DNA of 63,914 bases, the filler included, from Folioceros fuciformis (taxonomy: Eukaryota): the NCBI GenBank assembly GCA_049999805.1. It is 5 parts of 5 records of this genome, joined end to end, with 100 filler letters (N's around TTAATTAATTAA, not from the genome) between each part and the next. Parts side by side here need not be neighbours in the genome. Positions count along the whole stretch, not along the records: positions 1 to 24,896 come from JBNGIO010003131.1; 4 more parts are not named here. The stretch is one strand, 5' to 3'. The notes under the pieces were generated by a model. That model saw nothing but the letters and a program-made list of their open reading frames with translations, was not told the origin of the DNA and did not search any database. The translations under genes and the position numbers were made by a program. Below, in pieces: positions 1 to 63,914 of the stretch. The stretch's first letter is position 1; every line of letters begins with the position of its first letter.

Positions 1-458
1 AGGTCACTCACTACCAAGCGGACACCATATTACCTTATGTATGGTATGTCGCCAGTGATGCCCATCGAGTTTGAGGTACCAACCTACCGAATCATGGAGG
101 AAGAAAGGATGAGTGCAGTGGATAGTCAACTAGCTCGATTGAAGGGGTTCATGGAGTACGAGGAATAGAGGGAAGGGGCAGTGTGCAAGAGACTTTGCGC
201 ATACAAGAACAAAGGAAGAGGAGGCATGACGCAAAACTCCGGAAGCGAGACGAGTTAGCACTAGGGGACTCAGCCCTCCTGTATGATAGCCGATATATAG
301 ACTTTCTAGGGAAGCTTCGCCTACGATGGATGGGGCCTTATGAGGTAGTCCGAGTGTATGACAATGGATCAGTACAACTCAAGGAGTTGGGAGGGGGCTG
401 GCTGCCGACAAGAGTGAATGGATGGAAGGTGAAGAAATATTGGCAGCCTCATCATTAG
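1..458 (+). mobile_element. Ty3/gypsy (Athila/Tat-like) integrase C-terminus, degenerate and truncated by the window edge
   Basis: Frame 1 reads RTPYYLMYGMSPVMPIEFEVPT and hits a stop at about 166. After a frameshift it continues GKLRLRWMGPYEVVRVYDNGSVQL..RVNGWKVKKY, the GPY/F module. Confidence 0.85.
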
Positions 459-1877
459 ATGTTTGCGGGGTCACAAACAATTGAGAAGGGAGGCATGCGG
501 AATGCGGGTTTTTGGCAAGTACCCGCAGTAGGTAGCGAGCGGCTAATAACATTTTCAATTTTGTTTGGTCTTGGTTTGGTAGGTTAGATGAGTGGCGATA
601 ATAAGGGGTAGTATTATAAAGAAGTTACCTTCTTTGGGATGGCTACCTATAACGAAGTATGCCCACGTAGGGAGGATATCTATGTGGGAGGTAGTACCTA
701 AATAAGAAATATAGTTGTGAAAGGCAACCTACCTACAGAAAAGGGGACACTTCTGTAGGGTATCTATTAAGGGCAATTACTACATATAGAAGTATACCTA
801 CGACAAGAGGGTATTTAAAGGGGTCCCTACCTAAGGTGTCCCATCAACGAAGGGTGCTCACCTCCACGTAGGGAACTACATCTACCTACATAGTGGGGAA
901 CAAGGAAGTAGCTGTGCGACAAGACACCTACGCCGGGGGCCTTCTTGTTGTGACCAAGCGGACTCAGAGCGAGAGAAAGGGCTTTGCTGTGGTGAGAGCC
1001 ATAGGGAGGAACAGTGCAGGGGACGTGAAATCAGCTGGATAGAAGCTGGGAGCAGTTGCCTACGGAGGTAGGGGTATAACCTTGCGTAAAGGAGGGCAAT
1101 CGACATTCTTGGGGTTTTAGTCCATCAACTATGGCGCGGACCTCCAACAATACTCAGGTGGGTTCTGGCAGTAGGGGATGACCCATAAGGGCAGCCAGCT
1201 CTCCCCGAACCAATGTTCCGTCCTTTTCCTGCTTTGGGGGCCAACTGAACTCCAAGGATTTGTGTTCGCGTATATTCCCGCATACAGCCGTATATAGGCA
1301 TATAAATAAACATAAATACGAAGCGACGCATTAGTCATGAGGCCATTGGGTAGGTGGTCGAAACGGTGTGCCAGTGGGTATTAAAGATGTTTTTGTACAT
1401 AAGTTTAATTAATTGTCTTATTGCTCGATAACAACAAGTGGACTACTCCCTAGCCTACTCTCTGATTGGTTTTCAATTTGATAGACCTACGGACTTGGGC
1501 ATGTGACGCAAACATCTAGCTTGACTGGATATATGGCAGATATTGGTCGTATGTTCATGAAGGCTTGGTGAAGGAGTGCTATACCAACCTACAGCAATCG
1601 AAGGAGGAGTTGGAAGCCCTACCTGAACGAAACGCAAGGACTGGCCCTCGGTGTTGGACTATCCGGAGCATTCGACAGGTGTACGGAAGGTCGGAAGAGG
1701 GGAGAGATAGACGTATCTAACCAGGCTTAGAGGGGAGCGATTCCGGGGAAACCTACAACGACCGTGGGATTGATGTGGGATTGATGTGTCCACGATACAT
1801 GTGAGCGGGTGCCTAGTAGGGATACCATACCCGCTTGCCCACATCTCACCGTCTTCGTTCTATCCGGAACGTTTACA

Positions 1878-1889
1878 TGGTATCAAAGC
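1878..1889 (+). promoter_or_regulatory. Primer-binding site (tRNA-iMet) of copia element 1
   Basis: TGGTATCAAAGC (1 mismatch to TGGTATCAGAGC) directly follows ...TTACA, a plausible LTR 3' end, and lies upstream of gag. Confidence 0.75.
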
Positions 1890-4311
1890 CCATGCTCTTC
1901 ATCTCAGCAACTTCCATGCAAAATGCCTAGGCAGGGAGCGTCTACTAGGAATGCACGTAATCTAGACACAAATAGGAGAGCTCATCGTGCACGACAAGTC
2001 TCCAATTCCTTTGTACCACTAGATACCATGCTAGACCTATACGATCAGAACTACCCAGAAATTTGCCTTAAACGTTTTGCACAAACCCATTCTAGTGGGA
2101 GATTAAGAGCTCAAAGTGCACATAGAAAGCCAATTAAGGATAGATTATATAAAGCACGTTGTCAACAAAGGGGACATAATCACAATCTACGCTACGAAGC
2201 ACGTGAATTGCCCCCTATCGAGTCTCTCTTCCAACCTAGAACCACAGCAACACAACGTAATTAGCAAATAGATAGAAATTCAATTCCACAAACTAGCCAA
2301 GGCATTGCTGACAGGGCCTTGCCCACAATGACTCATGTGGAGAGGACTCTGTCACGTTTGCTGTCAAACTAGGAAGTGCTGAAGATCAGAGTTGACGATA
2401 TGAAGACGGAACCACGAACAGCTGATCAAATCCCTTGGTTTTTCAAAGCGAAGCTACAAATAATCAAGAATCTTGTGGCTTCTATCACACAACAATTGTG
2501 TGATCTGCACACTGCAACACGAGGGAGCATTGTACAAACCCAAGACGAGGGAGAATTCAGCCTACCAATTTTGTCCTCGGCTAATGGCTTGCAAAGCTGA
2601 AATTTCCGCTGCACAACACAAGCGGGAGCGCCCTGCACCAACACGGGAGGCCATCAGGATCTGAAGCGCTGCAACCAAATTGGTGCCCTTTCACAGCATT
2701 GTGTCCCTTGCACGTTGATAGGTTCTTTAGAAGAGTTGCACCTGTTTAGCAGACCAGGACATGGCAGTTAGGTCAAGAAATGAAACGTCATTACCCTCCT
2801 TTCTCTAAACTAACCTGCATAACGTTTGGCCAAGTGTTAAACTAAACCATGAAGACTTTGATGAGGAGGTTAGCAAGAGAAGGCTAGGATAAGTCTCTAT
2901 CCTTTCCTCCTCCTGCTACCCCCCCAGCAAATCATCCCTGCACTCTTGGTCAGTTTGAGATCAAAACATGATGCATGACCTAACATGAATGTTGCAAGAT
3001 ATTTAGGTATACCAGCATCATCTTGAAGCCGTAGCTTTCAGGTGTTCTATTAGATCTGCATGTCCATTGCACAAATCGATGCACTAGCTCAACAGTTTGG
3101 TCAGTTTAACATTAGACACAAGCCAAAGCCGAATCCCAAACCCATAAAAATGTCTGGTCCAACCTTTACCTCTGAGCTAAAGGAGAAAGAAAGATCGTTT
3201 CAATGGGAACCAATATCATGTTTGGCGTGTTCGCATCAAGGCCATCCTGCTGGCGCGAGGTGTCTGGAACATTGTGGATAGAACTTACGCAAAACCAAAC
3301 CCTACTGCCACTGGAGGAAAGAAGCCGACAACTAACGACATTGCCAAGTGGGACCTCCACATCAACATTACTGTTGCTCTCCTAATCAATGGCCTGGACG
3401 TGGACCTTGTGCCAGATGTCGAACATCTCACAGATGCTGCTGACATATGGGATCAGCTGGAGAGGATATATAAAAGTCAAAATATGATGAGTCTCTGTGC
3501 CATACAGACAGAGCTGTACACATTGAAGATGAGGGAGGGAGACAAGATCTCGGCACATACAAGCCGATTTTGTCAACTACAAGCACAGATTACCTCGCTG
3601 ACTAGCGAAAAGATACCTGAGTCACAGGTTGTGGCAAGGTTACTTTCTAGCCTGCCCCCATCTTATCAAGCTTTCGTCACAACATAGAATGGACCTGTCA
3701 AACCTAGTCAAGCTACTAGAGGTTCTGCAAGCACAATCACATGTGAAGATGTGATTGGTGCTTTGTACCAAGAGGAGCAGTCCCGTTTGAATTCTGCTAG
3801 TGTATTGTGGAGTGGTACTTGCACCCAAGAACCACCAAGGGCCACACTTCCCCCTTATTATCGTCGTAGCACTAGGGTTCGCTCCCAAAGGAGTGAACTA
3901 GTGTGAAGGTTCCCCACAATCTTCCCCACATTGCCCAAATCTAATCCTATCTATCAGCCGGCTCCTAGACCTAACCACACTACAGCAAAAAGATCAGAAC
4001 CCTGTCTTTAACACCAACCACAACCCCAGTTGAATGAGGACTCAGCATCATCCTCAGCTCCCACTTCCAGCTCCTGGTATCAGCCTCCTCAGCAGCTGAG
4101 AGGAGGCCCTAGCTCTGGCCTCGACCTCCACTCTCATTCCTAAATGCTAGCCACCTCAACAGCTGATTGAGAACTTCAGCCCCAGCACAACAACTCCAAA
4201 CTCCAGACCTCAAGTCTCTACTCCAGCACTCGAAGTCTCTACTCCAGCACTTCTCCAGCACTTCAAATCTCTGCTCCAGCACTTCAACTCTTCAGCCCCT
4301 TCACCATCACA

Positions 4312-4807
4312 TCTCACTCCTAGATTTTGGAACACAACAGCCCCTCACTTGCAGTCCTTGAGGCAGGGATGTGCAGACCCAGGCTGGATAGCCTCCTTGG
4401 CTCACAGCCCTGCAATCCATCACCTTGGAAACCCCTTAGGGACGTCAAGGTACCCCAACCACCCAACCAACCTGCAAGAAAGGTCAGCCCCTGCGGATCT
4501 GGCCACCCAGACCTTAGCGATTTTGGGAGCCGCCACGTTCCCCTAGTGGCATGGGGAATCAAGGCTGAGGTGCATCTGCACACTGGATTAATCCCTCTAA
4601 CCCTGCTGCAGCCTGCACACAAGGTCAAGGGCATTCTTCACCAAAAAAAGCCTCCCCCTCAATGAAAGGCCTGGCCTCTTATACTCCCTTGGCCAGGAAC
4701 CCCTGTCACTGCCTAACCAGGTCAGCGCGCCTCATACAGAACACTCCACTCGTCAAAACCCTAAACCTAACTCCGACCTAATCCTAACCCTAACTTTGAC
4801 CTAACCT
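4312..4807 (+). repeat. About 0.5-kb dispersed repeat, second copy at 62350-62837; ends in telomere-like CCTAA/ACCCTAA units
   Basis: Direct visual alignment of the two copies; the ORF track gives near-identical translations (4327 vs 62364; 4320 vs 62351). Confidence 0.9.
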
Positions 4808-5079
4808 TGCTCGAATCTAGGGGTGACAAGAACAAACATCGAGGGAACCCCCTCATTCACCAAGGGAACCTCCTACACAAGTCGACCAGCCACACCCCAT
4901 GTATCATGGCATATATTGTCTCCTTGGTACTGTCTGGGGTAGGAATTACATGGCTTGCATGCCCCTCAGTGCCCTTTGCCACAGCGATCGAGTTGCTCAC
5001 AAGGAATAAACCCCCCTGGGCTTCCCCTCGCTAGTCACAAGCAACGCCTACACATCGACCCTCCCTCTACTTGGCCAAC

Positions 5080-7600
5080 CTGATCTCCACATGCCCCACA
5101 AAACCCCTGCCATCTACCTGCTACTTGCTTGGTTCCGGCCAATCTGCCCGCCGCCTAGCTGCCTGGATCCAAGTGCCAACCCCTTGCCTGGCCTGCCGAT
5201 CAACCCACCTCAATCCAACTTGCTCGCCAGCTAGTTGCGACCCAGCCTGCCTGGTCAGTTGGTCTAGATCTTGCTGCCTGCTGGAATGTGCGGCCTGGAT
5301 CCTGACTGGAATGGGCTGGCCACGGCGTGCCTTGGCGATCCGCGCAGGCAGCCACCCCAGCTAGCCCGCCTCCTGGATCCGGCACCTGCAACCAAATTAG
5401 TCCGTCCAGACTGCCTTGGCGACCCAGCCTCCAGCAGCACACGTCTTGCCTGATCCACTCCGGCCTACCCAAGCCCATCGGAGCACCTTGCCCCCGACTG
5501 GGGCCTCCACCGGGGCTAGCCACCACGATCCAACCTGCCACCTGCTGACCTCCAGGCTAGATCCACCCCAACGTCCTGCGCAACCCGCCAGTCAGGTCAG
5601 CCAGCCTCCTGCCTGCCCAGATCTAGTCGCCATCCGCTACTTGGGATCTTGCAGCCAAGCCGCTGCCTGGCTTTCGGATCCGGCCTCAGTGAGCCTGCTG
5701 GATTCACCCGCCAGCCAACAGGCCTTCCCCAGCCAGGATTCCCTCCCTGGCCAACTACCGCCTTGATCCGCCTTAGACTCACCTGCCAGCCATCACAGCT
5801 TGGATTAGTTCGAGGCCCGCCTGGCCTAGATCCAGCGCCGCCTCTGGCTGCCTGCCTGGCCGGCCAGCGCCTGGACCCTACTAGCCCAAAGTTTGGGCTA
5901 TCTGCCTCGTCGCCTCTAGCTACAGCCAGGCCGGTCCCCTGGCTGGCTAAATCCAACCTGCCAGGCCTGCCTGCCTTCCCCGACCACTTGCTCGCCCAAG
6001 GCCGACTGGTCTGCCAGCTTGCTGGGCTGCCTGGCGATCCAGCCAGCGCCTGCCTGAACGGATCCACCTGTGAGGTTGCCTTTAGCCGACTTACCATTCC
6101 AGCCATATCCGCCCCCTGTAGCGTGGCTGCTTTGGCAACAACTCAGCCAGCCCACCAATCTGGCCACGGTCCAGCCAATCAGCCTGGCTGCCTGGATCCT
6201 CCGTCCCCCAGAGGGTGCAAATCGGCCTCCTGCCTTTCGGATCCGGCTAGGCAGCCAGCTTGCCCGCTTAGAAGCCGGAGGCCAGCCTGCCTGGCTGCTT
6301 GAGTTCCTACAGCCACGTCGGTGCTTGGCTTCCGGATCCAGCCCCGACTACCTTGGATCTTACACCGCTCCCAGGCCTGGATGCAATGCCGCCACAGGGC
6401 TGCCGTGAACCCGCCGCCGATGTGGCCGGCCAACCAACCAGCAAGCTTGGCACCCAAGTCAACCCGCCTGCCTACATGCTGGCCCCTGGATCCATTCGGA
6501 TCCGCAGTTGGATCCAACTGCGGCCTGCCACGCATGCGGATCCGCCTGTTGGCTAGATCCATCTTCCGGCCTAGGCTCCACCGGTCTAGGCCTGGATCCA
6601 CCAGCCAGCCAGCATCCAGCCCGTCAGTCGCCTGCGATAGGCCGAATCCGCCTCCGCCCGCCAGCCTGCCACGACCAGGCCACCTGCCCAACCAGATGGA
6701 TTTGCTGCTAGGTTTCGCCAGCACCCTACCAACCAGCCTGGATGGCTCTTGCTTCGATCCACCTTCCTAGCTGCAAGCTTAGATCCGTTGCCAGGCCGCC
6801 CCGCTGATCCAGCTAGGCCTGCCTGTCGATCCGGCCTCCTGGCTGATTGGATCCGCTAGCCCATCTTCCCCCCATCCTGCTAGCCAGCCACCGCAGCCCA
6901 TCTTGCCGGTGCCTGATCTTGCTAGGCCTCTTGGAGCCTGCAGCCCAGGTGCCCTCTAGCCCTGACTAGCGCCTGCCACTAAGCCGCCTGGCTGCTACTT
7001 GCCCGGAGCTGCCATCGCCAGCCTGCCTACCTGATCTCCAGCAGTTGGGCCTAGCCTGGATTAGGCCTCCCCGGATCTCAGATCGCCAGCAACCAGCCTG
7101 CTTGGCCTGGCCGTGCCAGGTTGGACTAGCCACAGCCAGCCCGTCTCCAGAGTCGGCCAGCAAGCCACCCAGCCCCACTGTCGCCGCTGGCTGCCTGCCA
7201 TCTTGGTCCATCCCGTTGCCAGCAGGCCGGGCGACTGCCAGCCCCTTAATCGGCCTCGGACTCGCCTGTCGACTAGTCGGGCTGTCATGGCTGGTCCACC
7301 TATAGCCGGTCCGCTAGTCTACTGCCGCTGCTTTCCCAAAGGCTGCAAGCTGGCTCCTGCCTGCTGCCGGCGAGACCCCTCGGCCGGCCATCACCTGCCA
7401 TCCACCGGCATACTGGCTGCCTGCCTGCCAACCAGGATCCGACCAAGCCTGGCCCTGCTCCTGGCCTATCCAGCTGCCTACTCTCAGGATCCTCAACCCC
7501 CCGGCGCACTTGGGCTAGGCCATGGCAAGTCTAAGCACGACACCCACACGCCTATGCCCAACCCCTTTTGCACGCTCCCGAGGCCACAACTTGCCCTCAC
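5080..7600. repeat. GC-rich low-complexity tract built from GCCTG/CCAGC/GGATCC motifs
   Basis: Dense reiteration of short motifs. The many overlapping Pro/Ala/Leu-rich ORFs on both strands have no recognisable domain. Confidence 0.7.
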
Positions 7601-10600
7601 ACGCCCGGCTTAGGGCTCCACACACGCCGGCATCCCTCTCCACGGGCACACCCTACCCCCTACTTCACATTTTCCACGGCCACGAGTTAGCTAGACGATT
7701 GTTGACTTTCTAAACTGCACCACCACTATCTCCTGATCATCCTCTTTAATCTAGCCTTATCTAACATAGTTTCCTAATTACCTCTCGAAGGAATTCTATC
7801 AAAACTCCAAAAAAAACAAATACCACCCATTTTCTAAGAGGCCTATCTACCATGTGGTCTCCACATATACCTAGGAACAAAGCAAAAAAGGTGTTAGCTA
7901 TAGGCTTTCGACCTAACAAAAACAAGTCCAATGCAACACAACCTCCAGCAAGTGGCAAACCTGACAGTGGTTCGTCATCCTCCAAGAGACCAGGGAATTG
8001 TAACTGGTGCGGAATTGCTGGTCATTGGGCCTGAGAGTGTAAGAAGAAGAAATCTGGTGAACCTCAACGTGCTACTAAGAGTGTTGCGAATGTCACCATT
8101 AAAGACAGACAATCAGGTGACATCAAACCACCGGTGAAGATCCTCACTGTGTGTCTTGCCCGTTCTGTGCAAAAGGAAGGGAGATGGTACCTTGATCCTG
8201 GTGCAACCTCACACATATGCAAGGACAAAAAACAGTTCTTCACTCTCGATTCACGCCAGTCCACATCAAAAGTGCTTTTGGGTGACGAACAAAACAAAAC
8301 CAGTTTGCAAATACAAGGACAAGGTATTTGCAAGTTCAGTCTTCATGATGGATCAATTCTGAGCCTACAGGATGTGCTGTACGTGCCATCAATGGCAAAG
8401 AACCTCCTGTCCCTCAGTAAACTAATGCAGTAGAGGACCTACCACATGAAGGCTGCAGATGGCACAAGCCTGTTTTACAGAAGTATTGACCCATCGTTGT
8501 ACGTCTTCAAAGGCATTGTGGAAAATGATCTGTACAGGCTAGACATTTTCACACATAAGCAGGTAGCGGGTTTAGCATCCACATATACACAAAAATTAGC
8601 AATCATGTGGCACTCTCCTTTGTCATGTGAACCAGCACAAGTTGGTAGATATGTCTCTACAGGAATGTCATAAGGAACCTTTACCTTGATGGTTTAAGGA
8701 CTTCCCTTCCTGTGAGGCTTGCATCATAGCCAAGCAGAAGCAACATCCATTTCCACACCTGGCCTCATACAGAGCAAAGGCTGTCTTAGAACTTGTGCAC
8801 GCAGATACCCCAGGGAAAATCCAAGTACCTTCAGTAGGCAGTGCTTTGTACTACCTAAATATCATAGATGATTACTCACGGTGTACCTGGACGTACCCTT
8901 TACAATTCAAGAGTGATACCTTCGCCACATTCCAGGGTTGGTTTGTAAGTGTACAGCGCCCGACAGGAAATTCAATCAAGTATTTAAGGACTGATAATGG
9001 CATAGAATTCTTGAATACAGCCTTTGACGCATTCTTACATGAACATGGTGTACAAAGGCAATTGACTGTTCCATACACGCCACAGCAGAATGGTGTGGCC
9101 GAACGCAAGAACCAAACCCTCTTACCCATGACACATAGCATGCTTCTCTGGGCTAGATTACCTCAAAAATTCTGGGCTACATATGTACTCAATAGACCGT
9201 TTACCAGCTCCGTCCCTTTGAAGACACCTTTTGAAGCCATGTGGAACAGAAAACCAAGCTTGCTGCACTTACGGGTCTTTGGATCTCGTGCTTTTGCACT
9301 TATACTTGAAGAGAAGAGGTGGAAGTTAGACCCTAGGGCTCGAGCTTCGTTGAATATAGTGAAACCTCCAAGGCATACAATCCTACCTCACAGACAGCTG
9401 TTCTGGCCAGGTCTGTCACCTTCATTGAGCTTACACGCCTTGCTACACCAATTTTTCAGTCCCATTTGGATTATGAGGGAGCCAATTCAGTTGCTGAGGG
9501 AGAAAATCTGGAAGAAGAAACATCTGAATTTGACTTCCTAGATGACGCAGGCCCTAACCCAGCACAAGTGATACCGGCTTCAGCAAACCCTGATCCTGCC
9601 CATCCAGATCCATATGAACAGGACCCTGCTGACCAGGCACAAGGCTATGTAGACGATGTTGTAAACGTTCCTTGCAATGAGGACAACTTTCATGATCTGA
9701 ATTTCCAGGAAGATGCAGCACAGGCTGATGATCTAGGAGGCTTACCTGATGCTCTTGATGTGCTGGATACTGGACCATAAATTGAGGAAGAACCCCTACT
9801 GTCGGATGACCCTCCTCCAAGACGTTCCAGCAGGCACAAGCCACCTCCTGAAGAATGGAAGGAGCCTAGATACCAGTCCATCGATTTCCGCACATCTTAT
9901 GCTGAAGCTATACATGCTGCATCAACCACAATTGACTTGGAACCTAAATTGCTAAAAGAGGCTTTTTCAAGCCCTGAAAAAGACAAATGGAAATTTACGG
10001 TTGATGACGAGTTCAACAGCCTCGTCAAAAACCATACCTGGAAATTGGTGGACTTGACGCCTGACAGGAAACCCATCTCTTGTAAGTGGGTATTCAAATT
10101 AAAGTTGAATGACAAAGGTGAGATAGCCAGATACAAGGCGAGACTTGTCACCAGGGGTTTCACACAGGTCAAGGGACTAGACTACCAAGAAACCTTCTCT
10201 CCTATCGTGAGATCACAATCAATCTGAATGATTCTGGCTTTAGCTACAGAATATAACCTGGAATTGTATCAAATGGATGTGTGCACGGCATACCTCTATG
10301 GAGCACTAGACAAGGACCTCTATATGACACAGCCTGAGGGCTATGAAGATAAAAATCATTCCAAGAAGGTGTCCAAATTGTTGAAGACCATCTATGGTGT
10401 GAAGCAAAGTGGTCGAGTCTGGTACTTGAACATCCACATTTACCTCCTTAGCAGATCATTCAAATAGAGTGCAGCTGACAGCAATGTTTACAGGCTCACA
10501 AGAGGCAAGGAATATGTCGTGCTCGCCCTCTACGTCGATGATGTGATCCTAGCTTCCAGCAGCACACAACTGTTAGAAGAAGTGAAATCCATGTTGAGCA

Positions 10601-11746
10601 TCAAATACGAAACGAAGGATATAGGAGAACTGAAATTTTGCCTAGGTATCCAGCGAGTTCGTGTGAGATCTGAGGGGCTTCTAATGATACACCGGTACCA
10701 GTACATCCAAGATATCTTGACTAAGTTCAAGCTAGACCAAGCACGACCAGCAACTACACCCTCGGCCATGGGAGTTAAACTCACAAGCCTGCAATGTCCA
10801 CAATCTGAGGTAGAGAAAAGATAAATGGCAAATGTGCCCTACAGACATGCGATAAGAAGCCTTATCTTTGTAGATAACTGGACTCGTCTAGATATTTAGT
10901 ACTTCGTGAGAACACTCTCCCAATTCCTAGAAAACCCTGGGCGCGCGCATTGGGTAGTTGCCAAAAGAGTGTTCTGTTACCTTAAGGGCACCCAATGTTA
11001 TGGACTATGCTATAAAAGCAGTGGACAAGAATAGCTCACCTTAAAGGGATTCACTGATGCCGATTGGGCATCTGACTGTGATAGCATGAAAAGCGTTTCG
11101 ACATATTGTTTCCTTCTTGCGAATGCGGCCATCAATTGGAGTTGTAAAACGCAAGCCTCTATCGCCCTCTCATTCACAGAAGTAGAATACAAGAGCTTGA
11201 TTGATGCCTCAAAAGAGGCAGAGTGGGAAAGGACTTTCCTTGCATACTTGGGCCAGCAGTAGATGATGCCAACTCCTCTTTTGTGCGATAATATGTCTGC
11301 CCTGGCTCTTGTTGCAAACTCTAGGTTTCACGCCCGAACTAAACACATAGAGATACAACACCATTATATCATAGATGTGGTGGAGCATGCTGTTGTGAAA
11401 GTCGATTATGTCCACACAGATGAGAACACAGCAGATGTGTTGACCAAGGCCCTGCTCAAATCGAGACATTATCAGCATATGGAGGGCCTTGGACTCTATG
11501 ACCTAACAGGTTACATGCTCAAGGACGCAAAAAAGAGTGCACAGTATGTATCTGGTGGGTGTGTGGGGGTGGGAGCCTATGCTTTCTGATTGGTGATTGA
11601 TGCTCCTACAGCTTGACGTAGTTGTCACCAGCCTCCAACACTGCCAAGCCCTTACTTCCTACAAAGATCCATAGGCACATGTTTTAACAGACTGTCAGTA
11701 TGTGAGGGAGCACAAGAATCAAAGGCCAAGTAGGGCGGATGAAGCC

Positions 11747-12211
11747 TTACGTGAATTTAATCGCCCTGCACTCAGCCGCAACTTCAGAGCACTCTTTGAT
11801 ATGATTCAGCAGCGCTGCCACTGCCTGAAGCTGACCAACCAAGCTCATCTCTCCAAGTTCGTCCCGAGTCAGAGGCTGCTCTGCAGCCTCCTCAGTTATT
11901 TTTCCCCAGCGCAGTTGGCCCTCCATACTGACTGCGTACCCTCGAAGCTTTATGGATTGCCCAATAGTGTGACTGTCGTCCCAGTCGTCGGAAGGGACGC
12001 CCTTGTGCAATCTAGGGCTCTTCCTAGCTGGTGGTGGCGATGTTCTCTGAAGAGCAGGTCTCTTCCCCTTGGCCTTCGTCGCAGATTCGGCTTGCAGGCT
12101 GCTCATCTCGCTTGCTGTTGACATGGCGGTGTACAGCAGGAGCTGGATGACTGTGAAGCAGGTGAACTGGATGATGGCAATCAGGGTGGAGACGGGAAGG
12201 ACGACCGCCAT
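11747..12211 (-). CDS. Hypothetical ~154-aa ORF (hydrophobic N-terminus, basic SPPPARKSPR segment), probably a TE accessory ORF
   Basis: Stop-free ORF from ATG at 12211, lying downstream of the methyltransferase remnant on the same strand. No domain recognised. Confidence 0.3.
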   Translation of the reverse strand: MAVVLPVSTLIAIIQFTCFTVIQLLLYTAMSTASEMSSLQAESATKAKGKRPALQRTSPPPARKSPRLHKGVPSDDWDDSHTIGQSIKLRGYAVSMEGQLRWGKITEEAAEQPLTRDELGEMSLVGQLQAVAALLNHIKECSEVAAECRAIKFT

Positions 12212-12499
12212 CTTAAGGGCTTTGGCACATTTGCTCTCGAGTTCAGTGGGTGGTGCGTACCGAGTTCCCGACCATGTGAGTGCACGGTTTTTTTTAGGCT
12301 CATGAAGCTTAAGAGGGAGTGTTAGAATATATACGTATACGTACATATTGGGTAACCTACACTCGCTTAGGTTATTGTTTATAGACCGTATGTGATCATT
12401 GGACATTTGACCGTATGTGATTAGGTTTAGATATAAAAGACATATGAGACCCTTGTTATTAATTCAATCACTTTTTGTTCTGCTGTCGCCGTCTCCGTT

Positions 12500-13545
12500 C
12501 TATCCAGAACATTTACACTCCGAAACCTTTTCATCCTCCAGCAATTGCAGGCGAGGGTTTCGCTTCCCTTCAGCTTCTTCAAGCTGGAACGCCAAGCCTG
12601 TGGTCACCAGCCATCTCAGACTGTACAGATCAAATGCCTGCTCAAGCATCCTGCATCTTGCAGCTTCTGTGATGCCCATGGTCTGAGTGCCCTTCTTGAA
12701 AAACCCCATCGCTTGCTCGCGTTCCTCAACATTGAGCTCTCCAAGCTCATTCCCCTTCAAATCCAGAATCACACCATCCCCTCCTGGCCTGAAGGCATAA
12801 GATTGTGGTGTGCTCACCAGAGTTGGCGATGCCCTTCTGGCTTCTCCTACTCGATTCATAGAATAAAATGGCAGCTTGTCCATCCGCTTCACCCGTTGTG
12901 AGCATCTCTCCAACTCAAGGATGTCATCCACGACTTGCTGCTTCGGAGTCGTCAAATTCATGTGCTGCCTAAACCCTCCAATCGAGCCACATTTGTCCAG
13001 TAACTGCAAAGCCTGTGTGCATATGAGCCAAACTGCACCGCGTCCATGATTAGCTCATTGCCGAACCATGACCGAATCTCCTCATACAGAGACTTGACAG
13101 TTGGACGTCTGTCCATGGCTGCACACACATTCTCCAGAATGTACTAGCATTGTGGATTCGCAATCTGGACTTCTAACACAATTCGTGCAAGCTCAGCAGC
13201 CAACGAAACGCCTTCATCTTTGCCTCTGCTTGCAATCGAAAATGTCTTGCATTCCTATCCCATGATCAACATATTCACCGGACTCAACAAGGCTTCTAGC
13301 TACCACTTCCCCACTAGGTTCACGTATTTGGGCAGCCTGCTTTGGCAGCCTCGATTTGCTTCCTCGCTCAAAAGAATTGGGTACTTAGGTTCTGATTCTA
13401 GCCACAGCTCGAGCCTTCTCGTCCTTCTCCACTCAGGTATATTTGCATGCCTTGCTTGACGCCACAGTGCAACACCGCTTCCAGGCCACTGCTGATTCCT
13501 TAGCAGAGCTCCATCACATGGATGCCTTCAGCGCCCACCTTCCAT
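12500..13545 (-). pseudogene. Degenerate C5-cytosine DNA methyltransferase (DNMT3-like), TE-associated
   Basis: Manual minus-strand translation gives the motifs in canonical order: I IHVMELC*GISSGLEAVL, II KYT*VEKDEKARAVA, III RLPKYV, IV MLIMG*ECKTFSIAS, VI YILENV, VIII DAVQFGSYAHRLCSYWTN, and IX/X EEREQAMGF..T..ARCRMLEQAFD. Several stops and frameshifts. Confidence 0.85.
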
Positions 13546-13928
13546 CGTACTAGAGCATTGTTGATGCATCGACCTCCTACCTTGGCAGGCCTCAGATCTG
13601 GGATCGACCTCTCAAGACATGTCTATGAGATTCCATGGTTGATTCTCCTTCCTTCGCTGGTTTTCCTGAACGCTACCTTCATCCAAATACTCTAAACGCA
13701 CAACCTTGAGCACACCCTTCTGTTCTCTTGGCTTCAGCATCTCCAGAGAGGATAACTCCTGCGTTTCCTCCCACATCTCATGTCGATGCTCACTCTAAGC
13801 ACTGTGGGCAATCATAATGCTGCCTGTCATTCTTGTCCTGCTCTTCCTACCACTCCTGTTCACCCTCACGCGAATTCGTGCAACATGCGTGAAATCTCCT
13901 CTCCACCAGAATGGTCTATAGAAGGCTT

Positions 13929-14130
13929 CTACGTGCAAGGTATCATCTGCCATAGCAGGACGGGATCAACTCCCATAGCAGGACGGTGAGTTCCATGCGA
14001 CCCCAGCAAGACATCATATGTCTTTGCACTAGTGACTAAACATCTCACTTCAACAATGCTGGCATCCTTCGTACTAGGCTTCAACTCAATCTTCACGGGC
14101 TTCCTCGTCATTCCTAGCACCTGTTCCTTG
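13929..14130 (-). mobile_element. Retroviral-type aspartic protease C-terminal remnant
   Basis: LGMTRKPVKIEL...VRCLVTSAKTYDVLLG resembles the C-terminal half (DxLLG) of retropepsin-like proteases. The catalytic DTG half is not seen. Confidence 0.5.
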
Positions 14131-14747
14131 GGTGCTTGTAGAGGTGGTGATGTTCCGTGTCTAATGTCCTCTCAAAACCTTGATGCTTGGGCAGTGTCTT
14201 GAGAGCACTTGATGCTTAGGCTGTGAGCACCCAAGATGTGTGCCACAAGGAAGAATTAAGCTTGTATCTTAGACAAAGATGGGAAGTTCTCTTATTTCTA
14301 TTAAAGAGGGCCCATCCTTTTTGGGCCAATTATAGCACACACCTTGGGTGCTCACATCCTCTCTATGCTCTATGTTTGACTGTCCTTAGCTCCATGCTAG
14401 GTCGCCTTTTATACTCAAGCCTTAGTACAATCTTAGTAAATATTTACTTAAACTCCAAGCTAATATCTATACCACTCACTCCCTAGTGCATGCTCTTATC
14501 CATACTCTTAGTAAACTCTGTTACTAAACACGCTTTCTTGCTTGTACCGTCGACAAACTAGCGTCGTTCTTCTGTACTTGCCGAAAAGGGTAAATCCTAC
14601 CGCGTGCGAGAAGTGAGGAAATGAAGTAACTGTACAGTACATTACACAGCTTCCATGGCCAGAGTTGGCGGTGAGAAATTCTAGCAGAGTGCGGATTTCT
14701 GCCAGAGTCTCCTGGTAGACTCATGTGCCCAGAGCGGGTGCTGAGCG

Positions 14748-17700
14748 ATGGCCACAGTAGGACAGCCGGATCCGTTGTGGACTCAACAAATTGGTCTGCA
14801 TACAGAGATTGTGCGAGGAGCTTCTGGGCATCTCGTGTCGGGGAGTGAACGTCTGGCAAGTAAAAGCGTCAGGTGCAGCAGTTCAATGAGACCGGCAGTT
14901 CAACTTTTGACGAAATGTGTAGCTGGGGACGGGTTTTGCAGGGATGCTCGTTACCAGGAGCAGCAGCACTTGTGGCAACAATCATTTCTGGACCCGACGA
15001 TGTGGTGGTACAACAGGCGAGATACGAAGAGCTCGCGTTGGCGTGACTTCCGGCGGCGTAGGGCCTCCGGCGAGGTACTGTTGTTGAACATGGTTGATGA
15101 GCAGCTCGTTTCCTTGGACATGGAGGTGGGTGATGATGCCTCTCCTTCTAAGCCGAGGTCTTGGGATAATCCTGTACCCGGAAGGCGTGCGCAATCGCAA
15201 ATGGGCTCCAGGTGCAGCAGTGTAAGGAGCCCATTTTGTCTTCCGATAAGCTGTGGGTGGGCACTTGTGGCAACAATTTTTTCTGGACCCTACCATGTGG
15301 TAGGACAACAGACGAGATGAGAAGAGCTCCCGTTCGCCTGACTTTCGACGTTAGGGGCCCGGCGGGGTCCTGTGGTTAAACGGCATTTTTAAGCCAGCTT
15401 GGGTTGATGAGCGGCTCGTGCCCTGGGACATGCAGATGGGTCGTGGTGCTTCTCTTTCTCAGTCCAGCTATCCGGATAAGTGTGAACCGGGCAGGTGTGC
15501 AGGATCGGAAATGGGCGTCGTTACGGCCGTAACCTTGTGCACGCTATGTCAGCAGGGGAAGCTTCGTGAGGCCGGCGGAGCCCTGTCATCTCTTGCACAG
15601 ATAGACTCTGCTGTTGCTCCCTCTCTGTTTTGCACTGTGCTGAAACTGTGCACGGCTATGAAGGACTTGGTGGTGGGGCGCCGTGTTCATGATCGCATGG
15701 TCAGTCTTGGGTACGCGTCGGATGCATACCTAGGGAATCATATCTTGCGTATGTATGCATGTCGGGGTAGGGTAGAGGAGGCAATGGATGTGTTCACCAG
15801 GATAGCCAAACCAGATGTCATCACTTGGGGTTCCATTATCTCTGCGCATGCTAAACATGGGAACTCAAGATGGCAATACAACTGTATCATGAGATGCGTA
15901 GTTCAGGATTGAAGACCAATGGCCACGTATTCGTAGCTGTCCTTCAAGCTTGTGCTTCTGCCGCTGACTTGGAATACGGCAGAACAGTGCACTGTGATGT
16001 GTTGCACAGTGACATTCCCACTAACCTCTGTGTTGGCAACTGCCTGGTGGACATGTATGCAAAATGTGGCGAAATGAAGAACGCACGCCAGGTGTTTGAC
16101 ACCATGGCCACAAAGGACGTGGTAATATGGAATGCCCTGATATCTGGATATGTGATATGCGGTGAACTGAAAAATGCACACAAGGTTTTTGATGGCATGA
16201 ACTCAAGGAATGTGGTTTCACGGGATGCCCTGATAGCTCGATATGGGTCTCGGACATGAGGCACTCGTCCTGTATGGGCAAATGGAGCAGAATGGCGTTA
16301 TTTTGGCTGACCACGTTACATTTGCTTGCCTTCTAAAGGCCTGTGCAAGCACTGTTGCCTTACAGAAGGGCAGGCAGCTGCACTCACTGATCGTAGAAAG
16401 AGGGCTGCTGGATAATGTAGTGTTGGGCAACTGCCCAGTGGACATGTATGCAAAATGTGGTGATCTGAAAGATGCACGCCAGATTTTTGACAGCATGAAC
16501 ACAAAGAATGTTGTGATGTGGAATGCTCTGATATCTGGGCATTCCAAATCTGGTGAACTGGATGATGCACGCCACGTTTTTGACAGCATGGCTACAAAGG
16601 ATGTGGTAACATGGACGTCGCTGATTGCTGGGTATGCACAGCAAGGACTCGGCCAAGAGGCTCTTCTTGTATTTGAACAAATGGAACAAGAAGGCCTCAT
16701 ATTGGCGAACCATTCTACTTTTTCTTGCCTTCTGAAGGCCTGTGCAAGCACTGGTGCTTTACACAAGGGCAGGCAGCTGCACTCACAGATTGTGGAAAGA
16801 GAACTGCTGGATAACGTAGTATTGGGCAACTGCCTGGTGGACATGTATGCAAAATGCGGTGAGCTGGAAGGTGCGGGCCAGGTCTTTGACAGCATGAATA
16901 CTAAGGATGTGGTGACATGGACCGTCCTGATATCTGGTTACGGTTCTTGTGATGATGGTCACAAGGCTCTAGCCTGTTTTGAAGAGATATTAATCGCTGG
17001 TATTCAGCCCAATGACGCCACATTTACTTGCCTGTTGGTAGCTTGCAGTCACGGGGGGCTGGTCTACGAGGGTCGAAAGCACTTTGATTCCATGTCTCAA
17101 CAGCATGGCATCGAGCCAACTCTTGAGCACTACAACTGCATGATTGATCTTCTTGGCCGTGCAGGCTGTTTAGATGAGGCAGAGAAGATGCTGTTAGCAT
17201 GCAACGGTCAAGGTAATGTTGTGGGATTGACTTCTTTGCTAAATGCCTGCAAAAGTCACGGGATTATCGAGAGGGCGGTATGGTGTTTTGAAGGAATTGT
17301 TAGGTTGGACCCTCAGGACTCGGCTGCATATGTGCTCATGGCCAATGCCTACGCAGATGCAGGTATGTGGGCCGATGGAGACAGGATTGAAACACAGAGA
17401 ATGAAAGCGGGGGGAACAAGTTACCAGCAATGGCAAGCATTGAGGTGAATAAGCAGGTACATCAGTTTCTTGCGGGAGAAAGAAGGAGTGATATTGCTCT
17501 AAAGGTGGAGAGCACGAATGTACGTTTGAAGCAGGAAGGAGACCACGTTCCTCACACGAAGTTGGTTTTGAAGCCAGTTTGTGAGAAGGAAAAGGAAGAC
17601 GTACTTTGTTGGCATGCTGAGAAGCTAGCCCTGGTGTTTGGTCTCTTGAACACTCCGAGTGGTATACCTCTGGTGGTGACAAAGAATCTACGCATGTGCG

Positions 17701-17822
17701 CTGACTGCCACAGTTCCACAGAGATCATGTCAAGGCTGGAACAGAGAGACATTGTTGCAAGGGATGGGTACCGTGTACATCGATTCACAGCTGGTCGTTG
17801 CAGTTGTAAGGACCGACCGTGA
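14748..17822 (+). pseudogene. PDF-motif + PLS-class PPR + E + DYW:KP RNA-editing factor (copy 1), intronless and frame-disrupted
   Basis: Two WxxFFxDPxxWWDNR..PDF(R)R..GEVLWL motifs (14973-15108, 15268-15417). P/L/S repeats ([29 protein letters not shown]) from ~15600, then an E domain. DYW 17415-17822 has KLPAMASIEV, CWHAEKLA, KNLRMCADCH and ends CSCKDRP*. Stops at 15301 and 15352; frameshifts at ~15250, ~15868, ~16243 and ~17412. Confidence 0.92.
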
Positions 17823-18846
17823 GAATATGAAGAACCAGCCAGTGCTCACGTTGCTTGCGGTCTGGCTGGGTCACAGACTCAAGAGAGCTCACCTGCGAGG
17901 CACACGCATCTGTAGCAGGTCCGGGATCGGAGATGCTGGCCTGGAATTTGGCTCAGATATGGGGGTGTCGAGGCCGGCATTCCCGGATTGAGCTTACAGC
18001 TGTGGCAGGAAGCGGTGGAGGAGGTCGAGCTTTGGAGGCACTAACCCGCCACCCCTTAGGATAGCATCATCCACACCCATCATTCTCCATTTCTTGCTCA
18101 CACATCTTAGGGTGGCGTTTAGCGTTGTTGGACTTACTGATTCTCCCAGGCGATGATACTGTGGGTGACATACTCGCAGGCTTCGGTGATCATGTATCCA
18201 GAATATGGTGAACTGGAAGACTCCGGATATTTCGCTGCTTGGCCTTGAGTATGGGAAAATGTAGCAGGAGGCCTGACTATGGCTGGAGAAAGTGATCCTT
18301 TTTTCTTGCCTTCTGATGGCGTGTGAAAGTGCTCAAGACCAAGCAGGTGGCCTCACAGGTTACGAAAGGAGTCACAAAGAACATATTTGTGGGCACGGCC
18401 TGGTGGGTGCGTGCAATGTGTACTGAGCTGGACGATGCGCGCTGGGCTTTCTTCCTGCATGGCCTCAAGGACTGGACCAGCTGTAAGGATTGGTGCAAGT
18501 GAACTTGAAGCTGGTATTCAGGTCATGGCAGTTGGGCTCCGATCAAAGTTTGGATCAGCAAGTCGATGTGATCATAGCAGACCTCAATGGTCGAGACAGG
18601 TTCACTTAGCAGTCACGACCCTGCAAGCCTGTTTGCGAGATACCCACTTCGCTACCCGTGATGGAGACAACGCGGTGCCCCGGTGCTTGGATACAAAGAA
18701 GCTGCACTCCTATGGCCACCAGAGTTTTTGATTAAGATTGATAAAATTCCAGCATTGTAAGTTGTTTTTCAAACGTAATACCAAAGGCGGGGGACACTGT
18801 CATCGAGATCGATCTTCCTACATAAAGTGGCAGTGAAATCATAGAG

Positions 18847-19152
18847 TTGTTCAAAATTGGTTATGTAAACTGGAGCAATTTGTTTGCAGTGAAGCTCACT
18901 CCTGATTGGCAGAGAGATCCATTTGCTTCATTTCACTTCACGGACTCAGCGCATACTTGGTGGCATTATCTTAAGATCTGTGTAGTTGGAAGAGGAGGAG
19001 GACCCATCTGTACTTTTTCTCAATTTGCAGAAGCAATTTTCATAATTTTCATGTCTTCTAGGAGTGCTTTGGTTGCATTAAAAAGGTCACACAATCCCAA
19101 CTTGATCAAGATCTTTAATTATGATAGGCACAAGGATGAAGGTGGTAGGTAG
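18847..19152 (+). mobile_element. Ty3/gypsy gag remnant
   Basis: FHFTDSAHTWWHYL...TFSQFAEAIFIIF resembles the Retrotrans_gag A..WW..TW..F...F signature. Confidence 0.45.
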
Positions 19153-19214
19153 GGGTTTAATGACTCCACATTTGAGAGAAGAGTCTCTTGAATCCATGCA
19201 AAGTTGTGACAAAA

Positions 19215-19505
19215 AGGAGGGTGTGGAGTGCTAACAAAAGAAAGGTGAGGAGTACCAACAAAATGAGGGTATAGAGTAGGGTGCGAAGTATTGACAAAGC
19301 GGGGGGGTGTGGAGTACCAACAAAAGGACGGTGTGGAGAGGGTGCAAAGTATGGAGAAAGGAGGGCGAGGAGTACCAACAAAAGGACGGTGTGGAGAGGG
19401 TGCAAAGTATGGAGAAAAGGAGGGCGAGGAGTACCAACAAAAGGAGGGTAAGGAGTAGGGTGCGAAGTATTGACAAAGGGAGGTGTGGAGTACCGACAAG
19501 AGGAG
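19215..19505 (+). repeat. Tandem repeat, ~60-bp purine-rich unit with GGAGTACCAACAAAAGG core
   Basis: GAGTACCAACAAAA recurs at ~19250, 19312, 19370 and 19429, with a degenerate copy at ~19488. Confidence 0.85.
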
Positions 19506-19959
19506 GATTGCAACACAAGTTGCAGACTTGGTTTAGGGGAAAATAACTTGAAGGGAACCGGCTTGTCTTTAACAATCAATTTTGCCAGATCAAAGTACAT
19601 GAAGTGAAAGGTTATTGGCCATCAATTTTGCAGGAAAGGAATGAAGTGAAAGATCTGGGGTGGGGTGACTCCGATCCGTGCAATGCAAGTAATGTAATGG
19701 AGGACGGGACGGGACACGGAGCCAAATCCGGAAGTAACGCGATCGTCGCCGGCGTGAACGCTGATTCGCTTGGCCACTACTCCACACGAGACGAGAAATG
19801 GAAAAACACTCACTACTGTGTAATGTGGGTTGCGTGTTTGTACCGGAAACCTTCACCTCTGAGACTCTTTTCTTGTCTCGATCATGCTGCTCTGCTCGGC
19901 TCCAACTTCTGGCACGAAGTACACACCAGCCTGACTGCAGGAGATGTGCACCCGACCTG

Positions 19960-20070
19960 CGTCTGTGCCCCTGCCTGCCTGCCTGTACCTGCGGCCAAGA
20001 ACGTGGCTCAGCTTTGTGTCCGTGCCCCTGCCTGCCTGCCTGTGCCAGCGGCCAAGAACGTGGCTCACCT
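19960..20070 (+). repeat. Two-copy ~57-bp tandem duplication
   Basis: GTGCCCCTGCCTGCCTGCCTGTRCCWGCGGCCAAGAACGTGGCTCA occurs twice (translates as APACLPVPAAKNVA x2). Confidence 0.85.
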
Positions 20071-20960
20071 GGGTGATGGCGAGAGCCGAATCTGTGTGAT
20101 GCGATGCATGGCTCGTCGTCTACATTTAGGCCGGCCTTTCGCTGATGGAAGCCAGGGAGGCGTCACGCCGTCCGAGGAACACTCCCACGCACCCTGCCCT
20201 ATCACCAGCTTGCGCCAGCCTTGCCTTCGACTTGTTTGCGCTCTCTGCACTCCACGCTCTCTGCCCTCCACCTTGGCATTGTCGGACGAAGTGACGTGAC
20301 AGCCAGGGTAGGTCTTAAGTATAGCCAGCTTTCTACCGACCATTCCCCTGTAGAGACGTCGTGGTAACCCGTATGTGCTGCTGGGCCTTGATCGCGTTTA
20401 TCTGATCCTTCATGTTGCAGGGCAACATTGCGCCCCATCGACCGAAAAGCTAGTACACATCATGAATACTAAACGACAGCTGATCAATTGGTGCCCCTTC
20501 CAGAGCCGTCAACAGTCCCGTAACCTCCACTGCTGCAACGGCTCACCATAGCTTGGTAGAGCCTTGGAAGCACTATCTTCAAGCATGCCCATTACCATCC
20601 TCACTTGTGAAACATCCGTGATATTTCTTCGGTGTTGAGATTATTAGTTGCTTCTTCTTCCTCCTTTTGGAAGCCTTGCGCCAGGATTTGATGGCAAGCC
20701 CTGTGTTCGTGATGCGTTCTGCCTTACAATTTACACATGCCTTGCATTTTGCCTGTCACACGACCGCAGTCGATACAGCTATAGGTTTGTCTTCTAGTAT
20801 TGTTTCATGCACGTGGTTGCACATGCTACTAGTACTGTTCGAATTCTAGCTTTCCGGGGTCGGGCTCGTAGGCACTGGGCCGTGCGTGGGGTGTGGTCAA
20901 TCAGATTACCCAGCCATTCTTCGATCGTTTCGTATTAGACTCATCCTCCGATCGTGGTCC

Positions 20961-23283
20961 ATGACGGTGGCCACAGGAAGGCAACCGAACACGTTGTGGA
21001 CCCAACAGATTGATGTGTGCACTGGGATTCAGCAAGGGGTTCCAGCTAACCTGGCTTTGTGGAGCCAACCCCTGGCAACAAAGCCTCCAGGTGGCAGCAG
21101 TGTAAGGAGCCCAGCACTTCCACCCATGAGAAGATGTGTGGATGGGTCATGGGGGTTCCACCGATGGTCGTTGCCACGAGCAGGAGCACCTCTGGGAACA
21201 TTGTTTTCTGGATCCCAGAATGTGGTGGGACAACAGACGAGACAGGACGAGCTCCCGTTCGCCTGACTTCCAGCCCAAGGGGTCCGGTGAGGTGCTGTGG
21301 TTGGACAACATGTTTAAGCTGGCTTGGGTTGGTGAGCAACTCTTTTCCTTGGATATACAAAATGGGCTGTGGCGTCTCTCATTCCAAGTCCAGCTCGCCG
21401 GATGAACCTGAATCTGACAGGCGTACAGCATCGGAAATGGGCTCCAGGACCGTCAGTGTAAGGAGACCAGCACTTCCACTTTCGAGAATATGTTGGAGTG
21501 GCGAGGGGTTCCCCAACCTTGGTCGTCGCCAGGAGCAGGAGTAGTTGTGGCTACAATTCTTTCTGGAGCCTACCATGTGGTGGGACAACAGACGAGCGAA
21601 GAAAAGTTTCAGTTGGCCTGACTTTCGGCGTAACGGGTCCGGCGAGCTGCTGTAGTTAAACGACATGGTCAAGCCAGCTTGGGTTGATAAGCAGCTCGTT
21701 TCGTTGGATCTGGGGGTGGGCGATGCTGCCTTTCCTTCCGTGTTCAGCTCTCCGGGTAAGCATGAAGCTCACAGGCGTTCAGCAGGGTCGGGAATGGACG
21801 TGGTTACGCTGTAGACGTGAGCACTTGATGTCAGTAGGTGAAGCTCTGGGAGGACGTTGGAGCCCTGAAGTCTCTGACGCAGACAGGCTCTTTCTATATT
21901 ATGCTATTTCTCCCTCTCTGTTTTGTACTGCGCTGAAAGTGTGCACAGCTAAGAAGAATGGTGGCGCGAGGAGTTCATGACCTCACTGTCAAACTTGGGT
22001 ACGAGTCGAATGATCTTTGGGGAATCAGATCTTGCGCATGTATGCATGTGGAGGTAGGCTAGAGGAGCCAATGGATGTGTTCACCAGGGTAGGCAAAGCA
22101 GATGGCCGTTTTCCATAATCTCTGCATATGCTAAGCAGGGGAGGGAGATCCAAGGAGGCCATACATCTGTACCATGACCTGCGAGGTTCAGGGGTGAGGG
22201 TGGATGGATGCCCACGTATTTGTGGCTGCCCTTCAAGCTTGTGCATTTGCCGCTGACTTAGAGTCTGGCAAAAGTGGGATTCCTCCTCACTTGTTTCTGA
22301 GCACCTGCCTGGTGGACATGTATGCAAATGCGGAAAATTGAAAGATGCATGCCATGTTTTTGACAGCATGTGCACAAAAGACGTGGTGACATGGAATGCC
22401 CTGATATCTTGGTATGCAAAATGCAGGGGCTCAGACAGGAGGCGCTTGTTCCGTATGGGCAAATGGAGCAGGAGGGGCCCATTTTGGCAGATAAGTTTTA
22501 CTTTTTCCTGCCTGCAAAGGGCCTGTGTAAGCACTAGTGCCTTGCAGAAGGGCAGGCAGCTGCACTCACTGATTGCCAACGTGGGCTGCTTGATTATGTA
22601 ATGGTGGGCAATAGCCTGGTGGACGTCCATGTATACAAAATGTGGCAAATTGGAAGACGCACGCCAGTTTTTGACAGCTTGTCCACCAAGGATGTGGTGA
22701 CATGGATGGTGCTGGTTGCAGGGTATTCCTAGCAAGGGCTGGGACAAGAGGCGCTTGTTCGGCATGGACAAATGGAGGAGGCAGGCCTCATTTTGGCTGA
22801 CGATGATACTTTTGCCTGCCTTCTGAAGGGGTGTGGAAGCACTGGTGCCTTAAAGAAGGGCAGGCAGCTGCCCTCGCAGATTTTGCAGAAGAGGATTGCC
22901 GGATAACGTAGTGCTGGGCACCTGACTGATGGACATGTATGCAAACTGTGGTGAACTGGAAGATGCGCGCCAAGTTCTTGACAGCATAGTCACAAAGGAT
23001 GTGGTGACATGGATGGCCCTGATATCTGGGTACGGACCACAAGGCGATGATGGTCACAAGGCACTAGCTCGCTTTGAGGAGATGTTAGTTGCTGGTACTC
23101 AGCCTAACGACGCTACTTTCACTTGCCTTTTAGCAGCATAACGGACTGGTCGTTGAGGGTCGCATGCACTTTGATTCCATGCCTGAACGCCATGGGATCA
23201 AAGCTACTCTTGAGCACTACAATTGCGTGACTGATCTTCTCAGGCGCGCCTGGCATTCGGTTGAGGCTGAGAGGTTGTTGTAG
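20961..23283 (+). pseudogene. PDF-motif + PLS-PPR pseudogene (copy 2), heavily decayed, truncated in the E region with no DYW
   Basis: PDF motifs WEHCFLDPRMWWDNRRDRTSSRSPDFQPKGSGEVLWL (~21193) and WLQFFLEPTMWWDNRRAKKSFSWPDFRR (~21548). Fragmented PPR motifs 21900-23280 are colinear with copy 1. Confidence 0.88.
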
Positions 23284-23805
23284 TGCACTCCATGTAGCAT
23301 GGAAGACAAATAGGGGTAAGACGACATAAATCTCAAAGTCACACGTTTGCTTGTTGTAGCAACAAGGCCTAAGATACGTTGAAAATAATGTGAGAGCAAA
23401 TTCATGATCCCAAAATCTAGGCTCCCCGCCCAACAAATCGATGATTCTAAATCCCTGCACCCATCATCGTTCTCGCAATTCAATAAGTTAAACCCATATT
23501 CTTACAGGATAGCAGGTCCAATGTAAGGTACACCATGGAGAAATCTGCAACTGCTCTAAGTAAACTTGTGATGCTAGATTGATTGAGTGAGCAGAATGAT
23601 TCGAAAGATAAAGGATTATTTTTAGTCTCCAAATGAGTCAGGATTATACAACTGAAACTGAAAGTCGGTGCGTTTGCTTGGTTTTGTAGCTTTCACCCAG
23701 TTCCTGTGGCCCAGCTTTGAGTCTGGATATTTGCTACTGTTGCGACGCCAACGTGTTTGTGGTGTCCAACTCAACAGGGTGGAGCGTCGGCCCCGAGTGC
23801 TGGCT

Positions 23806-24818
23806 ATGGCCACCGTGTTGCAGGGGGTAGTTATGAATCCAGCACCAGCAGCAGGGCCGGCGGTGTGGCAGAAGACAGCGGCACCCAAGCTGGGTGTAGG
23901 AATTGGGCTGGTCCCTCTTGGGTTCCGGAGACTGGCATTCGGGTGTGGCTGGAGGGGCGGGGAGCAACGGGTTCCTTCTCACAGCGTCCGAGCAGGTAGC
24001 TGGGGCTTGGATGGATAGATGGCGCACGACCGGATGTCACTTGAATTTACAGGTTCTGGCTGCAGCTGGGTTGCCTATGTTGCTAATTAGGATGGCATTG
24101 GTGGGTTGGGTTGGCTTGGCGTGCAGCACTCGAGCCCAGTGAGAAGTCCATCGACGTGATGCGCAAGTTTTCTGAACAGTACGCACGTAGGTCGGAGACA
24201 TTCTTTTGCGTCGATAAAGGTGTCACCTCTGTGGTCATCAAGGTACTGTGTTGAGCGGCTCACGTCCGATTCCGATGCCGATGGCAAGGTATGTAATGTG
24301 CGGTCTGCGTGATGGGTAGGGTTCATGCCCGCTGCTCGTTTTGTTGTAGGGGTTGGCAGAGCACAAAGATTCGCTGGGAGCACCGCTCTGTCCATGCCGG
24401 TGAGACACTTGTTGCCTCAGTACTTTTTTGGGTACGTGCATTGCTGTTGCTACTGCCCTTGTTTGCTGGATGCAGAGACTGTGTGTGGTTTCACACGGCT
24501 ACGTGCCTTTGTTGTATGTGCTGATTATACTGGTTGTTCTTGATGCAGACACTACGATGACAAAGTAGCTGAAGTGCAGCAGGGTTTTTGGAACTGCCCT
24601 TGCGTGCCCATGAGGGAAAGGTGCAAATTCCATCTCCTCATCTGTCATGCAACCTTGAATCTTCCCGTGCCAAATCTGTGTGAGCTATGCATCATGCCGT
24701 GCCATGCCATGCGTAGCTAAGCAGCATTTGACGGTGGTGGTTGTTGTGTTTGTGCAGGAAGGAGTGTCATTGTATGCTCTTCCTGACTGAAGACAACGAT
24801 TTTGCAGGTCAAGAGCAG
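23806..24818 (+). CDS. FTRC: Ferredoxin-thioredoxin reductase catalytic subunit, plastid (last exon missing at the gap)
   Basis: Exons 23806-23995, 24127-24242, 24350-24399, 24549-24620 and 24758-24818 with GT-AG introns. They encode a transit peptide plus EPSEKSIDVMRKFSEQYARRS..GAPLCPCRHYDDK..FWNCPCVPMRERKECHCMLFLT (CPC/CPC/CHC). Confidence 0.96.
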
Positions 24819-24896
24819 GTAACCCCGCTCTTCTGCCCCCCCCCCCCACCCCCCCCGGCCCTGCCCCCTTCGCACGTTACAAATTTGGTGTAACCT

Positions 24897-24996
24897 NNNN
24901 NNNNNNNNNNNNNNNNNNNNNNNNNNNNNNNNNNNNNNNNTTAATTAATTAANNNNNNNNNNNNNNNNNNNNNNNNNNNNNNNNNNNNNNNNNNNN
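24897..24996. other. Scaffolding gap with artificial TTAATTAATTAA linker (same linker at 34947-35046, 54136-54235, 61797-61896)
   Basis: An identical 44N + TTAATTAATTAA + 44N block occurs four times. Confidence 0.98.
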
Positions 24997-27010
24997 TTTT
25001 AGTATAAGGGAGTAATGATCTAAAAGCCCTTTGTTTTAAAGAAATGGTTTGCAGGTTTTTAGGGTTCGGTTTGAGCGTTAAGCCATTTCTTCTGAATAAT
25101 GTTTCTTTTTCCTAAAGCGTGGGAGCCAAGTCGTTAAGAGAAAGGTGCTTTTCCAAGTGTCTATAGCCATATATGGTTTAGGGTTTTTAACCCTAAACCT
25201 TATAGCCGCACGGTTCCTGGCTTGTAGAAGGCATATTCCTATCTAATGGACTGTTGAGAAAAAAACAAATCACGATGTGCCAGTTATTTGTGTTATACCG
25301 ATAGCCATTTTACTTGAAAATGACACTTGTTCTTGACTGTAGGAGGTTAAAGTTATTCAAGAGAAAAAGTTGCGTTTCCGACTGCTTATACCGTAACCTA
25401 ATGAGCGTGGCTGTGAATGTCCTACACTTTTAGCTGAGGCCAACACCCTAGGTAGAGTTAGGGCACACACAGCTGAAGAGCCCGCAGGGGCGCTCGAGAT
25501 TCTTGTTGTGTTTCTTTGCTCTGCTTATCACACGCGACGTCGGAGGTGCTTGGACGTTGCCTGGGATCGGTGTAGTTGTTTTCGAGACCTGGTTCGCCTG
25601 GGATTGTGGACAGCGGTGTCGGCAGAGGTGAATACTAGGTGTGTGGGTGCATGGTTGTGGAAGCTCTGCTTACTGACGGTCGAGCGTGGAACTGTTCCGG
25701 TGTTCTTCTGCCCAACAACATCTTTAAGCAATAGTGACAGACTCTGTGTGTCATGCTGGCTACGGCGTTTTCCGCGTGGCCGACGATACGCGCTTCTGAT
25801 ACTCTGTAGTGGTGCGATGCAGCGCCGACCTGGTCCGGACTTGAATTATGGTTTCACTCCTTGACGTCTATCCATGTCTGTTTTGGTGTGCTCCAGCTGC
25901 ATGTCAGCTGCTTGTTGTGGAAGTGAAGAACGTTGTTTTGGCACAGTGCGGTGATGAAAAGCTTAACTCACGAGGAGTCTATACATTCTGCAGACTCCAA
26001 ATGACGCAACCTAGTTAACGCTTGGCTTCTGAGCACTGTCGTCGGGACTCGGACGATGTTTCGTGTTTTGCAACGCGTGTTCAATTCGCTCGTCTTCCTC
26101 TCTACCGTGGCATAGGTTTAGGTCAAGATTCCGTCTGTCCCGTACTCAGGTGTTCCTGTATATCAACGCGCGCTTCTTTCCCCTCTGCTGTGGCAGATGT
26201 TGTTTAGGTCAAGATTCCGTCGGCCTTGTACTCAGTCGGTTCGGTCATCAGTGCGCCCTTTTGGAGCTCCCGCATCTCTAACCGATGTTAGCACACTCTT
26301 TTGGAGCTCTTGCATCTGCAACCTATCTCATCACACTCCAATGCAGCTGTAGCCTTCTCTAATGGAGCTGTAGCGTACTCTAATGGAAGCTGTAGCGTAC
26401 TCTAATGGAGCTCTTGCATCTTCCACCTATCTTGGCACACTCTGCTGGAGCTCGCGCATCTTCATATTAGCACACTGATGCATTTGCAACCTCACTTAGA
26501 TCTCAAAGACGCAACTCAGTTTAATCTTAATGTTTGTCAAATCACAAAGTAGCTTCGTGCCAACCCTTGCCGCCGGGATTTGCCTTTCGCATGACCTAAC
26601 CCTGACGAACTGCAATTCCCCCGCGCTGCGGCTCCCAGTGTTCAGGTTAGTTGCAGGAAGCGGCAGATCGTGCTGTCAGCTCAAAAGGCTCAGGAGAAAA
26701 TTCGTTGGACCAGTCTCCAGCCTCCCCGCGAATTCCAGTGGTAGGTATTGCGCCTCGGTAATATCCCAAATTCTGAGCCCACAACACACAAATTAACAAA
26801 AAATGCACATCGTTTACAGGCTAACAGCTAACATAAACTAGTCAAGTATCCAACTACCGTGGGGGAAAGAAGCAATAGCGCCCTCGACTAACGCTGCAAA
26901 TTCAAACAAGTGTAGAGGAGCGACAACATACATATCTAGGTCCTCCCCCAGTGCTTGATCGAGGGACATTCTGTTTTCGCTCCTCCGTCCCCTCCTCGCC
27001 GATAGGCGCC

Positions 27011-29406
27011 ATGTACTCTCAGCCTCGGCCTTGCGCTTTCTCTCCGGTTGCTTGGTATCTTGCTGTGCCCTCGCAGTCCAGCTCCAGCTACCCCTCCGCT
27101 GCTGCCTTTCCCGCCTCCTACGCCTCTCTCGATTTTTCTCGCCGCTTGCGCATTCGCCATTCTGTCGCTGCTGCGGGGGATATCTTTGTAGGAAATCCTC
27201 TTCCTTGTCACTTCCGGCCTTTCGAGCTGACGCGTCGGCCGGCTGGCCATGGCCGTGCCAACCAGACCATTGTGGCTGTTATGCCTGGACTTGAGAATCT
27301 CACTCCTCCCATGGATCTTGCGCGTATCAAGGTAATTGGAGTGGGCGGTGGCGGCAACAACGCCATCAACCGTATGATAGGCAGTGGCCTGCAGGTTGGT
27401 TCCGCCTCCCGTTCCATGTCAAGTCACCGTCCTTGTTTCAGCTGTCCTAGGAAAGGAACGGAAAGATCTCCGCATTCCGTCCTGTCATTTGCGCCAAGAA
27501 GACCTCTCGAGAATTTGCTAGCATTTAACTTGGCTCGTTGTCATTTTTCCTTGCAATGGTAGTATGATGGTGTGCAGGCCAGCATGCCTTCCTTGTTGAA
27601 GATGTGTACCTGAACCCCACCCCTGCCCCGATTCTTTTTTGTGCAGGGTGTAGAGTTTTGGGCTATAAATACGGACTCTCAGGCTCTGTTGCAGTCAGCT
27701 GCCACGCATCGTGTGCAGATTGGAGACCAATTGACAAGAGGACTCGGTAAGATTGTGCTGCGGGGTCTGCACCAAGCTGTGTTTAGTTCCTATTTTGTTC
27801 AAGAACTATGCCTGTGTTACCTACCTGCTCCCATGCACGTCCGGATATTACCGGGAAACGACAGATGCCAACATCTGGTTCTGAACGACCTCTCGTCTGC
27901 AGGCACAGGAGGCAATCCGGAGCTTGGTGAAAGGGCTGCTGAGGAGTCTAAAGAAGCAATACAAGAAGCTGTGTCAAATTCAGATCTTGTCTTTATTACT
28001 GCTGGGATGGGAGGTGGCACAGGGTCTGGTGCAGCCCCTGTTGTAGCACGTCTTTCCAAAGAGGTCGGACATCTGACCGTCGGCGTTGTCACTTATCCGT
28101 TCACATTTGAAGGCCGGCGACGGGCTCAGCAGGTGATCCCATTTCCTGATGGTTTTAGCTGCGTTACGTTGCTACTCAGTTCATTATCTCGCCACCTTGT
28201 CTGCGTGCCTGATTTTGTAGATGGAACTACTAGTCCCACATGGCTATAGCTTATCAGCTATGGCCACTAGCTAACTACACACCATCTCCTTTAGTTGCCT
28301 GTCGCATGGGTGGTAAATGGTCGCGTGACCAATCATGAAGCCTGTCTGTTTGCCTTTGTACGGAAACCACACAGTAGCTGATGTGAGTTGTATTGTGTAA
28401 TGCTTCAGGCGCTTGAAGCCATTGAGCAGCTCCGCAAGTCCGTGGACACTCTCATCGTCATTCCAAATGATAGACTTCTAGATGTGGTGCAGGAGCAAAC
28501 ACCTTTGCAGGAAGCATTTCTCCTGGCAGACGATGTTTTGCGACAGGGTGTCCAAGGAATATCGGATATCATTACGGTAAGCAACGTGTACCAAGTATTT
28601 CTTTGTACTTTTGAAAGTAATCCTGGTCAGGCTTAGATGTACATAACATATCCTCAATTCATGGAAAGGAGTTGTACTTACAAGTGTTGTGTGGAGGATT
28701 GGGTTCACTGAAATCCTCAACAGTGCTAGCCTTCTTCCCTTGGATGCTCTACTTCCTGTGTGTGGTATGCACCATGAATGACATTGAACCTTTCTTGTGA
28801 CAGATTCCCGGACTTGTCAATGTCGACTTTGCGGATGTGAAAGCTGTCATGAGCAACTCTGGAACAGCCATGCTTGGAGTTGGAACATCCACAGGGAAGA
28901 ACCGGGCTGAGGAAGCAGCTCAGCAGGCAACATCAGCACCTTTGATTGAGAGGTCCATTGAGCGGGCCACTGGCATTGTGTACAACATAACGGGGGGAAA
29001 GGATCTCACATTGCAAGAAGTGAACAGAGTATCCCAGGTAGTGTCCTGTATTGGAATTCAAGTCTCGTTCTCGTTCTTTGAGATACTAGTCTTGCAGCAG
29101 GACGCTAGGGTGCTGGCGTGCTTGCTAATGGGGGCTTTCCTTTGAACTTGTCAGGTCGTGACGAGTTTAGCAGATCCTGCAGCCAATATCATCTTCGGTG
29201 CGGTGGTGGACGAGAGGTACACTGGATCAGTGAACGTAACCATCATTGCCACTGGATTCTCTCAAACCTTCCAGAAGACAATGGTTGAAACTAAGCCCTC
29301 TCGGCAGCAAGAGACTGCGGAATCAAGATCAGAATTGCCATGGAAACGAAGTGCCCCTGTGACCTCAAGATTTCCTCCAGGTCTTGGCGGTAAAGGGTAT
29401 CTTTGA
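27011..29406 (+). CDS. FtsZ1: Plastid division protein FtsZ1
   Basis: Exons 27011-27394, 27647-27746, 27903-28132, 28409-28576, 28804-29037 and 29155-29406. Motifs [13 protein letters not shown], tubulin signature GGGTGSG and NVDFAD. VTYPF is FtsZ1-type, and the FtsZ2 C-terminal core peptide is absent. Confidence 0.96.
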
Positions 29407-30105
29407 CCGATTCCCCCATCCTTGGAGTTGGACTCTGCATTTTCTGCTAGCTTGGAGTCGGCTGAATGTCTCTGGGGGCCATTAGTGGTGGCAAAAACAT
29501 CAACCCGGGTGCCAGGAAGAATGTGGTGTCTTGGACTCTGGGTACCGTGTGCTACATGTATTCTACCTACTATGTATTGCCGACGTTCCTCGAGCATTTT
29601 TGTTGGAATGTCCAACGATTATCACCAAAGCATGGTGGGACGAGGAACGATTCGACATTCCAACAGGAACGCTTTTATCTCCAGGTGTCTCTCTACTTTA
29701 TGGGAAACTGCTGGGCAGGAAGTTGTTGATTTTTCATGTTACATATGTTTCTATATCAATGGAGCTTAGGTACTGTACGTGTGTGTATGTAGGTACAGCG
29801 CACATACGGTAAGTCATAAGTGCACCTGAGCCGTCAAATTGTGCATGCCACATGCACAGGGTGACGGCGTATCGTGCAAACTGATGAAAGTGTGTTTGAG
29901 ATACGTACATATAAAACGGTCCACCGCCTGCCACCTCACTTGAATGTTAAGGAAAACTGAGCAGGGGTCACCATCGGTGTGCCCGCATCTCTAAAGTTCC
30001 CCAATGCGGGACGTTCACGTGATGGCGTTCCTCTAGTCGCTGATACAAGAGACGTGAAAGCGGCTGCGATTCGGAAGTCTAGGGCTGCGTCTCGAAACCA
30101 GGAAG

Positions 30106-31981
30106 ATGGTCTCGGATGCAGAGCTTGCACAACGTCTCACGGCCATCCTCCAGAGCGCTGATCTTTCTACCACTACCACTACCACCATCCGACAGCGGCT
30201 GGAGTCTGAACTCGCCGTAGATCTTTCCACAAAAAAAGCTTTCGTGCGACAGCATATTGACGCCTACTTGCAGCAGCAACAGCAGAGCGAAGCAGACGTT
30301 GCTGACGGCTCTGACGGACAGGATGGGTGTGAGGAGGAGGAGGCAGACGTAGATGCTGATGCAGAAGTAGAAGCAGAGGAAGACGAGGACGCAGAGGACC
30401 AGGTAGGACGAGGCGAGCAAGATGAGGAGGCTGCTGAGGAAGATGAGAAACCCACCAGAGCCTCCAGGCGATCAATCCAATCAGAGCCTGACTCCAAGCG
30501 GTCGAAGGCGAAGATTGACAAGGCCATAAAGAAAAGGTACGAGCCCTTATCTGGTGACAGTCTGTGCTTTGGCGTTTGATAGTGGAGAAGCGTTGCCAAT
30601 ATTTTGCAACCTGACCATTCCCAGTCTTCACGGTCCTCTGTACCAGTTGAGTGTTAGGGCATGTCCCGACCATCTTCCCTTTTGTTTCAATAAATTGTCA
30701 GAGGTGTGAGCAATTGGAACTGTTTGATTGATGTGGCTTGTTGAGATGATGAATGTCCAGCCTCCTTGAACCGTTTCCCTTCTCCTTTCACTTTGTGCGG
30801 GCACGCTGCTGGAAACCATCTGCTGGCTTGTGTTGTATTGTCTTGTCTCCCATGTAATCTGAGCTTCTAGTTCCTTTCCTTTGGCTGATGCCAACGTGTT
30901 CGACAATGACAGCTTGCCTAAGGAGAAGAAGAAACGAACAGGAGGTGCGGGTGGGCTGAACAAGGTGTGCGGCCTCTCTCCAGAGCTTCAAGTTATTATT
31001 GGAGAACCAGCTCTGCCGAGAACCCAGGTATTTTCACCAGCGGACATGCTGGCTTTAATGGTGCTTGCCAGGGGTTTGAAATTCGTGGAAGGGCCACCTT
31101 ATTGGATTCTTGGAACGTAAGATGGTCGTCCCTGTCAGAGGATGGTTGTAGTTCAAAAATTTGTGAGATTCCCAAGCTGTTAGCGATTGCCATTTTAGGT
31201 GGTGAAGAACCTTTGGGTCTACATCAGGGAGAACAAATTGCAAGATCCAGAAAACAAGCAGAAGATCATATGTAATGAAGCTTTGCGGGGGCTGTTCGGA
31301 ACCGACTCTACGGACATGTTCCAGATGAACAAACTTTTGTCAAAGCACATCTGGCCTCTGGATACCAGTAAATCTGAAGGTTTGTTTGCACAGCCTCACT
31401 TTGCGTCTGACAGAAGTCTGGCGTGTTTTTCGGCCAGGAGATGCTAAGGTTTGTTGATCTGACATCGCCTCTGCAGATGGGGATGCCCAACCAAAACCGA
31501 AGAAAATTAAGAAGGAGCAATCAAGTGGAAAGGGCAAGAGTGGATTTCTTTCACCTCGCCCGATATCTGCAAAGCTGTCCAATTTTTTTGGCACTGGTGA
31601 GACCGAGGCTCCACGCGCAGATGTGGTGAGAAGGATATGGGATTACATAAAGCACAATGGACTCCAGGTTTGTGTGACAAGCGGACAATTGTCTTTTTTG
31701 CATATGCTTTTGTTTCTCTCTTTTTCAAGAGTGGTTTGTTCTGGGTTCTTTTCATTCGAACATAGGATGAAAACATTCCCAACCATGTGACCGTCGCAGT
31801 CGATGTCCTTTGTTGCTGCCTTGTATGAAAGTCATTTAATTCTCCAGCTCTCTTCTTGCAGGACCCAGCGGATAAAAGAAACATTCTGTGTGATGAAAAG
31901 CTTGAAGAGCTCTTTGGGTGTAAGACTTTTGTTGGGTTCGAAATGACCAAGCTTTTGCAAGAGCACTTTATAAAGGCGTGA
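30106..31981 (+). CDS. DEK_C + two SWIB/MDM2 domain protein (UAF30/spp27-like)
   Basis: N-terminal MVSDAELAQRL..IRQRLESELAVDLSTKKAFVR (DEK_C), then an acidic linker. SWIB1 SPELQ..LPRTQ/VVKNLWVYIRENKLQDP..MFQMNKLLSKHI; SWIB2 PRADVVRRIWDYIKHNGLQ/DPADKRNILCDEKL..MTKLLQEHF. Spliced with GT-AG introns. Confidence 0.93.
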
Positions 31982-32614
31982 CACGATGTGTTGATGACTT
32001 GTACTAACTCGCTGGAGGCAACGGGTTACGAAGGAGATTTGGGTACAAAATTGGCCACATCACCCTCGAGATCTTTAAGGCGTGATTCCAAAAGATAGCC
32101 ATCGGATTGACCTCTCCCATCTCGCCTAGGTATAGTCCATTCAGACGTCTCAGATCCGGGCAGATATCTGTGTCTGTAGTTTTAGGGCGGTAGCAGGGTC
32201 TACCCGAATGAGGCCGATGGCATTAGGAGGGTAAATTGTCCTAGCCGTAAGAACGAGACTCGATTGTCCAAACATCTGGCATCACTTTTTTGGATAAAAC
32301 CGGAAGTCTTGCAGTGCCGCGGTGTATGAAATCCATCGTGCTTGTCTTGCAGATTTCACCAACATAGGTAATCTGAGCACTCGAGCCCAAGTACGGGTGG
32401 GAAAACCTCACCTCTCTGAACGAGGAAACATGTTAAAAACCAGAACACCTGGTCCTTTATCTTTTTGGCCTGGTCTCCTTTAATGAATATTATTTTTTAT
32501 TTTTTTATTACAGGAAAACGCGCTTTGCGACCTGATGTTGGCTGAACAATCTATAGGTAATTAGATGACAAATTAAACTCTGGGAAAGGATCTTAAGACC
32601 AAATGAAGTTAATA

Positions 32615-33005
32615 CCCGTACTTCTTTGGATTTCGTTTGCACAACTCCAACCAATTTTCTTTTCCACATTGTTTGCAAGACTCTAATGGAAGCTCTTCCC
32701 CACATCGTTTGCAAGACTCTAATTGGAGCCAATTTCCAAACTTCATTTATAAGACTCTAACGTGAACCCTTTTCCAAACTTTGTTTACAAGATTCTAACT
32801 AGAGCCCTAAGACTTGTCCAGACCTCGTTTACAAGACTCTAACTCTAATCGGAGCCCTTTTCCAAACTTCATTCACAAGACTCTATTTGGGACTCTTTCC
32901 CAAATTTGGTTTGCAAACTCTAACTTGAGCCTTTTCCCGAACTTCATTTACTAACTCTAACTCAAGCCATTTCCCAAACTTCATTTGCAAGACTTCAACC
33001 CGAGC
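32615..33005 (+). repeat. Degenerate tandem repeat, ~35-bp unit (TTTCCAAACTTCATTTGCAAGACTCTAA..GAGCC), about 10 copies
   Basis: CAAGACTCTAA and TTCCAAACTT recur at roughly regular spacing. Confidence 0.8.
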
Positions 33006-33904
33006 TGCTTTCTTAAGAATGTTCTTTAGTGGGAACGTTGCGCAAGTCACCATAATCCTTTATCGCTTTCTGATCACAAATGTCAAACACTACATTCAAC
33101 ACCCATTGGAAGGCCTAATCAATGTATATTTACTCAAAAAAGACCTTTGTGTATGTTATCTCCTTTTAATATTGAGCATGGTTCCTTCCATCAAAAGGAT
33201 GTCATCGAAGAGGAAACTTCCTCCAGTAGGATGACTTTGTGTAGTAGGGCACATGTAAGGCTGCTCCCAACAAGACAAAAACCCATCATTCTTGACCAAG
33301 GAGAAAATAATATATGGTGAGTATTGATACTCTACCCTACATAAGGCATCAAGCTAGATGGCCAAGGAAGAAAATGATATTGTGAATAACATTGTGAGTG
33401 GTAATATATTACCTTACCATGAGGATCCAACAACTAGATGCATGCCCTGGTCACCCCAAAAAAACCGAAGCAACTTAAGATGAAGTTAAACCTGGCACAA
33501 TGTCTTCTAGTTTGTTAGGAACAACCTGTGTTCAATGAACGTTAAACTCAGATCAAGAGTTGAGAGTCAAAACTGTCAGCTGACTATGATTGATGAGGCT
33601 TTCACATCGAAGCTGACAAAAGTCAGTGCGCTGTTCGTAGTGACTCCCGTAAAGAACGGTCATACCTTATTTTAAGCTTTCTTTCTCCACCCAACTCAAG
33701 CTTTCACTGCGCCTTCTAGAGCATCGTGTGCCCGTAAATAGCCTCACATTAAGCAAGGTGCATGTCGGGTATAAGCCTTGGTTCCTTTACAAATCCCGGG
33801 ATCTTAAACTCCATTACCAAAAACACTGATTACCAAAATGAGCCGTGCCCGCAACCCGTGCTACTCTTGAAACGAAACCCGCGCTGAGCTCTTGGAACAT
33901 CAGC

Positions 33905-34495
33905 ATGGAGGAGGCCGTTGGTGGAGAAGAAATTTTATGGCACAACATGGAGAACAAGGGGGAATTAGACAACGATGTTATGCCTGGGAGTGCCAAAGAT
34001 TTCCTCAAAGCTGTAGGCAAACGACCCGAATCTGTTGCATGGAGTGAAGAGGCCACAACAACACTCATTGAAGCTTACTTGGAGATGCACATTGTGCACC
34101 TCAAGCACGGGAATTTGGGGACGAAGCACTGGACACGAATTGCCCAAGAAATCAGCAGCACCTGCAACATGGAGAACCTCACAACTAGGAAGCGCTTCTG
34201 GAAGGAGAAAGACATGAAGGCAAGCTCTGGCCAAATCAATTCCTCTTGGCCACACTTTGCTGCAATGGCAACACTTTGTAACAACAACCCCAAGTTTGTA
34301 GGAATCCCCAACGGCATAGACCCAGGTAAATCCATTTCCACTTTGTCCTTGCAGACTGCTCTAAAAGTGGAGGGTGCCACAAAACCTACTACTCCCACTG
34401 TTGAAGTTGAGGAGACAGATGTTGCTAACATTGGGACCTCTCCACCTCTGCCTACAAGAGCCAACTCAAGGTACCTGCCTAGGCCAAATTTGTGA
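33905..34495 (+). CDS. Myb/SANT-like (trihelix) DNA-binding protein, possibly PIF/Harbinger ORF1; partial or degenerate
   Basis: WSEEATTTLIEAY..NLGTKHWTRIAQEIS..RKRFWKEK..SSWPHFAAM shows the Trp spacing of Myb/SANT-like domains. It lies between repeats and a gap; no clear transposase partner was found. Confidence 0.6.
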   Translation: MEEAVGGEEILWHNMENKGELDNDVMPGSAKDFLKAVGKRPESVAWSEEATTTLIEAYLEMHIVHLKHGNLGTKHWTRIAQEISSTCNMENLTTRKRFWKEKDMKASSGQINSSWPHFAAMATLCNNNPKFVGIPNGIDPGKSISTLSLQTALKVEGATKPTTPTVEVEETDVANIGTSPPLPTRANSRYLPRPNL

Positions 34496-35799
34496 GTGAT
34501 GAAGGGAATCTACCAAGCTAGATAACAGTGGTGCTTTGTCCTATTGAATTTTCTAGTCTACTCCCGTGCCTGCCAATCTAGTCTGGTGTGTGTGTCTTCT
34601 AGTCTGGTCTCTTATGTGCTTAGTAATTTTCTTTGGTATTAGTATAGTTCTTGCACGCATGCTAATCCAGACAAGTAAATATCTGCTAGTCCTTACTTGT
34701 ATGGATTTGCCATTCCATTTTGGTCTGATTTTAAAGATTTTGTGGTTGGCAATTTTGCAGTGAAGGCGGGGTTTCACATGTCCGTGAAACCCCATGGGAT
34801 AGCAACCATTCACCTTCCAAAACAGATAAAGAAGGACACATTGCATATGGAACGCAATCCAAAAAAATAAAGCGACGTAGGTCATCAGGTAGTTTAGGCA
34901 AGGATCTCATGTTTGGCTTAGCAGCTTTTGCTGAATGCCTTGCTCANNNNNNNNNNNNNNNNNNNNNNNNNNNNNNNNNNNNNNNNNNNNTTAATTAATT
35001 AANNNNNNNNNNNNNNNNNNNNNNNNNNNNNNNNNNNNNNNNNNNNTTTGGCTATACTTAAGATAATATTTTATTTAATATCTTATAGTTTTTTAACTTA
35101 TTTGAAGTTTGTAAACTATAGATAGTGATTTTTTACATAATAATCGTATCATTTATATTACAATGATTCTATTAATAATGCACAATTGAGGAGGGAACAA
35201 CATGAAAAGAGTTGAGATGGAGGGAAAAATTAGGACATAAGGAGACAAATTTGAACAAAGGATAAGCATTTGTTAATTCTCTTGAGACTAACAAACACCA
35301 TATAAAAGCTAATAAAGTTTGATGGACTTTACTTTAATAATGTTTGAAATGAAGACTTTAATGTAAGTAGAATACGTATACATTGCTTGGCTTGGAGTAT
35401 AGCCATATAGGCGCTTAAGCGCGGCGCAAGGTAGTCGCTTTCTCAATTCGTAGCTAACTTAACTTATAACAGCACATCTCTATTTTCCACTTGAGGTCCT
35501 TTTCAATAAGATTCTTCGTCAAGAAGGATGCTTATTACAACTGATTTTTTCTTCTTCCTGTGCGTCTTCTTTTTCCTGACGTTTCCTCCACTAGGTGGGA
35601 GACCATAGATGACGCTTCTTCCACCATGTCTCTATCACTCTCTGGGGCTTTTTCCATGGTGGCTTTCCATCATGTCGTAGTTGTAGGTGACTCTTCCTTC
35701 TTTGTGTAGATTGTAGGTCGCTATCTTCCTCTAGGTGATGTTTTAGGAGTAATAGGCCAAATAGGACTGTTCCTCTGTGCATTGTGCGTCCATTTCTTC

Positions 35800-36390
35800 C
35801 TTAGGCTTTGGGTTGTGTAGTCTCTGTCTGATGCTGAGCCGTAAGTTGTGTGGTCTCCGTTGTCCTTCTTGCTTAAGATGTTTGATGTCCACTGAGCTGT
35901 AGGTTGTGCGATCTCCATTGTCCTTCTTGCTTATGATGCTTGATGTCCTCTAAGCCGTAGATTGTGTGGTCTTCATTGTCCTTCTTGCTTATGATGTTTG
36001 ATGTCCTTTGAGCCGTAGGTCTCCATTGTAGGCCTCTCTTTCCTCCGTGGATTGTATAGTTTCTATCATCCATGCTTCTCATGTTGGAGTCACAGTAGAC
36101 CTCTTTCTCTGTGGATTGTACCGTCCGTGCTTCTTAAGTTTGAGGAGAAATAGGTCTCTTCCTCCGTGCATTGTATGGTTTCTGTCGTTCGTACTTCTTA
36201 GATTTGGAGAGCAACATCGCTTCCTCTGTGCATTATATGGTTTCTCTCATCCGTGCTTCTTTGGTTTGAGGAGCAACATGTCGCTTCCTTCCTCCGTGCA
36301 TTGTATGGTTTCTATTGTCTGCACTTCTTAGGTTTGAAGAGCAATAGGTCTCTTCCTCCGTGCAATAAGTCTTCCTCCGTGCAGTAGGTC
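35800..36390. repeat. Degenerate tandem repeats (TTGTCCTTCTTGCTTATGATGTTTGATGTCC and TTCCTCCGTGCATTGTATGGTTTCT units)
   Basis: The first unit recurs at ~35860, 35918 and 35976; the second at ~36040, 36160, 36220 and 36290. Confidence 0.75.
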
Positions 36391-37254
36391 TCCAAGTTAT
36401 ATGATTTTTATCTACCTTGATTATGTTTGAGGAACAACAAGTACCCTCCGAGTTATATGATCTTCATCTACCTTGATTATGTTTGAGGAACAACAAGTAC
36501 CCTTTGGTACCGAGTAGCTAAGATACTCCTTGGGGTTGCATAGGGTATCTCTTCTTCCTGGGGTTACATATTCTTCGTGGGGTTGCAGATAGGTCAAGAT
36601 ATTTTAGGAGCAATAAGTAGTGATACGCTCCTTTTCACTTCTATGTTTGGCCATTGAGATGCTTCTTTTCACCTTGACCCTTAAGTACCTTAAGTAGTCA
36701 AATACTCCTCCTTATCTTAGCTCTCCTATAGCCAATCCATGTTGTATACTTTTCAATTATCCTCCAAATGGCAAACGGCACCGGCTGCCTGGGCCTGGAT
36801 GCAGGCTTGTTGCGCGCACATGCTGACTATCTCTGCCGATGTCTTGCGTAGCCTGCTTCGGGCAGACATATACGTCTCCCAGGCATTTGCTTGTTGCATG
36901 CATCTGTGTGGCTCAGTTTCGGACAAGACCGCCCTTCGCTACCGCATTTTCCTTCCTGCTGTTGCAGCATGACCTCTAGTCCACTCGGCACCACAGGGTC
37001 CCGCTATATTTCTCTGTTTGCTGCATGCAAGCACAGCAAGTGTGAGCTTCTCAACAAGGCTCCGCCACTTTTTCTGCAAGCCTCTGCTGGTGCGATGTCG
37101 GCCGCGAGGCCCAACCATTTGCTGACACAATTTGACAGCATTTTCCAGACTGCCATGTCTTGCAGTCTTGTCAAGAGGCTGCCACGCAGAAGGTTCATGC
37201 TGGCAGTTTGCTGTTAAACCTTCCAGACACCAGAATCAGAATCACGACATCATC

Positions 37255-37430
37255 GGCAGCAGAATCGTTCAGTCATTGCTCCTAAGCTTCAACACTGGAG
37301 CAGCAGCAGAATCGTTCAGTCGTTGCTCTTCAGGTTCAACAGTGGGACGGAAGCAGAATCGTTCAAGACGTGGCTCCCGGCGTGCAACAACAGGATCGAA
37401 GCAGAACCGTTCAATCATTGCTCATGAGGC
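37255..37430 (+). repeat. Short tandem repeat with GCAGAATCGTTCAG/A core, 4 copies
   Basis: The core is seen at ~37259, 37306, 37352 and 37401. Confidence 0.7.
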
Positions 37431-37752
37431 TCAACGCTAGGATTCTGTTGACCCTCACAACTCCACTTCTTAACCTGGCTGTCCGGCGGATGCCTCCCAA
37501 ACACCGGAAATCGGTTCAGGCGGAATCGTTTGTCAAGCACGCATCCAGCACCATTCCAGCGGCATCTGGAATCGGTGCTGCTAAGTTCTGACGAGGTCTC
37601 CATCCACGACGTGGAGCCGTGTTTTTGGAGCACATACTCACTCCATCATGTTGTCTCGGAGCATCCGTTCCACTTTGTTGTGCAGGATTTCAGCCTCCTC
37701 CGAACCCTAAAATCGACACTGGGAGAATCCACTCACAAGTTGTGCAATGTGA

Positions 37753-37995
37753 ATGAAGGACAAAGAGCGCGCAGAGGAAGATTGGAGCCGAACACGAATC
37801 CCAAGGCGAGCCTGGAGCATGCATGCGAAACGATCGCGCGCATCCTGCTTCCTTCCTCCGTCTGCTCTGCTCGTCTTCTCTTCTCTTCTCTTCCCCGCAG
37901 TCCAGCAACCCCGCACTGTCAGGGCCTCGCAATCTCTTCCGTCCCTCATCCCGCCTGCCGCTATGTCTGTCATGCCGACTCCGCCGGCCCTCGTT
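37753..37995 (-). pseudogene. Inverted, diverged duplicate of the 5' leader and start of exon 1 of the ACS-like gene
   Basis: The reverse complement aligns to 38315-38547. Translated remnants MLQARLGI and CALF match VLQGRLGI and CALF of the gene. Confidence 0.85.
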
Positions 37996-38454
37996 TACGT
38001 GGACGCCGTTACTGGTGTCCACTGAGACTTCTGAGAAAAAACGTATGCAGTGTACGGGTGTACGCATATCACAGTCCCATCTTTTGATCCCACATAAAAT
38101 ATCTTGGTTCTTGTTGCGGACCAAGAGGAACAGCTAGTGTGTCTACCTGCCCTGCACGACTATTTGAATGTGGGGTGGAATTATGGGATTCCTTACGAGG
38201 CCAGTCATTTAAAACAGTACATACGCACAAAGAACGACGGAAGGAAAGATATGTAGGCCTCGAATGGTGCCCAATTTGCGAAGTTATTGTGGACGCACAA
38301 AGCTTTCTGTGCAAAGGAGGGGCGGCGGAGTCCTCGATGGCAGCCGAGGCTGCAGCCGGGGGAGGTAGCGGGATGGGATGGTGAGGCCCTGACAGTAGAG
38401 GCCCGCAGCACAGGGGAGAAGAGAAGAAGAGTAGAGCAGGAGCAGGGGGACAGG

Positions 38455-40296
38455 ATGCGTGTGATCGTGCCACTGCAAGGCGTGCTCCAGGGCCGCCTGG
38501 GCATCGTGTTCGGCTCCATCATCCCCTGCGCGCTCTTTTACTTCATGCAGCTGCGGCTGCGGCGATCCCGCCAGTCACACGTCCAGGCAGCGGAGTCGGA
38601 GCAGACGCCGGATCACGAGCAGGCATCGCGCGACGCTGGCCCGGGCTCCGACGCACACTTGCATGCGGCCGTGGCTGTGGCTGCGCGGGCTTTGGCAGTG
38701 CTTGAGCCCGATATCGAAGTGGCGGCCTACTACCAGGGCTGGGAGGAGTCCAACCGCAACGCCTTCCACCCGCAGCGCAACCCCGCTGGCTGCATCCAGC
38801 TTGGCTTGTCGGAGAACACGGTGAGCAGGGCCGGCGTTGGGAAGCGCGCCTGGCTAGACGCTAGGGTTTGCGTGCCTGCGTTCGTGCGGTGCTTGCGAAG
38901 GCGGAAGAGACAGTGGTGCGATTTTGATGTTGGATGGTGTGTTTTTGTGTGTGTGATGGCAGTTGTCGCTAAGTCTACTGGATCAGTGGTTCGCTTCCCA
39001 TGGGACTGCGCCTGCGGAGGAGATTCTGAGTATTCTCGGCTTCACGGCCATCGCCGGCTACCCCGATGTGTACCACGGACTTCCGATCTTCCGATCGGTA
39101 AGCTGCATTACGAGTAAGGGTCAAAGCTCGGTTGACCCGCATTCCTAGGCGGCTGACCGCCTGCGGGCGATGCTCTCTCGCAGGCTCTGGCCAGCTTCAT
39201 GGAGGAGGCCTTTGGCGGAAATTTGCATTTCGACGCGGACAAGATGGTTGTCACCACCGGGGCAACTGCGGCCATTGAGATGTTGGCTTTCTGTTTGGCG
39301 GAGGCTGGGAATGCGGTCCTTGTTCCTGCTCCAGTGTACAGTGGGTGCGCGTCAGTAGTTTCTTGGCTAGAAAAGCTGTCTACAAGGTTTAGCTCGTGTG
39401 TGTTGTCAACTTCTCTGTGCTTACTTCCTGTCGCCCTTTTCAGGTTTGAGAGGGATGTCAAATGGCGAAGTCAGGTGGAACTCATTCCAGTCCAGACAAG
39501 TAGCAAGAACAATTTTTTGCTGACGAAAGGTTCGCTGGAGAAGGCTTACGAAGAGGCCAAGAAACAGGGGAGGACTGTGAGGGCTTTGCTGCTGACGTCG
39601 CCTTGCAACCCTGTCGGCACAGTGTATGATGAGGAGTACCTTCTGCGGCTGCTGGATTTTGTGAGGGAGAAAGATATTCATCTTATCTCCGATGAAATCT
39701 ACGCCGGCTGCGTACACGGGAGTGCGAAGTTTGTCAGCTTTGCGAAGCTTGTGTCGCAACGTCCACAGTGTGCAAGCAGGGTTCACCTAATTTATGGGCT
39801 GTCGAAGGTTCTTGGCATCCCCGGTTTCCGGGTGGGACTCATTTATTCGTGGAATCAACAGGTTCTTGATGCTGCAGGCAGGTTGACTCGGTTCAGTTCG
39901 GTTTCCACTGAGACACAACAGGTTCTTCATTCTGTCCTTTTGGACAAGGAGTTTGTGAAATCTTACATCCCAGAGAATCAGAGGAGGCTGAGGGAACGTT
40001 GGAGGGTGGTGCGTCACGGACTGCAGCAAGCTGGCATCGAATTTGTAGAATGTGATGCCGGTTTCTTTTGCTGGATAAGGCCCTTGCCGAGGATCAAGAA
40101 CAGAGACGGCGAGCTGAGTCTGTTCAGGGAGTTGCTCTATGATGTGGGCCTGAACGTCACGCCAGGGAGTGCCTGCAGGTGCAAGGAACCCGGCTGGTTC
40201 AGACTATGTTTTGCTATGGTAGATGATCAAACAATGCATGTCGCTTTGCATCGGTTACGAAAGTTTGTCATTGATCATCGTGCGCATAACGGTTGA
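38455..40296 (+). CDS. ACS10/ACS12: ACC-synthase-like PLP aminotransferase (ACS10/ACS12-like clade)
   Basis: Exons 38455-38820, 38963-39097, 39184-39344 and 39444-40296. N-terminal MRVIVPLQGVLQGRLG..SIIPCALFYF is characteristic of ACS10/12. Also IQLGLSEN, SPCNPVG, ISDEIY, PLP-Lys motif GLSKVLGIPGFRVG and EPGWFRLCFA. Confidence 0.94.
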
Positions 40297-40464
40297 GAGA
40301 ACTTGAAGACTGTGCCGTGGTATCCTGAGAGCCATGTGCGATGTACACTATTCACCATTCTTTTTACTGAGACGAATTCATTTTGAACACAGATGGGATA
40401 CAATTCGTATCTCTTCCGCGTAAATTTTGGGAAGGAAAGAAAATATACAGTAATACACGACAAT

Positions 40465-42674
40465 TTAACTTTGTCCGCGGCCTCCCAGGAATTCGCCAGC
40501 TGTTCCACCTTCACGAATCCACCCCTCATTAACGCGGATGCATTTGATACTCTGTCGCATGTAAGTATAGCTGACATGGATAAAATCATCAGCCGACTGC
40601 ACGACAGAGGGATGGCTATATTCCCCGTCGGGAGGAAGCTGCAAGTAACAAAATCATCCAAATGAGTCCAAACGGTGCAAATTCGGCGTCAGCAACAACC
40701 TCGTGTCACCGTTTACTCACCTCCGCAGGGTCGCCAGGTTCAATATCTCTCACGACTCTCCAGCTGACGCCCTCATCTTCGCTCAGAGCAATCGAGAGCG
40801 GATAACGTCTAGCTCCACTCCGGTTGTTGAAAACGAGCACCAGCGATCCACTTCTCAGCATCAACGCCTGTCACATTCAGAACTGCTGATAATGCTCCTA
40901 TAATGCGCACCAAGCCTACCTCCACAGCAAAAAAATTCAACAGAACAGGCTTTAAAGGGAGACCTGCAACCCGCTGTTGTTGCTGGGTAGAGCTGTTTTC
41001 CGGGCTGGCGACCATGTACGCCCCTGCCATTGCAAGGGGTTTTTGGAACCTTACTTTCTACAGAAGAAAAACCAGCAGAAAATGCAACACGGGAAGACAA
41101 ACCTCATCTGTTGAGACACTTGTGAATACCCAATCTGCATGTCTGTTTCTGAAAAAGGCGATCAAGCCTCTCTTTCCCAAAACCACACTTGGCTGCACAA
41201 GCCATTGTCCTGCCATCACAGAAATCATCGATCATGACAAGGGCTCAAGCTCATAACATGTGGAGATCTCACAGATTCATGCATGTGACCTCACCTTTAT
41301 ATGTCATGCCATATTCTCTCCATGTCTTTCCACGATCCTTGGAGAGCTTAGTGGCAGAATAATGAGTCTCAAAATGGCCATAACCGTCTACAGCATACAT
41401 GGCCAACATTGAAATTACAGAGCCAAATGGGATAACCTGAATAATAATGATAAGAACTGAGGACTTCCAAATCGCCTTACCACCTTACCAGGTGTGTAGT
41501 ACATGGGCATCAACCAGTGCTTGGATGGCAGGACCACTAACTGATTCCTAACATATGCACCCTACAGTCAGACCTTGCTTGTGTCAGTTAGTCAGTCCAC
41601 TCAGCACCCCAACGTGAACCATCTATCCAACATCAAGCTACCTTTTGTTTGAATACGGTTCTTGGACTCTTCCACGTGAATCCTCCATCACCAGACCTCA
41701 ATTCCAATACATGAGAGGTTGCCTGTCCGCGAAATGCTACCTGCATCCCAGCGTGGTTGTGATCAGCATCCTCGGGATTGTACTCGACTGAGCTAACATC
41801 CGTCTCGCGACCTCAAGAAAAGGAGTAGGTTAAGACCTGAGACGTATGGTACAGAAAGAGCACACCATCCTCAGCGTCATAAAACAGAACTGGATTCTGA
41901 GCAGCCTGTCCCTCGGTTACGGAGACAACCATCGGATCAGTCCATTCGGTCGACTCCGGAGACAGGCGGGCCAGTACCTGCAAAACCCCATGCTTCACCA
42001 TCAATAAGCGAACGCAGGCACCCGTATCCAAAGCTACTTGCAAACACTAAAGAAACTTGCAAACCTTAGCTACTCACAATGGCCACATTATTTCCCCCCT
42101 CCTCACCACTGAACCACGTACAGAGCAGGTCCCCTGATGGGAGAAAGAGGAGATTAGAGGCGTGCGCATGAGTAGAATCCCGGCCTGGGGGTTGCTTCAT
42201 CAGGGCTGCCCAGGGCCCCCCTCGACCGTAGGAGTAGACGCGTCCATCCATCTGGTCCCCACAAGCATCACCTATCCACACATGAACATCAACTCCAGCT
42301 GGAAACATGGAGTCACAAAACCTCTTCACACCCTGCACCAAACCCCGCATCATTACCCGACAACCGTGCCGTTCCTCTCTGTTGTCGGCACAGCCTGCCA
42401 CGCTCGCCAGAAGGTCGAAACCGATGCTCTCCCCCCCGTCGGATTGCGTGTCTGCGACCTCATCTCCATCCACAACCAGCCCTCGGTCCAATCCTTCAAA
42501 CTCTAGGTGAGACCCGGATCCGCTCCCAATGTACCGCTCCGACAAGGAGAAGCTGGACGAGAACACGGTCATGAAGAGGAAAAGCGCCAACACAATCACT
42601 AGCAACAGTGATCCCATCTTGAGGCCAATCTTCTGCCTGGAGACGCCGCTGTGGCTGTCCACCGGTTTCCCCAT
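40465..42674 (-). CDS. Type-II-membrane BNR/Asp-box (sialidase-fold, GH33/BNR_2-like) protein, multi-exon
   Basis: The spliced ORF has an N-terminal TM helix, then HAHASNL..TWFSG.EG and QNPVLF. Four Asp-boxes: SGDGGFTW, SKDRGKTW, STDE/GRTW, SEDEGVSW. Also LVQPSVV, LPSNNSG, RYPLSIALS and EYSHPSVVQ..IHVSYTYMRQSIK. Stop TAA at 40465-40467. Confidence 0.9.
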
Positions 42675-43039
42675 GACAGCCAGCTCCTCTCCTCCTACGA
42701 TTGCAATATAGCTGAAGACAAATCATGGACACCCCCGGTTCCAAGCACAGACACACGCGCACCGATCTCAACCAGCCCGAGCTCTTGGTCTCTCAGCAGC
42801 GCATTTCACTGCCGCTGCTGTTGGCGCCTCACGCGCCAATCCATATCCACACCACCATCTTGCCACAACTCATGCGCGTCACCCAACTGCCCTCTGAGGC
42901 CGGCGCTGTGGACTCTTGACATTTTCTCTATTTGGACACCAGGGCCTTTCACCACGTGGATCCTTCGTTCCCGAAACAAGGGATGTACATCCTGCTGGTA
43001 AAAGGCATTTCTTCGACTAGGTAGCTCCGACGCCAGTTA

Positions 43040-46000
43040 CGACCACATCGCCCTCTCCAAATCCCCGTGACTTTTGCAGGCATTCAACGAAGACCTCAGG
43101 CCCACGACATTCCTCTGACCCTCCATTGACAACACCAACTTCTCAGCCTCATCCAAACGACCCGCACGCCCAACAAGGTAAGGTCAACCATGCAATTGAA
43201 GTGCTCAATAGAATAGTAGGTATGATGCCATACAGGTCAGACATGGAAGCAAATTGCTCGCGACCCTCGTAAACTAGACCACCGAGACTGCAAGCTACTA
43301 CAAGGCAAGAAAAAGTAGCCCCATCGGGCTGAACACCGGCAACTAACATGTAGTCAAAACAACTTAACGCTCTACGCCAATCATCACATATACCATACCC
43401 AGATATCATGGCATTCCATGACACCACAGTCTTGGTGTTCATGCTGTCAAAAACCTGGCGTGCGTCTTCCAATTCACCACATTTCGCATACATGTCCACC
43501 AGGCAGTTGCCCAACACTACCATGTCCAGCAGTCCTTTTCCCACGATCTGCGAGTGCAGCTGCCTCCTGCCCTTTTGCAACGCACCAGTGCTTCCACAGG
43601 GCCTTCAGAAGGCAACAAAAAAGTCACATGGTCACCCAAAATAAGGCCTTCTTGCTCCATTCGGCCGTACTGAATAAGCGCCTCATGTCCGAGCCCTTGC
43701 CGAGCATACCCGGCAATCAGGGCATTCCATGTCACCACATCCTTCATGGCCAAGCTGTCAAACACCTGCTGTGCGTCTTCCACTTCACCACATTTTGCAT
43801 ACATGTCCACCAGGCAGTTGCCCAACACCACATTTTCCAGTAGACCACTTTTGACAAGCTCTGAGGGCAGCTGCCTGCCCATCTCTATGGCGCAACAGGC
43901 ATCGAGAAGGCAAGCAAAAGTAACATCATTAGCTATGACGAGGCCCTCCTGCCCCACTTGTCCATACAAAAACAAGCCCCTCAATTCCCAGACCTTGCTG
44001 TGCATACCCAGCAATCAGCGCCGTCTATGTCACCACATCCTTAGCGGCCACTCTGTCAAAAAACACGGCGTGCATGTTCCACTTCACCACATTTTTGTAT
44101 ACATGTCCACCAGGCAGTGGCCCAGCACTACGTTATCCAGCAGTCCTCTTTCGACTATCAGTGAGTGCAGCTGCCTGCCCTTCTGTAAGGCACCACTGCT
44201 TCCACAGGCTTTCAGAAGGCAGGCAAAAGTCACATCGTCAGCCAAAGTGACGCCCTCTTGTTCCATGTGTCCATACACACCAAGTGCCTCTTGGCCAAGA
44301 CCTTGCTGTGCATACCCAGCTATCAGGGCATTCCATATCACCACATCCTTTGTGGCCAAGCTGTCCAAAAAACATTGCGTGCATCTTTCACGTCACCACA
44401 TTTTGCATACATGCCCACCAGGCAGTTGGCCACCACGACGTTCTCCAACAGTCCCCTTGCAACAATCAGTGAGTGCAGCTGCCTGCCCTTGTGCAAGTCC
44501 CCACTGTTTGCACAGCTCTCCCCGCAGGCAAGTAAAAGTGACATGGTCAGCCGAACTGATGCCCTCCTGCTCCATTACTACTCCATAAGACAGCAAACGC
44601 CTCATGTCCGAGCCCTTGGTCAGCATACCCAGCAATTACGGCATTCCATGTCACCACATCCTCTGTGGCCAAGCTGTCAAAACCCTGTCGTGTATTATCG
44701 AGTTCACCACATTTTGCATACATGTCCACCCAGCACTACTCTATCCCAGCAGCCCTCTTTCAACGATCAGCGAGTGCAACTGCCTGCCCTTCCGTAAGGC
44801 ACCCGTGGTCACAAGGCAAGCGAATGTAACATGGTTACCCAAAGTCAGCTCATCCTGCTCCAACTGCCCATACAGAGCAAGAGCATAATGTCCTAGCCCT
44901 TGCTCCGCATATCCAGATATCAGGGCATTCCATGTCACCACACTCTTTGTGTTCATGCTGTCAAAGCGTTGGTGTGCATCTTTCATTTCACCACATTTTG
45001 CATGCCCAGATATCATGGTATTCCATGTCACTACATCCTCTGTGGCCATACTGTCAAAAACCTGGCGTGCATCCTTCAGTTCGCCACATTTCGCATACAT
45101 GTCCACCAGGCAGTCACCTACGAACAGGGGTAGTGGGAATGCCACTGGAAAATCTCACAATGCACTTTCCTGCCAGATTCCAAGTCGGTAGCAAATCCAC
45201 ACGCTTGAAGGACAGCTACAAAGACGTGACCATTTGGCCTGACTCCTGAACGTCACATCTCGTGGTACGGTTGCATAGCCTCCTTAGCTTTGCCGTGCTT
45301 GGTGTGTGCGAAGATTGTGGAATGCCACATGAAGGCATCTAGTTTGCCCACCCTGGTGAACACGTCCATTGCCTCCTCCAGTCGACCTAGACATGCATAC
45401 ATGCGTAAGATAACGTTCCCCAATCATGCATTCCGCTCATACCCGAGTTTGAGAGTGAGGTGATGTACTCGTCGACCCACAACTAAATCCTTGTTGGCTG
45501 CGCACAGGTTCAGCACAGTGTGAAACAGCGACAGAGAAATTGCAGAATCTGATTGCGCCAGAGATTCCAGGGTTTGAACGTCCTCAGCAAGCTTTCCCTG
45601 CTGACATACCATGCGGACGGTTGAAGCCATTTCGCATCGTGCACGCCTGCCAGGTTCATGCTTATCTGGACAGGTAAACTTGGAAGGAGAGGCACCATAA
45701 CCCATGTGCACATCCCAGGAAACGAGCTGCTCATCAACCAAAGCTGGCTTGAACAGGTTGTTCAACCACAGAACCTCACCACAGCCCTTACGTCGGAAGT
45801 CAGGCGAACGGGAGCTCTTCTTACCCCGTCTGTTATCTTGCCAGATGGTAGGTGTTGCCACAAGTTTTTCTGCTCCTGGCGACGACCATCGCTGGGTATG
45901 TCATTCACCCCCACGCTTCGTATCGGAAGTGGAAGTGATGGGCCTCGTGTAGCGCTACGCATGAATGCCATTCGCGATTCTGCACCCCTGACAGATTCAG

Positions 46001-46138
46001 GCTAAATCCCATGTGCTCGGATCGGAAGGAGAGGGACCACGGCCCACGTGCATATCCAACGACACTAGCTGCATGCTGTTTAACCGCAGGCAATGCCCTG
46101 GTAGCTGCGAAAGAGAAGTTGGCTTGCTGACTGGCCAA
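43040..46138 (-). pseudogene. PDF-motif + PLS-PPR pseudogene (copy 3) with E-domain start and no DYW
   Basis: Transit-peptide-like N-terminus and PDF motif WQDNRRGKKSSRSPDFRRKGCGEVLWL (45725-45863). Long frameshifted P-L-S array 45500-43200, ending LVGRAGRLDEAEK..NACKSHGDLERA. Confidence 0.88.
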
Positions 46139-47308
46139 GTTGTCTCACTTCTGCAGCCAGCCAGCGAGGGATGAGAATCTGCATCTCGGAGGCAACGCCT
46201 TACAGATTACTATTCAGCAAGCCGAAACGAGTCGCACAGCCTGGCATTATAATGAAACCATCTCTGTCTACCAACACCGACCCACGCCCCGTTCACAATT
46301 CCACTTGACATCCCATTCTGAAGAATCCCGACAAGAACAACTTACTTGAAATCAACCTGTGCGCTAGGCAACTCGAGATTCATCGACGAGAATTTGCTTG
46401 AAATCTGCTTTTGGAGTTCTTGCCATTTCCCACGGTAACTGCACAAACCGAAACAGACCCCAACACAGCACACAGCAGGTCGGTCTACTATTTCTTGAAT
46501 CTGAACCGACCCAGAGATGTCAGATATGTCACTACAAGCAGCTCACGGTACAATGCAACACCGTGTTCCACATGCGGTCGGTCTGGAACTTGCCTTGCAC
46601 ACACGTTTCGTCCGTGACCGCGAACTTTCATAGCTGATGCTGCTGATGGGAATAACAATGTTATGTTCCTACTGTTTTGTGAAGAGAACCGCTGGGGCTT
46701 TACTCAAAAAGGACGAGAGACAAGGCTGTGCTCCAAACCAGGATACAGGACGCCGAGAACACCGAACCCAAAACACTGGACAAGGCCCCGTTCATGTGCT
46801 ACCAACCGTAATCCAGTTATCACAAGCCGTGAGCTACAGCTCCGTTCTGTCTGGTGTCACTGTGACACGAAGGCAGGGGCTCCAGACGCGATTTCAGAGA
46901 GGCACATCCTGCCCCAGCTTTTGGCTGGTCGGGAAGGGAAGATGGGGCATACATCCTCACGCTGGTGTACAGAACATTGTAAAAACCAGCAGACCCCAAA
47001 CTTGAACTTGACTCTTGAAACCAAGAGCTCCCAGCTGTGTACAAACACAGCACCTTCTTCCCTCCCTACACATAACATCCATGACCCATCATCTGTTCGT
47101 CCACACAAGGACCCTGTGAGAGGTCTCCCTTGCCAAACAGGAACTGTGTAATGCATAGAAAGGGAGAAGTGAGAAGATCCTATTGGAAGCAGTTCGATAC
47201 ACCAACAAACAGACAGTATGTAGCTAGCGACGATACCTGACACTTGATTGAAGGCACTACATGCCCTGGCCACACGCTACTCACGCAAGCCAGAAGACCA
47301 TGGAGTGG

Positions 47309-50300
47309 CTAAGACCAGTATAGCTTTTTCCTAAGTGTGGTGCGCACCTCGAGACACTGAAATATCTTCGTATATCCTGCTTCGGTTTCACGCCGGCCCT
47401 CCATATCCGTGACCTTGCCAATCACGCGTGTTAGAATGCTCAACACATCTCCTGTTTGACAGCTCCGATTGATGGCTTCCATCAACGCTATGATAAGTGT
47501 GAGCCTTCCTCGACATTTCTCAAAGATTCAACTCCAGGACTGGTGGAGAAGACGGTAAGACAGTCGGTCACAGAATACAGGAGTCGACTTCTCTCGCTGA
47601 CAACCTGACTTCCCTCAACGTCTAACCCCTTGTCCTTGCTGCTAGAGGCAAGGTTGCCGGTGCCTGACCCCTCCGCATGCTTCTTTGCAACAAGGTTGCC
47701 AGTGCCTCGACAGGCATTTATGATAACCACCTTAGGCTTGTTTGCCAGATACTCGCATTCAGCGATGGGCTTCAAAATATCATCCTCAACGTACAGCTTG
47801 TCGGCCTCCTGTTCTGCACCTATGCAAACGTATTGTCTTCCATCGTCGTTTTCGGTCCCACCATGTGCGTTGATGCAAAACAGAAAGCCATCGTCTTCTG
47901 CTAGGGCAGGGACCTTGAGAATTTGCCTCAACGTTCTCTTCACTTCCTCCTTAGGGCCCTTCACCACAATTTCTAAATCAAACTTCAAGTTGTCGAGAAC
48001 AGCTTGAAGTCGCCCTCTGTCTACCGCTCCTCCAGGCCTGTCTTCTTCCATGCTCACAATCATGGCCAGACCTCTTCGTTCACCTGCTTTCACCCTTTCA
48101 TTAGGGTATGCTGGTTCCTCCTGCGCTGACTCGCCTTGAGGAGGTACCTCTGAGTGGCCTTTGGCAGCTGAAGAGTGACTCGATGCATGAAGGGATAGAC
48201 GTGTCCGCCGTTCCTGCAAAACATTGTGAAGCTCATCGCTGCTCAAGAGGTCCCTGGCTTTCTCAGGAGCAGGGGGTAGACCAGCTTCAGGCATTGGTGG
48301 CCAGGACCATCGATACTCGCACGAATCCGAGACGGAGGAAAAGTGCCCTGGACTGCTTTTCTCATTTTCGAGAAGGCACTCCATTAACCTCTGCGTGAGA
48401 ACTGATTGATTACGTCGGTAAACACATGGTGTGAGGTTCTCCACGCACACAGTCCGGATGATCCCTTCTACGAGTTCAACTCCAGGACTACCTTCAGGAG
48501 AAGCACAAAAATCTCTTATTTTTGCGGCAATACGCATCTGGAGAAACTCGATGGTTTCGTCTCTGCTCTTGAGTGACCTCATCAAAATGTCGACACGGTC
48601 ACCGATGTCCCCGGTCTCCTCCCCAGTATCTCCGCTGCTTTCCAAAAATACATCCATGCCATCCCAGCTAAAGGTGATCAAGTTGCGTGCGATGGTATAC
48701 TGATGAGACTGCATACCGCAGAGTCCATCAAACAAGACCTGTCGTAAGATGACCTGCGATGCACAACCATTGGCGATGTCATGAAACCCGAGTGAGGATA
48801 AATGAGTAAGAATAAAGAGCTCACAAGCGTAAGCAAACATACTTGGAATCTCGGAAAGAAGCCTGGGCCGAGAAACGTTTTCCTTTCATCTCGGCATTGT
48901 AGCCTCCTCCCTACGTAATTGTGATTGCCCGCCGTACCACCATTCCACTCCAACTGTCGTTTTCCGCTTAGAGCTTTCCCATTATCGTCATCCAAGGTGA
49001 AGGGGACGAAGAATCCAGGACCTCGATCGTCTTTGACAGCTCTGTAACATAGGTTTACTGTCTCCATCAATGATACCAGGTCTTCAACACCAATTCCGTC
49101 CGCTTGCGCGCGTAGAAGGATCGGTCCCAAGGCTGAACGGAGGAGCCTTTGAGCGACAAATCCATCTGAGAAACGTCCCAAGACACTCGTGGCCGGTCGA
49201 GTTAGAGGCTGAATGAGACGCCCCAAAAAGGAATGACTGATCCATTGTGGATTTACCACCACAGCATCTAGACCTTGGAAACAGATGACCCTACCTACGT
49301 CGTGCAGGTAGGCAAGCATTGCTTGAAGGCGTCTCCCATCATCATCTTGTTGAACGTTAACTTGCCCATCCCCTACCCAGTCTAGAAACAAGTTTCTGAA
49401 CTGCTCTTTCGTCACAATAGGCTGAGCTGGATTTCGAGATAGCCACGCAGTCAAAACAGCACTGAATCGATTGCATATCTCCGGAACCCTGAACAGTCCC
49501 ATCTTAAATAAATCTCGGAACGATTGGAACAGTTAATCCAGCAAGGGCTCTACAGTCTCTGTAGATCGGGCATCCATGATGAAAGGAGGCTCGGTGGTAC
49601 TAACAAGAAGTACCTGCTGAAAATCGGAGGCCAACTGTGTGACGACTGGTTGAAGCAGATCGAGTACTATTTCAGCCTCCTGAGCTTGCATCTGATCCTT
49701 GTGGGTGACAACCACAAGTATCCGAGGCAAACCAGAGCCCACATTGCGACAATTAGAGTTGATGAATCTAAGCCAAAACTTGAAGCTGTTTCTGCACTTG
49801 GCCTGCAACATTTCACTGGACGGGAGGAGTTGCCCACCCTGCAGGGCATCAAATGGATTGAATGCAAACACGAAGACACATGCTTGGTTCAAGGTCGGGA
49901 ACAAGTAGTCTTGCAGGGCTCGGTAGTGAGCTTGACCAGCCAGATCCCAGATGGTAATTTCCATGTCATGGTCGTTGGGCAACGCCTCGATTTCAATACC
50001 TTCCGTTCTGAGCGTACCCGTGTCGTTGCGCAACACCTCGGATTCCAAGCCTTCCGTTTCAGATATGGTCCCCGTGTCGTTGCGCAACACCTCAGATTCC
50101 ATGCCTTCCGTTTCAGATGTGGTGCCGGTGCATAAGGAACATACCCATCGCCAAACAGGAGACATCGCCGAACAGATCCCTAAACCCTGTCCAAGTTCGA
50201 CCCAAGGAAAGGGTCGAACTTGGACAGAAGGGTCTGTTCCTTCCCTTGCCCATGCGCGAATCATGGTGGTGCGGAGAGTGGTCTTGCCTGCCAAAGGCGC

Positions 50301-51699
50301 ACCGCACAGGAAGAGGCGCCCGGCCTTGGGCTTCACAAGCTCTTCTTCTCCGTCCAGGAGCGAACGCCAGTACTTCCTTTGAGTCGCATTGCGTGCCAAG
50401 GTTGCCCTGATGATGGCGCCCTTTCCCTCGGTCTCCCATACGCTCGGTACCCTCACCCTTCCGTAACGTGGTGTTGACTTGGAGGGACTGCATCAAGTCT
50501 CCGAATACGTTATTCGGAGACCAGAAGCTAATGTCCAGCTCAGTCAGAGAAGCGTTGCCCTCCAAAGCTCTCATCACCGCTTTCTTGCAAGAAGCCGCGC
50601 CTCCATAAGGCAAGCGCAGGACACGCAATGATTTCCATTCCGGGAGCAGCTGGGCAAGGCACATCCAACACTCATCACTAACCCCATCATGGTAAAATCG
50701 AAAAAGACAAAGGGTGACGAGGGTGGAGTTGTGGCGCAAGCCGTGGAGGCCGTAAATAGCGTGCAGGGTGGTGACCAGCTCCACGATGCGACGGTTACTG
50801 CGCAGCATTCCGGCCAGGGCGTCTGCCGTGCCTGCCTCCCCGATACTCTTCGATGTCTGCAAACAAAGCTTTGTGACGCCAGAGATAGACATGGAGGAGG
50901 AGGAGGAGGCTGCATCCTCATCATCCTCGCGAACATCACTGCTAGCGAGAGCCGGGGTGAAAGCGAGTTTGAGCACAATGCTCAAAGGCCCCCCGAGGCC
51001 GCCATCGTCACCCAAGGACAACATCCTGAGGGTGGCACACAACGGAAGGGCCTTCGCAATGCACTGGGCTCCCGCCTCATCCATGTGGATGCTCCTCAGG
51101 TCGAGGAGCTTGAGACAGGGCGCAGTGGCCAGCATGCGGGCCAGGTGCTGTGCCCCTTCAGCATCTCCCACGCGGTTGAAGGACAAGACCAGATATTCCA
51201 GGACAGAATCCTTGTTGAGGCCTTCGACCAGGGCACCAAGTCCCGCCGCATCAAGCCCGACACGCACGACTGACAGGCGCTGCAAGCTGCGACTGGAAGC
51301 AATGAGCTGGCCCAGAGCCTTGCAAGCAGCCTGCCTTCCAAATCCTTCACACCGCGACACTTGCAGATCTTGTAGGGAAGGGTTGGATGCCAGACCCTCC
51401 AACAGAACCGACACCTCATCCTCCCGAACCAAGCCGATTCCCCAGTCGTCGTGGATGTTTAGTTTTGGGCCGAGGCTGCGGCAGTTGGCAATGGCTGTCA
51501 ACATCCGCCTGCGCACTCGCCAGTGCCTCGGGCCCTCATCAAGCCCGTCATTTTCTCGCCGCTTGAAGTAGCCCCCGTACTCATCTTCCCGCAGGTCGGG
51601 GAGTCGGGACAAGGCATTCCGTTGCAGATCTAGCAGCAGTTGTTGCAGATCCGCAGGCATCGCGAGCCAGTCCTCCTTCTCCTCCACCTCCTCCGCCAT
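47309..51699 (-). pseudogene. TORNADO1-like Roco protein (LRR-Roc-COR) fused to a C-terminal caspase-like peptidase C14 domain; three lesions
   Basis: RNI-like LRRs 51699-50460. Roc GTPase GAPLAGKTT / RTEGIEI / IWDLAGQ / VVTHKD 50330-49560. COR LHDVGRVI..VVNPQW..GRRLQC..GFFPRFQ. Intron 48754-48842. Caspase 48072-47312 (NAHG, KPKVVIINACRG, FSTSPG.ESLRN..GS, TTLRKKLYW*). Frameshifts at ~50458 and ~47498; in-frame TAA at 49533. Confidence 0.9.
49975..50130 (-). repeat. 54-bp in-frame tandem repeat (~2.7 copies) inside the Roc domain
   Basis: TGTTSETEGMESEVLRND / TGTISETEGLESEVLRND / TGTLRTEGIEIEALPND. Confidence 0.85.
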
Positions 51700-52223
51700 G
51701 CTGCGCAATGCTATGCTATGCTACGCTAAGCTAAGCTGTGCTCCACAGGACAAGAACAAGAAGCAAGCAAGTATGGTGCGTGTGATGTGGGTTCCGGGGC
51801 AGCACCATGCAAAGGGGTGGGGGGGAGGGGGCTCGGGGAGTTGTGGCCGCCTGGGTGGCAAGATAGATATATCATCTCATGTAGGGTTTAGGGTGGTTTG
51901 GCAGCAGGGCGATCGTCCTCGTCTGCCTCTAGCCTCGGCAGTGGCCAATGGGAAAGAGTCTAAACTACGGGAAGCAACGAGGCCATGTTGATTATGATTC
52001 TCACCCTAGTATCAGAGACATGGTATGCATTCTGTGCATTCTGATGGCGCGGGCGAGGCGTGGCGGGGCGAGTGTGCCTTCCGTTTTGCATGAAGCGCAA
52101 ATGGTAGCAATGCCTGCCTGGCCTGGCCTGGCCTAGCGTTGGCCCGGCTGGAGGCCTGGCTTCCTGTCTGGATTGTTGCATCCCATTCGTGAAGCAAGCG
52201 AGGCAAGCAAACGGCGCGGGAAG

Positions 52224-53119
52224 ATGGTGGCATCAGGGCAGCAGCGGGGCGTGGTGAGAGCTGCAGTCACAGAGGACAACATGGCGGTGCTGGAGAAGAC
52301 AACGGAGCATCTGCGAGAGCTGGATCGGCTGCGCAAGGAGCAGGACACCGTGCTCCGCAAGATCAACAAAATTCACGCCAAGCTGTTCCAGATAGACATA
52401 TAGACATATGCAAGGCTGAGAAATTAGGGGATAAGCTCCGGGTGAAGCTCCGTGGCTTGTATATGACAGCAAAGTCTCTAGCATAACAAGAGGAACAGTG
52501 AAACGTCGCTGGATTGTATCAGGGAGCCGGATTCTTTTTTGGCTCCTGTGCAAGGGCCTTCAAACAGTAAGAAACCATATGCGAGTGAACACAAGAGAAA
52601 GAAAGCTAATCAGGATAATGAGCCTGTGCGGCTGGCATCTCCAGTGCCCCCTCATGCCTATCGACCATTCAACCATCTCCCCTGGTGATCAGGTAGCAGC
52701 TAAGATGTCTGCGAATGAGGCAGAGAAGGATGACTGGATGGTGCTGAAAGTCACACAGCTAAGGTGTCTGCGAATGAGGCAGAGAAGGATGACTGGATTG
52801 TGGTGAAAGTCACACGGTTTGACCGTGAAAACAAACCGTATGAAGTCATAGACGAAGAATCTGGTGACGAGGAGGAGAGTGGGCAAAGGAAATACAGTTC
52901 CCCAAGCGGACAGATCCATCTAGTGCTCAAGATTTTCTTGTTGGCTCACAAGTTTTGGCTTTGTACAGGGCAGTCCTTGTAGGTCCTGCAAGAAAGCGAA
53001 AGAGTGACGACTACTTGCTACAGTTCGATGACGATGAGGAAGAGGGGGTGGACGGCCTCCCGGAGCGTTCTGTCGTGTTCAACTATGTCATCCACCTCCC
53101 AAAAGACCATCGTCAATGA
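52224..53119 (+). pseudogene. SGF29: SGF29 (SAGA double-Tudor) intronless, decayed copy; probable retrocopy
   Basis: RELDRLRKEQDTVLRKINKIHAKL, GDQVAAK..AEKDDW.VVKV..FDRE..YEVIDEESGDEEESGQRKY and RKRKSDDYLLQFDDDEEE..LPERSV..VIHLPKDHRQ*. Deletions, frameshifts and a ~59-bp internal duplication (52697-52816). No introns seen. Confidence 0.88.
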
Positions 53120-53323
53120 GTGGCAGGATATGGGCACCCTAATCGGGAGTCATGCTTGCTAGGGGGCTGCTGCTGTGCTCTGTCACAGGGGGCATGGTGA
53201 TGTCTTAGTGCATCCTGTTTACATAGGTTCTGGAGGAGAAGATACTTTGATCGAAGTGCACCCTTATGGCGAAAGAAGGAAAGAAGGAAAGCCTGGTAGG
53301 ACTTTGAGGCAACTTGTGCGCAG

Positions 53324-54135
53324 GAGCATGGACATCCATCGCGTGAACAACAATATGGGGCGATCCACACCCTCTGCGATTGTCAAGGACACTCCCTGTC
53401 CTGTCTGTGCTCAACTCTACCGCGGTGTCAAGGGGGTCAAAACCCACATCGGGCACATGCACAAAGATTTCGACCTGACTACCTGGGCTGCCCAAGTGCA
53501 TGTCGCCACCTCCTCCAGTTCCGCTGCCCAGGCTCCGGCGCACAGTACCCTCCTCCTTGGGGTGCCCCTTTCGTCCTGGGAATGGTTGCGTAGTCAGCTG
53601 GATCACATCCTTGGAAAGATTGAAACCCGCTTTCCATGTCCGCGCATCTTCCGCAGGCTTCCCCGGCACCTCCACGATGATGCCCGTCTGGCGTTCCGTC
53701 TTCCACTAGATCGCCTCGTGCTCGATCCCCAGGATGAGTCAGCTTGGTGCCTCCTCCTGCTTCTCCCCCGATGGTGCCTTCGGTGCACTAGGGGGGGGGG
53801 CTTCCGGGCACCGAGAAGTTGCTTGCCGCCTTCGGCGCTTTCGGGCTGGAGACTGGGAGGCCCTCCAGGAGGAGGCTGTGCGTGCAGCCAAGGCGCGGGC
53901 GGAATCTGCACAGCAGTCGAAACAAGTCCCGGGTAATGCAACAAACCTACGCCGTTGCAAGTTGCTCGGCCAAGCGGGTGAAAATGCACGCGCTGCTAGG
54001 GCTCTTCGACCCCTCCCTCTGGCCCCTGCTTCAGAAGAGACCATTGCCGCCCTTCGTGCCCTCCACCCGGCACCTAAGGATGCCATCCCCCCAGACATAT
54101 TCGACTATGTCCCAGAGGATCCCTTCTCCCTGGAC
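53324..54135 (+). mobile_element. Non-LTR retrotransposon 5' part (CRE/RLE-like), cut by the gap
   Basis: C2H2 finger CPVCAQLYRGVKGVKTHIGHMH, then AWCLLLLLPRWCL..RGG..RLRRFRAGDWEAL and G..ARAARAL..APASEETIAALRALHP, the pre-RT region of CRE-like elements. Frameshift in the G-run at ~53790-53800. Confidence 0.7.
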
Positions 54136-54235
54136 NNNNNNNNNNNNNNNNNNNNNNNNNNNNNNNNNNNNNNNNNNNNTTAATTAATTAANNNNNNNNN
54201 NNNNNNNNNNNNNNNNNNNNNNNNNNNNNNNNNNN

Positions 54236-55202
54236 GTGGTCCTATTAAAATAATATTTCTCAAGTTAGAGAGAGGTGAAGTTAGAGAGAGAGAGAGGCTC
54301 CTATAAGATCAGGTGAGCCTGTAGGAGGAGGGAGTCATTCACTTTGGGAGTCAGTCTATCTCTTCGTGAGCTCTTGGAGGTCCTCTCTTCATGAGCTCTT
54401 GTGGTCTGTCCCTGCTTGGTTTAGGACCTGCAATGTGTTGCCGACTGTGCAACGTCTGCGTGTTGCCGGCTGTATAGTGTCTGGTAGGATCGCAGGCAGC
54501 GTGTTGCCGGCTGTACAGTGTCTGGTAGGATCGCGGGCAGCGTGTTGCCGGCTGTACAGTGTCTGGTAGGATTGCGGGCAGCGTGTTGCCGGTTGTATAG
54601 TGTCTGGTAGGATCACAAGGTGTAATGACCAGGGTGAAGGGGCTTGCCCCTAGCTCTTGATTGTAAAGGATGTGTCTTTCTCTCGACCTGTCCACTCTTG
54701 TTCCTTGCTTGGACAAGTGCTGTAGGCCGGCCATGTTTCATGGTGTCTGGTGAGGTTGTGGGGGGGAGATACCCAAGAGGGGAGTGTGTTCCCTTCTTTC
54801 TTTTCTTTGGGGTTAGTCTAGTGACTCTTGCCGGGTAAGAGGAGTCAATAGGGAAGTGTAGAAGGTAGTAGTGTTATTGTTAGTTGCTGGTGTTGGTGCT
54901 GGAGTGAGCGAGTGAGTGAAGTGAGTGAGGGAAGTCGCAGATCTAAGAGGTTAGGGCCGTTGTAGTTACTGGAGTGAGTTTGTGGGCACCGAGAGAGGTG
55001 CAGCTAACCGCCGGACAGCGAGGCCTGTCCTACGCCTGATCAGAGCTGGAGGGGAGCCCTCGAATCCATCATCGAGTCGATCAAGTCCGACCCTCCATCC
55101 ACAGCAGCAAGGAACCCCATCGCTCCTTCGTGGGAACGAAACCCAATGTCTCAACGACAGTGGGATAAGTGTGGCCACTAAAGGTGGAACCCGTTGGCAA
55201 TC
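54236..55202. mobile_element. LTR-like non-coding segment truncating the RNase H of copia 2
   Basis: RNase H similarity stops just after CDNQGVIA..NP, and unrelated sequence begins TGATTGCC on the minus strand. Contains GA-rich tracts and a tandem repeat. Confidence 0.4.
54455..54615 (+). repeat. 41-bp tandem repeat, ~4 copies
   Basis: GCGTGTTGCCGGCTGTAYAGTGTCTGGTAGGATCGCRGGCA is repeated. Confidence 0.9.
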
Positions 55203-58200
55203 AGTGCCCGGGGTTTTGCCTCCACAGCTATCACTCCCTGATTGTCACAATGTATCACTGTTGCCTCGATTTGTGCCATGCCCACATCAGCTACGTTCCT
55301 CCTGCACCAAATTGCTTCCTTTGCAGCTACCGTGAGTGCTTTATATTCTACTTTTGTACTGGAGGTAGAGATTGTGTTCTGCTTCTTGCTCATCCAACAT
55401 ATGGGACCACCAGCTAACATGAACACGAATGCAGACAGCGACTTCCTGCTATCCAAGTCTTACGCCCAATCCGAGTCTGAGAATCCTTCCAAGGTAAGCA
55501 GACTCCCTTCAGCTCCTGCATACATGATGCCATGTGTGGGAGTTTGTTTTAAATACCTGAAGGTTCTTTTCACCTAACTCCAGTGTTCTGGACTTGGGTT
55601 TTCCAGGTACTGCGACTCCAAACTAACCGAGAATGCTATGTCTAGTCGAGAGACGTTTGCTAAGTAAATCAATGTCCCCACTGCATGCCTGTACAGGGTC
55701 CTTGCCATCTCCTCTATCTCTTCTAGTGTGAGGGGAGTCGACTCCGTGTGAGCTTTACACCAGTAGCAAGCGGGGTAGTTGACCCATTCGCATTTTCCAG
55801 GTTGAATTTCTTTAAGCTGTCTCGTACATACTTGTGTTGGCAAATGGTCAACTTCCTAACACTTCTCTCTCTGCTTATCTCGATCCCCAGACACCAAGTG
55901 AGCTCTTCTAGCTCAGTCATCTCGAATTCTTTCCTGAGAAGTACTTTGACCTTTTGCAACAAGCTGCACCTACCCTTGGTTGCAGCCAAAACCAGGTCGT
56001 CAACGTACAGCAGTAGGATCAAAAATGCTTCTCCTTCACTCCTGACATACAGACTTGGGTCTGCAGTACCCTGCTTGAAGCCTAGCTTTTTCACGTAAGC
56101 GTCTATACAATGGTTCCAAGCCCGTGGGCTTTGCTTTAGCCCGTACATGGTTTTTACCAACTTGCATACTAAGTGCTCCGTTCCAGGTTTGACGTATCCC
56201 TTCGGCTGCTCCATATACAACTCTTCTTCAAGTTTGTCGTGCAGGAAGGCCATTTTCACGTCCATCTGCTCCAAATCAAGGTCCAGGTGTGCTGCCAGTG
56301 CCAGCACCATCCTCAAAGTTGTAAACTTTACAACCAGAGCAAAGGTATCATTAAAGTCCACTCCTCGAATATGAGAGAATCCTCGGGCAACCAGTCGTGC
56401 CTTGTACCTTTCTATGTTGCCGTCAACTTTCATTTTTCTCTTGAAGACCCACTTGCACGAAATTGGCTTTCGTCCTTTCGGTAACTCAACCAGCACCCAA
56501 GTTCCATTCTGAATTATTGATGCATATTCATCGTCGACAGCTCTCTTCCACTGTTTGGCCTCTAGCCCTGAGTACCCTTGTGTCTGTGATACAGGTTCAG
56601 TCGAGTCTGTTGTGGCTGTCAGCAACGCTTGGACAAAGGCATTTGAGGGCTGGGAATCTTCAAGAGTTTCTGCATTGTCACTTGACTGTTCATCTGCTAA
56701 TTGTACACCCATTGAGAATTGCTCAGAGGTAACTAGAATGTCTGCAACTCTGGCCCTTGACCCTTTCACTTTTGCTTTAGACTTGTTCGTACGCCAGTCC
56801 TCCATCTCCAGCGGGGGTTCCTTCCAGGGAATGTTCCAACCTCTTAGATTGTAACCACTTCTTGGTTCAGCTGCAGGAGCTTCCTCCACTCTAGGTATAT
56901 TTTACCATCAAGCATATCCTAATCTGCCTGCTAAGCCAAGCCAGAGTTGTCCACAGTATTGCTGTCAACATCAGCCTCTTCATCTTCAGGTGCAAGAGTT
57001 CCTTCACCCTGCTCGAAGTAGAATACTTCTGCATCTGCTGTTTCAACATAACCTCCTGCAGGAGACCACTTGAGGGCATCTTCATCCTCGAAGTCGAACT
57101 AATCACCTACCCCATCATCAGAACCTGCACTAAAATTAGGTAATGCAGTGCCCGGTGGTTTCAGCAGACTTCTCTCATCAAAAACTACGCTCCTTGCATG
57201 ACTAACAGCCCGAGACACAGGGTCATAGAACTTATATGCTTTTATACCATTTGTATAGCCAATGAAGAATAACTTTTGGGCCATGTCTTGCAGCTTAGTT
57301 TTCCTCTTCGGCTTGGGAACAAACTCATACGCTAGTGAACCAAAAATGCGCAAATGCTGGACAGCTGGCTTCCGTCCCCACCAGGCCTTGAACGATGTAG
57401 TACCAGGTAGCACTCTCGTGGGCAGTCTATTCAGCAAGTAGTTTGCAGTATTTATGGCCTCCGCCTAGTAACTTCGAGGCAAATGTGCTTGCTTAAGCAG
57501 AGCCCGGGCCATCTCCTGCAGAAGCTGGTTCTTCTTCTCAGCAACCCCATTGAGTTGTGCAGTGTACAGTACAGTCAGCTGTCGTTGGATGCCGAGACCC
57601 CGACAATAAGCTTGAAATTCTCCCGAGGTATATTCCCCACCATTGTTGGATTGAAGGCATCGTAAGCTACGGCCATGATGACGCTCTCCTAGCAACAAAT
57701 AATCCTTGAAGTGCTGCAAAGTCTCACTTTTGTGTTTGAGAATGTACAACATACAATAAGGAGTGTAGTCATCCATAAAGGTTAAGAAGAAGGAGCCTCC
57801 ACCAATAGACGATACCGAGATGGGACCACAGATGTCTGAATGAACGAGGTCCAACGGGGCAGCAGCCCGATGTGCTCCAGACTTGTCAAATGGTAACTCA
57901 TGGTGCTTTCCATATATGCATGCTTCGCACAGAGACAAATCCCCCACTTGATCTGGAATCCCATCTGAATACATTGTGCTTTTTGACATGGCCAGAAGCC
58001 TGCCACCATGAGGATGTCCACAACGTAAGTGCCAGACAGTTGCAACTTCCTCCGGAGACAGGTTACCCCCAATGCCAGCAACATGTAGCTCAGGTAACTT
58101 GCTGCTTGCTATGCTTAGCTGATAAATGTCATTAACAGGGTACCCTTCTGCAATAGCTACACAAGGATCCGTACTTTGGACTATCGTGCACTTATCCTCT

Positions 58201-60616
58201 GTAAACAAAACTTGCATTGGCTGATTTGAAGTTAGTTTCTGTATTGACAGCAGATTTTTCGTAACTGCAGGTACATACAGAACATCATCCAGCTCCAAGC
58301 TTCGGTCTTTATGCAGCTGCAACCTGACTTTGCCAGTTCCAATGATAGGTAATGTGCTTTCGTCTCCCAACATCACCAACTGTGCTTCACTGTACGGTGC
58401 ATACTCACTGAAGCAAGCCTTATTGTGGCATATGTGCGCAGAGGCACCAAAATCAACGAACCAGTCTGAGGTTTGAGAACGAGAAGTGGTAAGGCACACA
58501 GTCAGGATTACTTGTGCCGACTTCTTCTTTGGTGCACGCACTGTATGTGCTTCAGGAGCTACAGCAGCACCTTCCTTCCTAGGCTCTCCGGCCTTCTTGC
58601 GGCAATCACGTGCCCAATGGCCAAGTATTCCGCACCAGTTGCAGTTACCTGCTCGCTTCTGATTGCTTGAGCTCTGTCCAGGTCCGCTTGACCTTCCTCC
58701 TCAACTTGCATTCCATGACCCCCTCTAGCTTGATTAAAGGGTTTTCCCCTACCAGCAAACAGGGCTTGCTGACCCTGTGTCTGCTGTCTTCCAGATCTGG
58801 AGGACAGCCTCGTGGCTTCCTCCTGCAGCATAGCACCAACAACACCGTTAAATGTCATGGGATCTGAGTCTATCTTCAAGGCTTTCGAGATTCTGGCTTC
58901 GACCTTTGCCATAGCCTGCTGGCCAGTAACAAACGGCCCAAAACTTGGAGGTAATGAGCTTAGCAGCCTGCATGCTGCTTCATAGTCAGTGACTTTAGTG
59001 CCTGTGGAGCTTAGCTCAGCACGTGCAATGCGAAATCTAGCAATGTAGTGCTCAACTGACTCTCCCTCTATCATTCGCAGGCCATGGTACCTTGCAAAGG
59101 CGGACATGGATGCGACCATGTCGTGGGAGGCGAACATCATTGCCAAATGATCCCACATGTCCTTGTCTGAGTCCCCTGGGCCATCGGAAGCCTGACATAG
59201 CATCTCTAGAGCCAGGCGTGACCTGATGAGGTTCCTGGCTTTGTTGTCTACGATGCTCCACACTGGGAAGTCAGCTAAGGTTACTTCAGGCTTTGGTACA
59301 TCTCCACTTACCACGCCCCATAGGTTTTTCTCTTCAAGAGTTCCTTGCATTCGCATAACCCATAGGTCATATTCATTGCCTATGACCAGACGGTCCTTCT
59401 CTTTAAAACCACCGCTGGTCATTGACTGCAGACCAGCAAGCATTTCGTCCCTTGCTTTATCGTCTTCGTCCATGTTGAAGTTTCTAAACAACCGGTAATT
59501 CTCGTGTGAGAGTTTTGTGTTCACTGATGCACGGTCAAGATCCACATCAACTTTTTTGTTCAAGTCATCATCTTCATCACTAAACTCGAAGAGTCCAACT
59601 TCCTGCACAAGCTTCCTTAGCCATTCAGGTGTAGTGTACAAACTCTCCTACTCACTCATAAATCAACAGCTCTCAACATGAGCTGAGTCGACTTGCCTTG
59701 ACTAACACACTGCATAGGTTGGACGATACTGCCTGGACTGACTTATCTGAGTGGCTCTCTCATTTTCCTGCAACTGTGGCTTCATGAGTACAAAGATTTT
59801 CAGGTCTCTGTTTAAGGTGTTCTTCTAACCTAGCAATGTTGTCTGTCAAGGTATCCAAGGTGGTGAGGATGTGTTGTGTACGACACAAGGTTGTGCTATT
59901 GATGTTGTCCAGACGATGGGTTAAATTCTGAATTGCAGCAGTGAGAGACTCTCCAGTTTCTATTATATATGGCTGAAACTGCTGTCGTGACTCGGGTTCC
60001 CTTTGCCTGCCTAGCACAGACTTACGGTAAGCATGAATGCTTGGATTAGACGTGGCTAGGTTAGGAATACGCTCATATTGCTGATGATTAACATACCTCA
60101 TGCTTCTAGGCAGTGGGAAGTTTGAAATTTCGTAAGGTGGGACGGGATGTACAGTCCTATGCTGATTGCCTCCATTGTAGCGACATTGAGCCATTCTAAG
60201 GGACAGGACTGGCCATCTCCTCAGGTTCTGACTTCACTTAGTTGCTGTGCAGGACCAGGACAAGTGCTACACGCGCCTTGCAACGTTCTTGCTGAGTCCT
60301 CCTACGGCAGTCCTCACTCTCTTTCGGATGCGAAGGGCTCTCTTCTTCCTCGCCTGCTCATCACGCCATAGCACTGCTTCCACAACTCAATCGATCATGA
60401 AAGCAAGCTCCGGATTCATAAACTGGCGCAGGAACATCATCCATTCCACCCACTGAGGCAAAGTCAGGCTGCTCATGGTGACAGGTATCCGAGATTCTCT
60501 AACTTGTGTGCAGGGTGTTGGTGCGATCCATAAGTTTTCTGTCTAGGTAATAGAAATGATTGCGCCTCGATAGAGGGCGCAGGAGTTGCATCAACGCTTG
60601 GCCTGCTCTGATACCA
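55203..60616 (-). mobile_element. Ty1/copia LTR retrotransposon 2, degenerate
   Basis: PBS 60605-60616; gag 59641-58600; frameshifted Zn-knuckle CNWCGILGHWARDC; protease WFVDFGASAHIC; integrase HSDICGP..NNGGEY..NGVAEKKN; RT KWVFKRK/YKARLVARG/QMDV/LYVDD; RNase H FSDSDWA..WMSKKQ..CDNQ. Confidence 0.93.
60605..60616 (-). promoter_or_regulatory. Primer-binding site (tRNA-iMet) of copia element 2
   Basis: Perfect TGGTATCAGAGC on the minus strand, directly after CA (LTR end at 60617). Confidence 0.85.
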
Positions 60617-60919
60617 TGATGTTTTTACAGCATGCGTGTATATATGAGCAGCACGAGCTTGAGCTTTTAGAATGCACTCGGGCGTGCGTGCACGATGAAG
60701 TGTAGCAATTAGACACGATTGGTTTGGTTTCTTGGCAAGTAACTTAACTACGGTTATAACCGTCTATGTAACCCTAACCTAATTTGTAAGGAACTATAAA
60801 TATATTTATTATCTATCTATATAAACCTAACCTACGACGGTACGAACATTAATCCTCCCAACAGAACACAGGGACTCGCATGAAGAAGATGCAAGTTTCA
60901 TTCCAACGCCACAAAAGCA

Positions 60920-61410
60920 CCCACAATCTCACAAACACAAGCACAACACTCTATTCTCTTATTAAACACTTAAGTTTATGCTCCTTCAACACTCACAAAA
61001 CCTTCCACGGGTCACCAATATCTCTCGCTTTGCACTCTCTATTCTTGCTCGCTATGCTCATAACTACTTCAAATCAACGAAAGGTTAGCTTATATAGCGG
61101 TTAATCCTCGGCAACAGCGCCAAAATGTAGAGCTAGGATAAGTACTCCAGGATATCAAACTCGAGGATTCACTACGAAGATCTACAAACACAAATCCAAC
61201 ATACAACTGCACAATCTCACACAATCTCTGCAAACACTCAATCTCTTATTAATCTCTTGCGTTTCTGCGCTCTCAATATCACAATCTCAAACCCTCCACG
61301 GGTCACCAATCTCTCTCTCTTTCTCTTTCTCTCTTGTGCTTTTTGTGAAGCTCTCTCTGAGCTCACAATCTCATAATAAATTAAAACTATCAAAACTCTA
61401 GCTTATATAG
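60920..61410 (+). repeat. Diverged direct repeat (~190 bp x2) in the putative 5' LTR region
   Basis: CACAATCTCACA..CCACGGGTCACCAATMTCTCTC..GCTTATATAG occurs at ~60920-61100 and ~61210-61410. Confidence 0.6.
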
Positions 61411-61539
61411 TAGCCAACCCTAGCTAAACTGCAAGTTAAAAGATAACCCAATGCGAGTTAAGCTTAATCTAATTAAAGCAATTAAAATTTGATCTTCACT
61501 TAATTCTTCCGCTTTAGCTTAGTCTTGAACTTTATTCCT

Positions 61540-61796
61540 CTGCATTAGATCTTGCCAAAGAGTGGTTAACATACTCTCCCCGATTTATCTGCATTCAATC
61601 TTGCAAAATAGTGGTTAACATACTATCCCCAATTTATCTGCATTCGATCTTGCAAAATAGTGGTTAACATACTCTCCCCAATTTATCTGCATTCGATCTT
61701 GCAAAAGAGTGGTTAACATACTCTCCTCAATTTATCTGGAAGTGCCCTTGCAAAAGAGTGGTTAACATACTCTCCCCAATTTATCTGGAAGCACCC
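61540..61796 (+). repeat. 51-bp tandem repeat, ~5 copies, running into the gap
   Basis: CTTGCAAAAKAGTGGTTAACATACTCTCCCCAATTTATCTG is repeated. Confidence 0.9.
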
Positions 61797-61896
61797 NNNN
61801 NNNNNNNNNNNNNNNNNNNNNNNNNNNNNNNNNNNNNNNNTTAATTAATTAANNNNNNNNNNNNNNNNNNNNNNNNNNNNNNNNNNNNNNNNNNNN

Positions 61897-63373
61897 CCTG
61901 CCTCTAGCTCTAGCTAGGGCATGGCCTCCACAGCCGTTCATGTCAGCCAAGCAATCAGCCAGCCTATCGTCAGACCCTGACCCCTGACACTGACATACCT
62001 AGATACCCGTTCCTATGTTCAAACCATTATTTTATTATATTATTATTTAATCATTTAATATTATATATCTTTAATTAATATTAAACTAATCACCCAACCC
62101 TATGGCCTGGTACCGAACCTAAACCTTCCCAGGTCTGGGACCAAACCCATACCCACTCTTATAACCAAACCAACTATTTCCTGGTCAATTAACCCAATTA
62201 GCACAAAGAAAAATAGGAAAAATAACCAGAAAATCAAGGAAAATTAGGGAAAATAAGTTGAAAAAGAAAACAAACCATACCACTATTAACCCTTTTTCAA
62301 CCAAAACAAACTACTACCCCAAACTTTGGAGGTTCACACGCCTCCACGTCTCACTCCTGGATTTTGGAACACAGCAGCCCCTCACTTGTAGTCCTTGAGG
62401 CCAGGATGTGCAGACCCAGGCTAGATAGCCTCCTCGGCTCACAAACCTGCAATCCGTCGCCTTGGAAACCCCTTAGGGACGTCAAGGTACCCCAACCACC
62501 CAACCAGCCTGCAAGAAAGGTAAGCCCCTGCGGATCTGACCACCCAGATCTCAGCGATTTTGGGAGCCGCCATGTTCCCCTAGTGGCATGGGGAATCAAG
62601 GCCGAGGTGCATCTGCACACTGGATTAACCCTCTAACCCAGCAGCCTGCACACAAGGTTAAGGGAGCTCTCACCAAAAAAACGTCCCCCTCAATGACAGG
62701 CCTGGTCTCTTATACCCTCTTGGCCAGGAACCCATGTCACTGCCTAACTAGGTCAACACGCCTCCGATAGAACCCTCCACTTGTCAAAACCCTAAACCTA
62801 CCTCCGACCTAATCCTAACCCTGACTCTGACCTAACCCTAACCCCGACTTGTGCCCTGGTTGCTTTTATCAAAATTAATCAACCTCTCAAAACTACCAAA
62901 ACTCACGAGTGCCTCTTGACACTCTCTTCCCCCCTCCGATCCTCTCCTTTCCCTTAGATCATCTACAACCCTTCAGAGACCCCACTGTCTTCAGATCCTT
63001 TCCTCCATTTTGCTGGCCAAGGCCCATGACCCGGTAAACCTACTCATCTAGTGCCTTGCAGCCCGTGTCCAGACAGCTAACCATCAGCCAGGGCATGGGC
63101 ACCTTCCCTTGCATCTGCAATTAGCCGGATCCGCCCGAGACCACAGCCCAAATCCCGCTGCCTTTCTTGCTTAGGATCCTGCAGCCAGGCTGCTGCCTGG
63201 CTTCTGAATCCATCCCCCAGCCGTCTCACGAGGGCCACACCTTGCTCCCCGCTTGGTAGGCCTGGCCACGATCCAGCCAGCTGCTGCTAGGCCAGCCACC
63301 TGCCGGGATTCCTCCCCGGCCAGGTTTGTAGCTTTCTCACTAATTAGCAGTGAGGTTGAAACGTGTCTCCACA
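61897..63373. mobile_element. Partial second member of the TGTGGAG..CTCCACA element family
   Basis: Shares 62350-62837 with 4312-4807 and has a similar GCC/GGATCC-rich tract. It ends GTCTCCACA at 63373, like 7857-7865. Confidence 0.6.
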
Positions 63374-63387
63374 ATTCCGTTCCATCC

Positions 63388-63914
63388 CTAGCGTCGTTGC
63401 CCTGTGAGTTGCTGTGACGCCATCTTGCATTGCGTGAAGAGCCGGCGCCGTTTGCGATCTTGCTTCACAGCTAGCACCAGACAATCAGAGTGCTTCATAC
63501 AGTATTTGGGAGTGTCTTCTTTCCCCAGGATCCTCCATAACAGTCCTCGTCTGCGCTGTCCCAGGATTATTGCAGAGGCTTCCAGCTCTTGGTATCCGAC
63601 ACTATGGTAGGGCCTTGATCACCTTCAACAACTATGATCTCCACTCTTGCCTCATGATTTTGACAGTCACACAACTCCTTGAGGAACAGAGCAAGCTGAT
63701 AACCTTTGAGCCGGAGGAGCCTACGAGTCTTGTCCACAACCTTGGCCCCGCCCTTAAGCAGGCATGTTGCATTGTGAACGGAGGAAGAAGGACGGCCAGG
63801 GATAAAGGGGTGCACATGCAACAAGGTGATAATGTCTCCCCTGCGGACCACATTGAGCATGGCCCAACGTAATGTAGCCCTTGCAGACTTCACATCATCC
63901 ACCACCATCCTCCT
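63388..63914 (-). pseudogene. Universal stress protein (USP, adenine-nucleotide alpha-hydrolase-like), frameshifted, 5' end outside the window
   Basis: MVVDDVKSARATLRWAMLNVVRRGDIITLLHV..VEIIVVEGDQGPTIVS. After a frameshift at ~63590 it continues ELEASAIILGQRR..YCMKHSDCLVLAVK. No introns seen. Confidence 0.75.

Follow-up and report, generated by a model that had tools for sequence, protein, structure and literature searches.

A decayed, retroelement-borne DNMT3-like cytosine methyltransferase domain in land-plant DNA

Introduction

Retrotransposons that encode a DNA methyltransferase have been reported from charophyte algae and dinoflagellates, as an earlier note on the DNA studied here stated; in the accessible text of de Mendoza et al. 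2018 (PMC5890265), these are elements of Klebsormidium and Symbiodinium. An element described there as Gypsy-Dnmt3 comes from Klebsormidium nitens (KnitGypsy-Dnmt3). It holds the only Gypsy-Dnmt3 domain tested according to the same text, and the result in yeast was inconclusive; the domains of the Symbiodinium element, SymbioDIRS-Dnmt3, methylated CG in yeast (PMC5890265, accessible text). In the literature searched, dinoflagellates and one charophyte alga are the only hosts for which DNMT3-carrying retrotransposons have been described. The available part of a 2026 preprint mentions "streptophytes (Gypsy-DNMT3)" (10.64898/2026.05.21.726589). Among the partly available sources consulted (PMC5890265, PMC12344493, PMC6453930, PMC10952607, 10.64898/2026.05.21.726589), supplements aside, we found no paper on such elements in land plants. 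Host DNMT3 proteins carry companion domains, PWWP/ADD in animals and DUF3444 in plants, according to the accessible portions of PMC12344493 and PMC6453930. Here we describe a methyltransferase fragment in a stretch of 63,914 nt (the window) and compare it with these systems.

Results

Genomic setting

The window is plant-type nuclear DNA with 50% G+C. Pfam scans gave the following elements and genes around the site:

3181 (gag) to about 11589 (end of RNase H), plus strand: decayed Copia element
15355-17822 and about 21000-23500, plus strand: tandem PPR-E-DYW genes
55726-59647, minus strand: second Copia element

The scans also showed ordinary host genes.

The methyltransferase site is on the minus strand, between the first Copia element and the first PPR gene. 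A single-exon ACS-like aminotransferase at 39157-40293 matches Calypogeia at 57% and Riccia and Marchantia at 52–53%, compared with about 44–47% for seed plants, Selaginella, and ferns. Together, the PPR-E-DYW genes and this aminotransferase support a land plant of bryophyte grade as the host. The earlier description of the element as one of land plants agrees with the tandem PPR-E-DYW genes and with an aminotransferase closest to liverwort proteins.

Other features of the window were also recorded. Consecutive long frames on the minus strand at 47491-51720 code for an LRR region (50116-51720), a Roc GTPase (49536-50492), a COR-A domain (48681-49532), and a caspase/metacaspase (47491-48885), a ROCO-like protein to which a Peptidase_C14 domain is apparently fused. 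Repeats of the PPR-E-DYW 5' leader occur at 15252-15500 and 14746-15400, and further ones at 20965-21680 and 45627-46072. The depth of this leader in DNA runs is 2500–4000, compared with 9–17 for single-copy sequence, with many joints and loose ends, and this depth implies hundreds of copies. The first 207 bases (1-207, plus strand, opposite to the fragment) have a weak match (E 0.03–0.06) to the C-terminal part of gypsy-type integrases. Runs of 44 Ns occur in four pairs with 12 bases between them (24897-24996, 34947-35046, 54136-54235, and 61797-61896).

A methyltransferase domain split among three frames

A C5 cytosine methyltransferase domain, nearly full-length and non-permuted, was identified on the minus strand at 13553-12578 using three-frame translation of that strand (14250-12400) and a family profile. 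Its motifs are in canonical order and are split among the three frames of the translation (an asterisk marks a stop):

About 13530-13480, minus strand, first frame: motif I, "IHVMELC*GISSGLEAVL"
About 13278-13230, minus strand, second frame: motif IV, "VNMLIMG*ECKTFSIAS"
13143-13126, minus strand, second frame: motif VI, "YILENV"
About 13044-12990, minus strand, second frame: motif VIII, "DAVQFGSYAHRLCSYWTN", including AHRLCSYWTN
About 12730-12620, minus strand, third frame: motif IX/X, "EEREQAMGF...RCRMLEQAFDL"

Pfam searches with 10 separate pieces and with 106 long frames of the window produced no methyltransferase or protease match at the site. Chance was therefore tested through phmmer relatives and the family profile instead. 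The profile has 354 positions and was built from 109 intact relatives, namely those of 206 fetched relatives with a phmmer match that each cover more than 270 of 351 domain positions. All six reading frames of the window were searched with it over their full length, stops being written as X. Only three matches were found, all on the minus strand and collinear, and they span positions 9–348 of 354: 13553-13455 (positions 9–41, E 1.7e-5), 13386-12967 (positions 68–217, E 4.7e-29), and 12958-12578 (positions 222–348, E 7.2e-40). The next best score anywhere in the window was E 0.5.

The translation and the three collinear profile pieces bear out the minus-strand series of motifs I, IV, VI, VIII, and IX/X that had been read from the sequence. 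The earlier note had also named the lack of a profile hit as an outcome that would count against it, and the profile matches the site with a best E of 7.2e-40. Its proposed search against PF00145 turned out differently: Pfam scans of the pieces found no direct match for the window's own translation, and membership of the domain in PF00145 is transitive, by way of relatives that match that family.

Layout and decay of the fragment

The fragment and its parts, all on the minus strand, are as follows:

12524-14155, minus strand: whole fragment, with the C-terminal half of a protease, a linker, and a DNMT3-like domain (multi-copy contigs cover exactly this span)
13947-14129, minus strand: retropepsin remnant, C-terminal half only, "...VRCLVTSAKTYDVLLG..." (tblastn of relatives)
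13554-13946, minus strand: linker between protease and methyltransferase, reading frame broken (translation and contig comparison)
13455-13553, minus strand: methyltransferase motif I, the SAM-binding loop, with one in-frame stop (profile positions 9–41)
12967-13386, minus strand: methyltransferase motifs IV (G-stop-E-C), VI (ENV), and VIII, with three in-frame stops (profile positions 68–217)
12578-12958, minus strand: target-recognition region and motifs IX/X ("EREQAMGF", "RCRMLEQAFDL"; profile positions 222–348 and phmmer)
12500-12523, minus strand: tail unlike the family, with a stop codon at 12502-12500 at its end (other copies diverge at 12524)

The third frame, which encodes the target-recognition region and motifs IX/X, has 159 open codons before the stop at 12502-12500. 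The methyltransferase is interrupted by in-frame stops at four places (13502-13500, 13302-13300, 13257-13255, and 13146-13144) and by two or more frameshifts, one between 13425 and 13392 and another between 12985 and 12979; with these breaks the window copy is dead and without function. Small indels distinguish the window from multi-copy contigs at 12974, 13619, 13939, and 14132, and there is a short tandem duplication in the window copy at 13939. Three of the four indels coincide with frame breaks in the window, which marks these breaks as specific to the window copy.

The downstream truncation point is 12524, and the catalytic Asp motif of the protease would fall upstream of the truncation at the other end. 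No gag, protease active site, RT, RNase H, integrase, or LTR of the methyltransferase element was found within the 63,914-nt window, and neither was a second copy of the fragment. Truncation of the copy at its two ends accounts for the lack of an LTR pair at the locus; a 32-nt match and a 26-nt inverted repeat were the only repeats around the fragment. The first joins 12486-12517 to 1846-1877. The second (92%; 14218-14243 and 14335-14360) is in single-copy flank just upstream of the fragment and may be a hairpin or a MITE-like insert. The CpG observed/expected ratio is 0.54 in the fragment and 0.41–0.67 in its flanks, and the fragment is not set apart by it.

Copy depth in the host

Logan contigs from two DNA runs of the same organism (X1 and X2) were compared with positions 11500-15500. 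The span 12524-14155 is covered by contigs that are about 86–90% identical to it, with depths of 410–443 in X1 and 612 in X2. Contigs that match the locus exactly have depths of 5–17, and the single-copy ones among them 9–17. Family contigs thus reach 37–49 times single-copy depth, a figure that differs from true copy number and that in part comes from a run (X1) that may be the sample behind the window assembly. These depths point to a family in tens of copies in the host genome.

At both 12524 and 14155, other copies run on with sequence unlike that of the window, and in these copies the ten codons after 12524 are open in the methyltransferase frame. The continuation of multi-copy contigs past both ends identifies the window copy as an internal fragment of 1.63 kb. 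No RNA source was listed for the stretch itself. Family contigs that are about 87% identical to the window copy were also found in a run guessed to be RNA; they are no evidence on expression.

Linkage to a protease and to Ty3/gypsy polyproteins

A retrotransposon pol domain adjoins the methyltransferase on the same strand: the protease remnant is directly upstream, on the minus strand. The remnant, the "YDVLLG" stretch at 14129-13947, had no Pfam match when searched alone. In tblastn comparisons it aligns with eight of 207 relatives (P0028, P0053, P0135, P0151, P0152, P0159, P0164, and P0170), within the C-terminal half of their aspartic protease region, and protease and methyltransferase pieces are collinear in all eight. 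For P0151, P0152, and P0053, the residues that match the remnant fall inside Pfam aspartic protease matches. A protease-like YDVLLG remnant upstream of the methyltransferase had been noticed from the sequence, and the order in these relatives confirms it.

The 184-aa C-terminal frame was searched with phmmer against 1.84 billion representative proteins. This yielded 331 matches with E ≤ 0.001 and 61 with E ≤ 1e-10, the best relative having E 3e-20 and 48% identity. Among 20 long relatives scanned with Pfam, Ty3/gypsy RT, RNase H, or integrase was found in 14 and PF00145 in 11; further scans found PF00145 in 10 of 11 and in 23 of 39 relatives. The named relatives are two Marchantia polymorpha proteins (MARPO_0008s0049, here P0170, and MARPO_0020s0163, here P0171), three from Closterium, and one from Sphagnum jensenii.

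Two layouts recur. Type A has a CCHC knuckle, an aspartic protease, and the methyltransferase, followed by RT, RNase H, and integrase (P0026, P0030, P0053, P0185, P0151, P0152, P0098, and P0173); the domain order of P0026 and P0030 is CCHC-PR-DNMT-RT(-RH-IN). In type B, RT and RNase H precede the methyltransferase, and integrase and a C-terminal PHD finger follow it. Extra domains occur in a few type B members, a Tudor in P0020 and a G-patch in P0016 and P0103. Two relatives, P0191 (Closterium) and P0206, are linked to Copia through a Copia gag or Copia integrase. In an IQ-TREE phylogeny of 46 hand-chosen rows (all 14 PR-linked, 11 unlabelled from their clades, and 20 of 42 RH/IN-linked), the PR-DNMT type separates from the RH-DNMT-IN type with an SH-aLRT of 100. 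The window is on the PR-DNMT (type A) side, sister to P0098/P0187 (92). A FastTree of 110 rows left its placement open. The NCBI record of P0153, a close member of the family from a contig of 2.4 kb, assigns this methyltransferase to a "Candidatus Obscuribacterales" metagenome bin; P0153 occurs among eukaryotic PR-DNMT sequences in the FastTree, and the bin label is probably wrong.

A complete type A element is present at a metagenome locus, L001, whose methyltransferase shares 80% identity with P0165, the sequence that heads the query alignment. This locus has direct repeats (5853-6159 and 14600-14906) that are 94.5% identical over 307 nt and 8747 nt apart, the second being cut by the end of the available stretch. 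Between them, 7829-10999 aligns with the entire Marchantia protein P0170 at 57% identity. The methyltransferase (9890-10945, PR-DNMT) is followed by RT, RNase H, and integrase at 11282-13890. The repeats and the domain order indicate a family of LTR type with gypsy order, as shown on a relative and not in the window's host. A lone in-frame stop at 11192-11194 of L001 separates the methyltransferase frame (9845-11194) from an RT frame in the same phase (11195-12058), and may mark either a boundary for read-through or mere decay. The Marchantia protein P0170 likewise ends just past the methyltransferase. In the metagenome search, 77 of 80 loci were only 21–43% identical to the query alignment and had no sign of the element family; most of these look like microbial cytosine methylases. 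The first cluster of atlas look-alikes is eukaryotic, mostly Streptophyta, and has PF00145, and is recorded here as a lead only.

The proposal that the methyltransferase is borne on a retroelement is upheld by these Ty3/gypsy polyprotein relatives, by the protease-then-methyltransferase order in eight of them, and by the LTRs and RT-RH-IN series of L001.

Similarity to DNMT3

A profile of the methyltransferase domains of 18 relatives was ranked against all solved structures. The top structures are DNMT3A (E 4e-24), DNMT3C (2e-22), and DNMT3B (8e-22, about 1e-21), followed at lower rank by DRM (6e-14 to 4e-11), DNMT2 (5e-10), and M.HhaI (1e-9). DNMT3A matches the profile in three collinear segments (motif I; IV–VIII; IX–X). 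DRM (tobacco, and Arabidopsis DRM2) matches only profile positions 6–136, and does so with the C-terminal part of its chain, in line with the permuted order of DRM. At the family level, sequence comparison thus supports a DNMT3-like, non-permuted domain, the assignment first suggested by the motif order in the window. No Pfam family corresponding to the companion domains of host DNMT3 (PWWP/ADD, DUF3444) was found in the frames flanking the fragment.

Glutamate at the motif IV proline

Motif IV of the window reads stop-Glu-Cys, with the Cys kept and Glu where Pro is expected. In the family's GW[PE]CQ motif, the Trp is the residue aligned with the stop before "EC". Across the 109 relatives, this position is Pro-Cys in 68, Glu-Cys in 38, Ser-Cys in one, Asp-Cys in one, and a gap in one. 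The Glu-Cys rows keep Glu-Asn of motif VI in 35 cases of 38 and His-Arg-x-Arg of motif VIII in 36 of 38, and at least 11 changes between Pro and Glu at motif IV are needed on the FastTree. Since Glu-Cys recurs in intact relatives with the other motifs kept, it is a family trait and not damage. The reading of the catalytic motif as xEC instead of PC was therefore real, and applies to 38 of 109 domains. A preprint on a deep mutational scan of DNMT3A contained no text on the motif IV proline.

Origin of the fragment

The minus-strand sequence at 12524-14155 is very probably a decayed, truncated internal fragment of a Ty3/gypsy LTR retrotransposon, with a polyprotein of gag-PR-DNMT-RT-RH-IN order and a family in tens of copies in the genome; its Ty3/gypsy class would follow from relatives 35–48% identical in protein sequence. 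The earlier note had itself named a single-copy retrocopy of host DNMT3 as the competing account. A processed pseudogene of the host's own DNMT3 with no transposon tie would also be intronless, decayed, and DNMT3-like in motif order, and host DNMT3 genes do exist in non-flowering land plants (PMC6453930, accessible text), but it would have no place for a protease remnant directly upstream in the same orientation and collinear with eight polyprotein relatives. The nearest proteins are Ty3/gypsy polyproteins, and the C-terminal DUF3444 of plant DNMT3 (PMC6453930, same portion) has no counterpart here, with no Pfam family downstream. Depth at 37–49 times single-copy, over a multi-copy span with other copies extending beyond both ends, argues in addition against any host DNMT3 retrocopy. 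Protease linkage, depth, and Ty3/gypsy relatives largely refute this origin, which we consider very unlikely.

An element of another class, Copia-type or DIRS-like instead of Ty3/gypsy LTR, is suggested by the Copia element that adjoins the fragment (3181-11589), by the ties of P0191 and P0206 to Copia gag or Copia integrase, and by the DIRS-like repeat structure given for the K. nitens elements (PMC5890265, Fig. 4 legend, as accessible). The adjoining Copia element is on the opposite strand, however, and the remnant matches proteases of the PR-DNMT-RT type, with which the window also groups in the tree; the terminal repeats of L001 are plain direct ones, and its domains follow the gypsy order. 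We regard another class as unlikely. The final 159 open codons, and the contigs of the guessed-RNA run that cover family sequence, might be taken for a domesticated host gene that derives from the element and still functions. The catalytic half, however, is interrupted by four stops in frame and by two or more frameshifts. The contigs, being only about 87% identical to the window copy, come from other copies, and the assignment of their run to RNA is a guess to begin with. Because motifs I and IV are broken, domestication is refuted for the window copy and is extremely improbable.

Discussion

In intact members of this family, the methyltransferase would be produced as part of the polyprotein, beside the protease. 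We infer from sequence that "de novo methyltransferase" may be a suitable label for the family. The enzyme might then methylate the element's newly made cDNA or its insertion site, the mechanism that de Mendoza et al. 2018 proposed for retrotransposon DNMTs (PMC5890265, accessible text). Retrotransposons here carry the kind of enzyme that is normally used for their silencing.

The locus and its Marchantia and Sphagnum relatives indicate that land plants are among the hosts of the family and that it can be abundant in them. A more tentative proposal, which we hold to be possible though doubtful, is that bryophyte-grade land plants have live Ty3/gypsy lineages in tens of copies that make a DNMT3-type enzyme within gag-PR-DNMT. 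The proposal would include an exchange of the near-universal motif IV Pro for Glu in a third of the wider family, at least 11 times and with catalytic Cys, ENV, and RxR kept, a hint that selection, and not decay, altered catalysis or substrate (e.g., nascent cDNA). If such enzymes are active, a transposon-made DNMT3 could supplement de novo methylation in plants where a host DNMT3 also exists. In tractable bryophytes, one can ask whether transposon-made DNMT3 methylates its own cDNA, the host genome, or nothing.

Among known systems, KnitGypsy-Dnmt3 is like the window's family in having an intronless, non-rearranged Dnmt3-type domain in a multi-copy streptophyte polyprotein of Gypsy type (accessible text). 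Its host is a charophyte alga, whereas the window's host is a land plant, and copies are few in K. nitens (PMC5890265, as far as available) compared with a depth of tens of copies here. No Klebsormidium sequence was found among the named relatives. SymbioDIRS-Dnmt3 is also a retrotransposon-borne Dnmt3-type domain and, within the accessible account, stands alone in demonstrated de novo CG methylation. It differs in being a DIRS element with a tyrosine recombinase, in its dinoflagellate host, and in an independent acquisition, according to the same portion of the literature.

Host enzymes of plants share part of this description. Physcomitrium PpDNMT3b (Yaari et al. 2019, PMC6453930, accessible text) is likewise of DNMT3 type with canonical motif order and belongs to a non-flowering land plant. 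It is a host gene with a C-terminal DUF3444 in that text, in contrast to the window's upstream protease, absence of DUF3444, high number of copies, and Glu-Cys replacing Pro-Cys. Plant DRM2 and tobacco DRM (PDB 7l4c and 4onj) are also DNMT3-related and plant de novo methyltransferases, but DRM is circularly permuted and matches at E 6e-14 to 4e-11, compared with 4e-24 for DNMT3A.

Land-plant relatives that are annotated but undescribed are present in the public Marchantia and Sphagnum proteomes. MARPO_0008s0049 and MARPO_0020s0163 are near-identical paralogues on different scaffolds, and our search found no paper that names either. Like the window, they belong to a land plant and have a collinear protease-then-DNMT3-like order; unlike it, they have intact frames and Pro-Cys, and they are about 32–47% identical to the window pieces. 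The kind of element is already known. Four features go beyond the published description, as far as its accessible text extends: the host is a land plant, copy depth is high, the domain is placed on the protease side, and Glu-Cys recurs.

Follow-up and report, generated by a model that had tools for sequence, protein, structure and literature searches.

The window—the whole stretch of Folioceros fuciformis DNA analyzed here, 63,914 nucleotides—holds three old, decayed paralogues of an organellar-type, PLS-class PPR gene family, with motifs of the PDF type found in OSB proteins standing ahead of the PPR array. Gene models from other plants indicate that this fusion is a real family trait far outside the window, and that its build—a leader, then one to three OSB-type PDFs, then the PPR array—is, as modeled, intact in moss, lycophyte and fern. 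The literature we searched yielded no description of the fusion, and as a build for PPR editing factors it is apparently undescribed there. Such factors are described as a PPR tract with a targeting peptide before it and E/DYW domains after it; an additional conserved module, shared with a family of ssDNA-binding proteins, would be a new part, and one that a lycophyte carries in dozens of genes per genome and that mosses and ferns have as well. Seed-free plants are not known to have MORF/RIP helpers, and there the PDF module offers a direct handle on how the function of PLS-PPR proteins is supported. It also raises the question of a physical tie between RNA processing and organellar DNA. Pfam contains no PDF model, which is probably why domain-based surveys of PPR proteins would miss the fusion.

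The three copies, A, B and C, and their parts are laid out in the window as follows:

14748–17822, plus strand: copy A, a PDF-PDF-PLS PPR-E-DYW pseudogene that runs colinear with P0245, an intact protein of Diphasiastrum
14748–14963, plus strand: leader of copy A, 72 codons before the first PDF, beginning at the ATG at 14748
14964–15119, plus strand: PDF motif A1, stop-free but degraded (W-R-D-F, six-residue deletion); OSB-only HMM E 9.4e-6 at 14967–15089
15262–15429, plus strand: PDF motif A2, interrupted by TAG stops at 15301 and 15352; OSB-only HMM E 1e-13
15535–17390, plus strand: PLS-type PPR array and E motif of copy A; Pfam PPR families, best E 2.4e-54, and E_motif PF20431, E 2.7e-8
17391–17822, plus strand: DYW deaminase domain of copy A, KP-like (K-L-P-A-M-A, HAE, CADCH, ending KDRP); Pfam PF14432, E 4.3e-32
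20965–23292, plus strand: copy B, a PDF-PDF-PPR pseudogene, truncated at its 3' end and without DYW, placed by DNA similarity to copy A
21184–21354, plus strand: PDF motif B1, stop-free; OSB-only HMM E 1.2e-14
21545–21709, plus strand: PDF motif B2, with one stop; OSB-only HMM E 2.4e-12 at 21542–21700
43042–46062, minus strand: copy C, a PDF-PPR pseudogene, truncated at both ends and without DYW, placed by DNA similarity to copies A and B
45712–45870, minus strand: PDF motif of copy C; OSB-only HMM E 4.3e-13 at 45724–45867

None of the copies is an open reading frame, and all three are pseudogenes: dead genes, without function of their own. Their DNA is about 70–77% identical (69–77% for copy B against copy A). 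Copy A has suffered four frame changes (near 15250, 15864, 16240 and 17400) and two TAG stops; copies B and C contain numerous stops and frame changes, have decayed further than copy A, and have lost the DYW domain—a tblastn search across the window found no DYW other than copy A's. DNA similarity between copies A and B begins at 14746 and 20965, respectively, and the leader of copy A is possibly a targeting presequence. Copy C retains one whole PDF motif; of an earlier one just the tail is left, since the resemblance to copies A and B sets in at 46062. By its domains copy A belongs to the PLS-class PPR-DYW proteins, with tandem PPRs, an E motif, and a DYW deaminase that has both HxE (HAE) and CxxCH (CADCH). 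Its PPR array and E region are colinear with P0245 and P0188 by blastx, and its second PDF and first PPRs align to P0245 in a single frame, gap-free, which places the join between PDF and PPR inside one exon.

The breaks in copy A are not assembly errors. Contigs of the same organism (X1, 2017, and X2/X3, 2025) span every one of them, all four frame changes and both stops, with 0 differences to the window, although one of these runs may be the source of the assembly itself. A small conserved intron between the first and second PDF was considered as the cause of the frame change there in copies A and B, and rejected: the shifts fall at different places. In copy A the linker shares the frame of motif 1, in copy B that of motif 2, and one GT...AG pair, examined by eye, does not restore the frame.

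A sequence-only reading of this DNA had reported two motifs of about 50 amino acids upstream of the PPR array at 14748–17822, and had assigned them to the OSB PDF type. Both are there, and A2 reads as quoted, with the in-frame TAG codons at 15301–15303 and 15352–15354 rendered in that quotation as '(W)' and '.'. The assignment also holds up. An HMM that draws on nothing but OSB motifs (61 PDF segments, taken from 30 named proteins) matches the window five times (E 1.2e-14 to 9.4e-6), always upstream of the three PLS-PPR copies; the next match in the window scores −3.0 bits, and the best match in 20 shuffled windows −0.2. By these scores the five motifs are beyond chance. The P-D-F triad is present in four of them (A2, B1, B2 and C); in A1 the Pro is lost and the triad reads R-D-F.

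The search also succeeds in the opposite direction. A profile of the five window motif pieces, run against 1.84 billion representative proteins, finds 428 at E ≤ 1e-3, the top matches among which carry repeated C-terminal motifs; five of ten scanned match the SSB family, two of these above the Pfam cut-off. Named OSB1, OSB2 and OSB3 proteins are recovered, including OSB3 of Chenopodium and OSB1 of Populus. These reciprocal matches support common descent, and by profile comparison the homology of the window motif with the OSB PDF motif is genuine. The latter was reportedly described by Zaegel et al. in 2006 in the organellar ssDNA-binding proteins OSB1–OSB4. PMC6963530 gives it as about 50 residues with a conserved Pro-Asp-Phe signature. 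In OSB1–OSB4, as in the window and in PDF-PPR proteins generally, the motifs are about 55 residues long, share the same conserved core including P-D-F, and occur in one to three tandem copies; they lie C-terminal to an SSB/OB-like domain in OSB proteins, however, whereas in PDF-PPR proteins they lie N-terminal to a PLS PPR array, with no OB domain. The SSB domain (PF00436) has no match in any ORF of copy A, nor in the eight PDF-PPR proteins scanned. Since the window motifs precede PPR repeats and SSB is not matched, these are not OSB proteins.

Other searches were silent. Pfam finds no family at E ≤ 1 in the motif-bearing ORFs, which is no argument against homology given that it has no PDF model, and copy A's N-terminal ORF of 190 residues, used as query in a word-based search, gave no match among longer proteins at E ≤ 0.001, itself weak evidence. 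AlphaFold2 models the motif confidently (mean pLDDT 84.9), with the layout helix, hairpin, helix. The PDF profile has no sequence match among solved structures at E ≤ 1; the model has none in the PDB by Foldseek at E ≤ 10, and by VIA-align over 48,161 chains its best Z is 2.5. As modeled, then, the motif gains from solved structures neither a fold assignment nor a functional hint, and the lack of a match is no proof of a new fold.

Although homologous to those of OSB proteins, the PDFs of PPR proteins form a cluster of their own: across 91 rows the label changes three times, where shuffling gives a mean of 52.5. The window's five motifs make up one clade whose nearest neighbor is a PPR-type PDF, and placing all 96 PPR-type PDFs in a single clade is compatible with the data (not rejected, p-AU 0.90). 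Nearly all OSB rows in this tree are angiosperm, and one OSB PDF from a fern groups with those of PPR type; the separation may be partly taxonomic. An aromatic and basic core (W4, W14, R18, D28 and F29) is retained in the PPR-type PDFs by alignment.

That the fusion is a family trait had been proposed from the three copies, in all of which the motif precedes the PPR array, and retrieved proteins bear this out: 53 of 54 PPR proteins have N-terminal PDFs, one in 22 of them, two in 23 and three in eight. The PDFs always come before the array, save in one model that resembles two genes joined. Named sources are Diphasiastrum, Selaginella, Adiantum, Ceratopteris, Sphagnum and Ceratodon. PPR families occur on 26 of 120 among the matches listed in one PDF profile search, and on all 37 in another. 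The name of the source of P0182, a 1374-residue ORF, is formatted like a transcript-assembly id, and P0182 would accordingly be a continuous PDF-PPR ORF in RNA.

These models bear on a deflationary account in which the motif sits outside any working protein: it would be a leader that import removes, an artefact of gene modeling, or a juxtaposition made by chance or by transposons and confined to pseudogenes. All three window copies are, to be sure, dead, and no RNA run on record contains the locus. (Run X1, only guessed to be RNA, covers flanking non-genic DNA too.) But the PDFs match at E of about 1e-8 to 1e-22 in 53 intact models from at least six named genera, in up to three tandem copies, and are conserved far above what a presequence would be. 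A leader sits upstream of them: from model start to first PDF the median is 56 residues. Several models have only 4–13 residues there, and either have wrong starts or have no cleavable presequence. At window position 15302, moreover, related contigs carry G (38 in X1, 47 in X2, 47 in X3 and 113 in X4), which turns the TAG there into TGG (Trp). We consider it very improbable that the motif is an accident of this sort.

In most PDF-PPR proteins nothing follows the E motif; 46 of the 53 have no DYW domain. If they are editing factors, these would need a deaminase in trans, and the PDFs might then mediate contacts between proteins—oligomerization, or recruitment of that deaminase—instead of binding nucleic acid. 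AtOSB2 is a tetramer according to PMC6963530, in keeping with such a role; the sole activity reported there for the PDF motif is ssDNA binding, and on balance protein contacts seem to us quite unlikely to be its function.

The seven proteins that do have a DYW domain speak to a narrower proposal, the second idea of the sequence-only reading: a PDF that serves DYW:KP proteins and U-to-C editing specifically, as their built-in cofactor. The DYW:KP subclass is said to have been defined by Gutmann et al. in 2020. In it, a Lys-Pro pair replaces Pro-Gly in the N-terminal box (PMC11845758), Ala or Cys follows the catalytic His (HAE or HCE), and a variable C-terminal triplet stands in place of DYW; the U-to-C activity of natural KP proteins is putative (PMC11845758). 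With the PLS-class PPR-E-DYW editing factors as a whole (DYW:PG and DYW:KP; PMC11845758, PMC9478123) copy A shares its PLS array, its E motif, and its HxE/CxxCH DYW domain; those factors lack the N-terminal PDF module of PDF-PPR proteins, and the window copies differ from them, too, in being pseudogenes. The sequence-only reading had called copy A's domain DYW:KP outright, and this stands only in part. With W-H-A-E, and a C-terminus that reads C-S-C-K-D-R-P, the domain has the KP-type Ala after the catalytic His, and a final triplet other than DYW, and it retains the active-site Lys of K-N-L-R. Its N-terminal box, however, read without a natural KP alignment, is N-K-L-P-A-M-A-S-I-E-V: the Gly of P-G is gone, a Leu intervenes between Lys and Pro, and the result is K-L-P-A where KP proteins have K-P. 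By these residues the domain is only KP-like. In the ESM Atlas it finds only generic DYW clusters, which do not resolve KP from PG.

Copy A thus unites PDFs with a KP-like DYW domain, and this is what a KP-specific cofactor has in its favor. The seven retrieved PDF-PPR-DYW proteins, in contrast, are all canonical and PG-like (HSE...DYW), none of them KP-like, and the great majority of the PDF-PPR proteins retrieved have no DYW at all. The fusion occurs, furthermore, in Selaginella, Sphagnum and Ceratodon, and neither Selaginella nor the mosses are known to have U-to-C editing. Copy A itself, as read here, lacks an adjacent K-P pair. The tie that had been suggested to DYW:KP and to U-to-C editing is not supported, and the cofactor idea is close to refuted.

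What probably explains the PDF modules best, in our judgment, is that they act as accessory binders of single-stranded nucleic acid, without sequence specificity, on the 5' side of the PPR tract. In living members of the family the mature protein would keep them. A PPR tract lies along its RNA with the N-terminus toward the RNA 5' end, so the PDFs would contact the strand immediately upstream of the PPR footprint, where they could raise affinity or hold the target single-stranded, and this role would be independent of the direction of editing. According to reviews (PMC6963530, PMC4166229), the PDF motif of AtOSB1 alone suffices to bind ssDNA.

PMC4166229 also has recombinant OSB1 and OSB2 preferring ssDNA to dsDNA or RNA. 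By analogy this would count against RNA binding, and would favor a different use of the same activity, the first idea of the sequence-only reading: PDFs that anchor the PPR protein on organellar DNA in single-stranded form—nucleoids, R-loops, or intermediates of replication or recombination—for co-transcriptional processing or editing, or for DNA metabolism. OSB1 reduces the formation of mitochondrial R-loops (PMC8330923), and PPR-type PDFs have kept the motif's core residues, both of which fit a tether. PPR-type PDFs cluster separately, however, and their preference could have changed; the attached PPR tract, besides, is an RNA-binding module. We regard a DNA tether as somewhat unlikely. Larger still, and in our view unlikely, is the idea that PDF-PPR proteins form an ancient and hitherto undescribed class of organellar PLS-PPRs of single origin, predating the split of mosses from vascular plants and kept in seed-free plants, whose OSB-type modules couple site-specific RNA factors to ssDNA at transcribing or recombining organellar genomes and would make processing or editing co-transcriptional. 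No seed-plant PPR protein with a PDF is among the matches listed, which would fit loss in seed plants.

Accessory binding of single-stranded nucleic acid, the reading we prefer, would make the PDF comparable to the RRM of maize PPR4. In both, a separate single-strand-binding module precedes the PPR tract. PPR4 joins an RRM to P-type PPRs and is experimentally characterized (PMC9459714), whereas PDF-PPR proteins join PDFs to the PLS class and are known from sequence.

The window DNA is of the eukaryotic, plant-like nuclear type, and it carries three related PLS-PPR loci:

14748-17822, + strand: copy A, PLS-PPR locus, related to B and C
about 20965-23292, + strand: copy B, PLS-PPR locus, related to A and C
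46062-43042, - strand: copy C, PLS-PPR locus, related to A and B

Pairwise, the copies are 69-77% identical in DNA, and the similarity between A and B starts at the start codon (14746 and 20965, respectively). Pfam matches in copy A are to PPR repeats (best E 2.4e-54), the E motif (E 2.7e-8) and the DYW domain (PF14432, E 4.3e-32); among the three copies, only A has the last of these.

No Pfam model matches the motif that precedes the repeats, and its homology was therefore checked in both directions. A forward profile of the five window motif pieces, run against 1.84 billion representative proteins, matched 428 at E<=1e-3, of which 91 reached E<=1e-10 and 15 reached E<=1e-30. Ten top matches without a PPR match were scanned; five match the SSB family at E<=0.001, two of which pass the Pfam cut-off, and in the five the motif repeats are C-terminal. 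Named cluster members include OSB3 of Chenopodium quinoa and OSB1 of Populus, and a second search, with 14 PPR-type PDFs, found many further proteins named OSB1, OSB2 or OSB3. For the reverse direction, 37 source-named OSB proteins were given and 61 PDF segments from 30 of them went into an HMM free of window and PPR sequences. In the six-frame translated window this OSB-only HMM matches exactly the five motif places (E 1.2e-14, 1e-13, 4.3e-13, 2.4e-12 and 9.4e-6); the sole other match stays at -3.0 bits, and the maximum over 20 shuffled windows is -0.2 bits. The sequence-only reading had identified the motif as the PDF of OSB proteins, to be abandoned should it fail to score against OSB profiles. 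It does score, at all five places, and the window profile in turn finds named OSBs: the observation stands, and the homology call is correct. The window genes and the PDF-PPR proteins are not themselves OSB proteins, however, because the OB/SSB-like domain, the defining part of OSBs, is missing from the window genes and from the PDF-PPRs scanned, and because their motifs lie N-terminal to PPR repeats. One forward match, P0046 (1526 residues), combines a PDF-like motif (three matched stretches, E 2.6e-16) with a kinesin motor (PF00225, E 1.8e-86), the regions of interest being residues 191-245 and 428-765; either the motif has another non-OSB setting here, or the gene model is a fusion.

The fusion extends far beyond the window. 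Eleven of the best 150 forward matches also match the window PPR array, and Pfam confirms PPRs in all eight that were scanned. The search with PPR-type PDFs returned 627 proteins at E<=0.001, with PPR families in 26 of the best 120, and a search with the PDF region of one retrieved protein, P0188, returned 37, every one with PPR families. Among 291 proteins retrieved, 54 match the PPR array and 53 of these have PDFs by the OSB-only HMM; the single exception is a short isoform, and the longer isoform of that gene does carry the motif. By our own count, Diphasiastrum complanatum contributes 32 PDF-PPR proteins among the matches listed, several with neighbouring locus tags; further named sources are Selaginella moellendorffii, Adiantum capillus-veneris, Ceratopteris richardii, Sphagnum fallax, Sphagnum jensenii and Ceratodon purpureus. 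Seed plants supply most of the OSB matches, yet no seed-plant PPR protein occurs among the matches listed (for the search with PPR-type PDFs, the best 120 of the 627), which hints at absence without proving it. The earlier suggestion that the fusion is a family trait is thus borne out: judged from these protein models, PDF-PPR is a genuine one, widespread in seed-free land plants. We found no description of it in the open literature; supplements, Zaegel et al. 2006 and the DYW:KP-defining paper lay outside that search and could mention it. A term search of a 2026 study of OSB evolution (PMC13393729) returned neither 'PPR' nor 'pentatricopeptide'.

The 53 proteins contain one PDF (22 proteins), two (23) or three (8), ahead of the PPR array in all except P0197. 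This Diphasiastrum protein of 1362 aa has PDFs at residues 142-197 and 680-735, the second mid-protein, and looks like two tandem genes merged in one model; together with the neighbouring Diphasiastrum locus tags it suggests that PDF-PPR genes stand in tandem, as copies A and B do. Methionine starts 51 of the 53 models. The leader ahead of the first PDF varies from 4 to 142 residues (median 56, n=53), and the longer leaders, in our own reading, are Ser/Thr-rich with few acidic residues and would resemble targeting peptides. P0182, named by its source in the style of a transcript-assembly id, is an ORF of 1374 residues with three PDFs and then PPRs.

A tree of the motifs (161 rows of 56 columns, and hence of low resolution) separates the two settings: the PPR label changes 3 times against a mean of 52.5 on shuffling, and none of 500 shuffles is as low. 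The five window motifs group in one clade (SH-aLRT 100), to which a PDF of the retrieved protein P0003 comes closest, and a tree that keeps the 96 PPR-type and window PDFs in a single clade is not rejected (p-AU 0.90). All but four OSB rows come from source-named OSB proteins, nearly all angiosperm (taxon labels were assigned by hand from source names), and one of the four fern OSB PDFs is placed among the PPR-type PDFs. The pattern would fit, without proving, a single old fusion.

For the living family, the architecture, its conservation and a retained aromatic and basic motif core are established; W14, R18, D28 and F29 are invariant in the alignment. A confident AlphaFold2 model of B1, the first motif of copy B, with the alignment of the 14 PPR-type PDFs as input, shows a two-stranded hairpin between two helices (mean pLDDT 84.9); neither a sequence match nor a fold match to solved structures was found for the PDF profile or the model. 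The PDF motif of AtOSB1 alone suffices for ssDNA binding, as one review reports (PMC6963530). The retained core, the model and this reported binding lead us to suppose that the PDFs act as sequence-unspecific single-strand binders on the 5' side of the PPR footprint. The strand so bound would, in our preferred reading, be RNA. The main rival, put forward in the sequence-only reading, is that it is DNA, to which the PDFs tether the PPR protein, and its strongest argument is that OSB1 and OSB2 bind ssDNA in preference to dsDNA or RNA, according to a passage in another review (PMC4166229).

A further proposal was that the fusion goes with DYW:KP domains and U-to-C editing. In the published descriptions consulted (PMC11845758, PMC9478123), a K-P pair replacing P-G is one of three defining features of KP domains, Ala or Cys follows the catalytic His, and the C-terminal triplet is variable. 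Copy A reads HAE, ends in D-R-P and retains the active-site Lys of K-N-L-R; its N-terminal box, K-L-P-A-M-A, is neither P-G nor K-P. By comparison with that description, rather than by alignment to natural KP sequences, its domain may be called 'KP-like'. The family as a whole points elsewhere. The DYW domain is absent in 46 of the 53 proteins, many of which, among the matches listed, have the E_motif entry (PF20431); the other seven all have HSE and a DYW end, with P-G in six and R-G in P0245, an intact Diphasiastrum protein. The fusion also occurs in Selaginella and mosses, in which U-to-C editing is not known. A tie between the PDF-PPR family and this editing is not supported.

The window copies themselves are dead; all three are pseudogenes with interrupted reading frames. 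Copy A stays colinear with P0245 all the way from its PDFs to the final DYW residues, but following it requires four shifts of frame (near 15250, 15864, 16240 and 17400) and passes two TAG stops (15301 and 15352). Stops and shifts are far more numerous in B and C, where similarity ends ahead of the DYW domain, and C is truncated at its 5' end within its first motif. Contigs from the public sequencing runs X1 (a 2017 study) and X2 and X3 (a 2025 study) show no difference to the window over all the frame changes and both stops, these runs being from the same organism and one possibly the assembly's own source. The TAG at 15301 is private to this locus, since almost all related contigs have G at 15302 and read TGG (Trp): 38 in X1, 47 in X2, 47 in X3 and 113 in X4, a run from a second organism. 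A and B both change frame between motif 1 and motif 2, at different positions, the linker being in the frame of motif 1 in A and of motif 2 in B. The two shifts are separate lesions and do not mark an intron common to both copies. PDF-coding DNA is highly multi-copy in the contigs of both organisms. Over 16012-17870, the PPR and DYW parts, summed contig depth in X1-X4 is higher than in the flanks by a factor of hundreds to thousands, exceeding 1 million at maximum in X4. This shows that near-identical PPR segments make up a very large family in the genomes behind these runs.

Elsewhere in the window, a long ORF without introns that encodes a class I/II aminotransferase domain (39157-40296, + strand, E 5e-67) and another that encodes a caspase (Peptidase_C14) domain (47488-48885, - strand, E 3e-17) are neighbouring genes or gene fragments. 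Paired 44-base runs of N with 12 bases between them, at 24897-24996, 34947-35046, 54136-54235 and 61797-61896, are masked or gap stretches. At 55723-59647 (- strand) there are copia-type LTR retrotransposon ORFs (gag, integrase, RVT_2), and a separate integrase fragment lies at 8690-9541 (+ strand). A direct repeat of about 500 bases (90.6% identity; 4308-4806 and 62345-62837, 58 kb between) probably represents two copies of one mobile element.

Follow-up and report, generated by a model that had tools for sequence, protein, structure and literature searches.

The window, a stretch of Folioceros fuciformis DNA of 63,914 nucleotides, reads on its minus strand, from 51699 to 47309, as an RI-type (ribonuclease-inhibitor-type) LRR, a Roc GTPase, a COR-A domain and, beyond an intron, a linker that is COR-B-like, followed by a Peptidase_C14 domain. 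We consider it fairly probable that this is a copy which is transcribed yet broken, from a multi-copy gene family in a seed-free land plant, and that the intact form of its product would be an LRR-Roc-COR-caspase protein acting as sensor, switch and executioner. The usual view is that plants lack caspases; here, a caspase domain is found in a land plant gene family. The original prediction knew of no description of this architecture in plants, and the literature that we searched contained none; no Roco-caspase fusion was found there either.

Layout, transcript and lesions of the locus

Five ORF pieces, all on the minus strand, tile the interval 51720-47309. The features of the locus are as follows.

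50459-51699, minus: N-terminal RI-type LRR, with the start ATG at 51697-51699 (LRR_6, Atlas, model and Foldseek)
50420-50458, minus: lesion 1, zone of a one-base frame shift between the LRR and Roc frames (overlapping ORFs)
49536-50419, minus: Roc GTPase domain (Pfam Roc and motifs in the translation)
49971-50130, minus: tandem repeat with a 54-nt unit, present about 2.8 times, separating the P-loop from DLAGQ (score 170-193 and translation)
49533-49535, minus: lesion 2, in-frame TAA at the Roc/COR-A boundary (sequence)
48843-49532, minus: COR-A domain (Pfam below cut-off and Atlas feature matches)
48754-48842, minus: 89-nt phase-0 GT..AG intron (skipped by an X1 contig; borders confirmed in the sequence)
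48124-48753, minus: putative COR-B-like linker (family alignment columns 77-160; tblastn)
47704-48123, minus: caspase p20, large subunit (Peptidase_C14; PDB phmmer alignments)
47566-47703, minus: intersubunit linker, 46 residues (translation)
47312-47565, minus: caspase p10, small subunit, followed by the stop TAG at 47309-47311 (Dronc alignment, family alignment, tblastn)
47494-47496, minus: lesion 3, a T run that is one base short (ORF frames, family alignment, run contigs)
46730-51827, minus: transcript extent from X1 contigs, 5' end at about 51827 and 3' end at about 46730 (X1 records 1-6)

The locus is covered by runs of two studies bearing the same organism label: X2 and X3 are DNA runs, and X1, labelled RNA by guess only, is read as RNA because a splice is seen and coverage ends. 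X1 records 1-6 tile 46730-51827 with zero mismatches, the records listed leaving 48503-48563 uncovered. Depth in X1 falls to 0 at 46500-46700 and is low past 51827; the DNA runs extend further. The 89-bp GT-AG intron predicted between the COR and caspase parts is absent from one X1 contig (1138 nt, 0 mismatches; side 188, where the cut may shift by 2), and is retained in X2 and X3 DNA contigs, neither run having an intron-skipping contig. The spliced transcript joins COR to the caspase exon. At 47748, G>A occurs in 9 contigs of X1, 10 of X2 and 12 of X3: from these counts, the gene family is multi-copy.

All three lesions announced by the original prediction are real. The first two are present in every run; the third is carried by the X1 contigs, and the DNA runs have a variant there. 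At the first, ORF 50113-51720 overlaps ORF 49533-50492, which is in another frame, and no indel variant is listed for the zone in contigs of X1, X2 and X3. The TAA of the second is spanned without mismatch by an X1 contig (48841-49790) and by X2 and X3 contigs (48564-49790). At the third, the missing base shifts the p10 frame after ...EEGS; the tail that follows, LIIALMEAI...FQCLEVRTTLRKKLYW, agrees with the family consensus. One contig each in X2 (11.7 of 35.3 depth) and X3 (9.21 of 19.1) has an A inserted after 47494 and also carries 47502 A>T and 47486 C>A. Hand-read on the minus strand, this frame-restoring variant gives ...EEGTHFIIALMEAI, which fits the consensus GTxF..AL.EA; in X1, the insertion accounts for 0 of 91.2 depth. 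Since the stop and the first frameshift are variant-free across the three runs, the window copy is probably a transcribed pseudogene. It cannot make an intact LRR-Roc-COR-caspase protein.

The protease domain

Pfam Peptidase_C14 is matched with E 3.2e-17 (63.4 bits, cut-off 21.4); this family, PF00656, spans caspases, metacaspases, paracaspases and orthocaspases, so the match alone does not discriminate among them. On re-reading the sequence, the predicted coordinates of His, Cys and both S1 arginines proved exact. The p20 holds one S1 Arg (AGG, 48037-48039), the catalytic His (CAT, 47863-47865), found in the xHG motif as AHG, and the Asn (47716-47718) and Cys (TGT, 47710-47712) of NACRG; the Cys lies within KPKVVIINACRG, a QACxG-type pentapeptide preceded by KPK. 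The p10 contributes the other S1 Arg (AGA, 47518-47520), in SLRN, and the C-terminal motif QCLEVRTTLRKKLYW. Asp residues of the intersubunit linker occur in SSKD, GLD and SVTD, and the linker is weakly conserved and length-variable across the family.

In caspases, the basic S1 pocket comprises Arg179, Gln283 and Arg341 (caspase-1 numbering). In PDB phmmer alignments of the window sequence, EDR faces EFR of caspase-2 and SLRN faces THRD of Dronc; in those of P0002, a relative 42% identical to the window copy, PRR and SLRN face PRN and SWRN of caspase-3. Of the pocket described in the original prediction, the two arginines align with caspase Arg positions; the Gln283 position is Asn here (NACRG).

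The window's 211 residues match 149 PDB sequences at E<=1, and the best 60 of these 149 are all caspases (Dronc 1.2e-5, caspase-2 2.1e-5). The best 60 matches of P0002 are again all caspases, zebrafish caspase-3 (1.3e-15) being matched across p20 and p10 through the blocks PRRGGAVD/PRNGTDVD, AHG/SHG, NACRG/QACRG, SLRN/SWRN and KQCPVLVSTL/KQIPCIVSML. No metacaspase or paracaspase stands among the best 60 PDB rows of either query. Among 90 library matches, KPK..C is present in 82, and the metacaspase-type motif D[SACT]CHSG in none. With tblastn, residues 230-277 of the relative P0003 fall on 47458-47315, in the p10, at 46% identity.

Because the window copy is broken, structure prediction, of fold as well as dimer, used P0002, whose model has a core pLDDT of 80-97. 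Among the Foldseek matches listed, all are caspases, with E from 2e-20 to 1e-17 and TM (target) of 0.77-0.89. VIA Z scores are 28.8 for caspase-9, 28.1 for 4jj7, 28.0 for 4pry, 25.0 for CED-3 and 24.0 for Dronc; they are 23.0 for c-FLIP, 22.4 for MALT1, 19.0 for AtMC4, 18.6 for AtMC9, 15.8 for Yca1 and 12.8 for TbMCA2. The superposition proposed earlier as a check therefore places the model nearer to caspases (Z 24.0-28.8, sequence identity 21-30%) than to metacaspases (12.8-19.0, 13-16%). As modelled, the protease domain has p20 and p10 parts in a caspase/hemoglobinase fold and is more like caspases than like the remaining families of clan CD; PDB matches, motifs and structure scores all agree with its prior naming as a caspase and not a metacaspase.

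Two copies of P0002 172-430 reach a dimer score of 0.74, versus 0.48 for the best control, a score that may stem from the predictor's exposure to solved caspase dimers. The predicted interface, 413-423, is the last beta-strand and is symmetric at 417:417; the partner pLDDT is at least 74, and at least 50% of contacts are common to the runs. Of 30 proteins solved as one-chain pairs, 21 reach the mark for a dimer; of 23 solved as single chains, none does.

With animal caspases (C14A; caspase-3, -7, -8, -9, CED-3, Dronc), the domain shares the fold, the His/Cys dyad, both S1 arginines and a predicted dimer through the last beta-strand, and its motif blocks correspond from the S1 Arg onwards as far as the KQxPxxxSxLxKxLYF/W strand at the C-terminus. 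It departs from them by NACRG in place of QACRG, Asn replacing Gln283 in 15/18 rows of its clade; by an N-terminal Roco module (alpha/beta-hydrolase repeats in Marchantia) and the lack of a CARD or DED prodomain; and by its host, a land plant instead of an animal. Plant metacaspases (C14B; AtMC4, AtMC9) are similar in their clan CD fold and plant host. As reported in the literature, they have another motif at the active site, an S1 pocket that is acidic and a specificity for Arg/Lys, and act as monomers regulated by Ca or pH; the window domain has Arg at both S1 positions and lacks metacaspase motifs.

The Roco module and a candidate mode of action

The order LRR, Roc, COR, caspase given in the original prediction is borne out by Pfam matches on the same strand; the LRR and COR scores are below threshold and are accompanied by supporting leads. 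For the LRR, Pfam LRR_6 gives E 4.1e-4 (20.6 bits, under the 23.4 cut-off), and the Atlas feature score against LRR_6 clusters is 0.95. A single-sequence model of low confidence (pLDDT 55.7) displays an alternation of strand and helix every 28 residues or so, and its Foldseek matches are NLRP3 (5.7e-7), ribonuclease inhibitor (5.4e-6) and the LRRs of NLRP1 and NOD2: as modelled, this part resembles the LRRs of NLRs in fold.

Pfam Roc is matched with E 2.6e-6 and 28.1 bits, just over the cut-off of 27, over profile positions 43-90 only, partly because of a repeat insert. The 54-nt repeat adds (T/I)SETEG(M/L)ESEVLRNDTGT units to Roc; motifs G1, G3 and G4 are present as the P-loop GAPLAGKT (50280-50303), DLAGQ and THKD. 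COR-A has E 6.1e-6 and 26.6 bits, under its 35.3 cut-off; its Atlas feature matches, taken as a lead only, score 0.97, with 29/30 in two COR-A sets. A Pfam search of the linker for COR-B at E<=10 gave no match. In P0002, P0004 and P0099, the N-terminal part is conserved with this linker (family alignment columns 77-160), and tblastn of these three extends to 48708, 48657 and 48594, respectively. Against PDB sequences, the Roc-COR part finds weak Rab, Arf and RbgA matches only, and no Roco protein. None of the five ORF pieces matches NB-ARC or NACHT in Pfam at E<=0.1.

The N-terminal LRRs, with Roc and COR-A in tandem behind them, recall other Roco proteins (LRRK2, DAPK1, MFHAS1, Dictyostelium and bacterial Rocos, Arabidopsis TORNADO1), which have a kinase, a death domain or no output domain where a caspase stands here; the 54-nt repeat insert in Roc is a further difference. 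In an excerpt of PMC11378527, brown-alga LRR-ROCOs are proposed as candidate immune receptors.

From these parts, we infer a sensor-switch-executioner function for intact members. Each would consist of one polypeptide, some 1430 residues long, running from the RI-type LRR through the Roc GTPase and COR to a caspase-type (MEROPS C14A-like) protease. The LRRs would detect a ligand or a guarded state, and Roc-COR would switch dimerisation according to the bound nucleotide, the role that it has in other Roco proteins. Such a switch could pair two caspase domains via their last beta-strand, with activation by induced proximity as in initiator caspases. A basic S1 pocket (Arg, Asn, Arg) would then direct the cut after an acidic residue, probably Asp; the P1 preference may differ from Asp given the Asn at the Gln283 position. 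The likely output would be cell death or immune signalling.

So read, the protein would resemble the apoptosome (Apaf-1/caspase-9) and the inflammasome (NLR/caspase-1) in combining a repeat sensor, an NTPase switch and a caspase-superfamily effector that induced proximity activates. It would differ in that all three lie in one polypeptide; its switch is a Roc GTPase, in contrast to the AAA+ STAND ATPase of apoptosome, inflammasome and STAND systems. An excerpt of PMC7159879 describes bacterial conflict systems with STAND or GTPase modules fused to caspase-like peptidases, and reports about 70% of effector-position caspase domains as inactive.

Relatives and alternative readings

A tree of 87 rows (unrooted, without a metacaspase outgroup, from a quick search) groups the window with Marchantia, Riccia and Nothoceros rows in a clade of 17, with a moderate SH-aLRT of 83. 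This clade covers three liverwort species and one hornwort, with deep branches. By sequence, the domain is a member of a clade with liverwort and hornwort proteins, and is not unique to the window gene. Over 18 clade rows, the Arg179 equivalent is conserved in 16 (2 gaps), His in 16, Cys in 16, Asn at the Gln283 position in 15 and the Arg341 equivalent in 14; P0004, P0016 and P0035 are without His or Cys. Three relatives, P0002, P0004 and P0099 (Nothoceros), carry a COR-B-like part and the caspase in a single frame; no source searched yielded an intact full-length LRR-Roc-COR-caspase relative. Of the 90 library matches, 30 were looked up for their source and 13 of these carry an organism name; the plants named among those 13 are bryophytes only. 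Further relatives of caspase type come from a green alga, Mantoniella, and from a picozoan. The best cross-species identity is 46%, and arthropod matches are at 26-35%. No relative was found among 185,579 prokaryote species in a scan that was pattern-limited and is weak as evidence.

It seems unlikely that the family, though real, has a caspase domain that is no death or immune executioner and instead takes part in a Roco pathway of development, either as a processing or signalling protease or as a scaffold without catalysis. TRN1, in an excerpt of PMC11378527 the sole plant Roco gene studied in detail, affects growth and patterning in Arabidopsis, and three relatives have lost His or Cys like c-FLIP, which the P0002 model matches at Z 23.0; but His is kept in 16/18 clade rows and Cys in 16/18, the family is multi-copy and divergent, and its caspase recombines with other modules such as the alpha/beta-hydrolase repeats of Marchantia. 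This hydrolase class is found at NLR N-termini in non-flowering plants, according to an excerpt of PMC11218826. Multiple copies, divergence and module shuffling are typical of immune gene families, and are not proof of an immune role. We regard as improbable a locus that still functions, either through separate products (LRR-only, and COR-caspase from an internal start) or by being intact in other strains, with lesions that are recent and strain-specific. Transcription with correct splicing, intact His, Cys and S1 residues, and the frame-restoring variant at lesion 3, at about single-copy depth in X2 and X3 with the consensus GT restored, would suit it. However, the TAA and the LRR/Roc frameshift have no variant in three runs from two studies, X1 contigs bear all three lesions, and the variant could be that of a close paralogue; moreover, reinitiation far inside a 5-kb mRNA is unusual in eukaryotes.

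That the caspase domain is no inherited plant gene, but reached plants horizontally with an animal, a protist or a bacterium as donor, or lies on a contaminant or chimeric contig, has a similarly low probability. Caspases are reported as animal-restricted in excerpts of PMC10896300 and PMC5756287, the named plants are bryophytes only and the tree is unrooted. Contamination, which the original prediction had raised together with chimerism, is opposed by the plant genes around the locus (a PPR gene with E motif and DYW deaminase, 4e-32; FtsZ; copia elements), by the splicing of a short GT..AG intron in a run of the plant itself, and by the gene's presence in two studies whose runs share an organism label. 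The deep branches among three liverwort species and a hornwort, the low arthropod identity and the relatives in Mantoniella and a picozoan argue against a recent transfer, as does, weakly, the prokaryote scan; an ancient transfer of the caspase domain into plants may have occurred. It is highly improbable that the domain belongs to the metacaspases, paracaspases or orthocaspases and was mistaken for a caspase, a reading that the motif, PDB and VIA evidence did not support. MALT1, at Z 22.4, does come near the lowest caspases, but D[SACT]CHSG is found in 0 of the 90 library matches, the best 60 PDB matches are caspases in both searches, and caspases exceed metacaspases in both Z (24-28.8 vs 12.8-19.0) and identity (21-30% vs 13-16%). 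Metacaspases and MALT1 have acidic residues at the S1 positions; here, both are Arg.

The same caspase clade includes hydrolase-caspase proteins of Marchantia (PTQ31690.1 / Mp_6g00900; M. paleacea KAG6554914.1) and Riccia fluitans (KAL2622267.1), with the common blocks SME..R.G..DR, AHG, N(A/S)CR and LSWR(L/P). Their N-terminus consists of one to three alpha/beta-hydrolase repeats (Abhydrolase_6, DUF676), not of LRR-Roc-COR. Public records label some clade members automatically as 'Caspase family p20 domain-containing protein'; the Marchantia and Riccia proteins have automatic annotation only, under this name or as 'SERAC1'.

Architecture of the probable Roco-caspase gene

Five open pieces on the minus strand tile 51720-47309 and would encode about 1433 residues if the gene were read through. 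They carry, in order, leucine-rich repeat (LRR), Roc, COR and caspase parts.

Features of the gene (Pfam E-values, bit scores and family cut-offs in brackets)
51697-99, minus strand: start ATG
50113-51720, minus strand: piece with LRR_6 (E 4.1e-4, 20.6 bits, cut-off 23.4)
within ~50420-50458, minus strand: lesion 1, frameshift between the LRR and Roc frames
49533-50492, minus strand: piece with Roc (E 2.6e-6, 28.1 bits, cut-off 27)
49971-50130, minus strand: 54-nt tandem repeat, ~2.8 copies, between GAPLAGKT (P-loop) and DLAGQ
49533-35, minus strand: lesion 2, in-frame TAA
48678-49532, minus strand: piece with COR-A (E 6.1e-6, 26.6 bits, cut-off 35.3)
48754-48842 (cut shift of 2 allowed), minus strand: 89-nt intron, GT..AG, phase 0
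47488-48885, minus strand: piece with Peptidase_C14 (E 3.2e-17, 63.4 bits, cut-off 21.4)
47494-96, minus strand: lesion 3, one base missing in a T run
47309-47527, minus strand: piece with no Pfam family, reading LIIALMEAI...FQCLEVRTTLRKKLYW
47309-11, minus strand: stop TAG

The N-terminal 413 residues have Atlas feature matches to LRR_6 clusters (0.95). Their single-sequence model is of low confidence (pLDDT 55.7) and shows a regular alternation of strand and helix; its Foldseek matches are NLRP3 (5.7e-7), ribonuclease inhibitor (5.4e-6) and the LRRs of NLRP1 and NOD2, which assigns the repeats to the ribonuclease-inhibitor type. The motifs GAPLAGKT, DLAGQ and THKD are read in the Roc piece, and the COR-A piece matches COR-A clusters of the Atlas at 0.97. 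A Pfam search of 47491-48750 found no COR-B. PDB sequence searches with Roc, COR-A and the read-through Roc-COR gave only weak matches, to Rab-23, Arf and RbgA (best E 0.0059); an aldolase match of the Roc/COR queries was set aside as a single chance match. We accept the gene as a likely Roco member. The tandem repeat in the Roc domain adds near-identical 18-residue units, an unusual insert for a GTPase switch region.

The last piece agrees with the C-terminal consensus of the family in the alignment. The original prediction had located the S1 arginine at 48037-39, the catalytic His at 47863-65, the catalytic Cys at 47710-12 and the second arginine at 47518-20; these coordinates are exact, and its observation holds as well for domains, splice and lesions. 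By tblastn with eight family proteins, the gene is present once in the window.

The protease domain is a caspase

The domain had been described as an animal-type caspase rather than a metacaspase, and database matches, motifs and structure all bear this out. Its 211 residues match 149 PDB sequences at E<=1, the best 60 of the 149 being all caspases, led by Dronc (1.2e-5) and caspase-2 (2.1e-5) and then caspase-1, -3 and -8. An exhaustive search over 1.84 billion representatives returned 90 matches at E<=1e-3, with 46% as the best identity. Word-based homologue searches with the caspase part, a family alignment and the 465-aa ORF had no matches; as P0002 and P0013 were also missed, these blanks carry no weight. 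KPK..C occurs in 82 of these 90, and the metacaspase motif D[SACT]CHSG in none of them.

P0002, an intact relative with 42% identity, aligns with zebrafish caspase-3 across p20 and p10 (E 1.3e-15); all motif blocks agree, the S1 arginines and the C-terminal strand among them. The core of its model has a pLDDT of 80-97, and only caspases are found among the Foldseek matches listed (E 2e-20 to 1e-17). In a structural search over representatives with the same model, caspases score Z 24.0-28.8 at 21-30% identity, followed by c-FLIP (23.0) and MALT1 (22.4), versus 12.8-19.0 for metacaspases and 17.2 for legumain. The protease domain is thus a caspase, not a metacaspase.

Conservation was counted in an alignment of 87 domains, within the 18-row clade around the window's domain, with residues numbered as in caspase-1. 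The equivalent of Arg179 is kept in 16 of 18 rows (the other two have gaps), the catalytic His and Cys in 16 of 18 each, and the equivalent of Arg341 in 14 of 18. At the position of Gln283, 15 of the 18 rows have Asn; the other 69 rows have Gln in 48 cases and Asn in 15.

Splicing, lesions and paralogous copies

Three sequencing runs under one organism label have contigs matching the window: X1 (2017), whose RNA label is a guess, and X2 and X3 (2025), which are DNA from one sample. Between 46730 and 51827, the contigs of X1 agree with the window letter for letter. One of them (1138 nt) joins 48751 to 48841 and skips the 89 bases of the intron, which are retained in contigs of X2 and X3. X1 depth is zero below 46700 and low above 51827, where the DNA runs carry on. 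From the skipped intron and these coverage ends we take X1 to be RNA, and we read the gene as transcribed and spliced so that a single mRNA carries both COR and caspase. Another X1 contig agrees with the window as far as 48841, where 28 different letters follow that closely resemble the start of the next exon; this suggests either that the transcript of a paralogue was spliced at this boundary or that an alternative acceptor was used.

Contamination as the source of the gene is ruled out by this splice, by the independent runs and by the other genes of the window, which are plant genes (a PPR gene with E motif and DYW deaminase domain, FtsZ, a class I/II aminotransferase, a DEK_C gene and copia-type elements).

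The three predicted lesions are real: all of them occur in the same X1 contigs, and lesions 1 and 2 are without variant in X1, X2 and X3. Since this is so, the locus is most likely a transcribed pseudogene, and the copy in the window a broken one. At lesion 3, one contig each in X2 (depth 11.7 of 35.3) and X3 (9.21 of 19.1) has an extra base behind 47494 that restores the frame, along with 47502 A>T and 47486 C>A. Hand-read on the minus strand, this variant gives ...EEGTHFIIALMEAI, in agreement with the family consensus; the organism's DNA therefore contains an open p10, either in an allele or in a very close paralogue. Lesion 1 might have been cured by an intron, as one X1 contig (side 43) contains a 116-nt joint, 50341>50458. 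We rejected it: its minus-strand ends are GG..AG, its length gives 2 mod 3 instead of the 1 mod 3 required, and the joined reading hits TGA immediately. The joint probably derives from a paralogue. Most matched contigs are only 90-95% alike (81 of 116 in X1, 125 of 192 in X2 and 96 of 158 in X3), and in each run G>A at 47748 is seen in nine to twelve contigs, from which we conclude that the organism has many paralogous copies of the caspase domain.

Distribution, possible function and genomic surroundings

Sources were looked up for 30 of the 90 matches, 13 of which came with organism names: Marchantia polymorpha (two matches), M. paleacea (one), Riccia fluitans (one), Nothoceros aenigmaticus (three), arthropods (four), the green alga Mantoniella antarctica (one) and a picozoan (one). 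No vascular plant occurs among these 30 (13 with organism names). A quick IQ-TREE tree of 87 rows was built without outgroup; fragments or redundant members of clusters (11 in all: P0009, P0091-P0098, P0100, P0101) and segments below 150 residues were omitted. It groups the window's domain and all bryophyte rows in a 17-member clade (SH-aLRT 83, or 87 with P0020 added); Marchantiales are supported at 100 and Nothoceros at 99.

In P0002, P0004 and the Nothoceros protein P0099, the same COR-B-like segment directly precedes the caspase in one frame, so the COR-caspase junction is conserved beyond this plant. In contrast to the LRR-Roc-COR of the Folioceros gene, Marchantia proteins have one to three alpha/beta-hydrolase repeats before the caspase. 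This domain class is reported at the N-termini of NLRs from non-flowering plants (PMC11218826). Scanning metagenomes with the family alignment A2 yielded 19 loci of 1-5.8 kb, with 24-50% identity in their best segment; they are too short and too diverged for their architecture to be read. The same alignment found 122 pattern matches and no relatives in prokaryote genomes, which is weak evidence given the narrow patterns.

Two of the 90 matches, P0063 from the prasinophyte Mantoniella antarctica (601 aa) and P0066 from the picozoan (390 aa), have caspase-type domains with KPK..NACRG, which hints that such proteases are wider among non-animals than reviews state. The Mantoniella protein also has a long N-terminal repeat region.

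In other Roco proteins, Roc-COR dimerises in a nucleotide-dependent way. By analogy, the LRR part of the Folioceros protein may sense, its Roc-COR would dimerise depending on nucleotide, and induced proximity would activate the caspase domain. Judging by its pocket residues, the domain would cleave after Asp or another acidic residue; the change of Gln283 to Asn may alter the P1 preference. The output may be cell death or an immune response. Two copies of P0002 172-430 are predicted to dock via residues 413-423, symmetrically at 417:417, with a partner pLDDT of at least 74 and at least 50% of contacts agreeing between runs. The interface in this model is the classical caspase dimer interface. 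The prediction scores 0.74 versus 0.48 for the best control; of proteins solved as one-chain pairs, 21 of 30 attain the mark, and of those solved as single chains 0 of 23. As caspase dimers have already been solved, this pass may merely reflect those known structures. The interpretation originally offered is supported in part: it stands for architecture, caspase identity, catalytic and S1 residues, splice and lesions, which we establish here; a sensor-switch-executioner function is what we infer.

Reviews (PMC5756287, PMC9104976, PMC10896300, PMC13272413) describe caspases as restricted to animals, and plants as having metacaspases only. Searches of the openly accessible literature found no description of Roco-caspase fusions or of caspase-type proteins in bryophytes. 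Database records give the Marchantia and Riccia proteins automatic labels as proteins with a caspase p20 domain, so the presence of the domain is visible there, though undescribed. The family is a striking variation on both Roco proteins and caspases and, as far as could be found, an undescribed one.

The view that caspases are restricted to animals would need revision, given a bryophyte family with a basic S1 pocket and the complete set of caspase motifs. A joint reading of these results, which we offer tentatively and consider somewhat doubtful, is that caspases are not an animal invention: a C14A lineage with an Asp-type (Arg/Arg) S1 pocket would persist in bryophytes, with kin in a picozoan and in a green alga of the prasinophytes. 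It would be fused to LRR-Roc-COR in this plant and probably in hornworts, and to alpha/beta-hydrolase repeats in liverworts, making immune or cell-death receptors that unite sensor, switch and executioner in one chain and that vascular or seed plants have since lost. On this reading, the 'caspase-like' activity and logic that have long puzzled plant biologists would in part have a true caspase as their counterpart in lineages that diverged early. The origin of caspases, ancient eukaryotic or transferred, would become directly testable, and the Marchantia members, as named records, give a genetic handle in a tractable model. The fusion would be the first Roco protein with a protease output and, in a single chain, a natural counterpart to the apoptosome or inflammasome, useful for how Roc-COR dimerisation passes its signal and thereby relevant to LRRK2. 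Being broken, the copy in the window is of limited value itself and matters for the family to which it points.

Other features of the window
8035-10824, plus strand: copia-type retrotransposon body, broken into several frames
15355-17822, plus strand: PPR gene with E motif and DYW deaminase domain (E 4e-32), looks intact
~22000-22850, minus strand: PPR-like ORFs, some fragmentary
26880-29150, plus strand: plant FtsZ gene, intron-split; Tubulin/FtsZ GTPase domain (E 7e-31 for piece 27614-28249)
30058-31790, plus strand: DEK_C-domain gene, an ordinary plant gene by look
39157-40296, plus strand: class I/II aminotransferase gene (E 5e-67), possibly ACC-synthase-like, an ordinary plant gene by look
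~43150-45900, minus strand: PPR-like ORFs, some fragmentary, directly downstream of the Roco-caspase gene
55723-59647, minus strand: copia-type retrotransposon body

Over the two copia bodies, gag, Pol beta-barrel, integrase and reverse transcriptase are found. The PPR gene at 15355-17822 ends in ...CSCKDRP instead of DYW. The stretch 4000-7700 is GC-rich (0.59-0.61) with a strong negative GC skew. Both of its strands have long Pro/Ala/Ser-rich ORFs, open in several frames, and the sole tandem arrays found within it are two short ones at 4200-4285, with periods of 21 and 32. A short N run at ~54150-54190 appears as X in two plus-strand ORF translations.
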